A stretch of 64,000 nt of DNA, from positions 10,540,001 to 10,604,000 of the forward strand of contig NC_135830.1 of NCBI RefSeq assembly GCF_964213995.1, read 5' to 3'. Each line of letters opens with the position of its first letter. Position 1 is the stretch's first letter. The position numbers and the translations under genes were made by a program. This DNA comes from Mustelus asterias. Its lineage: Eukaryota. Under the pieces are notes generated by a model, which worked only from the letters and a program-made list of their open reading frames with translations, made no database searches and had not been told where the DNA came from. This document shows positions 1 through 64,000 of this stretch, piece by piece.

Positions 1-89
1 ACTCCAGGTTCTGCTTCCACCCACCAGGCCCCCCACCGACAATCAGACTTTTGGTAATAATCCACATCCGGCCTCCTCACAGGGAGCGG

Positions 90-1314
90 GTAGAGGGGGA
101 TTCCTAACCAGCTAATAAGATTTTCAGACAGAATAGTAATAAAGAGTTAAATAAGACCATAAGATATAGGAGCAGAAATAGGCCGTTTGCCCCATCGAGC
201 CTGCTCCACCATTCAATCGCGGCTGATATGATTCTCATCCCCATTCTCCTACCTTCTCCCTGTAACCGTTGATCCCCTGATTGATCAAGAACCTATCTAT
301 CTCTGTCTTAAAGACACTCAATAACCCGGCCTCCACAGCCCCATGTGGCAATGAATTCCACAGATTCACCACTCTCTGACTGAAGAAATTCCTTCTCATC
401 TTAGTTTTAAAGGAGCGTCCCTTCACTCTGAGATTGTGCCCTCGAGTTCTAGTCTCTCCCACTCTTGGAAACATCCTCTCCACGTCCACTCTATCCAAGC
501 CCCTCAGAATTATTCTTGAAACTAGTTGATAGCTCACAGGGGAATAGACTACACATATGTGTATGCAGTAAGAAGATTAAACAATTACAATTTGAAAACA
601 TATGCTGATATTTTTAAATGTATTTTGAAAATGTTCTAAGTATTGCTCACATCACCCAAAAGCAAAGATGCTGCAAAGTATGATGGTATAAGCTAAAAGT
701 TCAGAGCCAAAGGCCTGGGATCCCTTTAGTTAGCAGAATTTATATCAGAAAGTTTCTTATGAGGGAACAGACATTGAAACTTTATGAAAAGAGATATTCA
801 TTGTCTGGACATAGAATAGATATGTACCTGGACGCAGGAACATGTGTCTGTTCAGTTTGGCAATGAGCCGGTGGGAACATTCACTTTGACCTCGATGATG
901 AGCGGTTATAGTTACTTAGCAATAGGGATGGGTTCAGCCAAGGTGGGGGTTAGCGTCTGACATTGAATGGCTAATGAGATATCATTATGCTGACTGGCAG
1001 AATGTGGTTGGCTGGGGTACTTGATAGAGATTTATATTGATGTGTGTATACTAAATGTAATTGATTTTAAGCTAATATAAGGCAGGAATTATTGATAAGA
1101 AAATCTATAATTGATCTGTTTTTGATTGTACGTCAGAACCATCGGAGTGGTTTTTGCCGCTCTGGAGCTACTTAACCCTTTGATGGTCTCCGGGCAGCTG
1201 TTTGTTTGTTTGTTTTAAAATAAATGTTACATCTTTATACAGAGATACCTGCCTTGTGAGTTTTACGTTGTTTAAGTTAATACATAATTGGCCATCTCAA
1301 ATTACCCCGCGACA
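90..1314 (+). mobile_element. Solo-LTR-like repeat, copy 1 (interrupted by a CR1 3' fragment at ~153-510)
   Basis: Aligns by eye with 53925-54473 (e.g. GACATAGAATAGAT, AATGAGCCGGTGGGAA, ACAGAGATACCTGCCT, CATCTCAAATTA). AATAAA near 1218 and ends in ACA. Left boundary uncertain. Confidence 0.55.
153..510 (-). mobile_element. CR1 LINE 3' fragment (family D, CTTATGGT tail)
   Basis: ORF 235-537 matches the CR1 ORF2 C-terminus (TRGH...RNFFSQRVVNLWNSLP), followed by the 3' UTR and tail repeat. Confidence 0.9.
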
Positions 1315-1649
1315 GAGCGGGTGAGGATAACCGATGATCCAAAGGGAAACTTACTGAGATGCTGCTTCCCAACAAGAAGTGGATCCTGAAACTGTCGGAA
1401 CATCTACTGGAGTTGAGGAAAGAAACCTGCGCTGCAATGACTGTGATAATGCTGACAGCCTTAGGGTGGAGTCAATCTTTATTTGGTGCAGATTTATTCA
1501 CGGAGTGAAACATTACAGGTGTATACCTCTTAACTCCAGGCACCATCACTAACTGTCCCTTTATAGATCCAATCAATAACCTCCACATGTATGTAGTTCA
1601 CCTTAATCGATACAATTAACACCCACAGTCAGAGCATCAAGAAAGGCTC

Positions 1650-2345
1650 CAATCAGTGTGACTGCTCTGGTGTCCCAGCAGCTCCGATGACCAAGTGAAT
1701 CCCATCCACACACAGGGCGGGTGAATGGCCTCTCCCCAGTGTGAACTCGCCAATGGCTCAGTCGCTTGGATGATGTTTGAAACCTCCTTGTGCAGTGAGA
1801 GCAGCAGAACGGTCTCTCCTCAGTGTGAATGCACTGGTGGATCTTCAGGTCGGCAGAGTTTCTGAAACAACTCCCACAATCAGAGCATTTAAAGGCTTTC
1901 CCATTGGTGGGAGTGCGCTGGTGTCCCAGCAGATTGGATAACTGAGTGAATCCCTTCAGAGTAGGGGAATGGCCTCTCTCCCGTGTGAATGTGCTGGTGT
2001 ATCAGCAGGGTTGATGAGTCATTGAGTCCCTTCCCACACTCAGAACAAGTGAACGGTTTCTCCCCAGTGTGAACTTGCTGGTATATCAGCAGAATGGAGG
2101 AATTACTGAATCTCTTCCCCCACACAGAGCAGGTGAATGGCCTCTCCCTAGTGTGAACTCGCTAGTGTTGCTGCAGAGTGGATGAATCAATGAATCCCTT
2201 CCCGCACACACAGCAGATGGACGCCTCTTTCCGCTGTGCCTGGGTCGATGGGTTTCCAGTTCACAGGGTGCATGGAATCCTTTCCCACAACCCCACATTT
2301 CCACCATATCTTCAGGGTATGGACGGCCTTGTAACTCTCCAGGAT
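1650..2345 (-). pseudogene. C2H2 zinc-finger pseudogene (locus 1)
   Basis: [15 protein letters not shown]-type fingers split across frames by frameshifts and stops; several Cys/His lost; 5' part cut by CR1 sequence. Confidence 0.85.
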
Positions 2346-2532
2346 TGATGATTTGGTTCTCTGGATTTAGTTCTCCAACCTTCCCCTTTAAGGGAATATA
2401 CCCTGACATTGCCCGCAATAGATTTTCCTTGAAGGTGGCCCATTGTTCAGCCATCAGCTTTTCTGCCAACATTTGATTCTTACTCACTCGATTCAGATCC
2501 ATTCTCATCCCACCAAAGTTGAGGCTTTCCCT

Positions 2533-5250
2533 CAGGAGTTGCACTTTTGATTAGGGAAAGCATCACAGCCGTGCTGAGAGGGGATATATCCGAGGGTTTG
2601 GCCACTGAGTCTATATGGGTAGAACTGAGAAATAAGAAGGGGGAAATCACTTTGATAGGGTTGTACTATAGGCCCCCAAATAGTCACCGGGAAATTGAGG
2701 AGCAAATATGTAAGGAGATTACAGATAGCTCCAAGAAAAACAGGGTGGTAATAGTCGGAGATTTTAACTTTTCCAACATTGACTGGGACAGCCATAGTAT
2801 TAGAGCGTTGGATGGAGAGAAATTTGTTGAGTGTATTCAGGAGGAATTTCTCATTCAGTATGTGGATGGCCCGAATAGAGAGGGCGCAAAACTTGACCTC
2901 CTCTTGGGAAATAAGGAAGGGCAGGTGACAGAAGTGTTAGTGAGGGATCACTTTGGGGCCAGTGACCATAATTCTATTGGTTTTAAGATAGCTATGGAGA
3001 ATGATAGGTTGGCCCAAAAGTTAAAATTCTAAATTGGGGCAAGGCTAATTTTGATGGTATCAGGCAGGAACTTTCAGAAGTTAATTGGGGGAGTCTGTGG
3101 GAAGGCAAAGGGACGTCTGGTAAGTGGGAGGCTTTCAAAAGTGTGTTAACCAGGGTTCAGGGTAAGCACATTCCTCTTAGAGTGAAGGGCAAGGCTGGGA
3201 GAAGTAGGGAACCTTGAATGACTTGGGATATTGAGGCCCTGGTCAAGAAGAAGAAAGAGGCACATGACATGCATAGGCAGCTGGGATCAAGTGAATTCCT
3301 TGAAGAGTGTAGGGGGTGTAGGAGTAGAGTTCAGAGAGAAATCAGGACGGCAAAAAGGGGACACGAGATTGTTTGGTAGATAAGGCAAAGGGGAATCCAA
3401 AGAGCTTCTGCAACTACATAAAGGGCAAAAGTGTAACAAGGGAGAGAGTAGGGCCTCTTAAGGATCAACAAGGTCATCTATGTGCGGATCCACAAGAGAT
3501 GGGTGAGATCATAAATGAATATTTCTCATCAGTATTTACTGTTGAGAAAAGCATGGATGTTAGGGAAGTTGGGGAAATAAATAATGATGTCTTGAGGAGT
3601 GTATATATAACAGAGAAGGAGGTGCTGGAAGTCTTAAATCGCATCAAGGTAGGTAAATCCCCGGGACCTGATGAAGTGTATCCCAGGACACTGTGGGAGG
3701 CTAGGGAGGAAATTGCGGGTCCCCTAGCTGAGATATTTGAATCATTGATAGTCACGGGTGAGGTGCCTGAAGATTGGAGAGTGGCAAATGTTGTGCCTTT
3801 GTTTAAAAAGGGCTTCAGGGAAAAGCCTGGGAACTACAGGCCAGTGAGCCTCACATTTGTGGTGGGTAAATTGTTGGAAGGTATTCTGAGAGACAGGAGC
3901 TACAGGCATTTAGAGACGCAAGTACTGATTAGGGACAGTCAGCATGGCTTTGTGAGTGGAAAATCATGACTCACAAATTTGATTGAGTTTTTTGAAGGGG
4001 TAACCAAGAAGGTAGATGAGGGCAGTGCAGTTGATGTTGTCTACATGGACTTTAGCAAGGCCTTTGACAAGGTACCACATGGTAGGTTGTTGCATTGACA
4101 AGGTACCACATGGTAGGTTGTTGCATAAGGTTAAATCTCACGGGATCCAGGGTGAGGTATCCAAATGGATACAAAATTGGCTTCTTGACAGAAGCCAGAG
4201 GATGGTTGCAGAGAATTGTTTTTCAAACTGGAGGCCTGTGACTAGCGGTGTGCCTCAGGGATCAGTACTGGGTCCACTGTTATTTGTCATTTATATTAAT
4301 GATTTGCATGAGAATATAGGAGGCATGGTTAGTAAGTTTGCAGATGATACTAAGATTGATGGCATAGTGGACAGTGAAGAAGGTTATCTCCAATTGCAAT
4401 GGGATCTTGATCAATTGGGCCAGTGGGCTGATGAATGGCAGATGGAGTTTAATTTAGACAAATGTGAGGTGATGCATTTTGGTAGATTGAACCAGGGCAG
4501 GACTTACTCAGTTAATGGTAGGGCATTGGGGAGAGTTGCAGAACAAAGAGATCTAGGGGTACATGTTCACAGCTCCTTGAAAGTGGAGTCACAGTGGACA
4601 GAGTGGTGAAGAAGGCATTCGGCATGCTTGGTTTCATCGGTCAGAACATTGAATACAGGAGTTGGAATGTCTTGTTGAAGTTGTACAAGACATTGGTAAG
4701 GCCACACTTGGAATACTGTGTGCAATTCTGGTCACCCTATTCTAGGAAGGATATTATTAAACTAGAAAGAGTGCAGAAAAGATTTACTAGGATGCTACCG
4801 GGACTTGATGGATTGAGTTATAAGGAGAGGCTGGATAGACTGGGACTTTATTCTCTGGAGCGTAGGAAGCTGAGGGGTGATCTTATAGAGGTCTATAAAA
4901 TAATGAGGGGCACAGATCAGCTCGTCAATATCTTTTCCCAAAGGTAGGGGGCATAGGTTTAAGGTGAGAGGGGAGATACACAAAAGTGTCCAGAGGGGCA
5001 ATTTTTTCACACAGAGGGTGGCGAGTTTCTGGAACAAGCTGCCAGAGGTAGTAGTAGAGGTGGGTATAATTTTGTCTTTTAAAAAGCATTTAGATAGTTA
5101 CATGGATATGATGGGTACAGAGGGATATGGGCCAAATGCGGGCAATTGGGATTAGCTTAGGGTTTTTTTAAAAAAAAGGATGGGCATGCACATGTTGGGC
5201 CGGGGGGCCTGTTTCCATGCAGTAAACCTCTATGACTCTTTGACTCTAAT
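2533..5250 (+). mobile_element. 5'-truncated CR1 LINE (family A), degenerate ORF2 (APE endonuclease + RT)
   Basis: YYRPP and VGDFN (endonuclease); [10 protein letters not shown] and KFADDTK (RT); stops and frameshifts; 31-bp tandem duplication at 4064-4125; GACTCTAT-type tail. Inserted in an older minus-strand CR1 piece (2370-2530 and 5251-5485). Confidence 0.92.
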
Positions 5251-6025
5251 GATCCCCGTTCTGGATAGTTCCTTGTCTTTTTCCATGGCCAATCTGAAAC
5301 TTATAATACAATGGTCACTCTTCCCTCAATGCTCTCCCACTGATATTTGATCCATTTGGGCCAACTCATTCCCCAGAACCAGGTCCAGTAGTGCCCGTCT
5401 TCTTTTTGGAGCAGAAACACACTGCTGCAGAAAATTATCTTCAACACCTTCCAGGGACTCATGTCCCTCTTCTCCCTTCGCACCATTTGGTTTAGTAATT
5501 AGTCCATTCAAATGTTAGCCGGGCAACGATTGGGTTAAATCAGTCTCCATCGACTTTGTGATGTAAAAAAACTATAAGAAGGGCTTCACCGAGCACAGAG
5601 ATTTGTCGAGGTTTTACATATTGCATTGACTGGTGCCATGGCATCTGGGGCAGAGCAGGGAGCATTTCCGTGGAGATGCTGCTTCTACCCAGAGTGTAAT
5701 GGTAATGCTGCTGCACTTTGATACGACTGCTCAGACATTAGCCTGTGTCAGCTCTTATTGATACTGAATAAAATCTAACCACTGTCACCAATAAGGGTTA
5801 TCACTGGCAATCATTTCAGAGTTTGGGAAAAGGGGAGAAAGGGTTAATTGACTTCCTGAACCCCATTTTCTAACATCACTGTGTCAAAAATAAAATCTCA
5901 TCTCCCCCTCTGGCTCCTTTGTCAATTACCTTAGAGGGACTCACTTTCTGTTAAAGAGCCTGCCAATGAGCCCAGTCCTGGATGTGATTAACAGCAGCAA
6001 TAACAGCAGAATCCAACCCCTGTGA

Positions 6026-7135
6026 TCACTTGTGAACTCGTTGGTGTGTCTGCAGGTGGGATGACTGAGTGAACCCGTTCCCACACACGGTGCAGGTGAA
6101 TGGCCTCTCCCCAGTGTGAACTCGCTGGTGTCTCTGCAGATTGGTTAACTGAGTGAATCCCTTTCCACAGGCAGAGCAAGTGAATTGTTTCTCCCCAGTG
6201 TGAACTCGCTGGTGTACCCGCAGATAGGATGACATTTTAAATCTCTTTGAGCAGTGAGAGCAACTGAACGGTCTCTCCTCAGTGTGAATGCGCTGGTGGG
6301 ACATGAGAACCTGAGTGCTTTTGAAGTCGCTCCCACATTCAGAGCATTTATAGGGTCTCTCATTGCTGTGAGTGACTCTGTGTCTGCGCATGCTGGATAA
6401 CCAAGTGAATCCTTTCCCACACACAGGACAGTTGAACGGCCTCTCCCTGGAATGTACTCGCTGGTGTATCCGCAGGCTGGATAAGTCAGTGAATCCCTTC
6501 CCACACACAGGACAGGTAAACGGTCTCTCCGCAGTGTGAATTTGCTGGTGTGTCTGCAGATGACATAACTGAGTAAATCCGGTACCACAATCAGAACAGG
6601 TGAATGGTCTCTTCCCTGTGTGAATTCGTTGGTGTGTTTGCAGGTTGGATGAATCATAGAATCCCTTCCCACACACACAGCAGGTGAACGGTCTCTCCCC
6701 AGTGTGAATGCGTCGATGAATTTCCAGCTCAGATGGGAACCTGAATCCCTTCCCACAGTCCCCACATTTCCACGGTTTCTCTATGGTTCGGGTGTCCTTG
6801 TGACTCTCCAGGTTAAACAATCAGTTAAATCTCACACAGAACACGGGTACAGTCTCTCCCCACTGTGAATGCCGCAATGTTTTTTTCACTGGTTAAAGCT
6901 CTTTCGACAGTCAGTGCACTGGAACACTCTCACTCAGGTGTGTGCGTGAGACTTGGTAAATTCCCAGTCACGCTGATGTTTAAAATCTCCAGAAGCAAAA
7001 AGAACAGAGAAATATTTCTCCTTCTAGGTACAAAGGCTGATGATGTTCAGGACATGATGATTGAATGACTCTGTCAGATATTGATGTGACATTTGCTTTG
7101 AGATTACTGTCTGTAAATCCTCACCTTCTGATATT
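6026..7135 (-). CDS. C2H2 zinc-finger locus 2: uninterrupted 9-finger array (6026-6784), but the family start codon is ATA
   Basis: Nine canonical CX2C-X12-HX3H fingers with TGERP-like linkers; acceptor TTTTACAG before 7135; ACC ATA GAG at 6784-6782 where paralogs have ACC ATG GAG. Confidence 0.7.
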
Positions 7136-7589
7136 CTGTAAAAGGAATTTATTAAAGTCATCACTGTCAATACAAGATAGAAATTCAGAACAAACAATTC
7201 TACATTCTGTGGAACATTCTTTCCTCCCTCATTTCCCAAAAGCTGTGAATCTCCATCCCACACACTCTCCCTCCATTCTCACTCTGCTATATCTAATATT
7301 CACCCGCCCAATTCTCCTGAAGGTGCTGATTGAGGCTGATTGACAGATCCATGCTCACTGCTTCCTGTCCTGGACACACAGAGCTGGAAATTTCCATGCA
7401 GGCTGCCAGACAGATAAATGTCTACATTACTGGAGTAAAAATGTGTGGAATATACAGACTGGATTCACTTCCTTTCCCTTCAGTTGCTGCAAGTCCCCAA
7501 TTTTCCCGAGAATGAGAAAATAAATTGAAAGGGGGAGAAAAGAAAGTGTTTTACTCACAGATATTAGAGACAGCAGGAAGATTTTGTCT

Positions 7590-7860
7590 GACTGCATCTC
7601 CGTGTTCATTCACACAAAGCCCGCGCTCTGATTGACTGGAGGACCAGAGTCCTTCCGGTCCTCCAACTCTTTCCATTGGTCAACACTTCAGCATGAAGGT
7701 CAGGGGGTGAGCTCTCTTTGCACATGCGCAGCTTCCCCTCTCCTCTGGACATGCGCAGTCCAATGTGGCCTGCCCGCGTGGTGGATAGAGCGGTTTCTCT
7801 ATCGTGGGCGATTGTGGGAGCTGCGGCCGCCATTACTCATCCGGATCCCAGTCTCTAAAC
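7590..7860. promoter_or_regulatory. CpG-rich promoter, probably of ZNF locus 2
   Basis: Local CpG enrichment; NRF1-like CATGCGCA at ~7722 and ~7750; ATTGG box; lies 5' of the locus 2 modules. Confidence 0.6.
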
Positions 7861-8130
7861 TCCTGGGACTGTGATGGAAAGTGGGAGTGGGGGGCGCAGT
7901 GACCCCACCCTGACACAAAGTACATGTGGGGAGTCACTGGATTGGATTGGGATGTCCCCTTTACAAAACAGTTTGTTAACTTCAGGTGGAAAGATTTAGA
8001 CACTTGGGTGACATTGGGGAAGGCAATAGGTGAGTGTGAAACTGATCTCGAGAGTCAGCACCTTCAGGGAGGAGAACTGTGGAAAAAGAAGGTGGAGGAT
8101 AGTGTTACAATCAATCGTATCAATAGGCCT

Positions 8131-9030
8131 GCATGAGTTTCCTCCACGTGCTCCAGTTTCCTCCCACAGTCTGAAAGACATGCTGGTTAGGTGCATTGAC
8201 CCGAACAGGCGCCGGAATGTGGCGATTAGGGGAATTTCACAGTAACTTCATTAGAATCATAGAATCATAGAAACCCTACAGTGCAGAAGGAGGCCATTCG
8301 GCCCATCGAGACTGCACCGACCACAATCCCACCCAGGCCCTACCCCCACATATTTTACCCACTAATCTACACATCCCAGGACTCTAAGGAGCAATTTTTA
8401 ACCTGGCCAATCAACCTAACCTGCACATCTTTGGACATTGCAGTGTCAATGTAAGCCTTACTTGTGACTTATAAATAAACTTTACTTTAGGAAGGAGGGA
8501 GTCTGTGGGGACAGAGATTTATAGTTTGAGATGAAGAAGGATTTTCTGTGACATGTATTTACCCCATTAATTCCCCCAACCCATACACGAAGAGGCAATT
8601 TGCCATGGCCAATCCACCTAACCTGCACATCTTTGGAATGTGGGATGAAATTGGAGCACTCTGAGCAAACTCATGCAGACACAGGGAGAACGTGCAAACT
8701 CCACACAGAGAGCTGTGGCACAGTGGTTAGCACTGCTACCTCAGAGTGCCAGGGATCCGGTTCAATTCCGGTCTTGGGTGACATAGAAATCATAGAAACC
8801 CTCCAGTGCAGAAGGAGGCCATTCGGCCCATCGAGTCTGCACGAACACAATCCCAGGCCCTACCCCTACAGGGGTGCTCAGGTTTCCTCCCACAGTCCGA
8901 AAGACATGCTGGTTAGGTGCATTGGCTATGCTAAATTCTCTTTCAGGACACCTAAACAGGTGCCAAGCGTGACGACTAGGGGATTTTCACAGTAACTTCA
9001 TTGCAGTGTTAATGTAAGCTTACTTGTAAC
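8131..9030. mobile_element. Cluster of nested and fragmented tRNA-derived V-SINE (HE1-like) copies
   Basis: V-domain-type core (GGTTTCCTCCCACAGTC), tRNA-like head, CR1-like tail (GGCCGAATGGCC, TTCTATGA repeats). Minus-strand pieces 8253-8437 and 8781-8868 sit inside plus-strand copies. Confidence 0.8.
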
Positions 9031-9522
9031 ACCTAAGGCCAGAATTGAACTCAGTTTATTGGCGCTGCTGATCACTGTGCCACTGTGCTGCCTGTGTTTT
9101 GAGAAATCATATTAAAATCTGGAACTCAGATGGGGATATGGATTGGTGTTAAGTGGGAAGGTCTGGATCAATGCATTACTCCAGAGATGTGGAGATGGCG
9201 GCATTGGACTGGGGTAAACACAGTAAGAGGTTTAACAGCACCAGGTTAAAGGCCAACAGGTTTATTTTGTAGCAAAAGCCACACAAGCTCTTTCTGAGCA
9301 GACATTCTGGCCCCTGATAAACCCATTGAGTGATTGAATGGTACAATGCAGAGATTCTTCATCCAGGGTGAAACGACAGACTGACTGTGTGCTGTGTAAA
9401 ACCTGACATCTACACAACCTAATCCCACTTCTCCTGGAACACTTCTCCTGTAGCTCCGAAAGCTTGTGTGGCTTTTGCTACCAAATAAACCTGTTGGACT
9501 TTAACCTGGTGTTGTTAAACTT

Positions 9523-12329
9523 CTTTAACCTACATATTAGAAATCATAGAAACCCTACAGTGCAGAAGGAGGCCATTCGGCCCATCGAGTCTGCACCGAC
9601 CACAATCCCACCCAGGCCCTACCCCCACATATTTACCCGCAAATCCCTCTAACCTACGCATTTTAGGATTCTAAGGGGCAATTTTTAACCTGGCCAATCA
9701 ACCTAACCCGCACATCTTTGGACTGTGGGAGGAAACCGGAGCACCCGGAGGAAACCCACGCAGACACGAGGAGAACGTGCAAACTCCACACAGACAGTGA
9801 CCCGAGCCAGGAATCGAACCCAGGACCCTGGAGCTGTGAAGCAGCAGTGCTAACCACTGTGCTACCGTGCCGCCCCAATATTGATTGGTCGACTCAAATT
9901 GGACGTGGAGGGCTTGAGGAAGAGTTCTTGGAATGCTGTCGGGATTGTTTCATTGAACAGTATGTTACAGAACCTATGAGAGAGCGAGCTATCTTGGATC
10001 TGGTTCTGTAGGATTAAGGATCTTCTTGTGAAGGATCCTCTTGGGATGAGTGATCATAATATGGTGGAATTTCTGATACAGATGGAGGGTGAGAAAGGAG
10101 GGTCCCAAACCAGTGTCCTCTGCTTGAACAGAGGGGAGTACGATAGGATGAGGGTGGAATTGGCTAATGTAGACTGGGCGAGCAGACTGGTAGGTAGGAC
10201 AGCTGAGGAACAGTGGAGGATTTTTAAGGAGATTTTTTTAAGTACTCAGCAAAAATATATTCCGGTGATAAGGAAGGACTGTAAGAAAAAGGATAACCGG
10301 ACGTGGATAACGAAGGAAATAAAGGAGAGTATTAAAATAAAATCAGATGTGTACAGAGTGGCCAAAAATAGTGGAGAATTAGTGGATTGGGAAAGCTTTA
10401 AAGAAAAACAAAGAACGACTAAGAAAGCGATTAAGAAAGGAAAGATACATTATGAAACTAAACTAGCTCAAAATATAAACAATGATAGTAAAAGTTTTTA
10501 CAAGTATATAAAAAGGAATAGAGTGGCTAGAGTGAATGTTGGACCCTTGGAAGATGAGAGGGGGGATTTAATAGTGGAAAATCAGGAAATGGCTGAGACT
10601 TTAAATAAGTTCTTTGTGTCGGTCTTCACGGTGGAAGACACAAATAGTTTGCCGAATATTAGAGATCGAGAGTTGGTGGGAGGTGAGGTCCTCAATACAA
10701 TTACTGTTACTAAGGAGGTGGTGCTTGGTAGACTAATAGGACTGAAGGTAGACAAGTCCCCGGGCCCGGATGGAATGCATCCCAGGGTACTGAAAGAAAT
10801 GGCTGAGGTAATAGCAGATGCGTTAGTAGTAATTTATCAAAATTCGCTGGACTCTGGGGTAGTGCCGGCTGACTGGAAAATAGCTACTGTTACGCCGCTG
10901 TTTAAAAAAGGAAGTAGACAAAAGGCGGGTAACTACAGGCCGGTTAGCTTAACGTCCGTAGTTGGGAAGATGCTAGAGTCCATTATTAAAGAGGAAATAA
11001 CAGAGCACCTGAATAAGAATGGTTCGATCAAGCAGACGCAGCATGGATTCATGAAGGGAAAGTCGTGTTTGACGAATCTACTGGACTTTTATGAAGATGT
11101 CACTAGTGCGGTTGACAGAGGCGAACCGGTGGATGTGGTGTTTTTAGATTTCCAGAAGGCGTTCGATAAGGTGCCTCACAAAAGGTTGCTGCAGAAGATT
11201 GGGGTACACGGAGTTCGGGGTAAGGTGTTGGCGTGGATTGGGGATTGGCTATCTAACAGGAAGCAGAGAGTTGGGATAAATGGGTGCTTTTCTGGTTGGC
11301 AGTTGGTGACCAGTGGCGTGCCGCAGGGATCGGTGCTGGGGCCTCAATTGTTTACCATTTACATAGATGATCTGGAGGAGGGCTGAATCTAGGGTATTCA
11401 AGTTTGCTGATGACACGAAGGTGAGAGGGAAAGCGAATTGTGTGGAGGACGCGGAAGGTCTGCAGAGAGATTTGGATAGGCTGAGCGAGTGGGCGAGGAT
11501 CTGGCAGATGGAATATAACGTTAGCAAATGTGAGGTTATCCACTTTGGAAGAAATAATAGTAAATTGGAATATTATTTAAATGGAGAAAAATTACATCGT
11601 GCGACTGTACAGAGGGACCTGGGCGTCCTTGTGCACGAATCGCAAAAACTCAGTCTGCAGGTGCAGCAGGTGATCAAGAAGGCGAATGGAATGTTGGCCT
11701 TTATTGCGAGGGGGATAGAATATAAAAGCAGGGAGGTCTTGCTGCAACTGTACAAGGCACTGGTGAGGCCGCAACTGGAGTACTGTGTGCAGTTTTGGTC
11801 CCCTTATTTGCGAAAGGATATATTGGCCTTGGAGGGAGTGCAGAGAAGGTTCACCGGAGATGAGGGGTGTGGCTTATGAGGAGAGATTAAACAGATTGGG
11901 ACTGTACTCGTTGGAGTTTAGAAGGATGAGGGGTGATCTTATAGAGGCATATAAGATAATGAAGGGGCTGGATAGGGTAGAGGTGGAGAGATTCTTTCCA
12001 CTTAGAAGGGAAACCAGAACTAGAGGGCATAGCTTCAAAATAAGGGGGGGCCGGTTCAGAACAGAGTTGAGGGGGAACTTCTTCTCTCAGAGGGTAGTGA
12101 ATCTCTGGAATTCTCTGCCCATTGAAGTGGTGGAGGCTTCCTCGTTGAATATGTTTAAATCACAGGTAGATAGTTTTCTGATCGATAAGGGAATTAGGGG
12201 ATATGGGGAGCAGGCGGGTAAGTGGAACTGATTCGCTTCAGATCAGCCATGATCTTGTTGAATGGCGGGGCAGACTCGAAGGGCCAGATGGCCTACTCCT
12301 GCTCCTATTTCTTATGTTCTTATGTTCTT
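9523..12329 (+). mobile_element. 5'-truncated CR1 LINE (family B-related), ORF2 with a few lesions
   Basis: ORFs 10028-11386, 11367-11879 and 11785-12231 give the RT ([24 protein letters not shown]); (TTCTTATG)n tail. Confidence 0.93.
9539..9877 (-). mobile_element. Full-length V-SINE (HE1-like)
   Basis: GGGCGGCACGGTAGCACAGTGGTTAGC head, GGTTCGATTCC B-box, CR1-like tail; TSD ATATT (9534-9538 and 9878-9882) inside CR1 endonuclease codons DFNLH|IDW. Confidence 0.9.
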
Positions 12330-13477
12330 ACTGTGTTTACTCCAGAGAGCCAGGAATCAGATTTACAGAATGGATTCCTGTAATAGCAGCAATCCCATTG
12401 CTATACGTTGGTCAGACTAAGGGGAGTATTTAAACTGGACGCCATAGATGTATTAAAGGAAAACAAAATCATGGAACTTATGAACGATCTGAAATAATAT
12501 TGAGAGCAAAGAAATCAATCTGGAAAATTGTAGTCACTTTGCGTTGTTCCAGGAGAAGTGGGATTAGGTTGTGTAGATGTCAGGTTTTACACAGCACACA
12601 GTCAGCCTGTCGTTTCACCCTGGATGAAGAATCTCTGAATTGTACCATTCAAATCACTCAATGGGTTTATCAGGGGCCAGAATGTCTGCTCAGAAAAAGG
12701 AATGTTGGTGTGAAACCAATGAGAAGTAACACACACACTCACAGACACCCTCACACACACACAGACTCTCAGATGCCTCAAAATATCTCCTGTTACTTTA
12801 TTGTTCCTAGATTTTGGAAATAAATCCTGAATGAATTATAAAATCACACACAAATATTTGTTGAGCTTCCCCTGAAAGACATCGATACAGTTCATTTCAC
12901 TCCCTGTGGTCATGATTTCCATATTCTCACCACTCTTTGGGTGGAGAAATTTATCTTGGATTTCCGATTGGGTTTCTTGGCGACTGTCTTGTATTGATGG
13001 TCTCCAGTTTTGCCTTTCTCCAAAAGAAGAAACATTATTTCAAAACCTTTTATAATTTTGAAGCCCTCTATTAGGTTACTCCTCAGCCTTAATTTTTCAA
13101 GAAAGCGTGAGCGTGTCAATCCTTTCCTGATAGATAACCAAACACACAGTTTAAAAATCATTTATGGGATGTGGACATCGCGAGCTTGGCCAGCATCTAT
13201 TGCTAACCCCTGATTGACCTTGAGAAGGTGATGGTGAGCTGCTTTCTACATTTCTGATATCATCATTAAAAATCATCTCTGTACCTTTCTCCAGTGCCGA
13301 GATATCTTTTTTATAATACGGTGACCAGAATGGCATGCAGTGGTCGGTAAGATTCTTGATCAGGGAGTCACAGGTTATCCAAAAGTGGTTTGAGCTTATC
13401 CATGGTTTTAAATTAGAATATTAAGAAGCAACAATTTAGAAATGATGCATTATAAACAGGGGGAAAAAAACAGAAGA

Positions 13478-13647
13478 CCCATTCCAACCATTATTCTGTA
13501 AATTGAGTCTGTGTCTTTATATGCCCTGTTTGTGAACAGAATTCCCACTCACCTGAAGAAGGGGCTTGAGGCTCCGAAAGCTTGTGGCTTTTGCTACCAA
13601 ATAAACCTGATGGACTTTAACCTGGTGTTGTCAAACTTCTTACTGTG
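13478..13647 (+). mobile_element. Penelope-like terminal fragment containing a hammerhead ribozyme motif (13550-13586)
   Basis: Shares the terminus GCTACCAAATAAACCTG.TGGACTTTAACCTGGTGTTG with other copies; CAC-CTGAAGA-A-GGGGC..GCTCC-GAAA-GCTT-GTG. Confidence 0.8.
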
Positions 13648-13880
13648 GTCACATGTAGGCCAGACCAGTTAAGGACGGCAGATTTCCATCCTTAAAGGAC
13701 ATCAGTGAACCAGATGGGTTTTTATGACAATCAACAATGGTTTCATGGTCATCATCAGACTTTTAATTGAACTGAAATTTCACCATCTGCTGTGGTGGGA
13801 TTCGAACCGAGGTCCCCAGAACATTATCCTGGGTCTCTGGGTTGCTAGTCCACTGACAATTCCACTGTGTCACTGCCTCC
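13647..13880 (-). mobile_element. tRNA-derived SINE of a second family (DeuSINE/SacSINE1-like)
   Basis: GGTTCGAATCCCACCA B-box; body shared with 18835-19187 (-) and 60632-60930 (+). Family name assigned from memory. Confidence 0.6.
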
Positions 13881-14659
13881 GCCACCACCACCACCACCGC
13901 CCCCCCCCCCCCCCCCCACCCGCCACCCCACCCCTGCCCTGATCTGTACTGGAATTTCTAATCCACACAATTCTCCTCTCATTCTGCTCACCTCAACTCA
14001 GCTTTTCAGCTCAACTTTTTAATCCGTTTTCTCTCATGTTCTCGTCTGGTTTCCTTTTTAAAGCATCTAAAGTATTTGTCTCAACCACTTCCAGTCGCAG
14101 TGAGTTCCATATTCTAACAACTGTCTGAAGAAATAAATATCTCCTCCTGTTGATTTATTCATCTGTGTTGTCTGTTCATGGTTCCCAGTATTGGAAACAC
14201 CAACAAGTGGAAACATTTGTGTTGCTGATTCTGATTATCTGAGTATCTTTAATATGTTATCCAGAATCGTCATAAAGAAATGAGGAAAACAAGTTTAGAA
14301 AAAGTTTTGTGAGGTTAGTCTGAAATCAGTTGAGAAGCCAATAAAGATATTCCCTCTCTGGGTGGGAAGATCTGTAAGAAATCATCTTTTAATAATCTTA
14401 TATAAATCTTGAAAAATGTATTGACTCTTATAGGAATCTCTCTTTCTCATTTTCTTATTGGGTAAGCTTCCTGGGTTGATAAATACAGTAGTGTAGGCCT
14501 GTTGTCTCTCCTAAGGACACATCTCTAGCACAGAACCTGAAACAAGACAAAGTTGATAGGGTGGGGGGTGATTCTCAAAACCCACATGTAAACAGATTGT
14601 CTGAGTAAAGATTAAACAGGGTGTCCGAGCAAGTGATGAGCCACAAAATGACTTCAAGG

Positions 14660-15003
14660 ACATAAAAATCATAGAAATCCTACAGTACAGAAAGAGGCCA
14701 TTCGGCCCATCGAGTCTGCACCGACCACAATCCCACCCAGGCCCTACCCCCATATCCACCCACTAATCCCTCCAACCTACACATCTCAGGACACTAAGGG
14801 GCAATTTTTTTTTTAGCATTGCCAATCAACCTAACCCACACATCTTTGGACTGTGGGAGGAAACGGGAGCACCCGGAGGAAACCCACGCAGACACGAGGA
14901 GAATGTGCAAACTCCACACAGACAGTGACCCAAGCCGGGAATCGAACCCAGGTCCCTGGAGCTGTGAAGTAGCAGTGCTAACCACTGTGCTAATGTGCCG
15001 CCC
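14660..15003 (-). mobile_element. Full-length V-SINE (HE1-like)
   Basis: Close match to 9539-9877. Confidence 0.88.
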
Positions 15004-15289
15004 TATCGATCGGAATAGGGCGGCACTGTGCTACCGTGCCATCCGATCGGATTAGAAGGGATTATCTTGATTATCTGTCCCTGAATAATGGACAATTGAA
15101 TGAGTGACAAAAAACCCACAGAAATTTGGTTTATAAATAGGCATTTGAGAGGGTAAATCACATCAGACAGCAAAGAGCTTCTCAAAGTGATCCATCCATC
15201 CACATTTGTTCCTCTTCATTGGAAGTGTGAGAAAGAGGTTTATAGATGTGGTCTAATGTACAATGAATGATGACACTTTAAATGATATG

Positions 15290-16520
15290 TGAACAGATGG
15301 TCAAAAGCTTGATAGGAATGGGAGATTTTAACGAGAATCTTTAATCAGGAGGGAGAGGCTGGAGAGGTTTCGGGAGGGAATTTAAGAACTTCACACCAAG
15401 ACACAGCCATTACTGATGGAGTAATTAAAATCAAGAGGCCAGAATGATATCTCAGAGGTTGTGTTATTGGAGATTAGAGGTTGGGAGAGACAAGGCCATG
15501 GAGGGATTTGAAAACAAGGATGCGAATGTTAAAATCAATGCATTACCTGACCTGGACCCGATGTAGTTCAGTGAGCACAGGATGTGGTGGGCGAATAGCA
15601 GGCAGGCAGTGGAGTTTTGAATAATTACATGTGACTGTTGGGGTGGGGTGAATGTGAGAGGTTGGTTAGGAATGGTTTGGAATCATCCAGTTTAAAGTGT
15701 CACAGGCAGGGATGAGGGGTGGAGTGGGGACAGGTGACATTATGGAGATTGAAATATCTGGTATTAGTGATGGTGTGGATATGTGGTCAGAAACTCATCT
15801 TGGGATCAAATCTGACACGGAGATTGTGAAGAGTGTGGCTCAGCTTCAGACAGTTCCCAGGGAGAGGGGTGGACTCAGTAGTTTCTGAATAGAATTTGTC
15901 ATGGTGACTGAAGACAATAGTTTTGGTCTTCCGAATTTTTAACTGGAGGGAATTTCTGCTCATCCAGTACTGGATGTGGGATGAGCAGTTTGATAGTTTA
16001 GTAAAAGTGGAGGAATGGCGAGGGATGGGGGTGAGGTCGAGCTGGGTGTTGTCAGTGTACATGTGAAAACTAACACGGTGCTTTTGGATGATGTTACCAG
16101 TGGCAGCTTGGAGACGGGAAATAGGAGGGGCCAAGGACAGATTCTTGGGGCACACCCAGTTCAAGGACTTGGAGAGGAAAAGGGAGGTTGGAGATGGGGA
16201 AGTGGTTTGCAATCACTTTGGGGTCAAAGGTTATTTTTAGGATGGTTGATGTCAGTGGATTTAATGATGAGCTGAATAGAACCAAGCAAGAGAGAAAACT
16301 CAAAACTCTCAGCTAAGGTGGAGAAATTGGACGATCAGCAATTTGGCGAGAATAGGATCAAGGGGGCAGAAGGTGGGTCTCATGAAGAAGATGTGCTCTG
16401 AGGAGGTTGAAGATGGGAGAGGAACTGTAGAAAGATATGGGTTCAGGGCTCAGACAAGGGGAAATGTGAGAGATAGTCTGGTCCAATGGTCCAGCAGCAG
16501 GGGGGAAAGCAGCAGAAACA
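15290..16520 (-). mobile_element. Old L2-clade LINE RT relic
   Basis: GVPQESVLGP, FHMYTDNTQL and LSNCSSHIQYWMSRNSLQLKIRKTKTIVF resemble L2-type RT motifs; heavily decayed. Confidence 0.7.
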
Positions 16521-16534
16521 GCTGTTCAGGTTAT

Positions 16535-17352
16535 AAGAACAAAGAACAAACAAAGAACAAAGAAAATTACAGCACAGGAACAGGCCCTTCGGCCTCCAAG
16601 CTTGCACCGACCATGCTGCCCGACTTAACTAAAACCCCCTACCCTTCCGGGGACCATATCTCTCTATTCCCATCCTATTCATGTACTTGTCAAGACGCCC
16701 CTTAAAAGTCACTACCGTATCCGCTTCCACTACCTCCCCGGCAGCGAGTTCCAGGCACCCACTACTCTCTGTGTAAAAAATCTGCCTCGTACATCTCCTT
16801 TAAACATTGCCTCTCGCACCTTAAACCTATGCCCCTGAGTAATTGACTATTCCACCCTGAGAAAAAGCTTCTGACTATCCACTCTGTCCATGCCTCTCAT
16901 AATCTTGGAGACTTCTATCAGGTCTCCCCTCAACCTCCGTCGCTCCAGTGAGAACAAACCAAGTTTCTCCAACCTCTCCTCATAGCTAATGGCCTCCATA
17001 CCAGGCAACATCCTGGTAAATATTTTCTGTACCCTCTCCAAAGCCTCCACATCCTTCTGGTAGTGTGGCGACCAGAATTGAACACTAGATTCCAAGTGCG
17101 GCCTAACTAAGGTTCTATAAAGCTGTAACATGACTTGCCAATTTTTAAACTCAATGCCCCGGCCGATGAAGGCAAGCATGCCGTATGCCTTCTTGCCTAC
17201 CTTCTCCACCTGCGTTGCCACTTTCAGTGACCTGGGTACCTGTACACCCAGATCCCTTTGCCTATCAATACTCTTAAGGGTTCTGCCATTTACTGTATAT
17301 TTCCTATCTCTATTAGACCTTCCAAAATGCAATACCTCACATTTGTCTGGAA
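16535..17352 (-). mobile_element. CR1 3' fragment (family E, TTCTTTG tail)
   Basis: ORF 16847-17389 is the RT C-terminal region; near-identical family member at 24108-25479. Confidence 0.92.
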
Positions 17353-17629
17353 CATTTATCTCAATCTTAGTGACAAAGAAGCTCTTCACATTTGTTGTTA
17401 CGAGGTGAGGATGGAGGAGACAGGGGAGAGAGAGAGAGAGACCTTCAAAAGGAACTAACTTGCGTTTGAGATGTTAAAAGATTTGCCAGTGTGTGCTTAA
17501 GTTTATCTGAGTTTTACCCAGAATACTAACCAGCAACTGTAACTGCGATGGAATTTATTAACAACAACAATAGAAAAGACCGCAATGAACATGTTTACAT
17601 TCTGGGTGTGACTAACAGCCAAATTCAAT

Positions 17630-18504
17630 TCACTTGTGAATCTGTCGATGTGTCAGCAGGTTGGATTTCTGAGTGAAGCTCTTCCCACACACGGAGCAGG
17701 TGAACGGTCTCTCCCCAGTGTGAATTCGCTGATGGACAGTGAGATGAGATGATCGCCTGAATCCAGTCCCACAGTTAGAGCACCGGAATGGTCTCTCATC
17801 AGTGTGAATACGTTGATGGAGCATCAGGTCCCTGGGACGTTTATAGCAGTTCCCGCAGTCTGAACATTTGAAAGGTCTCTCCTCCATGTGAACTTGCCGG
17901 TGTGAAATGAGTTGAGATGATCGCCTGAACCCTGCTCCACACTGGGAGCATTTGAATGGTCTCTCGTCAGTGTGAACACGTTGATGGAGCATCAGCTCAC
18001 CAGAACATTTATAGCTTTTCCCACAGTCTGGACATTTAAAGGGTCTCTCCCCAGTGTGAATTCGCTGATGTGTCATGAGATGGGATGATTGAATGAATCC
18101 CTTCCCACACCAGCTTTTTCTCAGTGTGAAGTCGCTGGTGTATCAGTAGGGTGTATGACTGAGTGAATCCCTTCCCACACACAGAGCAGGTAAACGGCCT
18201 CTGCCCATTGTGACTGCATTGGTGAATTTCCAGCTCATATGGATAATTGAATCCTTTCCCACACTCCCCACATTTCCATGGTTTTTCTCCAGTGTGACTG
18301 CGCTTGTGTCTGGACAGGACAGCGAATCGTCTGAAATCTTGTCCACACACACAACACACGTATGGTTTCTCCTCACTGTGAACGGTGCTTTTTCCTTCCA
18401 TGTTCAAAATATTTTCCAGTTCTGATAAATTGGGTGACTCCATCAGATCCTGATGTGACGTTTGGTACAAGTTTCCTGACTGCATATCCTCCTCTTCTAA
18501 AACC
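17630..18504 (-). pseudogene. C2H2 zinc-finger locus 3, with one frameshifting deletion near 18110
   Basis: Acceptor TTTCACAG before 18504. ORF 18036-18485 (acidic leader + 3 fingers) and ORF 17630-18076 (5 more complete fingers) are separated by a truncated linker (EKKL|VWEG). Confidence 0.8.
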
Positions 18505-18834
18505 CTGTGAAATTAATTTAAAACAGAAAAAAGGGAGTGAGCGCGAACCCACAAAAACACAAAGGCAGGTTGTGAAATTGAGCTGAATGAATCTGGTAAT
18601 TTGTGGGGCAGGCGCTCGGAAAAAGTGACCATGAAAATCGCTGGATTGTCAAAAAAACAACAATTGATTTACTAATGTCCTTCAGGGAAGGGAACCTGTC
18701 ACCCAGTCTGGGTCTCTCAAGACTCTGGGCACTGTGGGAGCAGGAGAGACATAACGGTGGACACGCAGGAGGTGAAGGAACCAGATTTCAGATCAGCCAT
18801 GACATCAATTGGTCACATGGGATTTTTAAAAATT

Positions 18835-19187
18835 CATTTGCAGCACATGGGCATTGCTGGCCGGGCCAGCATTTATTGCCCATCCCTAGTTGCCCTTGGA
18901 GGGCAGTTGAGAGTCAACCACATTGCTTTGACTCTGGAGTCACATGTAGGCCAGACCAGATAAGGACAGCAGATTTCCTTCCTTAAAGGACATTAGTGAA
19001 CCAGATGGGTTTTTCCAGCAATCAACAGTGGTTTCATGGTCATCATCAGATTCTTAATTCCTGATATTTTTTATTGAATTCAAATTCCACCAACTGCCGT
19101 GGCGGGATTCGAACCTGCATCCCCACAACATTAGCTGAGTTTATGTTTTGATAGTCTAGCATAATACCACTTGGCCATTACCTCCCC
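18835..19187 (-). mobile_element. tRNA-derived SINE (DeuSINE/SacSINE1-like)
   Basis: GGTTCGAATCCCGCCA B-box; tail GGGCAATAAATGCTGGCC; homologous to 13647-13880 and 60632-60930. Confidence 0.65.
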
Positions 19188-20285
19188 AGTGCAGGTAATG
19201 TCTTGAGATGGATAGAAAGCTGGTTAGCATATGGGAAGCAAAGAGCTGGCACAAATGTGTTATTTTCTGATTGGCAGCCAGTGACTAATGGGGTTCCACA
19301 GGGATCTGTGCTCGGACCCCAACTGCTCACATTATATATTAATGATTTGGAAGAGGGAACTGAATTTTCTCCAAATTTGCAGATGATACAAGGTTGGGGT
19401 GGGAGGGTGAGCTGTGAGGAGGATGCAGAGATGCTTCAGTGTGATTTGGACAGTCTGAGTGTGTGGGCATATGCATGGCAGATGCAGTACAATGTGGATA
19501 ATTGTGAAGTTATCCACTTTGGTAGCAATAATAGGAAGACATATTATTACTTGAATGGGTATAAATTGAGAGAGGTGGATACTGAGCGAGACCTTGATGT
19601 CCTTGTCCATCAGTCACTGAAAGTAAGCGTGCAGGTACAGCAGGCAGTAAAGAAGGCAAATAGTATGTTGGCCTTTATAGCGAGAGGATTTGAGTATAGG
19701 GATAGGAATGTTTTGCTGCAATTGTACAGGGCATTGGTGAGGCCACAACTGGAATATTGTGTGCAGTTTTGGTATCCTTATCTGAGGAAGGATGTCCTTG
19801 CTATAGGGGTCATACACCGAAGGTTTACCAGGCTAATTCCTGGGATGTCAGGTCTAACAAGTCGGTTAGGATTATATTCACTGGAGTTTAGAAGAGTGAG
19901 AGGGGACCTCAGAAACTTATAAAATTTTAAACAGGGTTAGACAGGGTAGATTCAGAAAGAATGTTCCCAATGGTGGGGAAGTCCAGAACTAAGAGTCATT
20001 GTTTGAGGATAAGTGGTAACCTTTTAGAACTGAGGTGAGTGGAAATTTCTTCACCCAGAGGGTGGTGAATGTGTGGAATTCACTACCACAGAAAGTAGTT
20101 AAGGCCAAAAAGTTGTGTGATTTCAAGAAGAAATTAGATATCGTTCTTGGGGCTAAAGGAATCAAGGGATATGGAGGCGAAGGTGGATCAAGATATTGAA
20201 TTTGATCACCCATGATCGAAATGAATGATGGAGCAGACTTGAAGGGCTGAATAGCCTACTTCTGCTTCTAGTTTCTATTTTTCTA
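19188..20285 (+). mobile_element. CR1 3' fragment (family F)
   Basis: RT ORF 19203-19922; homologous to 39590-40682. Confidence 0.9.
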
Positions 20286-20415
20286 ATCTCTCTGGACTTG
20301 AAGAACAAATACCTGAATAATTAACTCCAGCTGGTTATAGGGGTTATTAACAGCAGCAAAAACACACCACAGCTATCAGAACGATCAGAGGTCAGTCTTG
20401 GATGTGATTAACTGT

Positions 20416-20925
20416 TCAGTAACTGGGGAACCTACCTCCGGAAGACTTGTGAACTCGCTGGTGTCTCATTAGGTTTTGTGACTGAGTGAATCTGTTCCCA
20501 CATATGGAGCAGGTGAACGGCCTCTCCCCGGTGTGAACTCGCTGGTGTATCAGGAGATCAGATGAGTTAGTGAATCTCTTCCCACACACAGAGCAGGTGA
20601 AAGGCCTTTCCCCAGTGTGAGCACGCTTGTGTTTCAGCAGGTGAGATGAACTGCTGAATCCCTTCATACACACAGAGCAGGTGAATGGCCGCTCCCCAGT
20701 GTGAAGCCGCTGGTGAGTGCGAAGGTTGAACATTCGACTAAAACTCTTCCCACACGGTGCAGATGAACAGACTCTTCCCAGTGTGGCTGCGCTGATGTGC
20801 TTCCAGCTGGGATGGAGAACTGAATTCCTTCCCACAGTCCCCACATTTCCATGGGTTCTCTATGGTGTAGATGTCCTCGTGTCTCTCCAGGTTGGATGAT
20901 TTAATGTCTGTATATTTCAAATATC
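20416..20925 (-). pseudogene. C2H2 zinc-finger locus 4 (frameshifted, start ATG>ATA)
   Basis: About five fingers over two frames with a shift near 20756; ACC ATA GAG at 20863-20861; leader largely deleted. Confidence 0.82.
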
Positions 20926-21699
20926 CTGTGAAAGGAGTTTACAAACATCATCACTGTCAGTACGGGATCGAAATTCAGAACAGACATTTCTAGTTGCTAC
21001 GGAACATGTTTTCCTCACTTGTTCTTATGAAGCAATAAATTCTCATCCCACATCCTCTCCCTCGGCCTTGTGCTGGAATCCAAACTCTAGGGAGACCAAC
21101 CAACTCATATTTTATCTGATTGTCCTGTATTTGAGTCCACTGTGCCAGGCTGCATGGCGTATGGGTGCTGTTTCACCCATAAGATGGATGTGTGCAGCAC
21201 CCTCTTCCAACTGTTCTGGCTGCCAACCAGCCCGTGCCCACCCACACAGTTCCAGCAGCACCGCACACAATACTGCTCACCTGCTCCGACAGACTCTTGA
21301 AGGATGTCCTTTCATTTTCTCTGAGAGAGTTGGTCAGCCTGGCAAACCCAGTGTGAAATATCTTCACAAATCTTTTCTCCCACCCTCTATTCTGGTTGGG
21401 TTCAGTTCTTTTGTACAGAGTCAAAATAAAATCAATCAATTATTTTCTTTCCCGGTCACTGCAGGGAGCTGCAGCTTCTTATTGGGGGGTGTTGGGGCCT
21501 CCAGCGGGTGTTTGTGAATCCTCCCCGCCCACCTCCCAGGGTTTCCTTCCTTCCCAGAGATCAGAACCCTCATTGATTTGAAGCCAAAGTGTAACCTCTT
21601 ATTTATTGTCCCCCTCCCCCATCCTCTGATGTGAACCATCCTCCAGTGGCTGAGCCAGGATGGGGCTGTTAACCTGGGCCTGTTCCCGGGAGGGAGAAG

Positions 21700-22340
21700 C
21701 CCCGCAGCTGCAAACCAGGGAGCTGACAATGATTCTGAAGGGTTTGCGGATCCTCGCAGCCACCGCCTAACGCTGACTCCGCTTCTCCGGGACAAAGGAC
21801 TCTCGCTCCCGAGGCGAACAAAGCAACTGCGCATGCTCCACATTCAGACCGCGTGTTCAACCTCCATCAGCCGGACCGGACTGCGCATGTGCCGGATCGC
21901 AATGCCCTGGGGAGGGTGATTGACAGCAGCTCCGGACCAATAGGAGGAGGGGGGCGGGCCTGGAGGGCCGCCGGAAGCAGCTGGTCCTCCAACCAATCAG
22001 CGTGAAAGAGGGGCTCCGACTGAAGCATGCGCGTTGCGGGTAATGGCGACGGGGAATGCTTATTACCCAGGATCCGTAATTTCTCAGCGTAAAATCGCGG
22101 ATCGGTGGGTACGATGGAACCGGCGAGTGGACTGGAAGGCTTCATAAACAGGTTGTGCGATCTGTAAAGTCCCCCCAAAATTTTCCGGTTACCGCATTTG
22201 CATCGAGCGGGTCAAAAATCCCCGAGATCGGCCGGAGCGTTAACGGCCTCCATCTTTATTGGGGGCAATGTGCGGCAGTGCGCATGGGTGATCGCCATCT
22301 TTGTAAGGGGCAATATTGTCATTGAGTGGGCGGGGCTTGT
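21700..22340. promoter_or_regulatory. CpG island, candidate bidirectional promoter between divergent ZNF loci 4 (-) and 5 (+)
   Basis: High CpG; TGCGCATG at ~21828, ~21882 and ~22279; CCAAT at ~21937 and ~21993; GGGGCGGG GC box; YY1-like CGCCATCTT at ~22293. Confidence 0.72.
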
Positions 22341-22399
22341 TCCCCATTGTTCAGAATGGAGACAACTTGTCCATCAAACTGCATCAACCCTCTGAGTCT

Positions 22400-23460
22400 C
22401 AATGTCTTATTGATGAGGCAGAGCGGTGGCAGAGAAGGAAGGAAATCACAAGATGCTTTCTAAATATTTTAAGGGCAAGAGGGTAATCAGGGAAAGAGGA
22501 AGTAGTTTAGGAATCAATTGTCCATTCAGCAACCTGGGTGTGGAGCCGGAAGATGTATGTGAGGTATTAAATTAGTATTTTGCATCTGTGTTCACTGTGT
22601 GGAAGGACAATGTAGGTACAGAAAGCAGGGACGGGTGTGTGATAGAATTGAACAGATTGTGATTGCTGGTGTGGTAAATAGCGAGGAGGACAACCTTATA
22701 TTACAGGGTGATACAGACAGGCTGGTCAGACGGGCAGAACAGTGGCAAATGGAACTTAACCCTGAAAAGTATGAAGTGATGAATTGTGGGAGGAGGACAA
22801 GGCCAGGGAATACAGAGGACCAGAGGGACATTGCGGAGCATTCCCAATTATCCCTGAAGCCAGCAGGACAGGTGGTTATGATGGAGCTGCATAAAACACT
22901 TGTTAAGTCACAACTCGGGTCCTGTGCGCAGTTCTGTTTGGAACACTATAGGAAGGATGTGATTGCATCAGAAAGGGAGCAGAGGAGATTCACCAGGATG
23001 TTGCCTGGGCTGGACCATTTCAGCTATGAAGAGAGACTGGTTAAGCTGAGGTTGTTTTCCTTAGAGCAGAGAAGGCTGAGGGGTGACCTGACTGAGGTGT
23101 ACAAGATTATGAGGAACATAGATCAGGTAAATTGGAAGGAACTTTTCCCCTTAGTAGAGGGGTCAATAACCAGGGAGATAGATTTAAGTTAAGGGCCAGG
23201 AGGTTTAGAGTGGAGTGGAGGAAAAACCTTTCACTCAGAGAGTGGTGGGAATCTGGAACTCACTGCCTGAAAGGGTGGAAGAGGCAAGAATCCTCACATT
23301 ATATAAGAAGCATTTAGATGAGCAGGTGAAACACCATAGCATTCAAGGTTATGAACCAATTATTGGAAAATGGGATTAGAATAGATAGGTGCTTGCTGGC
23401 CGGCACAGACATGATGGGCCAAAGGGCCTCTTTCTGCGCTGTAGAACTCTATGACTCTAA
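22400..23460 (+). mobile_element. Old, internally deleted CR1 fragment
   Basis: Degenerate RT C-terminus (QRRFTRMLPGL, EQRRLRGDL) and 3' UTR. Confidence 0.8.
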
Positions 23461-23860
23461 ATGGAGGGAATTTCTTGTTCATCCAGTACAAGATGTCAGA
23501 TAAGTCAGGGTGATGTGTGACTTGAAGGGAATTTTGGAGGGATGATGTTCACAGACACCTACTACCCTGGTCCTCCTCGGTGGTGGAGGTTGGTGGTTGA
23601 TTGATTTGTAAGTAAATAAAATTCCCTCCCGTCACCCCATGCTGCTCCAGTTCTCACCCTCTCCCTTCCCTCCCTTCTGGTGTCAGTCCAGAAAAGGTGG
23701 TAGGTTCCCCTACCAGTGAACCAGTTGAATTTTTCACAACAACGTCAGTTTTCATGGTCACATTTTTCTAGCGCCTGCCCCACAAATGAGCAAATTTGTT
23801 CAGCTCAATTTCTGCTTTTGCGGCTTGTCTCCTTTCCTTTTCTCTGTTTTGAAATAATTT

Positions 23861-24044
23861 ATAATAATAATAAGACTGCATTCCAATCATTATTCTGTAA
23901 ATTGAGTTTGTGTCTCTGTATGCCCTGTTTGTGAGCATTTCTCCACTCCACCTGACGAAGGGACAGCCTGTTCCGAAAGCTCGTGGCATTTGCTACCAAA
24001 TAAACCTGTTGGACTTTAACCTGGTGTTTGTTAAACTTCTTACT
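23861..24044 (+). mobile_element. Penelope-like terminal fragment in the 3' splice site of ZNF locus 5
   Basis: 14-bp TSD TTTTGAAATAATTT at 23847-23860 and 24045-24058; PLE terminus consensus. Confidence 0.82.
23948..23986 (+). ncRNA. Minimal type I hammerhead ribozyme motif
   Basis: CCAC-CUGACGA-A-GGGACA gcc UGUUCC-GAAA-GCUC-GUGG: intact core, with stems I and II paired. Confidence 0.72.
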
Positions 24045-24107
24045 TTTTGAAATAATTTCACAGGGCAATTGGAAGGAAGGATTTGCAGTTGGAAAACTCA
24101 ACCTAAA

Positions 24108-25479
24108 GTTACATCAGTGGTAGGGAAATTATCGGAGAGGATTCTTCGGGACAGGCTTTATTCCCACTTGGAAATAAGTGGACGTATTAGTGAGAGGCAA
24201 CATGGTTTTGTGACGGGGAGGTCGTGTCTCACAAACGTGATTGAGTTTTTCGAGGAAGTGATGAAGATGATTGATGAGGATAGGGCAGTGGATGTTGTCT
24301 ACATGGACTTCAGAAAGGCCTTGGACAAGGACCCTCATGGCAGACTGGTGTAGAAGGTGAAGTCGCATGGGATCAGAGGTGAGCTGGCAAGGTGGATACA
24401 AAACTGGCTCGGTCAAAGAAGACAGAGGGTAGCAATAGAAGGGTGCATTTCTGGATGGAGGGCTGTGACAAGTGGTGTTCCTCAGGGATCAGTGCTGGGA
24501 CCTTTGCTATTTGTAATGTATATAAATGATTTGGAGGAAAATGTAACTGGATTGATTGGTAAGTTTGCGGACAACACAAAGGTTGGTGGATTTGCAGATA
24601 GCGATGAGGACAATCAGAGGATACAGCAGGATATAGATCATTTGGAGGCTTAGGCAGAGAGATGGCAGATGGAGTTTAATCCGGACAAATGTGAGGTAAT
24701 GCATTTTGGAAGGTCTAATACAGATAGGAAATATACAGTAAATGGCAGAACCCTTTAGAGTTTTGATAGGCAAAGGGATCTGGGTGTACAGGTACACAGG
24801 TCACTGAAAGTGGCAATGCAGGTGGAGAAGGTAGTCAAGAAGGCATATGGCATGTTTGCCTTCATCGGCCAGGGTAGTGAGTTTAAAAATTGGCAAGTCA
24901 GGTTGCAGCTTTATGGAACCTTAGTTAGGCCGCACTTGGAATATAGTGTTCAATTCTGGTCTCCACACGACCAGAAGGATGTGTAGGCTTTGGAGAGGGT
25001 GCAGAAAAAATTTACCATGATGTTGCCTGGTATAGAGGGCATTAGTTATAAGGAGAGGTTGAAGAAACTTGGTTTGTTCTCAATGGAGCGATGGAGGTTG
25101 AGGGGAGACCTGATAGAAGTCTACAAGATTATGAGAGGCATGGACAGAGTGGATAGTCAGAAGCTTTTTCCCAGGGTGGAAGAGTCAATTACTAGGGGGC
25201 ATAGGTTTAAGGTGTGAGGGGCAATGTTTAAAGGAGATGTACGAGGCAGATTTTTTCCAGAGAGTGGTGGGTGCCTGGAACTCGTTGCCGGGGGAGGTAG
25301 TGGAAGCGGATACGGCAGTGACTTTTAAGGGGCGTCTTGACAAGTACATGAATAGGATTGGAATAGAGGGATATGGTCCCCGGAAGGGTAGGGGTTTTAG
25401 TTAAGTCAGGCAGCATGGTTGGTGCAGGCTTGGAGGGCCGAAGGGCCTGTTCCTGTGCTGTAATGTTCTTTGTTCTTAG
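24108..25479 (+). mobile_element. 5'-truncated CR1 (family E)
   Basis: RT motifs with several stops; TTCTTTG tail; interrupts the ZNF exon leader. Confidence 0.92.
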
Positions 25480-26650
25480 TAAACATCACATCAGAATCTG
25501 ATGGAGTCGCCCAATTTATCAAAACCTGAAATCATTGTGTTGTAAACATGGAAGGAGAAAGTACCATTCACAGTGGGGAGAAACCGTACGTGTGTTGTGT
25601 GTGTGGACGAGGCTTCATCTGACTGTAGAACCTGGAGAGAGACAAAGACACCCACACCATGGAGAAGCTGTGGAAATGTAAGGACTGTGGGAAGGGATTC
25701 AGTTACTCAGTTATGCTGGAAACTCATCAGTGCGTTCACACTGGGGAGAGACCATTTACCTGCACCGAGTGTGGGAAGGGATTCACTAATTCATCACATC
25801 TATTGAGACACCAACTAGTTCACACTGCGGAGAGACCTTTCAAATGCATGGACTGTGCGAAGTGCTACAAAAATTCTGGGGAACTGATACGTCATCAACA
25901 TGTTCACAATGACATGAGACCATTCAGGTGCTCTCATTGTGGGACTGGGTTCACACAATCATCTGACCTCATTGTACACCAGTGGATTCACACTGGGGAG
26001 AGGCCGTTCACCTGAAAAGAGTGTGGGAAGGGATTTGCTCAGATGTCCACTCTGCTGACATACCAGCTGATTTACACTGGGAAGAGACCATTCACCTGCC
26101 CTGAGTGTGGGAAGAGATTCATTAATTCATCCAACTTGCTGAGGCACCAACACGTTCACACTGGGGAGAGGCCATTCACTTGCACGGAGAGTGGGAAGGG
26201 ATTCACTAATTCATCCCATCTGCTGATGCACCAGCAAGTTCACACTGACGAGACTGAACTGCGGGAAGTGCAACAAAAGTTCTGGGGAACTGCTGTCCCA
26301 TCAACAAATCCACACTGACTAGAGATGATTCAAGTGTTGCCATTTTGGTCTGAGTTTAGGGAATCTCATCTCATTATACACCAGTGCATTGAAACTGAGA
26401 AGAGAATGTTCACTCCCTCTGACTATGGGAAGGGAGTCATTCATTCGTCCCACCTGCTGAGTCAGAGTCATAGAGGTTTACAGCATGGAAACAGGCCCTT
26501 CGGCCCAACTTGTCCATGCCGCCCTTTTTTGTTAAACCTCAAAGCTAATCCCAATTGCCCGCATTTGGCACCTATCCCTCTCTACCCATCGTACCCATGT
26601 AACTATCTAAATGCTTTTTAAAAGATAAAATTGTACCCACCTCTACTACT

Positions 26651-29600
26651 AAGAACATAAGAACATAAGAAATAGGAGCAGGAGTAGGCCATCTAGCCCC
26701 TCGAGCCTGCCCCGCCATTCAATAAGATCATGGCTGATCTGACGTGGATCAGTACCACTTACCCGCCTGATCCCCATAACCCTTAATTCCCTTACCGATC
26801 AGGAATCCATCCATCCGCGCTTTAAACATATTCAGCGAGGTAGCCTCCACCACCTCAGTGGGCAGAGAATTCCAGAGATTCACCACCCTCTGGGAGAAGA
26901 AGTTCCTCCTCAACTCTGTCTTAAATCGACCCCCCTTTATTTTGAGGCTGTGTCCTCTAGTTTTAACTTCCTTACTAAGTGGAAAGAATCTCTCCGCCTC
27001 CACCCTATCCAGCCCCCGCATTATCTTATAAGTCTCCATAAGATCCCCCCTCATCCTTCTAAACTCCAACGAGTACAAACCCAATCTCCTCAGCCTCTCC
27101 TCATAATCCAAACCCCTCATCTCCGGTATCAACCTGGTGAACCTTCTCTGCACTCCCTCCAATGCCAATATATCCTTCCTCATATAAGGGGACCAATACT
27201 GCACACAGTATTCCAGCTGCGGCCTCACCAATGCCCTGTACAGGTGCATCAAGACATCCCTGCTTTTATATTCTATCCCCTTCGCAATATAGGCCAACGT
27301 CCCATTTGCCTTCTTGATCACCTGTTGTACCTGCAGACTGGGCTTTTGCGTCTCATGCACAAGGACCCCCAGGTCCCTTTGCACGGTAGCATGTTTTAAT
27401 TTGTTTCCATTGAGATAGTAATCCCATTTGTTATTATTTCCTCCAAAGTGTATAACCTCGCATTTCTCAACGTTATACTCCATTTGCCATATCCTCGCCC
27501 ACTCACTCAGCCTGTCCAAATCTCTCTGCAGATCTTCTCCGTCCTCCACACGATTCACTTTTCCACTTATCTTTGTGTCGTCTGCAAACTTCGTTACCCT
27601 ACACTCCGTCCCCTCCTCCAGATCATCTATATAAATGGTAAACAGTTGCGGCCCGAGTACCGATCCCTGCGGCACGCCACTAGTTACCTTCCTCCAACCG
27701 GAAAAACACCCATTTATTCCGACTCTTTGCTTCCTGTCGGATAGCCAGTCCCCAATCCACTTTAACACACTACCCCCAACTCCGTGTGCCCTAATCTTCT
27801 TCAGCAGCCTTTTATGGGGCACCTTATCAAACGCCTTTTGGAAATCCAAAAACACCGCATCCACCGGTTCTCCTCCATCAACCGCCCTAGTCACATCTTC
27901 ATAAAAATCCAACATGTTCGTCAAGCACGACTTTCCCCTCATGAATCCATGCTGCGTCTGATTGATCGAACCATTTCTATCCAGATGCCCTGCTATCTCC
28001 TCTTTAATAATGGATTCCAGCATTTTCCCTACTACAGACGTTAAGCTGACCGGCCTATAGTTACCCGCCTTTTGTCTCCTTCCTTTTTTAAACAGCGGCG
28101 TAACATTAGCCGCTTTCCAATCAACCGGCACTACCCCAGAATGCAACGAGTTTTGATAAATAATCACTAACGCATCCACTATTACCTCTGACATTTCTTT
28201 CAATACCCTGGGATGCATTCCATCCGGACCCGGGGACTTGTCCACCTTCAGTCCCATTAGTCTACCCAGCACTGCCTCTCTGGTAACATTAATCGTATTA
28301 AGTATTTCTCCTGCTGCCAACCCTCTATCGTTAATATTTGACAAACTATTTGTGTCCTCCACCGTGAAGACCGACACAAAAAACGTATTTAAAGACTCAG
28401 CCATATCCTCATTTCCCACTATTAACTCCCCCCTCTCGTCCTCCAAGGGTCCAACATTCACTCTAGCCACTCTATTCCTTTTTATATATTTATAAAAACT
28501 TTTACTATCATTTTTTATATTAATTGCTAGCCTAGCTTCATAGTCTATCCTTCCTTTCTTTATCGCTTTCTTAGTCTCTCTTTGTTGTTTCTTAAATTTT
28601 TCCCAATCACTTGTTTCTCCACTATTTTTGGCCACTCTGTACGCAGCTGTTTTTATTTTAATACTCTCCTTTATTTCCTTCGTTATCCACGGCTGGTTCT
28701 CCCTTTTCTTACAATCCTTGTTTTTTGCTGGAATATATTTTTGCTGAGAACTGAAAAGGATCTCCTTAAAAATCCTCCACTGTTCCTCAGCTATCCTACC
28801 TGCCAGCCTGCTCTCCCAGTCTACCTTAGCCAATTCATCCCTCATCCTATCATATTTCCCTCTGTTCAAACAGAGGACACTGGTTTGAGACCAAACTTTC
28901 TCCTCTTCCATCTGAATCAGAAATTCGACCATATTGTGGTCACTAGACCCAAGAGGGTCCTTCACAATAAGATCCTTAATTCTACCTACCTCGTTACACA
29001 ATACCAGATCCAAAATAGCTCGTTCCCTTGTCGGTTCCGTAACATGCTGTTCAAGGAAACTATCCCGACAGCATTCTAAGAACTCTTCCTCCATTCCACC
29101 CTTACTGACTTGAGTCTGCCAGTCAATGTGCATGTTGAAGTCCCCCATGATTATTGCCGTTCCGTTTTTACACGCATCCCTTATCTGCTTGTTTATAGCC
29201 CTCCCTACCTCAACATTATTATTTGGGGGCCTATATACCACACCTACTAGTGTCTTTCTCCCTCTACTATTCCTCATCTCTACCCATAATGATTCCACGT
29301 TTTGTTCCTCAGAGCCTATGTCATCCCTCAGTACTACCCTGATATTATCTCTTATTAATAGCGCGACCCCACCACCTTTTCCTTCCTGTCTATTCTTCCT
29401 AAACGCCTGATACCCCTGGATATTCATCTCCCAGTCCTGGTCACCTTTCAGCCATGTTTCTGTAATGGCCACTAGATCGTACCCACTTGTGCTGATTTGC
29501 ACCATCAACTCATTCACCTTGTTCCGAATGCTTCGTGCATTCAGGCAAAGTGTCCTTATTCCAGCTTTTATCTGGACCCGCTTTGATGAGTCGCGAACAC

Positions 29601-30165
29601 CCTCTCCCTCTACTCCCTTATCTAAATTACCGCCTTCATTCACTTGCACCCTCTCCTCTACCATTAATTTTGTAATTCCCCTTACCCCTGCATCCTCCCC
29701 CCCATCAATTAGTTCCTTGATCCTAGTCAACTCTTCTAGCTCCCCTCCCCCCAACCTATCTAGTTTAAATTCTCCCCAGTAGCCTTAGCCAACCTACCGG
29801 CCAGGATATTGGTCCCCGTGTGATTCAAGTTCCACCCGTTTTTTGTATACAGATCACCCCTGCCGCTAAAGAGGTCCCAATGGTCCAGGAACCTGAATCC
29901 CTGCCCCCTGCACCACTCCCTCAGCCACACATTCATCCTCCACCTCACTCCATTCCTGCCCTCACCTTCCCGTGGCACAGGCAGTAATCCTGAGATTACT
30001 ACCTTTGCTTTCCTCTTTCTCAGCTGTCTCCCTAATTCCCTGTACTCCCTTTTCATGACCCCTTCTCCCTTCCTACCCACATCAGCGGTACCAATATGTA
30101 CCGCTACCTCAGGCTTCTCTCCCTCCCACCTCAGGATTTCCGGGACCCGACTAGCGACATCCTGG
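26651..30165 (-). mobile_element. CR1 family B element: ORF1 3' half and intact ORF2
   Basis: (TTCTTATG)n tail at 26651; 5'-truncated within the ORF1 esterase (HIGTAD); CTGG microhomology at the 5' junction. Confidence 0.95.
26749..29769 (-). CDS. CR1 ORF2 (APE endonuclease + reverse transcriptase), uninterrupted, ~1000 aa
   Basis: LNARS, ITETW, GGGVA, YRPP, GDFN, SDH endonuclease motifs; [27 protein letters not shown] motifs; no stops. Confidence 0.93.
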   Translation of the reverse strand, partial: FKLDRLGGGELEELTRIKELIDGGEDAGVRGITKLMVEERVQVNEGGNLDKGVEGEGVRDSSKRVQIKAGIRTLCLNARSIRNKVNELMVQISTSGYDLVAITETWLKGDQDWEMNIQGYQAFRKNRQEGKGGGVALLIRDNIRVVLRDDIGSEEQNVESLWVEMRNSRGRKTLVGVVYRPPNNNVEVGRAINKQIRDACKNGTAIIMGDFNMHIDWQTQVSKGGMEEEFLECCRDSFLEQHVTEPTRERAILDLVLCNEVGRIKDLIVKDPLGSSDHNMVEFLIQMEEEKVWSQTSVLCLNRGKYDRMRDELAKVDWESRLAGRIAEEQWRIFKEILFSSQQKYIPAKNKDCKKRENQPWITKEIKESIKIKTAAYRVAKNSGETSDWEKFKKQQRETKKAIKKGRIDYEARLAINIKNDSKSFYKYIKRNRVARVNVGPLEDERGELIVGNEDMAESLNTFFVSVFTVEDTNSLSNINDRGLAAGEILNTINVTREAVLGRLMGLKVDKSPGPDGMHPRVLKEMSEVIVDALVIIYQNSLHSGVVPVDWKAANVTPLFKKGRRQKAGNYRPVSLTSVVGKMLESIIKEEIAGHLDRNGSINQTQHGFMRGKSCLTNMLDFYEDVTRAVDGGEPVDAVFLDFQKAFDKVPHKRLLKKIRAHGVGGSVLKWIGDWLSDRKQRVGINGCFSGWRKVTSGVPQGSVLGPQLFTIYIDDLEEGTECRVTKFADDTKISGKVNRVEDGEDLQRDLDRLSEWARIWQMEYNVEKCEVIHFGGNNNKWDYYLNGNKLKHATVQRDLGVLVHETQKPSLQVQQVIKKANGTLAYIAKGIEYKSRDVLMHLYRALVRPQLEYCVQYWSPYMRKDILALEGVQRRFTRLIPEMRGLDYEERLRRLGLYSLEFRRMRGDLMETYKIMRGLDRVEAERFFPLSKEVKTRGHSLKIKGGRFKTELRRNFFSQRVVNLWNSLPTEVVEATSLNMFKARMDGFLIGKGIKGYGDQAGKWY

Positions 30166-31496
30166 TAGCTTGTTCCAGACACTCACCACCCTCTGTGTGA
30201 AAAAATTGCCCCACTGGACACTTTTGTATCTCTCCCCTTAAACCTATGCCCTCTAGTTTTAGACTCCCCTACCTTTGGGAAAATATATTGACTATCTACC
30301 TTGTCTATGCCCCTCATTATTTTATAGACTTCTATAAGGTCACCCCTCAGCCTCCTACGCTCCAGAGAAAAAAGTCCCAGTCTATTCAGCCTCTCCTTAT
30401 AACTCAATCCATCAAGTCCCGGTAGCATCCGAGTAAATCTTTTCTGCACTCTTTCTAGTTTAATAATATCGTTTCTATAATAGGGTGACCAGAATTGCAC
30501 ACAGTATTCCAAGTGTGGCCTTAGCAATGTCTTGTACAACTTCAAAAAGACGTCCCAACTCCTGTATTCAATGTTCTGACCGATGAAACCAAACGTGCCG
30601 AATGCCTTCTTCACCACTCTGTCCATCTGTGACTCAACTTTCAAGGAGCTATGAACATGTACCCCTCGATCTCTTTGTTCTGTAACTCCCCAATGCCCTA
30701 CCATTAACTGAGTAAGTCCTGCCCTGGTTCAATCTACCAAAATGCATCACCTCGCATTTGTCTAAATTAAACTCCATCTGCCATTCGTCAGCCCACTGGC
30801 CCAATTGATCAAGATCCCGCTGCAATTGGAGATAACCTTCCTCACTGTCCACCATGCCAGCAATCTTGGTGTCATCTGCAAACTTACTAACCATGCCCCC
30901 TATATTCTCATCCAAATCATTAATATAAATGACAAATAACAGTGGGCCCAGCACTGATCCCTGAGGCACACCGCTGGTCACAGGCCTCCAGTTTGAAAAA
31001 CAACTCTCTCCAACTAACAGAAGCCAATTTTGTATCCATTTAGATACCTCAACCTGGATCCTGTGAGATTTAACTTTATGCAACAACCTACCATGCGGTA
31101 CCTTGTCAAAGGCCTTGCTAAAGTCCATGTAGACAACATCAACTGCACTGCCCTCATCTACCTTCTTGGTTACCCCTTCAAAAAACTCAATTAAATTTGT
31201 GAAACATGATTTTCCACTCACAAAGGCATGCTGACTGTCCCTAATCAGTCCTTGCATCTCTAAATGCCTGTAGATCCTGTCTCTCAAAATACCTTCCAAT
31301 AATTTACCCACCATAGATGTGAGGCTAACTGGCCTGTAGTTCCCAGGCTTTTCCCTGCAGCCCTTTTTAAACAAAGGCGCAACATTTGCCACCCTCCAAT
31401 CTTCAGGCACTTCACCTGTGACTATCGATCATTCAAATATTTTGGCTGGGGGACCCGCAATTTCCTCCCTAGCCTCCCACAACATCCTGGAATATA

Positions 31497-34400
31497 GAAC
31501 ATAGAACATAGAACAGTACAGCACAGAACAGGCCCTTCGGCCCACGACGTTGTGCCGAGCTTTATCTGAAACCAAGATCAAGCTATCCCACTCCCTATCA
31601 TCCTGGTGTGCTCCATGTGCCTATCCAATAACCGCTTAAATGTTCCTAAAGTGTCTGACTCCACTATCACTGCAGGCAGTCCATTCCACACCCCAACCAC
31701 TCTCTGCGTAAAGAACCTACCTCTGATATCCGTCCTGTATCTCCCACCACGAACCCTATAGTTATGCCCCCTTGTAATAGCTCCATCCACCCGAGGAAAT
31801 AGTCTTTGAACGTTCACTCTATCTATCCCCTTCATCATTTTATACACCTCTATTAAGTCTCCCCTCAGCCTCCTCCGCTCCAGAGAGAACAGCCCTAGCT
31901 CCCTCAACCTTTCCTCATATGACCTACCCTCCAAACCAGGCAGCATCCTGGTAAATCTCCTCTGAACTCTTTCCAGCGCTTCCACATCCTTCTTATAGTG
32001 AGGTGACCAGAACTGCACACAATATTCCAAATGTGGTCTCACCAAAGTCCTGTACAGTTGCAGCATAACCCCACGGCTCTTAAACTCCAACCCCCTGTTA
32101 ATAAAAGCTAACACACTATAGGCCTTCTTCACAGCTCTATCCACTTGAGTGGCAACCTTTAGAGATCTGTGGATATGGACCCCAAGATCTCTCTGTTCCT
32201 CCACAGTCTTCAGAACCCTACTTTTGACCCTGTAATCCACATTTAAATTAGTCCTACCAAAATGAATCACCTCACATTTATCAGGGTTAAACTCCATTTG
32301 CCATTTTTCAGCCCAGCTTTGCATCCTATCTATGTCTCTTTGCAGCCTACAACAGCCCTCCACCTCATCCACTACTCCACCAATCTTGGTGTCATCAGCA
32401 AATTTACTGATCCACCCTTCAGCCCCCTCCTCTAAGTCATTAATAAAAATCACAAAGAGCAGAGGACCAAGCACTGATCCCTGCGGCACACCGCTAGCAA
32501 CCTGCCTCCAATCCGAAAATTTTCCATCGACCACCACCCTCTGTCTTCGGTCAGACAGCCAGTTACCTATCCAATCGGCCAACTTTCCCTCTATCCCACA
32601 CCTCCTCACTTTCATCATAAGCCGACCATGGGGGACCTTATCAAACGCCTTACTAAAATCCATGTATATGACATCAACTGCCCTACCTTCATCAACACAC
32701 TTAGTTACCTCCTCAAAAAATTCTATCAAATTTGTGAGGCACGACTTGCCCTTCACGAATCCGTGCTGACTATCTCGGATTAATCCGCATCTTTCTAAAT
32801 GGTCGTAAATCCCATCCCTAAGGACCCTTTCCATCAATTTACCAACCACCGAAGTAAGACTAACCGGCCTATAATTACCAGGGTCATTTCTATTCCCTTT
32901 CTTAAACAGAGGAACAACATTCGCCATTCTCCAGTCCTCTGGCACCATCCCCGTGGACAGCGAGGACCCAAAGATCAACGCCAAAGGCTCTGCAATCTCA
33001 TCCCTTGCCTCCCACAGAATACTAGGATACATTTAATCAGGCACAGGGGACTTATCGACCTTCAGTTTATTCAAAACTGCCAAGACATCCTCCCTCCGAA
33101 CATCTATTTCCTCCAGCCTATTAGCCTGTAACACCTTCTCTTCCTCAAAAACATGGCCCCTCTCCTTGGTGAACACTGAAGAAAAGTATTCATTCATCAC
33201 CTCGCCTATCTCTACTGCCTCCATACACAAGTTCCCACTACTGTCCTTGACCGGCCCTAACCTCACCCTGGTCATTCTTTTATTCCTCACATAAGAGTAA
33301 AAAGCCTTGGGGTTTTCCTTGATCCGACCCGCCAAGGACTTCTCATGTCCCCTCCTAGCTCTCCAAAGCCCCTTTTTCAGCTCATTCCTTGCTAACTTGT
33401 AACCCTCAATCGAGCCATCTGAACCTTGTTTCCTCATCCCTACATAAGCTTCCCTCTTCCTTTTCACAAGACATTCCACCTCTTTCGTGAACCATGGTTC
33501 CCTCACTCGGCCATTTCCTCCCTGCCTGACAGGAACATACCTATCAAGGACATCCAGTATTTGTTCCTTGAAAAAGTTCCACTTTTCATTAGTTCCTTTC
33601 TCTGACAGTTTCTGTTCCCAACTTATGCTCCCTAATTCTTGCCTAATCGCATCATAATTACCCCTCCCCCAATTGTAAACCTTGCCCTGCCGTACGGCCC
33701 TATCCCTCTCCATTGCAATAACAAAAGACACCGAATTGTGGTCACTATCTCCAAATTGCTCTTCCACAACCAAATCTAACACTTGGCCCGGTTCATTTCC
33801 CAGTACCAAATCCAATGTGGCCTCACCTCCAGTCGGCCCATCCACATATTGTGTCAGGAAACCCTCCCGCACACACTGCACAAAAACTGCCCCATCCAAA
33901 CTATTTGACCTACAAAGGTTCCAATCAATATTTGGAAAGTTAAAGTCCCCCATGACAACTACCCTGTGACCCCCACACATATCCATAATCTGCTTAGCAA
34001 TTTCTTCCTCCACATCTCTATTACTATTTGGGGGCCTATAGTAAACTCCTAGCAACGTGACCACTCCTTTCCTATTTCTAACTTCAGCCCATATTACCTC
34101 AGTGTGCAGATCCCCCACGAAGTGCCTTTCCGCAGCCGTTAAACAATCCTTGATTAACAATGCCACTCCTCCACCTCTTTTACCAGCTTCCCTACACTTA
34201 GTGAAACATCTATACCCCGGAACGTCCAACAACCATTCCTGTCCTTGTTCTACCCACGTCTCCGTAATGGCCACAACATCGTAGTCCCAAGTACCAATCC
34301 ACGCCCCAAGTTCATCTACCTTGTTCCGGATGCTCCTTGCATTGAAGTAGACACACTTCAACCCACCTTCCTGTCTACCAGTACCCACCCTTGACCCTGA

Positions 34401-35531
34401 TACCTTCCCCAATACCTCACCACCCTCACTGACTTCTGGACTACAACTCCCTTTCCCACTCCCCTGACAAATTAGTTTAAACCCCCCTGAAGAGCCGTAA
34501 CAAATTTCCCTCCGAGGATATTGGTGCCCCTCTGGTTCAGGTGCACCCCGTCCTGTTTGTACAGGTCCCACCTTCCCCAGAACGTGTTCCAATTATCCAC
34601 GTATCTGAAACCCTCCCTCCTACACCATCCCTGCAACCACATATTTAACTGCACTCTCTCCCTGTTCCTCAACTCGCTATCACGTGGTACCGGCAACGTA
34701 CCAGAGATGACCACATGTTTCGTCTTGGCTCTCAGCTTCCAGCCCAGCTCCAGAAATTCCTGCTTTAAATCCCCGTCCCTTCTCTTACCTATGTCATTGG
34801 TACCAATGTGCACCACGACTTGTGACTGTTTCCCCTCCCCCTTCAGAATCTGGAAAACACGGTCTGAGACATCACGGACCTTGGCATCCGGTAGGCAACA
34901 TACCATCCGTGAGTCTCTTTTGCTGCCACAGAACCTCCTATCTATCCCTCTAACTAACGAGTCCCCAATAACTATCGCCCTCCCGCTCTCCCCCTTTCCC
35001 TCCCGAGCCACAGAGACGGACACAGTGCTGGAGATCCTCTCACTGCGGCTCCCCACTGGTATGTCATCCCCCTCAACCGTATCCAAAGCGGAATACTTGT
35101 TGCTAAGGGGAACGACCACCGGGGATCCCTGCACGGACTGCTTCCTCCCAGCCCCTCTCACCGTCACCCATCTGCTTTCAATCCTCGGAGTAACTGTATT
35201 CCTAAAGCTTGTGTCTATGGCCATCTCTGCGTCCCTGATGATCCTAAGTTCATCCAACTCCAGCTCCAGTTCCCTAACACGGTTTTGGAGGAGCTGCAGA
35301 TGGGTGCACTTCCCACAGGTGTAATCAGCAGGGACACTGTCGTCGTCCCTCACCTCAAACATAGTGCAAGAGGAACATTGCACTGCCTGCACACCCATCC
35401 CCTCTAGATACCTTGCCAGTACCAGGTAGAAAGTGCAAAAATGAATTCAACTCACCCCTGCTCGCCCTTTCAGCCTAAAACCTGTGAGCCAAAGTCTTAT
35501 AGCTCACACTCTGCTTCCCACACACTCCACT
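31497..35531 (-). mobile_element. Near full-length CR1 family C element (intact ORF1; ORF2 with one nonsense codon at 33033-33035)
   Basis: (TTCTATG)n tail; TSD GAATATA at 31490-31496 and 35532-35538; ORF2 pieces 33033-34592 and 31578-33032 are in the same frame. Confidence 0.95.
34472..35398 (-). CDS. CR1 ORF1: zinc finger/leucine zipper + SGNH esterase domain, 308 aa
   Basis: CSSC..CGKC, heptad LQNRVRELELELDEL, IVIGDSL, HIGTND, DGVHL. Confidence 0.92.
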   Translation of the reverse strand: MGVQAVQCSSCTMFEVRDDDSVPADYTCGKCTHLQLLQNRVRELELELDELRIIRDAEMAIDTSFRNTVTPRIESRWVTVRGAGRKQSVQGSPVVVPLSNKYSALDTVEGDDIPVGSRSERISSTVSVSVAREGKGESGRAIVIGDSLVRGIDRRFCGSKRDSRMVCCLPDAKVRDVSDRVFQILKGEGKQSQVVVHIGTNDIGKRRDGDLKQEFLELGWKLRAKTKHVVISGTLPVPRDSELRNRERVQLNMWLQGWCRREGFRYVDNWNTFWGRWDLYKQDGVHLNQRGTNILGGKFVTALQGGLN

Positions 35532-36404
35532 GAATATACCTCATCAGGTCCCGCAGATTTATCTACCTGAGACCCAGTGATTTCAGAAATAACTACATTG
35601 ATTGTATTTTACTTTTAATCACAGCCAGGACTGAATCATATTCTTTGGGGTCTGTTTCTACTGCTGATGATAAACTCCAGGCCAGTTGTATGTTTTTAAT
35701 CTTCTGGTTAAAAGTTAAATAAATCAGCTTTATGTTAAGCAGAGTGACAATCTTCTTGATATGTCTAGTATGTTAGGAATTTTTGAGGTGCTCTGCCCAT
35801 TCCCTCTTTCCTGCATCCTCACTTCCAATAACAAGTGTAAGCAGCTCATAGAGCTTCTTTAAGATCGAGAGCATCCAACGAACGACGTCTACTACCTTCA
35901 ATAGCCCACCAGAAAAAAATTGCCTCTAAAGTTCCTTGTTATCTGGGCCCTGAACCTGCATCTTCCTCTGGATTCTCTCGCTATTTAATTGGGACCATCA
36001 ATGATGGTGTTTTTACCCAGCATTCCCCATGGTTGAGAGTATCCCCTTTCCACGGCTCAGGAGAGCAGTGGGCAGGCCTGGTTCTGCCCTGTGTTTGGAG
36101 CATCCGCAGTGTCAGCCATGACTATGAACAGACATTTCTCTCTCGGATCCACGATGGGTAAAAGAGGGGATGGCGGGAGCAATGGATCTGGTGGGTGGCC
36201 GGAGATTCTCTGGAAACATATTGTGTAAACCTCAAACCCCAAATGAGACACAAGGGGAATTATCCCAGTGGCAAAGCTGGAGCAGGAGGAGAGAATGTTG
36301 TGAATTTCTATCCTGGATGGATTTTGGAAACTCCTTTTACTGGGGGTTAGAAGGGGAGGATTTACATGCAGCAATCTCAAACTAAAGAAAGGTTCATCTC
36401 TCCA

Positions 36405-36640
36405 GGGTGGCAGAGTGGTTAGCACTGCTGCCTCACTGTCTGTGTGGAGTTTGCACATTCCCCCTGTAACTGCACAGGCTTTCTCCAGATGCTCTGGCCT
36501 CCTCCCACTGTCAAAAGATGTCTAGGTAAATGTGTGGGGTTGCTGGGGGTGTGCGTGTGTAAGATGCTCCTTTGCAGAGTCAGTGCAGACTCGATGGGAT
36601 GAATGGCCTCCTTCTACACTACAGGGATTCTATGATTCTT
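36405..36640 (+). mobile_element. Degenerate V-SINE
   Basis: tRNA-like head, V-domain remnant, TTCTATGATTCT tail. Confidence 0.75.
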
Positions 36641-36741
36641 CTGATACAGACCTTCAAATGGGATGGACAGGTAGATGTGGACAGAACGTTTCCACTGTGA
36701 CATGAATACACAGTGACATCCAATCCAACCACTTACACACA

Positions 36742-36960
36742 GACACTAAATTAAGGACCAGTTAAATTCAGACACTAAATCCAGAGACCATTTACACTGA
36801 GACACCAAATCCAGGGACCACCTACACCGTGACACCAAATCCAGGGACCACCTACACCGTGACACCAAATCCAGGGACCATCTACACCGTGACACCAAAT
36901 CCAGGGACCACCTACACCATGACACCAAACGCACGGACCATTTACACCGTGATGCCAAAC
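36742..36960. repeat. 30-bp minisatellite, about 7 units
   Basis: Unit GACACCAAATCCAGGGACCACCTACACCGT; central units near-perfect, outer units degenerate. Confidence 0.92.
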
Positions 36961-37056
36961 CACAACCTTCAGCAACTCAAAGGATGCAGGAAAACTATCA
37001 CCTCCAAATATCGCTTCTAATCTGAGACAACTGAGGCAACCTGTAACTTCCTGCAT

Positions 37057-37247
37057 TTAAGAGGCAATTTAACGTGGCCAATCCACCTAATCTGCACAGC
37101 GTTGGGGTGTGGGAGGAAACCGGAGTACCCGAAGGAACCTCATGTACTCACAGGGAGAACGTGCAAACTCCACACAGTCACCCAAACCTGGAATTGAAGC
37201 CAGGTCCCTGGTGTTGTAAGACGCCAGTGCTTACCACGGTGCCACCT
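37057..37247 (-). mobile_element. Degenerate V-SINE
   Basis: GTGGGAGGAAACCGGAG and GAGAACGTGCAAACTCCACACAG core. Confidence 0.72.
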
Positions 37248-38099
37248 TGTGTCACTGTACTGTGTTGCTAGGAAATAAGTTTTAGGATTTTGGCCGAGTG
37301 ATTGTGAAGGCAGAGCAGTAAACTACCAAGTCAGAATAGTGTGTGATTCTGAAGAGTAAATGCAGGTAGTGGGGTTTCCATGCACAAACTGTCCTTATCC
37401 ATGTTGGAGAAGAGGTGTGCAGTTTTGGAAGCTGCTGTCAAAGGAGGTTTAGCCAGTTGCTGGTAATTCTAGTAATGTCCATGTTCCAGTTATTAATTTG
37501 AAAAATTTCTAAATGAAAATTTAATGAAAATCCCTTTTCCTTACTTGAAACACAGTTTTAAATGGTCCGTTTGTTTCTAGACTCGGTTCCATGAGCAATG
37601 CCTTCAACTAAACAAAATCAAAACACTGCAACTGCTGGAAATCTGAAATGAAAAGAAAAAACGTTGTAAATACTCATCAGGTTAGACAGCATCTATGGAG
37701 ACAGAAACAGAGTCAATGTTTGCAGTCACTGACGCTTCTCTAATAAAACACATACCAATAGCTGCTGTTTAATGGGGCCATGGATCCCACAATCCCCTGT
37801 TCCCCAGAAACCGCTCTATCCATCACACACATTTCCCATTATGACACTTCTGTGTCAAGAGGGCGAGCTGTTTAAAAGTCGTCGAGTTCCACTTTTGCGT
37901 GTTGATGTTCATTAAAGATACAGATCGACTTCCCTCTCATTATGTATCAATTTCAGATACTTTGGTCGAGAATTTTCATTCTCCAATTTTCTGGTGGATA
38001 ATGGATGCCTTGAGTACTTAGATTACAGTATAATTTGATTCCTAATGTTATTGACTTCAACCCTATCCCTAATTTTCACATCGCAGCAAAAAAACTTAC

Positions 38100-38600
38100 T
38101 GTTCATAAATGAGGAGTTTCGATGGCGTGCGCTTTACCCACCATTCTTCGCGGTGGGGAATGTCCCCTATCCTCAGCACGGGAGGGTTGTGCATGCGCAG
38201 TGAAGCAGTGTTTGGCGCATGCGCAGCATGGATGATGGCAATGGGGAGAGACATTCCTCTGTCTCATCAGCAACCGGTAAGGATGCGGACACATGGAGGG
38301 AGGATTGGAACCGGCAGATGGACGGAGAGGGTTTCTAAATATCCGGTGAAGGTCTCAAACCTCGAATAGTAATCCGCAGGTCCTGTGTTTGCAGTTTTGG
38401 GTCTTTTTCCCGGGACAAGACTCAGGTTAACAGCCGCCATCTTGATTCAGCAGGGAGCGGAGCGCATGCGCTGGGATCTTGGTGACGCAACAGTGAGTGG
38501 GTGGGGCTTCAGCGTTTTCTGCTCCCAACTGGGTCCTAGTGCCCGGACGCAGAGCAAACCGAGCAACAGGTTTTAAACAGCTTCACCCACTCCCAGGCTG
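38100..38600. promoter_or_regulatory. CpG-rich promoter, probably of ZNF locus 6
   Basis: Perfect NRF1 palindromes GCGCATGCGC at 38215-38224 and 38462-38471; YY1 consensus GCCGCCATCTTG at 38433-38444; ATTGG box. Confidence 0.72.
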
Positions 38601-38640
38601 CAGCTAATGTTTGCAGCCTTGAGGAATCCATGGGCCATGT

Positions 38641-40682
38641 ACACACTCCAGAAGTTGTTTATTCCTGTTTCGCGCAAGAGTGGTAAGGGAATTGTGGCCA
38701 AGCCATGGCTTACAAGGGAAATTAGAGGTCGTATCAGATTCAAGGAAGAAGCTTACAAATCGGCAAGAAAAAGCAATAGATCCGAGGATTGGGAGCAGTT
38801 TAAAATTCAGCAAAGGAGGACCAAGGGATTGATTAAGAAGGGAAAAATGGAGTATGAAAGTAAGGTAGCAGGGAACATAAAAACTGACTGTAAAAGTTTC
38901 TATAGATATGTAAAAGATTAACAAAAACAAATGTTAAAAATGGGAGAATTCATAACGGGGAATAAAGAAATGGCTGAGGGATTAAATTTGTACTTTGCTT
39001 CAGTCTTCACAAAGGAAGACGTGAATAATGTGCCAGAAGTGCTGAGAGAAAGATGTTTTAGTCAGGGGCTGAAGGAAATCAGCATTAGTAGAGACATAGT
39101 TTTGGGGAAATTGATGGGATTGAAGGTGGATAAATCTCCAGGTCCAGATAATCTTCATCCCAGAGTACTTAAGGAAGTGGCCCTGGAAATAGTAAATCCA
39201 TTGGTGGTTATTTTCCAAAATTCTTTGGACGCTGGAATAGTTCCTACAGATTGGAGGGTAGCTAGTGTAAGCCCACTATTCAAAAAGGGTGGGAGAGAGA
39301 AAACAGGGAACTATAGACCAGTGAGCCTAACATTGGTACTGGGGAAGTTGCTGGTGCCTATTATCAAAGATTTCACAACTCAGAATTTGGAAGACAGTGG
39401 TATAATCAGACAAAGACAGCATGAATTTACAAAAAGGAAATCATGTTTGATGAATCTATTGGAATTTTATGAGGATCTAAGTAGTTGAGTTGGCCGAAGA
39501 GAACCAGTGGATGTGGTTTATTTAGACTTTCAGAAGGCTTTCGACAAGGTCTCACATAACAGACTACTATGTAAAGTTAAAGCACGTAGGATTGCTGGTA
39601 ATGTCTTGAGATGGATAGAAAGCTGGTTAGCAGATAGGAAGCGAAGAGTTGGCATAAATGAGTCTTTTTCTGATTGGCAGTCAGTAACTAATGGGGTTCG
39701 GCAGGGATCTGTGCGAGGACCCCAACTATTCACATTATATATTAATGATTTGGAAGAGGAAACTGAATGTATTATTTCCAAATTTGCAGATAATACAAAG
39801 TTGGGTGGGAGGGTGAGCTGTGAGGAGGCTGCAGAGATGCTTTAGCGTGATTTGGACAGGCTGAGTGTGTGGGCATCAGCATTGCAGATGCAGTATAATG
39901 TGGATAAATGTGAGATTATCCACTTTGGTAGCAATAATAGGAAGACAGATTATTACTTGAATAGGTGTAAATTGAGGGAGGTGTATACTCAACAAGATGT
40001 TGGATTCCTCGTGGATCAGTCGTTGAAAGTAAGTGCGTAGGTACAGTAGGCAGTAAAGAAGGCAAATGATATGTAGGCCTTCATAGCAAGAGGATTTGAG
40101 TATTGGGATAGGGATGTTTTGCTGCAGTTGTATAGGGCGTTGGTGAGGCCACACCTGGAGTATTGTGTACAGTTTTGGTGTCCTTATCTGAGGAAGGATG
40201 TCCTTGTTATAGAGGGAGTGCAGCGAAGGTTTACCAGGCTGATTCCTGGGATGGCAAGTCTGTCATATGAGGAGAAACTAAATTGGTTAAGATTATATTC
40301 ACTGGAGTTTGGAAGAGAGAGAGGGGATCTCATAGAAACTTATAAAATTGTAACAGGGTTAGACAGGGTAGATACAGAAAGAATGTTCCCAATGGTGGGG
40401 GGAGTCCAGAACTCGGGGTCATAGTTTGAGGATAAGGGGTAAACCTTTTAGAACTGAGGTGAGGAGAAATTTCTTCACCCAGAGGGTGGTGAATGTGTGG
40501 AATTCACTACCACAGAAAGTAGTTAAGGCCACAGAATATAGATCAAGGGAATGGGGGAACGGGAGTGGGGTGGGCGGGGGGGATTAGGATATTGAATTTG
40601 ATGATCATCCATGACCATAATGAATGGCGGAGCAAGCTCGAAGGGCTGAATGACCTACCCCCACTTCTAGATTCTATGTTTC
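38641..40682 (+). mobile_element. 5'-truncated degenerate CR1 (family F)
   Basis: Fragmented ORF2 ([18 protein letters not shown]) with many stops; 3' UTR. Confidence 0.92.
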
Positions 40683-41120
40683 AGTGAGAGAAGTTGCCTG
40701 AAGCGGTGGCAAAGAATTTGGTTACACTTCAGCCCCAGGCTCCTCATGTTTACATAGAAACATACTAGAAAATAGAAGTGGGGAGTAGGCCATTCGGCCC
40801 TTCGAGCCTGCTCCGCCGTTCATTATGGTCATCAAATTCAATATCGTAATCCCACCTCCCCCTCACCCCCACCCCCCGTATCTCTTGATCCCCAAGAAAT
40901 GTATCTAATTCCTTATTGAAATCAGACTCTACTTCTACTTTTGAGGAAGGGAGTTCCAAAGATTCAAGACTCTCTGAGTGAAAAAAAATCTCCTCATCTC
41001 TGTCTTCAATGGGCAACACTTTTTTATGATGTGGAGATGCCGGCGTTGGACTGGGGTGAACAGGGTAAGAAGTCTCACAACACCAGGTTAAAGTCCAACA
41101 GGTTTATTTGGTAGCAAATA

Positions 41121-41157
41121 CCATTAGCTTTCGGAGCGCTGCTCCTTCGTCAGATGG
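41121..41157 (-). ncRNA. Minimal hammerhead ribozyme motif
   Basis: CCAU-CUGACGA-A-GGAGC agc GCUCC-GAAA-GCUA-AUGG. Confidence 0.72.
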
Positions 41158-41549
41158 AGTGGAAATGTGCTCTCAAACAGGGCACAGAGACACAAAATCA
41201 AGTTACAGAATACTGATTAGAATGCGAATCCCTACAGCCAGCCAGGTCTTAAAGATACAGACAATGTGGGTGGAGGGAGCATTAAGCACAGGTTCAAGAG
41301 ATGTGTATTGTCTCCAGACAGGACAGCCTGCAAGTCCAGGAAGCAAGCTGTGGGGGTTACTGATAATGTGACATAAATCCAACATTCCGGTTTAGGCCGT
41401 CCTCATGTGTGTGGAACTTGGCTATCAGTTTCTGCTCAGCGACTCTGCGCTGTCGTGTGTCGTGAAGGCCGCCTTGGAGAACGCTTACCTGAAGATCCGA
41501 GGCTGAATGCCCGTGACTGCTGTGCACTGTTTGAGAGCAGATTTCCACT

Positions 41550-41586
41550 CCATCTGACGAAGGAGCAGCGCTCCGAAAGCTTATGG
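41550..41586 (+). ncRNA. Minimal hammerhead ribozyme motif
   Basis: CCAU-CUGACGA-A-GGAGC agc GCUCC-GAAA-GCUU-AUGG. Confidence 0.7.
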
Positions 41587-42261
41587 TATTTGCTACCAAA
41601 TAAACCTGTTGGACTTTAACCTGGTGTTGTTACAACACTTTTTTAAACAGTGACCCCGAGATTCTCCCATAAGAGTAAACATCCTCTCCACATCCAAGAC
41701 CTTTCAGAATCTTGAAGGTTTAAATTAAGTTGCCTCTTACTCTTTTAAACTCGAGCAGAAGCTAAACTTGAGCAGAGACAGTCTCTGGTGTTATTATATG
41801 GGACAGATTTACTTCTGGTCCTGTAATAAATGCATTTATTATTTCCAGTCTTGTAATATAGTCCTGTAGCTACGTTATATATTTCCAGTCATAGAGTCAT
41901 TCCAGCACAGAAAGAGTCCATTGGATAACTCGAGTCCATACCGACTCTCACAGTAATTTCATAGTTTGTCATGATTTTCACAGTGACTTCATTGCAGTGT
42001 TAATGTCAGCATCCTTGTGACACTAATTAATAAATTATCAAAAATAAACTATAAACTGTCTGTCGAGCAATTCTGTCCGTCTGGAGTGGGTCCCATTCTG
42101 TAACCCTGCAGCACACATCCAATCTCATTTAGAAATTATTGATCATCTCTGCTTGACTACCCCCACAGGCAGCAAGTTCAAGATCATCATCAATCGCAAC
42201 CCCCTGTATCTTCACCAACTGGAGCCATCCTATCCATTAAATATATTTTTAGTTCAATCAT

Positions 42262-43115
42262 AGCAGAGATATTTGTATCATCGATAGTCACAGGTGAGGT
42301 GCCTGAAGATTGGAGGGTGGCAAATGTTGTGCCTTTGTTTAAAAAGTGCTGCAGGGAAAAGCCTGGGAACTATAGGCCGGTGAGCCTCACATCTATGGTG
42401 GGTAAGTTGTTGGAAGGTATTTTGAGAGACAGGATCTACAGGCATTTAGAGATGCAAGTACTGATTAGGGACAGTCAGCATGGCTTTGTGAGTGGTGAAG
42501 AAGGCATTCGGCATGCTTGATTTCAGTGGTCAGAACATTGAATACAGGAGTTGGGACGTCTTGTTGAAGCTGGACAAGACATTGGTAAGGCCACACTTGG
42601 AATGCTGTGTACAGTTCTGGTCACCCTATTATAGAAATGATATTATTAAACTAGAAAGAGTGCAGAAAAGAATTATTAGGATGCTACCGGGACTTGATGG
42701 TTTGAGTTATAAGGCTGGATAGACTGGGACTTTTTTGTCTGGAGCATAGGAGGCTGAGGGGTGATCTTATAGAGGTCTATAAAATAATGAGGGGCACAGA
42801 TCAGCTCGATAGTCAATATCTTTTCCCAAAGTAGGGGAGTCTAAAACTAGAGGGCATAAGTTTAAGGTGAGAGGGGCAATTTTTTCACACAGAGGGTGAT
42901 GAGTGTCTGGAACAAGCTGCCAGAGATAGTAGTGGAGGCGGGTACAATTTTGACTTTTAAAAAGCATTTAGACAGTTACATGGGTAAGATGGGTTTAGAG
43001 GGATATGGGCCAAATGCGGGCAATTGGGACTAGCTTAAGGGTTTAAGAAAAAAGGCGGCATGGACAAATTGGGCCGAAGGGCCTGTTTCCATGCTGTAAA
43101 CCTCTGTGACTCTAT
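42262..43115 (+). mobile_element. CR1 family A fragment with internal deletion
   Basis: QHGFVSG joins directly to VKKAFGM at ~42495 through GAGTGG microhomology. Confidence 0.88.
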
Positions 43116-43760
43116 AGAGACTGTCTGGCAGCCTGCATGGAGATTTCCAGCTCTCTGTGTCCAGGACAGGAAGCAGTGAGCATGGACCTGTCAATCAGCC
43201 TCAATCAGCACCTTCAGGAGAATTGGGAGGGTGAATATTAGATACAGCAGAGTGAGAATGGAGGGAGAGTGTGTGGGATGGAGATTCACAGCTTTTGGGG
43301 AATGAGAGAGGAAAGAATGTTCCATAGAAACTAGAATTGTCTGTTCTGAATTTCTATCCTGTATTGACTGTGATGACTTTTGTAAATTGTTTTTACAGGC
43401 TATCAGAAGGTGAGGATTTACAGACAGAAATCTTAAACCAAACATCATGTCAACATCTGACAGAGTCACTCAATTCAACGGGACCTGAATATCATCGGCC
43501 TTTGAATCGAGAAGGAGAAATGTTTTTCTGTTCTGTCTGCTTCAGGAGATTTTAAATATCAGTGTGACTGGAAAAGCACCGAATCTCACAAACACCAGGG
43601 AGAGAGTGTTCCAGTGCACTGCATGTGGAAAACACTTCAGTTGCACAGCCTGAAAAAACATCGCAGCATTCACAGCGGGGAGAGACTGTACCCGTGTTCT
43701 GTGTATGGATGAGGGTTCAACTGATTGTCCGACCTGGAGAGTCACAAGGACACCTGCACC

Positions 43761-44351
43761 ATGGAGAAACGGTGGAAATGTGGGGACTGTGGGAAGGGAT
43801 TTAGATACCCTTCTCACCTGGAAACCCATCGACGCAGCCACACTGGGGAGAGACCGTTCACCTGTTCTCAGTGTGGGAATGGATTCAGTCGATTATCCAC
43901 TCTGCAGACACATCAGAGAGTTCACAATGAGGAAAGGCCATTCATCTGCTTTCATTGTGGGAAGAGATTCACTCAGTCATCCGCCCTGCAGACACACCAG
44001 CGAGTTCACAATGAGGAGAGACCATTCATCTGCTCTCAGTGTGGGAAAGGATTCACTCAGTCATCCAGCCTGCAGACACACCAGCGAGTTCACACTAGGG
44101 AGAGGCCGTTCACCTGCTCTCAATGCGGGAATGGGTTCACTCAGTTATCCCATCTGAAGACACACCAACGGTTTCACACTGGGGAGAGACCATTCACCTG
44201 CCCTCAGTGCAAGAAGGGATTTGCTCAGTTATCTACTCTTCAGACACACCAGCGAGTTCACACCAAGGAGAGACCATTCTCCTGCTCTCAGTGTGGGAAA
44301 GGATTCACTCAGTTATCCAACCTGCGGAGACACCAGCGAATTCACAAGTGA
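43761..44351 (+). CDS. C2H2 zinc-finger protein, 196 aa, 7 fingers, no KRAB (locus 6, intact)
   Basis: Kozak ACCATGG at 43761; seven complete fingers; TGA at 44349-44351; exon acceptor TTTTACAG before 43399. Confidence 0.85.
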
Positions 44352-45139
44352 TTCCAGGAGTTGGATTCTGCTGTTATTGTTTCTGCTCTCAATTACATCC
44401 AGGACTGCATTTTGTTCATTCTCACAGTTGGTCACTGGGGAGAATTGGAGGCTCTCTTTCTGCTGGACTGGCCGGTCTCACCACTTTGCCTCCAGTGGGC
44501 TGATAATCTTTTAACCTTGTTTTGAATATCTGGCTTTGGATTTCTCAAGGATCACAGAGTGAAAGGGTGTTTGGAAGTTCAAAGATATTTTGTTCACAAT
44601 ACTATTTGGAAGGCGCACAAAGCATGCAGAGGGAGTAGTGAGCCTGCGGAACTGAAAGAGATTAGTATTAGTGAAAAAGTAGCACTGGGAAAATGAATGG
44701 GGTTGGAAGTGAATAAATCCCCAAAAAGCTGCTGATCTACATCCCAGAGTGTTGGAAGAGGTGGCTGTGGAGATAGTGGATACATTGGTGGTCATCTTTC
44801 CAAATTCTATAGATTCCACAGGACCAGGCTGAGGAGAAGGCAGTTGGTGTGTTCACTACATTTATTTATTTATTTTAAGTTAAATTTGTGTAAAAAAATC
44901 GGAGGTTTTTTTTAAAACAGGAAGTGGGCCCAGCAGGAGTCTGGGAAGGTTTTTGGAGGGTTTAAAAGTAGGCCGCACTTTTGAGCGGGCAGCGTCGTTA
45001 GCGGGCAGCAGAGTGAGCAGGAGGCAGAGTGAATGCTGTAGGGCTTTGGCTCACAGGGCTTAGGCAGAAAGGGCGAGCAGGGGTGAGTTAATTCATTTTT
45101 TGCTGTTTCTACCTGGTACTGGCAAGGTATCTAGAGGGG

Positions 45140-46066
45140 ATGGGTGTGAAGGCAGTGCAATGTTCCTCTTGCACTATGTTCGAGGTGAGGGACGACGTCA
45201 GTGTCCCTGTTGATTATACCTGTGAGAAGTGCATCCATCTGCAGCTCCTCCAAAACCGTGTAAGGGAACTGGAGCTGGAGTTGGAGGAACTTAGGATCAT
45301 TAGGGATGCAGAGATGGCCATAGACAGAAGCTTCAGGGATACAGTTACTCCGAGGAATGAAAATAGATGGGTGACGGTGAGAGGGGCTGGGAAGAAGCAG
45401 TCGGTGCAGGGATCCCCTGTGGTCGTTCCCCTTAGCAAGAAGTATTCCGCTTTGGATACGGTTGAGGGGGACGACATACCAGTGGTGAGCCGCAGTGAGA
45501 GGATCTCCGGCACTGAGTCCGTCCCTGTGGCTCAGGAGGGTAAGGAGGAGAGCGGGAGGGCAATAGTTATTGGGGACTCATTAGTTAGAGGGATAGATAG
45601 GAGGTTCTGTGGCAGCAAAAGAGACTCGAGGATGGTTTGTTGCCTAGCGGATGGCAGGGTCCGTGACGTCTCGGACCGTGTTTTCCGGATTCTTAAGGGG
45701 GAGGGGAAACAGTCACAAGTCGTGGTACACATTGGTACCAACGACATAGGTAAGAGAAGGGACGGGGATTTAAAACAGGAATTTCGGGAGCTGGGCTGGA
45801 AGCTGAGAGCAAAGACAAAACATGTGGTCATCTCTGGTACGCTACCGGTGCCACGTGATAGCGAGTTGAGGAACAGGGAGAGAGTGCAGTTAAACATGTG
45901 GTTGCAGGGATGGTGCAGGAGGGAGGGTTTCAGATACGTGGATAATTGGAACACGTTCTGGGGAAGGTGGGACCTCTACAAACAGGACGGGGTGCACCTG
46001 AGCCAGAGGGGCACCAATATCCTGGGAGGGAAATTTGCTACGGCTCTTCAGGGGGATTTAAACTAA
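45140..46066 (+). CDS. CR1 ORF1: zinc finger/leucine zipper + SGNH esterase, 308 aa
   Basis: CSSC..CEKC, IVIGDSL, HIGTND, DGVHL. Confidence 0.92.
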   Translation: MGVKAVQCSSCTMFEVRDDVSVPVDYTCEKCIHLQLLQNRVRELELELEELRIIRDAEMAIDRSFRDTVTPRNENRWVTVRGAGKKQSVQGSPVVVPLSKKYSALDTVEGDDIPVVSRSERISGTESVPVAQEGKEESGRAIVIGDSLVRGIDRRFCGSKRDSRMVCCLADGRVRDVSDRVFRILKGEGKQSQVVVHIGTNDIGKRRDGDLKQEFRELGWKLRAKTKHVVISGTLPVPRDSELRNRERVQLNMWLQGWCRREGFRYVDNWNTFWGRWDLYKQDGVHLSQRGTNILGGKFATALQGDLN

Positions 46067-48760
46067 TTTGTCAGGGGAGTGGGAAAAGGAGTTGTAGTCC
46101 GGAAGTCAGTGTTGAGGGTGGTGAGATATTGGGGAAGGTATCAAGGTCAAGGGTGGGTACCGGTAGACAGGAAGATGGGTTGAAGTGTGTCTACTTCAAT
46201 GCAAGGAGCATCCAGAACAAGGTGGATGAACTTGGGGCGTGGATTGCTACTTGGGACTACGATGTTGTGGCCATTACGGAGACATGGGTAGAACAAGGAC
46301 AGGAATGGTTGTTGGACGTTCCGGGGTATAGATGTTTCAGTAAGTGTAGGGAAGCTGGTAAAAGAGGTGGAGGAGTAGCATTGTTAATCAAGGATAGTTT
46401 AACGGCTGCGGAAAAGCACTTTGAGGGGGATATGCACACTGAGGTAATATGGGCTGCAGTTAGAAACAGGAAAGGAGCGGTCACGTTGCTAGGAGTTTAC
46501 TATAGGCCCCCAAATAGTAATAGAGATGTGGAGGAAGAAATTGCAAAGCAGATTATGGATGCGTGTGGGGGTCACAGGGTAGTTGTCATGGGGGACTTTA
46601 ACTTTCCAAATATTGATTGGAACCTTTGTAGGTCAAATAGTTTGGATGGGGCACTTTTTGTGCAGTGTGTGCAGGAGGGTTTCCTGACACAATATGTGGA
46701 TAGGCCGACAAGGGGTGAGGCCACATTGGATTTGGTACTGGGAAATGAACCGGGCCAAGTGTTAGATTTGGTTGTGGGAGAGAACTTTGGAGATAGTGAC
46801 CACAATTCGGTGTCTTTTGTTATTGCAATGGAGAGGGATAGGGCCGGACGGCAGGGCAAGGCTTACAATTGGGGGAGAGGTAATTATGATGCGATTAGGC
46901 AAGAATTAGGGGGCATAAGATGGGAACAGAAACTGTCAGGGAAAGGCACTGATGAAAAGTGGAACTTTTTCAAGGAACAAATACTGGGTGTCCTTGATAG
47001 GTATGTCCCTGTCAGGCAGGGAGGAAATGGCCAAGTGAGGGAACCGTGGTTCACAAAAGAGGTGGAATGTCTTGTGAAAAGGAAGAGGGAAGCTTATGTA
47101 GGGATGAGGAAACAAGGTTCAGATGGCTCGATTGAGGGTTACAAGTTAGCAAGGAATGAGCTGAAAAAGGGGCTGAGGAGAGCTAGGAGGGGACATGAGA
47201 AGTCCTTGGCGGGTCGGATCAAGCAAAACCCCAAGGCTTTTTACTCTTATGTGAGGAATAAAAGAATGACCAGGGTGAGGTTAGGGCCGGTCAAGGACAG
47301 TGGTGGGAACTTGTGTATGGAATCAGTAGAGATAGGCGAGGTGATGAATGAATACTTTTCTTCAGTGTTCACCAAGGAGAGGGGCCATGTTTTTCAGGAA
47401 GAGAAGGTGTTACAGGCTAATAGGCTGGAGGAAATAGATGTTCGGAGGGAGGATGTATTGGCAGTTTTGAATAAACTGAAGGTCGATAAGTCCCCTGGGC
47501 CTGATGAAATGTATCCTAGGATTCTTTGGGAGGCGAGGGATGAGATTGCAGAGCCTTTGGCTTTGATCTTTGGGTCCTCGCTGTCCACGGGGATGGTGCC
47601 AGAGGACTGGAGAGTGGCAAATGTTGTTCCTCTGTTTAAGAAAGGGAATAGAAATGACCCTGGTAATTATAGACCGGTTAGTCTGACTTCGGTGGTTGGT
47701 AAATTGATGGAAAAGGTCCTTAGGGATGGGATTTACGACCATTTAGAAAGATGCAGATTAATTCGGGATAGTCAGCACGGATTTGTGAAGGGCAAATCGT
47801 GCCTCACAAATTTGATAGAATTTTTTGAGGAGGTAACTAGGTGTGTTGATGAAGGTAGGGCAGTTGATGTCATATACATGGATTTTAGTAAGGCGTTTGA
47901 TAAGGTCCCCCATGGTCGGCTTATGATGAAAGTAAGGAGGTGTGGGATAGAGGGAAAGTTGGCCGATTGGATAGGTAACTGGCTATCTGATCGAAGACAG
48001 AGGGTGGTGGTGGATGGAAAATTTTCGGACTGGAGGCAGGTTGCTAGCGGAGTGCCGCAGGGATCGGTGCTTGGTCCTCTGCTCTTTGTGATTTTTATTA
48101 ATGACTAAGAGGAGGGGGCTGAAGGGTGGATCAGTAAATTTGCTGATGACACCAAGATTGGTGGAGTAGTGGATGAGTTGGAGGGCTGTTGTAGGCTGCA
48201 AAGAGACATAGCTAGGATGCAAAGCTGGGCTGAAAAATGGCAAATGGAGTTTAACCCTGATAAATGTGAGGTGATTCATTTTGGTAGGACTAATTTAAAT
48301 GTGGATTACAGGGTCAAAGGTAGGGTTCTGAAGACTGTGGAGGAACAGAGAGATCTTGGGGTCCATATCCACAGATCTCTAAAGGTTGCCACTCAAGTGG
48401 ATAGAGCTGTGAAGAAGGCCTATAGTGTGTTAGCTTTTATTAACAGGGGGTTGGAGTTTAAGAGCCGTGGGGTTATGCTGCAACTGTACAGGACCTTGGT
48501 GAGACCGCATTTGGAATATTGCGTGCAGTTCTGGTCACCTCACTATAAGAAGGATGTGGAAGCGCTGGAAAGAGTGCAGAGGAGATTTACCAGGATGCTG
48601 CCTGGTTTGGAGTGTCGGTCTTATGAGGAAAGGTTGAGGGAGCTGGGGCTGTTCTCTCTGGAGCGGAGGAGATTGAGGGGTGACTTAATAGAGGTTTATA
48701 AAATGATGAAGGGGATAGATCGAGTGAACGTTCAAAGACTATTTCCTCGGGTGGATGGAG

Positions 48761-49938
48761 GCCAAAAGGCCTTTGACAAGGTGCCTCACGGGAGACTGCT
48801 GAGTAAAATAAGGGCCCATGGTATTCGAGGCAAGGTACTAACATGGATTGACGATTGGTTGTCAGACAGAAGGCAGAGAGTTGGGATAAAAGGTTCTTTC
48901 TCAGAATGGCAACCGGTGACAAGTGGTGTCCCGCAGGGTTCAGTGTTGGGGCCACAGCTGTTCTCTTTATATATTAACGATCTAGATGACGGGACTGGGA
49001 GCATTCTGGCCAAGTTTGCCGATGATACAAAGATAGGTGGAGGGGCAGGTAGTATTGAGGAGGTGGGGAGGCTGCAGAAAGATTTAGACAGTTTAGGAGA
49101 GTGGTCCAAGAAGTGGCTGATGAAATTCAACGTGGGCAAGTGCGAGGTCGTACACTTTGGAAAAAAGAATAGAGGCATGGACTATTTTCTAAACGGTGAC
49201 AAAATTCATAATGCTAAAGTGCAAAGGGACTTGGGAGTCCTAGTCCAGGATTCTCTAAAGGTAAACTTGCAGGTTGAGTCCGTAATTAAGAAAGCAAATG
49301 TAATGTTGTCATTTATCTCAAGAGGCTTGGAATACAAAAGCAGGGATGTACTTCTGAGGCTTTATAAAGCACTGGTTAGGCCCCATTTGGAGTACTGTGA
49401 GCAATTTTGGGCCCCACACCTCAGGAAGGACATACTGGCACTGGAGCGGGTCCAGCGGAGATTCACACGGATGATCCCAGGAATGGTAGGCCTGACATAC
49501 GATGAACGTCTGAGGATCGTGGGATTATATTCATTGGAGTTTAGGAGGTTGAGGGGAGATCTGATAGAAACTTACAAGATAATGAACGGCTTAGATAGGA
49601 TGGACGTAGGGAAGTTGTTTCCATTAACAGGGGAGACTAGGACGCGGGGGCACAGCCTTAGAATAAAAGGGAGTCACTTTAGAACAGAGATGAGGAGAAA
49701 TTTCTTCAGCCAGAGAGTGGTGGGTCTGTGGAATTCATTGCCACAGAGGGCTGTGGAGGCCGAGACGTTGAGCGTCTTCAAGACAGAAATTGATAAATTC
49801 TTGATTTCTCGAGGAATTAAGGGCTATGGGGAGAGAGCGGGTAAATGGAGTTGAAATCAACCATGATTGAATGGTGGAGTGGACTCGATGGGCCGAATGG
49901 CCTTACTTCCGCTCCTATGTCTTATGGTCTTATGGTCT
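48761..49938 (+). mobile_element. 5'-truncated CR1 family D nested in family C
   Basis: Host sequence GATGGAG|(C)TATTACAAG is split; (CTTATGGT)n tail; open RT fragment. Confidence 0.92.
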
Positions 49939-51679
49939 TATTACAAGGGGGCATAACTATAGGGTTCATGGTGGGAGATATAGGAAGGATATCAGAGGTA
50001 GGTTCTTCACGCAGAGAGTGGTTGGGGTGTGGAATGGACTGCCTGCAGTGATAGTGGAGTCAGACACTTTAGGAACATTTAAGCGGTTATTGGATAGGCA
50101 CATGGAGCACACCAGGATGGTAGGGAGTGGGATAGCTTGATCTTGGTTTCAGATGAAGGTCGGCACAACATCGTGGGCCGAAGGGCCTGTTCTGTGCTGT
50201 AATGTTCTATGTTCTATGGAATGGTTGCTGCAGATTGGAAGGTGGTAAATGTAACCCCACTGTTTAAGGAGGGAGAGAGAAAACGGGGAACCACAGACCC
50301 ATCAGCCTGACATCAGCCGGAGGGAAAATGCTACAATCTATTGTACAGGATGTGATAACAGATGAATATGCATATTCAGAACAGGGGTACGTCCCTCACA
50401 CCTGCTCCACCATTCAATACATACACAGCTGATCTGATTGTAACCTCAACTTCACATTCCCGTTGACCCCCCCAATGAGCTTCAGACTAAAACTCCCTCC
50501 TCTGTGTAACATCTGGGAGGAAATCAATGTTTCCCCCTTTCCATTTCTTTTCTCATTCTGGGGGAAATTGGGGCCTTGCAGCAACTGAAGGGAAAGGAAG
50601 TGAATCCAGGGAGGCTGCAGACTCTGGAAAGGTTTGCCCCAGGTCTCTCTCGACTCTGGAAAGGTTGGCCCAGGTCTCCTTCTCTACCTCTTAAAGACAC
50701 TGACATAATTTCCTCTCTCAACTTGACACATTTATTTGTCTGGCTAAAAGGATGGTCTCTTTTCGAATGTTCACGGGCTGGTTTCCCCAGGAGATAGAAA
50801 CCTGCTCGACCATCCATTATGATCATGGCCGATCATCAAATTCAATATTCTGATCCCTCCCGCCCTCCCAATATCCTTTCAGCGCCGAGAACTCTATCTA
50901 ATTTCTTCTTGAAATCACACAATGTCTTGGCTTCAGCTACTTTCTGTGGGAGTGAATTCCACACATTCACCATTCTCTGGGTGAAGAAATTTCTCACTTC
51001 AGTCCTGAAAGGTTGACCCCTTATCCTCAACTCCCCCACCGTCAGGAACATCGAGAGATGGCTGACATTTAAGGGGGACAGTAAATATAGGACAGACATC
51101 TGTCTAATGTTGTTACATGGTACATAATTGGTTCTGTAACAAAATACATTTATTATTTCTAGTTTTGTAATATAGTACTTTAGCGACATTATATATTTCC
51201 ATTATACATTCACAGCACAGGTGTCCATTCAGTAACTCGAGTCCATGCCGACTTTCTGTCGGACAATACAGTCAGTCCCACTACCCCTCTATAGCCCTGT
51301 TCCCCTGCAAGTTTATTTCCTTCAGATGCCCAACCCAATTTATTTTAAATTATTCTTCTCCACTTCCACCACTGGTGTGATTTTCTGATTATACCCACTC
51401 GCTGTCTAAATAAAGTTCTTCCTCACACACCCCCTACTCTATCTCAAATTAAAAGATACAGCACTCTCGATCAAACATTTTCTGGACAGTTAATTGTGCA
51501 TCTGAAGAGATATATGTACATTTACTGAATTAAAATGTTTGGGTGTCTGACTCCAGGACCTTGTATCGATAGATCAACATGACTCACTGATTCAGCAGAA
51601 TTGAGAGGGTGAATATTAGACACATCAGAGTGCGAATGGAGTGTGTGGGACGGAGATTTACAGCTTTTGGGATCTTTTT

Positions 51680-51964
51680 AATGTATTAGTGTCACAAGCC
51701 GGCTAACATTAACACTGCAATGAAGTTACTGTGAAAATCCCCGAGTCGCCACACTTGCGTACACTGGGTACACTGAGGGAGAATTTAGCATGACCAATCC
51801 ACCTAACCCGCACGTCTTTTGGATTGTGGGAGGAAACTGGGGCACCCGAAGGAAACCCATGCAGACACGGGGAGAATGTGCAGGCTCTGCACAGACAGTG
51901 ACCCATGCTGGGAATCAAACCCAGATCCCAAGTGCTGTGAGACAGCAATGCTAACCACTCTGCC
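51680..51964 (-). mobile_element. V-SINE in the ZNF locus 7 intron
   Basis: tRNA-like head and V-domain core. Confidence 0.78.
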
Positions 51965-52062
51965 AAACGAGTGGGGAAAAATGTTCCATAGAAACTAGAA
52001 TTGTCTATTCTGAATTTCTATCTTGTACTGATAGTGAAGACTTTTGTAAATTCCTTTTACAG

Positions 52063-52975
52063 GATATCAGAAGGTGAGGATTTACAGACAGAAATCCCAA
52101 ACCACACATCACATCAATATCTGACAGTCACTCAATTCACCGGGACCTGAATATCATCAGCCTTTGAATGTAGGAGAAATGTTTGTCTATTTTGTCTGCA
52201 ACAGAAAATTTTAAACTGGAAAAGCACCTGGACGCACAGAGATCCGAGTGAGAATGTTTCAGCTTTAACTAGTTACACAGTTTTTCAAAACATTACCCTT
52301 TGGAGTCGGGAAAGACACTCTCTGTCGTCTGTGTTTGTGGACACCTCAGTTGGTTCTTGAATGTGGAGAGTCACAAGGACACCTGCACCATGGAGAAACC
52401 TTGGGAATGAGGGAAGGGATTCGTTACCCCATCAAGACTGGAAAGTCACCGACGCGTTCGCACTGTGGAAAGGCCATTTACTTGCTCTGATTGTGGGAAG
52501 GGAGTCACTCAGTTATCCCACCTGTGGAGACATCAGTGAATTCACACAGAGGAGAGGCCTTTTATCTGCACTGAATGTGGGAAGGGATTCACTCAGTCAT
52601 TCAACCTGCTCGGACACCAGCGAGTTCACACTGGAGAGAGGCCGTTCATCTGCACTGAGTGTGGAAAGGGATTCAGAGATTCATCCACTCTGCAGAAGTA
52701 CCAGAGAGTTCACACTGGGGAAAGACCATTCACTTGCTTTGATTATGGGAAGCGATTCCGAGATTCCTCCACCCAGGTGAGACACCATCAATTTTATACG
52801 GGGAGAGACTGTTCACCTGCTCTGACTGTGGGAAGGGATTCACTCAGTTATCCACCCTGCAGACACACCAGCGAATTCACACCGGGGAGACGCCATTCAC
52901 CTGCTCTCAGTGTGGGAAGGGATTCACTCGGTCAACTTCCCTGCTGAGACACCAGCAAGTTCACATTTGCTTACA
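52063..52975 (+). pseudogene. C2H2 zinc-finger pseudogene (locus 7)
   Basis: Acceptor at 52062; ACCATGG at 52390; about 7 fingers with deletions, TGA stops and lost Cys/His. Confidence 0.85.
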
Positions 52976-53169
52976 TGAGGTGGATTCTGCTGTTAATCAC
53001 ATCCAGGACTGAACCATGTTCATTCTGACAGTTGGTAAAGTGGGAGAGTCGGAGGGTTCCTTTGAGCCTGGCAGAGCACATTTCCACTGAAATGATCCAC
53101 AACAACTGATGAAGGACATTAATTTCTCCAGGAGAGTAAATAGTGTTTTTCCCCTACTACATGCAGCTC

Positions 53170-53570
53170 TAAAATGAACACAAAGAACTGGAAAAATGCA
53201 GCAGGTCTGGCAGCATCTGTGGAGAAGAATTTTGTAGAACAGAAGCAAAAGGCGAGGTAATGGTTGTCGTAAAGAAGTGAGTGTTCAGGACAGAATAATG
53301 AACATCGCTGTCTGAAACAAAAAACCATGAAAACAAGTTCAGGGGGTGAAGTTGTTGAACTCAATGTTGAGTCCAGAAGGCTGTAAAGTGCCTCATCGGA
53401 AGATATGGGGCTGTTTGTCCAGCTTGTGTTGGGCTTCTCCGGAACATTGCAGCAGGCCGAGGACAGTAATGTGAGTGTGAGAGCAAGGTGGTGAATTCTG
53501 ACGACAAGCAAGCGGAAGGTCAGGGTCATGCTTGTGGACTGAGCGGAGGTGTTCCACAAAGAGGGCAGGG
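53170..53570 (-). mobile_element. Old Penelope-like (GIY-YIG) relic of another family
   Basis: Decayed peptide LPLAC..SPPCSHTHITVLGLLQCSGEAQHKL resembles a PLE endonuclease C-terminus; a related terminal piece occurs at 37615-37745. Confidence 0.55.
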
Positions 53571-53924
53571 AACAGGCTACAGAGGGGCTGAAGAGAAACC
53601 ATTTGTGTCCAGAACATTGTGAACATCCTTTTACTCTGGTTGTCTTTGATCCTCAGGTCATTTTCTGTTTGTTTTAACCATGTTCTGTTTCATTAATAAA
53701 CTTTTATCAGTAAAAATATTTGATTTTTCTGGACTTTTCCTGATTGTGAAGCTGAAACATCTGTATCAGAAGGCCCCAGCCTCGGAGAATAAGTAGTTAA
53801 TTGTATCAAATTGGCCCCAGCTTTTTGAAACTTCTGTGTTTTTTTTCCCCCTGGTCAATCGCAAAGATCCCAATCTAGTCATAATTTGAAAATTTGTATT
53901 CGATGATGTGCTTATCTTAAATAC

Positions 53925-54473
53925 GACTGAAGGGGAAAATTATTAACCAATTTACAGGGTTTTTGACAGAATACATAAGACACTACAAACAAAGAGTTAA
54001 ATGATTCTTGAAACAAGGATAATATGGGAATGAAACAAATACTTTACAAATATGTGGATGCAATAAGAGAATTAAATAAATAACTATGATTATAAAACAT
54101 ATGCTCATATTTTAAATGTAATTTATGTATTGAATGAATTATTGTTCATTTCAAGCAAAAGCAAGTCACTGTAAGGTATGATGACAAATCGAAGAGTTGA
54201 GAGCCAATGGCCTGGGAGCCTTAGTAGTTGCAGAATTAATATCTAAAAGTTTCTGGCGAGGGAACGCATTTTGCAACTTTATGAATGGGGACATTCAATG
54301 TTTAGACATAGAATAGATCGTACTGGGACCCAGGATCACGTGTCTATCCAGTTTTGGAAATGAGCCGGTGGGAATGTTCATTTTGACCTCCTCACACAGA
54401 GATACCTGCCTCGTGAGCTTTATATTGTCTGTAGTTAACGACAGTATTGGTCATCTCAAATTATCCCACAACA
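53925..54473 (+). mobile_element. Solo-LTR-like repeat, copy 2 (internal deletion of ~340 bp relative to copy 1)
   Basis: Homologous to 90-1314; ends ATTATCCCACAACA. Confidence 0.55.
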
Positions 54474-55080
54474 CGAGTCATAATTTGGAAATTTGCAATC
54501 GATTATGTGCTTATGTGAAATACACCTCATTCTCTTGGTTTCACCCCATGGTTTGCACATCTGTTCTGTATGTGTTCTCTATCTAGCTTGTGGTTTGCCT
54601 GCCTGGGAAGTATTTCATCGGACGATATATAGAGAGATACACTCTGTTAACCCACGCTGCAGCGACACTGATAGTGTTTTTAAGGGACAGTGTATAGGAA
54701 ACTATCTTCTGCCACACACTGTCCTGCATCGGCCTCTAATGAATGAGCCTTTTGCTGTTTAGAATTACCTGAAACTCGTCAGTGACAGACCAGTTTATGC
54801 GTGAAATCACCGCGGTTCTCCTCATTATTCATTCATTCTGTATCTGGATTTTATCATAAAAAGGCAGAGATGAAGGTGTATTTACACGGATGGGTCACTG
54901 GGTGGCGCAGTGACTCTTTCACGAAAGGGCATTGAGTTCAACCACATCCCACATATGACTGGGGAAAATCCCTATCTGGGAAAGAGGGGAAACCGTGTAA
55001 TAGGGAAAATGGGGCGGAGTTGATGTGTTTTGGAGAACGGAATTAAGCCAAGCCAGAGTTGGTTAAAATTTCATTCAATA

Positions 55081-55086
55081 TTTATT
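55081..55086 (-). terminator. Probable poly(A) signal of the membrane IgM mRNA
   Basis: AATAAA ~450 nt after the TM2 stop. Confidence 0.6.
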
Positions 55087-55539
55087 TTAAAAATTCAGAG
55101 AATATTTTACAGCAACATTATTTTTTTAAAGTTAGAAAAGTGAACATAACGATCGAGCTTCACATTGAGAACAGAACAGATGCACAGGGAATCCGTCAGT
55201 ATCTGTACATCTGTTACATACACCAGAAAGAGAAAACAGGACCTTAATAGAAAGAGGAATTATCAAATGTGAATAAGGAATGAGAAAAGTTTCTTATTTC
55301 TACATGATCTTTAAACTACGGGGAAACTATTAACCACAATTACATTATAACAAAAAATGCCTCGTACATTTCACACTGAAAACTGAATTAACGTCTATGA
55401 TTGCCTCAGTTACAGATTCAGAATGATAAACTGAGAGAATTTTACTGATAGAGTCACCGAGAGCAGATATTGCATTTGATCCATACAGAGATCTTGATAA
55501 TCAGCTGCAGGAAATCTGCAGCTTCCAAAATTCAACCCA

Positions 55540-55548
55540 TCATTTGAT
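55540..55548 (-). CDS. IGHM: IgM heavy chain TM2 exon (IK*)
   Basis: TCTTTCTTTTACAG|ATC AAA TGA, 140 nt after the TM1 donor. Confidence 0.85.
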   Translation of the reverse strand: MK

Positions 55549-55688
55549 CTGTAAAAGAAAGATACAATAATGAAGCAGATGTTGATGATGCGGGACGTTA
55601 ATGTTAGAGTTTTTAATCAGCGAAACATTGAGAATCTTTTCAAATCCATTCTGCCAGTTTGAAATGTGAGTGAATTGAATCATCTCAC

Positions 55689-55816
55689 CTTCACCAGAGT
55701 GACTGCAGTGCTGTAGAAAATGCTCAGGAAGAACAGCACGATGAATGTAGAAGCGGTTGTCCAGATGTTGCTGTTATCATCCTCATTGTCATCAATCCAG
55801 ACACGGTCGGTGGAGT
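55689..55816 (-). CDS. IGHM: IgM heavy chain TM1 exon
   Basis: CCCCTAG|..(D)[42 protein letters not shown]|GTGAG; antigen-receptor CART motif; absent from the ORF track. Confidence 0.95.
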
Positions 55817-56379
55817 CTAGGGGATGGAGACCAGGAACTGAAATTAGATTACTTTATTTATCCAGGTGATCTTATTGTTATTTTTATGTTTCCCGTTCTC
55901 CTTTTTAAGCTGTTCATTTAATCTCGAATTTAATTTTCAATGTATATCTACTGTTAAATTCAGGACACTCAGTAACCGATCTCCGTAACTATTTTCACAT
56001 CTGATCTTTATTGACATTCCTTGGACAGTCCATGTGAGAAAACACTGAAGATGTTTAATTGAGTATCAGTTCATTTTTGAACTATTTGCCACTATCCCTT
56101 ATTGAACAATGTTATGACTGATATCGAGGAACGTTCACTGATCAATGATTGTTTTCACAGATGGTTACTGATCTATAAACTAAATTTGTTGTTTAAGTCT
56201 TGGGGTGTAATTTCCGATCTGTGCTTCTTTATGGTGGAAATAGATCATGAGCTTAATTCAGCTTCTCACTGTGTTTGTCTGTTCATTGTACATTTGGATA
56301 GCTAATCTGTGGACATGTGCATTAAAAAATCACCTTTAAATTTTACATTCATCATTTGCCTACCGTTTGTATTTAAGAT

Positions 56380-58200
56380 CATGCGTTTGTGTGCGTGTGC
56401 ATGAGCATCTCCTGGTCTGCATTATTCTTTGGCTCTGAGTTAATATGTGTGCAAGAGTGTTAATGTGCGCGTTCATTTGCCTATGGTTGTTGATTTGTGA
56501 AGTTGTTTGCATCTGTGTGTATATTTTATTCTTCTGTCATTGTGCATGTATGACTATTATTGTGTGAAGTCTATGAATATGTATTAATGCCATTCTTAAT
56601 GGGCGCACGTGTGTTTATGCCTATTGCTATGTGTTAATTTCTGTCACTCCAGTAATGTTTGTTTCCCTTTCTGTGTGCGTCTGTCTCTCCGTGTGTCTGT
56701 GTGCATGTCTGTTAACAGGTCAGTACATGTATATACGTGTTGATAGTTCTTTATAACGGTGTGTTGATGTATGTTTGTGTTTCGATGTGTAGTAATGTGT
56801 GCTATGGTGTTCTGTTCTGTATGAGCATGTTAATGTTTGCGTCTACATGTTTGCGTGTAAATGTTTTGCAGTCTGTTCATCTATATGCAGTCTGCTAATT
56901 TGTTTATATATATTTCCATGTATGTTTGTTAATGTGTATAACATTGTGCGTCTTTATATCTATATTCCTGTCAGCGTGAATGTGTGCTGATATATATGTA
57001 CTTATTTGAGTCTATGTATTTGCTTGTGTATTTATGTAGCTCTGCATGCGTGTGTATCTATCTGTATTGTGTCTCTGCATGTATGTGCTTGTATTTGGGT
57101 CTGTGTACCTACTCACATATGTGTCTGTGTATGTACTTGTGTGGTTTATGTGTATATGTGTACGTTTATACATATTTGATTATCTACGTATGTTGTTGTT
57201 TTAGTGCCTGTTTGTACAAGCGCGAGTCTATGTATCCGTGTGTGTGTGTGTGTGTGGAGGGCGGGGGGGGGGGGGGGGGGGGTGGGGGGGAGAGAGAGAG
57301 AGAGAGAGAATGTGTGTGTGTGCCGATGTATATTTGTGTACGGATGTATTTATGTATGGGTGTATTTTTGTGTGGGTGTATTTGTGTCTGTGTGTATTTG
57401 TGTGTGTATTTTTGTTTGTGCCTGTGTTGTCCATGAGTGCATTTGTGTGTGCATTCTTGTTTCTCTGCATGTGTGTTTGTTTGCGCAAGTATTGCATGTA
57501 CCTATGGTGTGTGAAAGTGTATCTGTGTGTATGCATGTATCTGTGTGTTTTTGTGCATGTGTATGTGCTGTGTATGTATGCTTCTATGTCTGCATTTGAA
57601 TGTGCCTGTCCGTATTTCTGTATATGTGCATGCATTTGTGTGTGTATTTACATGTGTCTTTCTGCATTTGTGTGCATTTTGTGAGTATGTGTATTTGTGC
57701 ATTTGTGTCGATGTGTGCGTGTGTGTGTGTCTGTGTGTGTGTGTATGTGTACGCCTATGTGTGTATTTATAATTGTGACAGTTTTGTGCGGTACTGTCAG
57801 TGTGTGTATTTTTTAACCGTTGCTGCAAGTTTCACCGGCAATCAGTAACTGAACGTGATCCAAACAATATGAATAATGGAGCATATTTTCAGTGTTTGCT
57901 GTAGAAATTTCTTTTATGTGAGTGGCACGGTGATATCAGGAGAGCGAATGAAATAATTCATTGATGCATCTCAGAAACCTCAGTGACAGAACAGTGAAAA
58001 CCGGGGAGGATTCTATTATTTGTTTAAATTTGTATCATGGGAAATCAATGCCAGCACATGATTAACAGGAACAAGAGTGTTGAAACATTTTTAAATTATG
58101 TTGCATAAGTATATATGTATATAAGTATACATTCATATATATATATATAAGTATATATATATATATATATATATATATAAGTATATGTGTATTATATACT
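56380..58200. repeat. Degenerate (TG)n low-complexity tract with compound (TG)n(G)n(GA)n at 57238-57320 and (TA)n at 58105-58200
   Basis: Direct inspection; lies in the CH4-TM1 intron. Confidence 0.9.
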
Positions 58201-58957
58201 TCAACGACACTTTGATAATGATAATGATACTTCAAAGTCTGCAGCAAGTAAACCGAAAGCTAATTTGTACTGTTGACAACTGAGTCCTTATAGTCGAGAG
58301 CCGTTCCCTTCCAAACACGCTACTTGGGGAGAGGGAGGAGAGTGAGCTCATAGTTTCCCTCTCTCTACCTGGTGAAGCAATGTGCCTGATGGTTCTAACC
58401 ACTGAGGAGGTGGTGGTGAATGGATTAAATAATGCCATTCCTCCTGCTTTCGTTGAGGAAGTGATGGTACATGGGTTAGCTACTGCTCCTCCCCTCTCTT
58501 TGTTGGGTGAGTAGGAATCCGGTATGTTAACAATTTCACTCTCCCCTCTCTCTGATGGGGGGATTGTTGCTCCATGTTTCTGTGTGACCCTCACTTCAGT
58601 TCCCAGTGGGTGTGGTGAAGCAGCTTAAAGCTGACATCAATGCGTAAAGGCATGGACAACGACAGAAGCAGGAACACCGAGATCTAAATGTTGTGTTTGT
58701 TTGTCAGAAATGTTGAAATTGTCGGAGTTTTCCTCAGGGAGGAAAGTCGCTGAAGATATTTTGCAGAATCCTGTAATGAATGCGCTCCACTCTGTCTCTA
58801 ACACAGGGTGTGTCTGAGCTGGGCGCACTGGTTCAACAAGACTTGGACCTGAGACCTGAAAATATCTGAGTCAAACCAAAGATAGCTAATGGAAGTAAAA
58901 CTGAAAAACAATCAATTAAGCGTTTGGCTATTTCATTTGTTGTTAGAGGAAAAATAT

Positions 58958-58972
58958 TTTATTATTTTTATT
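58958..58972 (-). terminator. Poly(A) signals of the secreted IgM mRNA
   Basis: Two AATAAA (58967-58972, 58958-58963) just after the tailpiece stop. Confidence 0.78.
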
Positions 58973-58999
58973 GAAGTTTTTAATGTAACCGAGTGATTC

Positions 59000-59391
59000 T
59001 CATTGACATGAATTAACGGTGTCCATCAGAGCAAGGGAAATGTTCACAAAACTGGGTTTACCGCTGGATTTGTCAACTGTTCTGTTGATGATCTTCAAGG
59101 GGATGGCTTCATGTCCCACCACACAGGAGTAAGAAGCGCCGCTGGACCACTCCTCTGCTGCAATGGATAACAGGCTGTACATGAAGAAGGAGCTATTCCC
59201 GCTCTCCGCGACCACCTCGGTGTTCCTGTAGTTCCCAGGATTCACCGGCTTGTCGTTGACGGTCCACTTGACGAAGATCTCTCGAGGGGAGAAACGTCTC
59301 ACTAAGCAGCTGAGGGAGACGAATCTCTGAGCGGAGACTTCTTCTGCCGAGGGCAAGAGGACAGAGACGAACGGTTCCCGCGGATTTGGAT
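59000..59391 (-). CDS. IGHM: IgM CH4 exon + secretory tailpiece
   Basis: TTTCTGCAG acceptor; [17 protein letters not shown]; tailpiece [20 protein letters not shown] with N-glycan site and penultimate Cys; internal donor AGCG|GTAAAC at 59062/59061 for TM splicing. Confidence 0.96.
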
Positions 59392-59888
59392 CTGCAGAAA
59401 ATGTACAATAGATGTCAATAAACTGGAGAATTCTGGAGACAATGAAACTGCTGGCTAGGTATCAGAAAAATGTGCTTCGCTTTCGATTTTAAATGTTTCT
59501 ATTTTTGACTTCCAGCTTGGAGGAGAGGTGAACGCAATTGTTTTCTCAAATAACTCAGCGGGTTGGACTGGAAAGTTTCAGAAAGTTTACAGCACTGAAT
59601 CAGGCTCTTCGGCCCAACTGATCTGCTTTTTTTTATTGGTTTTCATGCTCCACATCAGGCTCCTCCCTCGTTATTCGATCTAAACCCAATAACATCGCCT
59701 TCAGTTCACTTTTCATTCATCAACACATCAAATTTCCCCGTAAAAATATATGCAGGACCAGAGTCTTTAGTTAGTAGAGTTTCCACTCAGGGGACACCAT
59801 TAATGCACTGAATACTGAATATTGACCAGTACACTGACACTGGAAGTAGACACAGTGACGCATTTATTGCTTCAATCTCTCAGCTCAC

Positions 59889-60197
59889 CTGTTTCCTTGT
59901 GGATGGATTTTCTTAAAGGAGTCGGCAGATCCTGATGGCTCACCACGCAGTGAAACACAGCCGCACTCAGCCAGGCTTGTGTCGAGATGTTTAAGTTGCT
60001 GACCACGCTGTCAGGATCGGCTCCTGGCTTTTCGGCAATCTCTGATTTCAAATACTTCCTGTCTCGGATCCAGGACACATTGACTCCATAAGGAGCATGA
60101 GAAATGATGCAGGTTAAGGTCACGGTAGCCTCCAGTAAGACCTGTTCTATTGGTGGTGGCTGTATGGTCACTGTGGAATCATGGCACTGGCAAGGAC
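59889..60197 (-). CDS. IGHM: IgM CH3 exon
   Basis: CACAG acceptor, GTGAG donor, phase 1/1; [17 protein letters not shown]. Confidence 0.95.
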
Positions 60198-60631
60198 CTG
60201 TGAATGACAAATGAAAATCAACCCAAGTTCCCTCTTCAGAAGCAGGGCAGTAGTATTCACCCTAAAGGAGAAAAAGTCGCCTTCGAGATATCAACCTCTA
60301 AGTATCGCCTTTAAACTTTTATAGACGATGGAAAACCAGCTCGATCTGTGAAACTATTCTCTTTATTAAAATATTTTAGCAGCGGTATCATTCTCATGAA
60401 TCAGCATTGCAGCATTCCAAACCATGCCCCAACTCAGGAACACAGTACTTGTCATTGATTTATTATTAGGGTGAATGCACTTTCCAACATTTAACCCCTC
60501 CGCTGTGACCTGTGAAACAGTCCAACACCAACTGTTTCTCCAAATCTTACCAGCCGTCTCAGGAAAAAGGCTGACATCAAGGCCGCCTCGCTCACTATGT
60601 TACTTCAAAACAGAAAGAAACACTCTTTCAA

Positions 60632-60930
60632 GGGGAGGCAGTGGTATTGTCAATGGACTTGTAATCCAAGAGACCGAGGACAAGACTCTAATTGAAGAGA
60701 CACGGATTCGAATCTCACCACTGCAAATGGTGAAATTTGAATTCAATAAAAATCTATGATTAAAAGTCAAATGATCATCATGAAGCCGTTGTTGTAAAAA
60801 CCCACCTGGTTCACGAATGCCCTTTAAAAAAGTAAATCTGCTGTCTTTATCTGGCCTGGCATGCATGTGACTCCAGATCCACAGCAATGTGGTTGACACT
60901 TAAGTGCCCTCAGGGATGGGAAATAAATGC
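60632..60930 (+). mobile_element. tRNA-derived SINE (DeuSINE/SacSINE1-like) in the CH2-CH3 intron
   Basis: Homologous to 18835-19187. Confidence 0.62.
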
Positions 60931-61115
60931 ACATCTCATGAAGGAATAACAAAAATTGCTGTTGTGATGAAATTCTGAATGGGGCACTGTCTTAATGCAG
61001 CAAACCACATGGCAGCAAATTCGAAGTTGTTCTGTGCTTTGTACTAACTTTAATAGACCCCTAATTCCGATTAACATCGGAATGGTATATTTTATCCTCG
61101 GTTTGAGTCTCTTAC

Positions 61116-61427
61116 CCAGAGATCCGCTGATGTTCTGACTCTGAGTGAATCCTTGATGAGTGACCTGGCAGGTATAGACCGCTTTGCTGATCCATTCCTG
61201 AGCGGAGACTGTCAGCCGACTGCTGGCCGAGAAGTTCCTGTTCACTTCATAGGCGGGAGAGGTGATAATTCCTGAATCCATGGGTTGTCCATTCTTCAGC
61301 CACTTCACCGTCATTGACTTTGGCTGGAAATCGATGATTGAACAGACGATGGTTGCAAATTTTCTGCTGGTGATTTCTTCACTGGAACTCACGGTGAGGA
61401 TAACGGTTGGGGTGATAACGATTGGGC
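61116..61427 (-). CDS. IGHM: IgM CH2 exon
   Basis: TTGTTGAAG acceptor, GTAAG donor; [16 protein letters not shown]. Confidence 0.95.
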
Positions 61428-61529
61428 CTTCAACAAACAAATGTTCAGACGTTACTTGAAGATTCAATTGACATCAATTAAAATTAGTTCTTTTATATGA
61501 GCAAAATACCTGCCGATTTGAGAATTATA

Positions 61530-62250
61530 TCCATGGTTTGGTTGAATTGGCAGGGAAATGGCGAATGGAATTCAACCGTCAAAAGTGCCACACAATGCAT
61601 TTGGGGAGGGAAAGCAAAGCAAGGCAATAAACTGGAATGTTAAGAGGGATTGAGGAAATGCAAGACCTTAGAGAGCACGTCCACATGTCCTTATAGATGG
61701 TAGGGCAGCTGGACAAGTTGATCAAGAAAGCATATCGGATTAGTTCCTCTATTATGTGAGATATTGAATGCAAAAACAGTGATGCAATGATGGAGCTGCA
61801 TAAAACCCAGTTAGGCCACGTTTGGAGTTTGCTGTTCAGTTCTGGTCACCACGTTGCAGGAATGACGTAATGAATCTGGAGAGAGATGAGGTTAACAAGA
61901 ATGTTGTCAGGGCCTGAAAATTGCAGCCATGAGGCGAGATTGGATAGGCAGGGGTTTTTCTCCTCAGAAAAAGAGGAGGCTGAGGCGTGACGTAATTGTG
62001 GTTCACAAAATTAGAAGGGACGTAGGCAGAAATAATTCATTCCCCAAGTGGAGGGCTCAATTACCAGGGAGCATGGTCATTTAAAAGGTCATTACGTCTG
62101 CATCTCAGGTGCTTTAACCTGCAATGCTACGGCGCAAGGGCTGGAAAATGGGCTCAAAATGTCTGGCTAGTTTATTTGTTCTCCCTTTTGGCCAGCACAG
62201 ACGTGATGGGCTCAATGGCCTCATTCTGCACAGTAACAGTCCTGTTGTTC
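61530..62250 (+). mobile_element. Old CR1 3' fragment in the CH1-CH2 intron
   Basis: Decayed RT C-terminal sequence and 3' UTR. Confidence 0.75.
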
Positions 62251-62400
62251 TTTGGTTCTGAACAACTTTTCAGTCAGTAGGCACTTACCTGGATTTTGCA
62301 TAATTCAATTTTTTTCAGAATGCTACAGATCAGTTATAACTAAGGCCTTATACAGTTCAATCACAGCGTTCCTGTCTTGCCCAAGTTCCACAACACTTAC

Positions 62401-62700
62401 ATCGCATTTCAATGCTCTTGACGGAGTCGCTGTGTCGAACCTCACAGTCGATTTTGCTGCACTCTCCCACTGACTGGGTAATGGTTAACTGGCTGCTCAG
62501 GGTATAGGTTCCCTTCGTGTTTCTCACTGATGGATAAGTCTTAAATCCAGTGGTGATCAGCTGCCCATTTTTCTTCCAGGTCAGTTTGGAGACATCTGGA
62601 GAGTAGTCCATTGCCAAACAGCCGTAGGTGATGGAGCCAGCGGAGTTGTGTTGCTGACAGGAAGAGACGAGGATGTAAAGAGTGGGCGGAGACGGTGTCG
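62401..62700 (-). CDS. IGHM: IgM CH1 exon
   Basis: TTCTTTCCCAG acceptor, GTAAGT donor, 300 nt; [42 protein letters not shown]. Confidence 0.95.
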
Positions 62701-63224
62701 CTGGGAAAGAATAGTCGATTCAACAAGTTAGACTCTTACTTGCGTTTATTAATTAATCAAACATATTTATACAAGTAAGTTTCTATATTAGGTATAGCTC
62801 TTGGGGCTAAAGGGATCAATGGATATGGGTAGTAGACGGGGGCAGGATATTGATGAGCTGTGATCAAAGTGAACGGTAGAGCAGGGTCAGAGGGCCGAAT
62901 GGCCTACTCCTGCTTCTATTTTCTATGTTTCTACATCACGATTTGTCTAGAATTATGAACTTAACTTAATATTTCCCGATTAAGACCTACATACACCTTT
63001 CAGATTCTGTTACTCCTATCATTTGAGAATCGCCATCTTTGTAGAAACTCACATCACTGTCTCCACCTCTATCAGATTGGAAAGAGAAAAAACATTTTGA
63101 TGTCATTGTAATGACATACCATTCATTAGATTAACAGAAAAGTGTAAAGAGTTTCTCCATTACTTCAGGCACTAGCTATTTCTCAAACAACAGCACTTTG
63201 TGATGAAGAAGTTGTCTCTTCATT

Positions 63225-63352
63225 CATATCAGCCACTCACCTGATGAAAGAGCTCCAAAAGCTCACGATTCCAAATAAGCCTGTTGTACTTTAACCTGGT
63301 GTTGTGAGACTCCTTACTGTGCCCACCCCAACCTAGCGTCGGCATATCCACA
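63225..63352 (+). mobile_element. Degenerate Penelope-like terminus
   Basis: CCACTCACCTGATGAA...CTTTAACCTGGTGTTGTGAGACT; hammerhead stem II decayed. Confidence 0.7.
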
Positions 63353-63679
63353 TTGTAGTTTTGGATATTGCCTGTGTACAAACTAACTGATGTCCCTTCC
63401 TCTCTCCAACTCACTGCCCCTCACTCCACAAAACGAAGATTAGTGACTTTCCTTCAGAAATACCGTCGGAATGAATACTTACTGAATGACCAGGAAACTC
63501 TAAATGTGATTACAAATTCAAATAATTGCAACATTGACTAATTGAAGGGTCAGACATTAATAGCAAGAGTTGGCCATTCGGGCCCTGAAGTCTCCTCCAT
63601 TATTCACCGAGATTACAGATGATCTGGTTGTGGTGCTCGCTCTATTTTGCACATCCTCACTCCGCCCGTCGATCACCCA

Positions 63680-64000
63680 CTCTCTGCCCATTTTCCCCGA
63701 CTCTCTGCGCTTTCCCCTGGCTCTCTGCTATTCCCTGTGGCTCTTTTCCCCTTTCACCCGGCTCTCCGCACTTCCATCTGGCTCTCTACACTTCCCTCCA
63801 GCTCTGTCCCCTCTCCCCCGGCTCCCTGCCCTTTCCCTCAGCTCCCTACCCTTTCCCCCGGCTCTCTGCCCGGTGTCCCTGCTCCATATCCACTTTCCCC
63901 TTTCCCCTGGCTCTCTGCCCTTTCCCGCTGACTCTCTGCCTTTCCCCCTGACTCTCTGCCCTTTCCTCTGGGCTCTCTTGTCCTTTTCCTCGGCTCTCTG
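63680..64000. repeat. Degenerate ~21-bp pyrimidine-rich tandem repeat (purine/G-rich on the IgM sense strand)
   Basis: Unit approximately GGCTCTCTGCCCTTTCCCCCT; runs off the window end. Confidence 0.88.

What the first reader, a model, noticed from the sequence alone, without database searches (positions are those of the whole stretch)
29760..29769. The same slippery heptamer and -1 geometry in a divergent CR1 family (B)
Seen on the minus strand: GAG AAT TTA AAC TAG. TTTAAAC (29769-29763) precedes the ORF1 stop, and the -1 frame TTT AAA CTA GAT AGG TTG GGG GGA GGG runs into the intact ~1000-aa ORF2. Flanking sequence does not align with family C, yet the heptamer, its phase, the adjacent stop and a downstream G-tract are all kept. 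That is independent support for selection at the RNA level. Caveat: family B has an in-frame ATG ~30 codons downstream (KLMVEE), before the endonuclease.
Basis: partly seen in the sequence, partly recalled or inferred. Interest (0 to 1): 0.75.

Follow-up and report, generated by a model that had tools for sequence, protein, structure and literature searches.

The report
Conserved frameshift site in CR1 retrotransposons
A shark-type jumping gene (a CR1 LINE) ends its first gene on a seven-letter slippery site that its distant relatives also keep, which suggests that ribosomes slip back one base to reach the second gene, as retroviruses do, a route not expected for this class of element.

Summary
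Confirmed. T_TTA_AAC (29769-29763, minus strand) sits in slippery phase before the ORF1 stop of a 5'-truncated CR1 LINE, and the -1 frame runs 1006 codons into endonuclease and RT. Only 3 of 31 TTTAAAC in the window precede a stop; all three are CR1 junctions. One correction: upstream DNA does align with family C (66%), so B is inherited support, weak alone (about p 0.05).

Wider evidence is strong. Among 8 distant lineages found without using the heptamer, 6 end ORF1 on a strict slippery heptamer and 7 on a relaxed one (background 0.5-0.9% per codon). The heptamer changes class (T_TTA_AAC, G_GGA_AAC, T_TTT_TTA, G_GAT_TTT) but keeps its phase. The -1 linker has no ATG in 7 of 8; B is the exception. 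Published vertebrate CR1 consensuses show the same site.

Best reading: gag-pol-like -1 frameshifting that makes an esterase-EN-RT fusion (0.8). No stimulatory RNA structure was found, nothing was tested in cells, and three shark consensuses carry a UAAUG stop-start. Ten paper searches found no CR1 report; two 1997 papers were not read. The scan noted a similar LINE junction on other DNA (e1-7350016).

The parts
26651..30166 (-). Family B CR1 LINE copy, 5'-truncated, inserted into the 3' end of an older CR1 (family D) copy; ends approximate
   Evidence: junction sequences; the host element continues on both sides, as in uninterrupted copies at 5031 and 42909
29760..30166 (-). C-terminal half of ORF1, an SGNH/GDSL esterase domain ending ...GENLN*
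   Evidence: PF13472, E 5e-10; profile matches PDB 4C1B ORF1 esterase, E 3e-35
29763..29769 (-). Slippery heptamer T_TTA_AAC in X_XXY_YYZ phase with ORF1
   Evidence: listed among the most shifty heptamers in PMC5009743
29760..29762 (-). ORF1 stop codon TAG directly 3' of the heptamer
29742..29752 (-). G-tract starting 10 nt after the heptamer; same spacing in 4 of 8 lineages; candidate stimulator, role not shown
29542..29769 (-). -1 frame linker (76 codons) from the shift site to the first endonuclease motif; no stop in -1, 10 in frame 0 and 5 in +1
29662..29664 (-). In-frame ATG 35 codons after the heptamer (-3 T, +4 G), preceded by two out-of-frame ATGs at 29705 and 29693 that open 7- and 3-codon ORFs
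26749..29784 (-). ORF2 (1011 codons stop to stop): APE endonuclease plus reverse transcriptase, uninterrupted
26651..26748 (-). 3' UTR with a predicted local hairpin and short tandem-repeat tail
46057..46066 (+). Family C copy 1 junction: T_TTA_AAC plus TAA; no in-frame ATG before the endonuclease
34472..34481 (-). Family C copy 2 junction: T_TTA_AAC plus TAA; no in-frame ATG before the endonuclease

Best explanation
The site is a programmed -1 ribosomal frameshift signal inherited across esterase-ORF1 CR1 LINEs. Most ribosomes finish ORF1 at the stop. A minority slip back one base on U_UUA_AAC (tRNA-Leu and tRNA-Asn re-pair with UUU and AAA), miss the stop and read the linker into ORF2. This gives an ORF1p-ORF2p fusion of about 1,300 residues (esterase-linker-endonuclease-RT; predicted junction ...E-N-L-N-L-D-R-L-G-G-G in family B) beside an excess of free ORF1p, like Gag and Gag-Pol. 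SHOWN: heptamer, phase, adjacent stop, short overlap, open ATG-poor linker, and conservation with class switches. INFERRED: that ribosomes slip, that a fusion is made, its ratio, and that the pause comes from the adjacent stop and/or the G-tract at +11 rather than from a pseudoknot. In family B the downstream ATG may add a free ORF2p but is unlikely to be the only route.
For: (1) DNA loci were found with an esterase-motif pattern that holds no heptamer. They give 28 distinct ORF1 ends including the window's 3; 15 of 28 have the -1 frame open into the endonuclease. These fall into 8 lineages at under 50% endonuclease identity. A strict in-phase heptamer lies in the last five codon positions in 6 of 8, a relaxed one in 7 of 8. 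Background is 44 (strict) or 77 (relaxed) of 8486 other codon positions; binomial about 8e-9 if lineages were independent, which they are not fully. (2) The heptamer changes class but keeps phase: T_TTA_AAC (B, C, L007 group), G_GGA_AAC (L023, L026), G_GGT_TTT plus T_TTT_TTA (L029), G_GAT_TTT followed by one codon and a stop (L027). [quoted passage not shown] (3) L026 and L027 carry 133 and 80 extra residues after the esterase yet still end on the site. (4) The linker has 0 stops in the -1 frame in all 8 lineages, against up to 10 and 18 in the other frames, and has an in-frame ATG only in B (shuffle product 1e-11, but representatives were chosen as open copies). (5) Proteins: 34 of 37 complete near homologues and 62 of 106 distant ones end in a dipeptide that a heptamer can encode (LN 50, GN 9, KN, KK, GL among the distant), against 4-5% of internal dipeptides. 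Lizard, snake, swallow and tortoise proteins are among the LN enders. (6) 18 of 21 viewed rows with T_TTA_AAC plus stop in a published consensus table lie at CR1 ORF1 ends, from sharks to crocodilians (read by eye; motif-biased search). (7) Control: the Leu/Asn codons of the endonuclease motif vary (Asn is AAT in 13 of 15 copies), while Asn is AAC in all 12 of the 15 intact junctions that end in Asn.
Against: No experiment, ribosome profile or peptide. No stable fold downstream in B (z +0.3 to +1.1 at four lengths); in C one length of four reached z -3.1 in one copy and not in the other; the B/C consensus fold is weak, 2 of 24 pairs compensatory. 1 of 8 lineages (L028, G_AAT_TTT) has no canonical heptamer, and a ninth lineage (L017) has neither a heptamer nor an open linker; both are one base from a canonical site. 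13 of 28 junctions are not open (read as damaged copies). 44 of 106 distant esterase proteins do not end in a compatible dipeptide (some resemble L2-type or truncated calls; not sorted). The G-run at +10 is present in only 4 of 8 lineages. Family B has a usable ATG, and its 31 codons before the ATG would be open by chance 9% of the time. L023 and L026 have a Met 2 and 4 residues before the endonuclease Asn. 3 of 18 vertebrate junction rows have UAAUG. The search for longer proteins gave no convincing natural fusion: 1 of 4 hits reads esterase-FKL-linker-EN, but it is a single automated gene model.
Confidence: 0.8

Rival explanations
1. Termination-reinitiation. Ribosomes stop at the ORF1 stop and restart in the -1 frame, at an overlapping AUG where there is one (UAAUG, as in SART1) or at a non-AUG codon (as proposed for L1), giving free ORF2p. 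The G-tract would help to hold the 40S subunit.
For: 3 of 18 vertebrate junction rows have UAAUG with the AUG in the ORF2 frame (ScyCan_CR1-1a, SquAca_CR1-17a, SquAca_CR1-6c). The short overlap and open linker fit this too. It is the mechanism described for SART1 and proposed for L1 (PMC5972666; PMC3708506).
Against: It does not explain why the last codons stay within the slippery class and in phase while changing identity. Most junctions have a TAG stop, which cannot form UAAUG, and the codon after the stop varies. In L027 and L029 the heptamer is 1 and 3-4 codons before the stop. It may operate alongside frameshifting in UAAUG families.
Confidence: 0.12
2. In family B, ORF2 is made only from the ATG at 29664 (by scanning reinitiation, internal entry or a spliced RNA), and the heptamer is a relic.
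For: The ATG is in frame and 41 codons before the endonuclease Asn. The 31 codons before it are open with P 0.09 by chance.
Against: Family C and 6 other lineages have no such ATG in the linker. The context is weak at -3, and two out-of-frame ATGs precede it. Heptamer, stop and G-run spacing are all kept in B.
Confidence: 0.04
3. The conservation is at the protein level: the esterase needs a C-terminal Leu-Asn, and the codons match through shared ancestry and codon bias.
For: LN is invariant in all 30 rows of alignment A1. TTA is the commonest Leu codon in some of the non-vertebrate lineages (0.41-0.59).
Against: Ends switch to GN, GNF, DFH and GFLGRV, with tails up to 133 residues. In the model the last helix ends at residue 302 and LN (307-308) lies in the free tail (mean pLDDT 66). 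The match to the solved ZfL2-1 esterase stops at profile position 304 of 310. In B and C the expected chance of T-TTA-AAC given LN is 0.010-0.015 by codon usage.
Confidence: 0.04

Closest known systems
Retroviral and coronaviral -1 programmed frameshifting (X_XXY_YYZ; PMC5009743 passages)
   Same: Same heptamers, same phase, ORF2 enzymes in the -1 frame without their own start, structural protein upstream.
   Different: The host element is a non-LTR retrotransposon. No pseudoknot or stem-loop was found at 5-9 nt (that spacing recalled); instead an adjacent stop and a G-run at +11.
[quoted passage not shown]
   Same: Stop codon next to the heptamer; locus L027 has the same heptamer, one codon, then a stop.
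   Different: In B, C and most others the stop follows the heptamer with no spacer codon; stop dependence is not tested here.
Dictyostelium TRE5-A and TRE3-A (APE-type LINEs; a review legend says both need a -1 frameshift for ORF2; PMC5911963)
   Same: Non-LTR element with ORF2 in the -1 frame, said to be reached by frameshifting.
   Different: Different host and ORF1; the passage names no slippery site or test, and I did not see the primary papers.
SART1 UAAUG stop-start and mammalian L1 unconventional reinitiation (PMC5972666, PMC3708506)
   Same: Same problem: ORF2 on a bicistronic LINE RNA. Three shark CR1 consensuses also have UAAUG.
   Different: Those give separate proteins and have no described heptamer; L1 has a 63-nt spacer, here the ORFs overlap.
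Vertebrate CR1 LINEs with esterase ORF1 (PMC13343379; PMC4120745; PMC3905857)
   Same: Esterase ORF1, APE-RT ORF2, 5' truncation, short-repeat tail; abundant in sharks and rays.
   Different: The word 'frameshift' has 0 hits in the main text of all three papers.

Membership tests
CR1 LINE (esterase ORF1) | ORF2 with APE endonuclease and RT | tested here: met
   (PF03372, PF14529, PF00078)
CR1 LINE (esterase ORF1) | ORF1 with SGNH esterase | tested here: met
   only the C-terminal half is present in this copy
CR1 LINE (esterase ORF1) | Short tandem-repeat 3' tail and 5' truncation | tested here: met
   that these define CR1 is recalled
CR1 LINE (esterase ORF1) | RT groups with the CR1 clade in a tree with references | not tested
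   No reference RTs were used. The junction matches rows labelled CR1 in PMC13343379 by eye. Clade membership of L023-L029 is not established; the endonuclease tree has 7 of 10 inner branches open.
-1 programmed ribosomal frameshift site | X_XXY_YYZ heptamer in phase with the upstream ORF | tested here: met
-1 programmed ribosomal frameshift site | Downstream ORF open in -1 from the site, site inside the overlap | tested here: met
   the -1 frame opens only 5 codons before the heptamer in B and 1-50 in the loci
-1 programmed ribosomal frameshift site | Conservation beyond protein need | tested here: met
   class switches, long tails and codon controls
-1 programmed ribosomal frameshift site | 3' stimulatory RNA structure (stem-loop or pseudoknot) | tested here: not met
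   no stable or covarying fold; no better-than-control pairing with the 3' UTR; pseudoknots were not modelled directly
-1 programmed ribosomal frameshift site | Measured frameshifting or a transframe product | not testable with these tools
   needs a reporter, ribosome profiling or proteomics
SART1-type UAAUG termination-reinitiation | ORF1 stop overlapping an ORF2 AUG | tested here: not met
   absent in B and both C copies; present in 3 of 18 vertebrate consensus junction rows

The most novel reading that the evidence does not exclude
Esterase-ORF1 CR1 LINEs, from non-vertebrate animals to sharks, reptiles and birds, express their endonuclease-RT only as a Gag-Pol-like fusion to the membrane-binding esterase ORF1p. 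The -1 shift is driven without an RNA structure, by an adjacent stop codon plus a linear G-tract at the ribosome's mRNA entry (possibly protein-bound or a quadruplex). This would be the most widespread programmed frameshift in animal genomes and a clear exception to the view that LINEs make two separate proteins.
Probability: 0.45. Interest if true: 0.87.

Novelty: new variant of a known kind. Interest (0 to 1): 0.74.

Why it matters
How LINEs translate ORF2 from a two-gene RNA is described as unclear (PMC3708506; PMC5009743). CR1-group elements make up 22-34% of shark and ray genomes (PMC13343379) and 11.8% of chicken chromosomes (PMC11835228). A conserved slippery site gives a direct, cheap test and predicts an ORF1p-ORF2p fusion. 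That would tie the enzyme to the esterase shell in cis, set the ORF1p:ORF2p ratio as in retroviruses, and explain why CR1 ORF2 usually has no start codon before the endonuclease. It would change how CR1 ORF2 is annotated and how intact copies are called. It would also offer a natural frameshift with no obvious 3' structure, where a G-tract or the stop codon may do the work; the review notes that natural G-quadruplex stimulation was not known.

Tried and rejected
No whole genome is held for this window, so the genome-wide alignment of B and C junctions could not be done.

Sequencing runs: no RNA holder listed. Contigs of 4 runs laid on the junction showed the highest summed depth in the bin 29764-29792 in 2 of 4 runs, no listed variant between 29700 and 29795 among the 40 of 123 rows shown, and one loose end with the heptamer plus TGA. 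Contig depth cannot rank places and most rows were hidden, so this is not used as evidence.

Long-range pairing of the G-tract with the 3' UTR looked best-in-element for B, but 9-82% of equally G-rich ORF2 controls paired as well, and the C-rich 3' stretch has a local partner: rejected. Local downstream structure was not supported.

Viral contigs gave nothing useful. Plasmids gave no match. The amniote pattern found 0 in genome contigs, and the first genome scan 0 of 56. A looser pattern added no new lineage: 15 loci, 4 new ones examined. Two older CR1 supplements showed only ORF2 3' ends in the passages returned, where the motif occurs by chance in a G-F-K-L stretch (one file in each was not searched). 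P0200, which carries EN, RT and esterase in one frame, has the domains in the wrong order and looks like a nested insertion, not a fusion. The endonuclease tree is too weak to order the heptamer switches. Convergent origin of B and C was rejected because their upstream DNA aligns.

Full report
1. What is there. The window is chondrichthyan-type DNA: the named homologues of the family C ORF1 are from sharks, skates and rays. It is packed with CR1 copies. The finding lies in a copy on the minus strand from about 30166 to 26651, 5'-truncated and inserted into an older CR1 copy. It holds the C-terminal half of an SGNH esterase ORF1 and an uninterrupted ORF2 with endonuclease and RT. ORF1 ends AAT TTA AAC TAG, so T_TTA_AAC (29769-29763) is in slippery phase and directly followed by the stop. 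The -1 frame opens 5 codons before the heptamer and runs 1006 codons from it. Because the copy lacks the start of ORF1 it cannot use the signal itself; any selection acted on its master elements.

2. Chance and the B-versus-C argument. TTTAAAC occurs 31 times on the two strands; 3 of 31 are followed by a stop, and they are the B junction and the two C junctions. B and C ORF2s are 46% identical, and at conserved residues the codon is shared for 6 of 29 Leu and 8 of 12 Asn. Given a conserved Leu-Asn end, the shared heptamer has a chance near 0.05 (my estimate). B is therefore modest, inherited support.

3. Proteins. Of 48 near homologues, 37 reach the end of the profile and 34 of these end in LN. 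Of 147 distant representatives, 106 reach the end and 62 finish on a dipeptide that an in-phase canonical heptamer can encode (LN 50, GN 9, KN, KK, GL); such dipeptides are 5% of internal ones. The other 44 do not, and I did not sort them by clade. Among LN enders the distance from the D-G-x-H motif is 25, 26, 27, 32 or 39 residues, and named LN enders include lizard, snake, swallow and tortoise. In an AlphaFold model the last helix ends at residue 302 of 308.

4. DNA of relatives. A pattern for the esterase motif alone, with no heptamer in it, gave 12 loci in genome contigs (animal-type DNA inside bacterial assemblies) and 15 in metagenome contigs; a profile search of five of those genomes gave 23 more loci, largely overlapping. 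Their hosts are not known. One family has a relative annotated in a tubeworm (P0202), and I infer non-vertebrate animals. With the window's three there are 28 distinct ORF1 ends; two loci ran off their contig end and were dropped. In 15 of 28 the -1 frame is open into the endonuclease motif. Twelve of the other 13 resemble the L006/L007 group and carry indels, premature stops or a changed heptamer, or are cut short; L017 is a separate lineage with no canonical heptamer and a broken linker. The 15 form 8 lineages at under 50% endonuclease identity (L005 and L015 were too short for the matrix and were placed with the L007 group by their linker).

The ends are: T_TTA_AAC plus stop (B, C, L007 group); G_GGA_AAC plus stop (L023, and L026 after a 133-residue tail); G_GGT_TTT and T_TTT_TTA three to four codons before the stop (L029); G_GAT_TTT plus one codon plus stop (L027, after an 80-residue tail); and G_AAT_TTT plus stop (L028, one base from canonical). 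That is 6 of 8 strict and 7 of 8 relaxed, against 0.52% and 0.91% of 8486 other codon positions. The passages of PMC5009743 name these same heptamers as known shift sites. Changing the letters while keeping the class and phase is the pattern expected of a slippage signal, not of a protein end.

5. The linker. Between shift site and endonuclease the -1 frame has no stop in any of the 8 lineages (10-78 codons), while the other frames hold up to 10 and 18. This test is partly circular because open copies were chosen as representatives. An in-frame ATG lies in the linker only in B. In L023 and L026 a Met sits 2 and 4 residues before the endonuclease Asn, inside the first strand (position inferred from recalled L1 endonuclease anatomy). 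In C the first Met is 125 or 165 codons in. So for most lineages there is no AUG from which a whole endonuclease could be made.

6. Vertebrate breadth. In the consensus table of PMC13343379, T_TTA_AAC plus a stop occurs 23 times (12 TAG, 8 TAA, 3 TGA). Of these I viewed 21, and 18 lie at an ORF1 end: alligator, saltwater crocodile, bearded dragon, bullfrog, coelacanth, bowfin, a teleost row labelled Crack, elephant shark, catshark, dogfish, sawfish and stingray (species read from the row abbreviations). This search is biased to the motif, the consensuses are noisy, I read them by eye, and I do not have the number of ORF1-bearing CR1 rows. It shows breadth, not frequency. All three stop codons occur. 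Three of the 18 have UAAUG with the AUG in the ORF2 frame, the main evidence for reinitiation as a rival or second route.

7. The stimulator. No stable fold follows the B site (z +0.3 to +1.1) and none is shared with C; pairing with the 3' UTR is no better than controls. A run of four or more G starts exactly 10 nt after the last ORF1 codon in B, C, the L007 group and L023 (4 of 8 lineages; 9 nt in L028), where such starts are 0-1.5% of downstream positions. It has the same spacing in several crocodilian and shark rows. PMC5009743 says a minority of stimulators begin 12-15 nt downstream and are linked to trans-acting factors, that a nearby stop is needed in pea enation mosaic virus, and that G-quadruplexes stimulate shifting in synthetic constructs. 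The role of the G-tract is inference; it also encodes glycines in the linker.

8. Mechanism. Most likely a -1 programmed frameshift yields a minor ORF1p-ORF2p fusion of about 1,300 residues (0.8). Rivals are termination-reinitiation (0.12), use of the downstream ATG alone in B (0.04) and protein-level constraint (0.04). The routes need not exclude one another.

9. What is in print. Ten full-text searches listed no paper on frameshifting in CR1. I saw passages, not whole texts, of: PMC5009743 (first 300,000 of 449,034 characters; 0 hits for CR1), PMC11835228, PMC1965478, PMC4255032, PMC13343379 (0 hits for frameshift, overlap, translat; supplement searches), PMC4120745, PMC5911963, PMC5972666, PMC3708506 and PMC3905857. 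For PMC4316615 and PMC2817409 I saw supplement searches only. PMC5911963 states that Dictyostelium TRE5-A and TRE3-A need a -1 frameshift, so the idea is not new for LINEs in general. I did not read Haas 1997 (title only), Kajikawa 1997 (recalled; I recall that it describes a short ORF1/ORF2 overlap in turtle CR1), Kapitonov and Jurka 2003, Kojima 2005 or Repbase notes. Any of these may already suggest a frameshift; I put that at about one in three. It agrees, is unchecked, and is not counted as evidence.

10. Verdict. A real, ancient and probably functional recoding signal: a known mechanism in an element class where it is not established. Novelty: new variant of a known kind. Interest 0.74.

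Noticed in passing
window 59000-59461 (-) and 60910-61473 (-): Two frames with immunoglobulin C1-set domains (E 5e-21 and 1e-19), probably constant-region exons of a heavy-chain gene.
   Followed up: partly
window 6026-6820 (-), 17630-18512 (-), 43725-44351 (+), about 26040-26300: Several C2H2 zinc-finger arrays among the CR1 copies (Pfam for the first; the last seen by eye).
   Followed up: partly
window 26460-35500: Nest of three CR1 families: a family D copy is interrupted by family B (about 30166-26651) and abuts the tail of family C copy 2 at about 31495. The B insertion appears to have lost a few host bases, with no target duplication seen.
   Followed up: partly
window 48109-49854 (+): Family C copy 1 ORF2 runs in frame, near 48760, into the RT region of another CR1 family, giving a chimeric open frame of 581 codons.
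   Followed up: no
window 9880-12330 (+): A second family-B-like copy (85% identical), truncated inside the endonuclease, so it lacks the junction.
   Followed up: partly
L003-L014, genomes G001-G005: Bacterial genome assemblies in the collection carry animal-type LINE DNA; G001 (17.8 Mb) has 19 ORF1 matches, which points to host contamination.
   Followed up: partly
window 34472-34484 (-) and 46054-46066 (+): Family C has a second in-phase heptamer one codon upstream (G_GGT_TTA in copy 2, G_GAT_TTA in copy 1), overlapping the main one.
   Followed up: no
PMC13343379 supplement rows SquAca_CR1-3, SquAca_CR1-18 and AldAff_Crack-2: Two dogfish consensuses also have the heptamer plus stop in their 5' UTR; a row labelled Crack has a CR1-type esterase end and junction.
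   Followed up: no
P0199 (stingray RefSeq model named hydroxyacid oxidase 2 isoform X1): The model is a CR1 esterase read straight into the -1 frame linker and endonuclease; the name is a misannotation.
   Followed up: partly

Follow-up and report, generated by a model that had tools for sequence, protein, structure and literature searches.

The production of the ORF2 protein from bicistronic LINE RNAs has been described either as unclear or as a matter of reinitiation (PMC3708506, PMC2881922), and termination-reinitiation is the described route for both SART1 and L1 (PMC2881922, PMC3708506, PMC10275272; these and the papers below are cited for the accessible portions of their texts). For the LINEs of Paramecium, +1 shifting or reinitiation has been suggested (PMC5405496). 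Among the heptamers that cause mammalian ribosomes to slip, U_UUA_AAC and G_GGA_AAC rank with the most shift-prone, and the only non-LTR elements that the accessible part of the same source names for frameshifting are HeT-A and TART, with none named for CR1 (PMC5009743). The CR1 elements are the commonest repeats in chicken (PMC11835228), and an esterase is present in the ORF1 of their tetrapod versions (10.1101/788562). A programmed CR1 frameshift finds no mention in the accessible portions of 10.1101/788562, PMC11835228, PMC4255032 or the paper on the zebrafish element ZfL2-1 (PMC3905857), the last having no mention of frameshifting at all in that portion. Our literature search likewise recovered no report of a -1 frameshift in CR1; the CR1 papers of the 1990s and the Repbase notes may already suggest one.

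The window analyzed here is a 64,000-nt stretch of the Mustelus asterias genome (GCF_964213995.1, contig NC_135830.1, positions 10,540,001-10,604,000, forward strand), which harbors several copies of such elements (Table 1). Copy A displays the features of a CR1-type LINE, namely an ORF1 with an SGNH esterase, an ORF2 combining an APE endonuclease with a reverse transcriptase (RT), and a 3' end of short tandem repeats (TTCTATG, 50206-50218) without poly(A). Elements of this type are abundant in the genome, with 45,589 candidates in 3.68 Gb in a first search. Comparison of their sequences makes it quite probable that ORF2 synthesis depends on a programmed -1 ribosomal frameshift at U_UUA_AAC, the product of which would be a minor fusion of the ORF1 esterase with the endonuclease and RT beside abundant ORF1 protein.

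Table 1. CR1-type elements of the window and the parts of the ORF1-ORF2 junction of copy A (positions counted from the first base of the window)
Feature	Position	Strand	Support or remark
Copy A, near full-length CR1-type LINE, dead	44814-50218	+	98.4% (44814-48760) and 98.9% (49939-50218) identity to sister L253
ORF1 of copy A, 308 aa, N-terminal CxxC...CxxC and C-terminal SGNH esterase, ending Leu-Asn-stop	45140-46066	+	PF13472; E 7e-27 to the ZfL2-1 ORF1 esterase 4c1b
Slippery heptamer TTTAAAC, phased T TTA AAC in ORF1	46057-46063	+	NNT TTA AAC in 14/14 in-register lineages
ORF1 stop TAA, directly 3' of the heptamer	46064-46066	+	TAA/TAG in 13/14 lineage representatives
ORF2 of copy A, -1 frame: 45-codon linker, APE endonuclease, RT, until premature TAA	46057-48108	+	PF03372, PF14529, PF00078
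Candidate stimulator: G-tract GGGG-AGT-GGG at a distance of 10 nt from the heptamer	46074-46083	+	GGG codon conservation
Nested 5'-truncated CR1 of another family, 1178 bp, splitting ORF2 of copy A	48761-49938	+	Gap in the L253 match; own 3' repeat at about 49917-49939
Copy B, sister copy of the same family as A	31500-35527	-	Heptamer 34481-34475, stop 34474-34472; ORF2 interrupted by a stop codon
Copy C, distant CR1 family	26749-30272	-	44% ORF1 identity to A; heptamer 29769-29763, TAG 29762-29760

ORF1 of copy A begins with the AUG at 45140 and closes with the codons GAT TTA AAC TAA, so that the heptamer has the X XXY YYZ phase in the ORF1 frame and the -1 frame is ORF2, just as the original prediction had read it; the endonuclease and RT domains are indeed found in that frame. 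The -1 frame opens at 45946 and runs F-K-L-I-C-Q-G through the heptamer into the linker, with the endonuclease motifs FNARS and ITETW at codons 46 and 72. Its first AUG past the heptamer comes only at codon 125 (46432), 79 codons beyond FNARS and within the endonuclease, and this position is a Leu codon in copy B, as claimed before, and carries a C in contigs of four other organisms. A representative of the family of copy A has no ATG in any frame within roughly the 60 nt preceding and the 80 nt following the stop, and no UAAUG overlap of stop and start is conserved, in line with the earlier reading. Elsewhere in two intact ORF2s and the ORF1 of copy A, 12 of 2262 codons coincide with an in-phase canonical heptamer and none with TTTAAAC, and hence its presence at the junction is more than chance. 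One detail of the original prediction needs correction: the transframe peptide, given there as GDLN/FK-LICQG, would read D-L-N-L-I-C-Q (or D-L-K-L) across the junction, and not F-K. ORF1 contains one further in-phase heptamer, T TTA AAA, at 45769-45775; a slip there would be unproductive because the -1 frame does not open until 45946.

Copy A itself is dead. Its ORF2 meets a premature TAA at 48106-48108, where the intact sister L253 has a Leu codon, and is further split by the nested CR1 insertion at 48761-49938, making a full ORF2 impossible. The idea that these LINEs make a Gag-Pol-like fusion protein is favored by the comparison across lineages but fails for copy A, whose frameshift signal is an inheritance from active source elements. 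In L253, the ORF2 frame is open for 968 aa from the heptamer. Copy C, from a distant family, ends its ORF1 with AAT TTA AAC TAG and has an uninterrupted ORF2 of 1006 codons counted from the heptamer, its -1 frame having a stop 5 codons upstream; the 5' half of its ORF1 is absent or interrupted near 30272. A target-site duplication is not obvious around the nested insertion, and the window is crowded with nested CR1 pieces as against only three ORF1 ends in 600 kb sampled elsewhere.

For a wider comparison, we assembled 149 junction loci, 139 of them distinct, from five protein queries, 600 kb of query-free stretches and the window. The heptamer is in register in 137 of the 149, lies within 5 nt in 141 and is accompanied by the stop in 132, counts which are biased in that four of the five genome queries returning loci themselves end in Leu-Asn. 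The fifth, P0128, does not have this ending, and 27 of its 32 loci show the exact heptamer, the other five differing by one substitution each. The query-free stretches gave three junctions, two with the heptamer and one with a one-base deletion, and a genome search with P0123 gave no locus at its threshold. Grouping produced 18 clusters, from which L096 (with an interrupted ORF1), L212 (from the family already represented by L175) and L034 and L037 (one-base deletions) were set aside, leaving 14 lineages that share 57-88% nucleotide identity in ORF1 and have linkers of near-random identity. The codons NNT TTA AAC are invariant in all 14: the first specifies D, T, G, R, A or N but always has T in the third position (background 22%), the Leu codon is always TTA (12% of Leu codons in the background) and the Asn codon always AAC (45% of Asn codons). 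Of the 21 further degenerate residues that are conserved within the 84 codons ahead of this site, just one is written with the same codon throughout the 14 lineages; these lineages are related, with the result that the counts are not independent, and the 21 control residues have the same history. The free synonymous variation that would have spoken against a slippery site is therefore absent. Within families, the heptamer mismatches at 0.9% versus 2.5% for the flanks, a comparison affected by the query bias and CpG decay and for that reason given no weight here. The third-position G at window position 46054, 3 nt upstream of the heptamer, is likewise seen in 14/14 lineages (background 40%), raising the possibility of an upstream context effect.

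In 111 of the 149 junctions, it is the -1 frame that contains the endonuclease motif; frame 0 contains it in 14 and +1 in 7, and it was not found in 17, the copies carrying indels. In 11 of the 14 lineages, the -1 frame is closed shortly upstream of the heptamer, one codon off in two of them and five codons off in nine. Since the ORF1 stop follows directly behind, a translating ribosome in these 11 lineages can change frame only at the heptamer. The junctions L090-L119 have a G-run of 6 to 9 G after the stop, of which seven G keeps ORF2 in the -1 frame; this suggests reverse-transcriptase slippage disabling copies. The near-identical copies L178, L179, L186 and L189 lie on small contigs and have in common a lost ORF1 stop, which suggests segmental amplification after insertion.

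The alternative that survives best, though we regard it as unlikely, is that ORF2 arises by termination-reinitiation after the ORF1 stop in the manner of L1 and SART1, using a linker AUG in those lineages that offer one and a non-AUG codon in the rest. L1 ORF2 translation is reportedly independent of an AUG. Of the 10 lineages with an intact copy, five do have an AUG in the ORF2 linker (which is 45-78 codons long), but these AUGs occupy the unrelated codons 3, 25, 35, 38 and 48, with no position common to the lineages. The other five lack any AUG before the endonuclease, as seen in 35/37, 11/11, 11/11, 9/9 and 1/1 of their copies. The hallmark of SART1 and L1, a UAAUG overlap or an AUG near the ORF1 stop, is found in just 1 of the 14 representatives, L160, which has an in-frame AUG beside the stop. 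Moreover, reinitiation leaves unexplained the invariant NNT-TTA-AAC, the strict -1 frame and the G_GGA_AAC of a distant relative (see below).

It is improbable that the seven bases are fixed for some other reason, be it a protein-level constraint on Leu-Asn or F-K-L or a DNA or RNA element such as an internal promoter, with ORF2 starting downstream. Leu-Asn is kept at the protein level across vertebrates, and TTTAAA is TATA-like. However, ZfL2-1-like esterases do without the Leu-Asn ending, and the terminal Asn is anchored to the stop rather than to the fold. Dual coding would allow both AAC and AAT, yet AAC occurs in 14/14 lineages and the -1 frame has a stop a short way upstream. A promoter, for its part, would not need the codon phase and would still require an AUG. 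Marginally less probable again is splicing into CAG|G at 46071-46074, fusing ORF2 to the first ORF1 codons via an in-phase GAG|GTGAGG donor near 45184. The family of copy A has this donor, and 8 of the 14 lineages have the CAG, in phase 0 of ORF2. Against this, the CAG is absent in the remaining 6, the preceding 15 nt hold only 7-9 pyrimidines, and of 7 readable copies 3 have the donor GT, which two copies with the CAG lack. Contigs of four runs from other organisms (RNA status guessed, low power) contain no GT..AG joint, one 1757-nt contig is unspliced across 45040-46700, and splicing does not account for the heptamer. The least probable alternative is slippage of the RNA polymerase, whereby a base is inserted to fuse the frames in part of the transcripts: the same fusion would be expected, and the ORF P0354 is such a fusion at the DNA level, but the runs are only three bases long, what is kept is an X XXY YYZ in codon phase, the pattern typical of ribosomal slippage, and contigs of four other organisms (RNA status guessed) have no insertion at the site.

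Programmed -1 frameshifting is thus the reading supported by the codon invariance in 14 lineages, by a different slippery heptamer in a distant relative, and by the lack of a conserved AUG, stop-start overlap or splice route to ORF2. The junction combines an X XXY YYZ heptamer in the 0-frame phase with a -1 ORF devoid of its own conserved start and with nucleotide conservation beyond coding need. The points that count against it include the lack of a 3' structure (see below), the linker AUGs of five lineages, a distant element without the heptamer (L056) and two esterase clades (6 and 9 rows) without the ending.

Relatives outside this genome extend the pattern; here, the DNA-level evidence consists of two loci and the contigs of four related organisms, the rest being read from protein ends. 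Leu-Asn terminates 36 of 65 close ORF1 homologs, most of the others being cut short. Among the best 150 of 5796 profile hits, 79 new proteins reach the last catalytic motif, and these end in Leu-Asn in 41 cases and in Gln-Gly-Asn in 8, the endings lying 25-39 aa from the DGxH motif. Leu-Asn-stop is found in ORF1 relatives from rays, eel, sturgeon, turtles and lizards, the named relatives being from snake, turtles, anole, tegu, monitor, eel, sturgeon and a frog record. A residue that could not be coded as NNT precedes Leu-Asn in only 1 of 42 and 1 of 34 proteins, as against 6.1 and 5.7 expected. A tree of 81 ORF1 columns unites the Mustelus element with reptile, eel and sturgeon proteins in a vertebrate clade (support 98/96) where 24 of 27 database proteins have Leu-Asn, apart from the ZfL2-1-like clade. 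The ending recurs in 12 of 13 members of a second clade, whereas 8 of 16 proteins of a third clade end in Gln-Gly-Asn, and the ZfL2-1-like clade (0/6) and another esterase clade (0/9) lack Leu-Asn. The DNA of a Gly-Asn type metagenome locus, L055, reads CAG GGA AAC TAC TAG, thereby providing a G_GGA_AAC heptamer, though from a single locus with an extra codon before the stop and a contig end 8 nt later. This locus and the 14 lineages support the central claim of the original prediction that a programmed -1 frameshift joins ORF1 and ORF2 of CR1, insofar as comparison can.

A gene model from ibis has F-K-L-D-L-K-G upstream of the endonuclease, and the ORF P0354 reads ORF1 straight into ORF2 as Y-L-K-L-V-G-Q-G-G. 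The distant esterase LINE L056 (403-1500) has no heptamer, and its ORF2 occupies the +1 frame without an AUG ahead of the endonuclease; its junction is of a different or decayed type. Of 35 loci from the metagenome scan, five were read and two of these proved to be LINEs. Viral contigs gave 4 weak matches (E 4e-5 to 2e-4) and prokaryote contigs none. The frog-labeled ORF1 P0099 nests among squamate proteins, and the LINE proteins P0010 and P0376 carry a bacterial label, each pointing to contamination or transfer.

The stimulator would be less conventional. A classical hairpin or pseudoknot 5-9 nt downstream is not seen, and a first stem for a pseudoknot is lacking. None of 28 folds gave a downstream hairpin above shuffles (z -0.85 to +1.55), the alignment fold is empty, and Rfam gave no match at gathering score (best E 0.58), agreeing with the original observation of no clear pseudoknot. 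What is conserved is the G-tract, which starts after a 10-nt spacer as first described, with codons 6 and 8 of the -1 frame each being GGG in 11 of 14 lineages, versus 29% of ORF2 Gly codons. G-quadruplexes can stimulate -1 shifting, those tested doing so best if they have four G3 tracts and a spacing of 6-8 nt (PMC3919603). Of the 14 lineages, 1 has four G3 tracts and 7 have four G2 tracts, the family of copy A having neither; hence, the proposed G-quadruplex stimulator, although in keeping with the conserved G-tract, fits at most half of the lineages and is only partly supported. The G4Hunter score of the region falls at percentile 71-98 within the element. A search, run without a control, for long-range partners of the G-tract gave no single best site common to the lineages. 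In the same uncontrolled search, weak C-rich partners recur in several lineages (L243-L256 and the window) at distances of some 640 and 430 nt on the 5' side of the heptamer, at positions that are probably Pro codons of ORF1. Because no hairpin or pseudoknot was found, we favor the adjacent ORF1 stop together with an unstructured G-tract 10 nt downstream, protein-bound or weakly folded, as the most likely source of the pause.

We accordingly envisage that ribosomes would translate ORF1 and mostly terminate at UAA or UAG, while some would pause at its end, held by the stop and a G-tract that is bound by a protein or weakly folded. There, tRNA-Leu and tRNA-Asn may slip one base back on U_UUA_AAC, allowing a minority of ribosomes to go on through L-I-C-Q-G into the linker, endonuclease and RT, with a predicted product of roughly 1270 aa (308 plus 968 codons, less the overlap). 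If so, the ratio of ORF1 to ORF2 would be built into a fused protein, the ORF2 starts of current annotation would be wrong, CR1 retrotransposition assays would gain a design rule, and the recoding field would have a natural structure-free -1 site. A broader proposal, which we offer tentatively and lean somewhat against, is that CR1-type LINEs from sharks to birds, along with distant animal relatives, all make their RT as a Gag-Pol-like fusion via an ancient -1 frameshift whose stimulator is the adjacent stop plus a G-rich tract 10 nt downstream read by a protein instead of an RNA fold, which would make it a new class of frameshift signal in retrotransposons that are among the most widespread of vertebrates.

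Among known systems, ZfL2-1 (4c1b; PMC3905857) has a homologous SGNH esterase ORF1 (E 7e-27), but unlike the Mustelus element its clade does not have the Leu-Asn ending. SART1 and mammalian L1 resemble the present elements in having a bicistronic RNA with ORF2 dependent on ORF1 translation (PMC2881922, PMC3708506). They reinitiate at a UAAUG overlap or at an AUG after a spacer and make separate proteins, whereas the CR1-type junction has no such conserved start. With the U_UUA_AAC of the coronavirus IBV and with gag-pol sites it shares the heptamer, its phase and the -1 overlap, and a structural ORF is likewise fused to an RT-bearing one (PMC5009743). It differs from the viral sites in lacking a hairpin or pseudoknot 5-9 nt downstream, in the stop directly behind the heptamer and in belonging to a non-LTR element. 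A stop directly after the slippery heptamer is found in RSV and BYDV. Judged by its sequence, the CR1 junction would act like a viral -1 frameshift site, yet it fails the classical 3'-structure test. The nsp2 frameshift of PRRSV is stimulated by protein binding and not by an RNA fold (PMC5009743), a likeness to the role proposed for the G-tract that is one of analogy only. PRRSV uses a C-rich motif and a viral transactivator, in contrast to the G-rich tract without a known binder at the CR1 junction. The PRRSV motif is placed about 10 nt downstream of its slippery site. Finally, although TRE5-A and TRE3-A of Dictyostelium represent a different clade with a different ORF1 and an amoebal host, these APE-type non-LTR elements are comparable to the CR1-type elements in that a -1 frameshift is stated to be needed for their ORF2 (PMC5911963).
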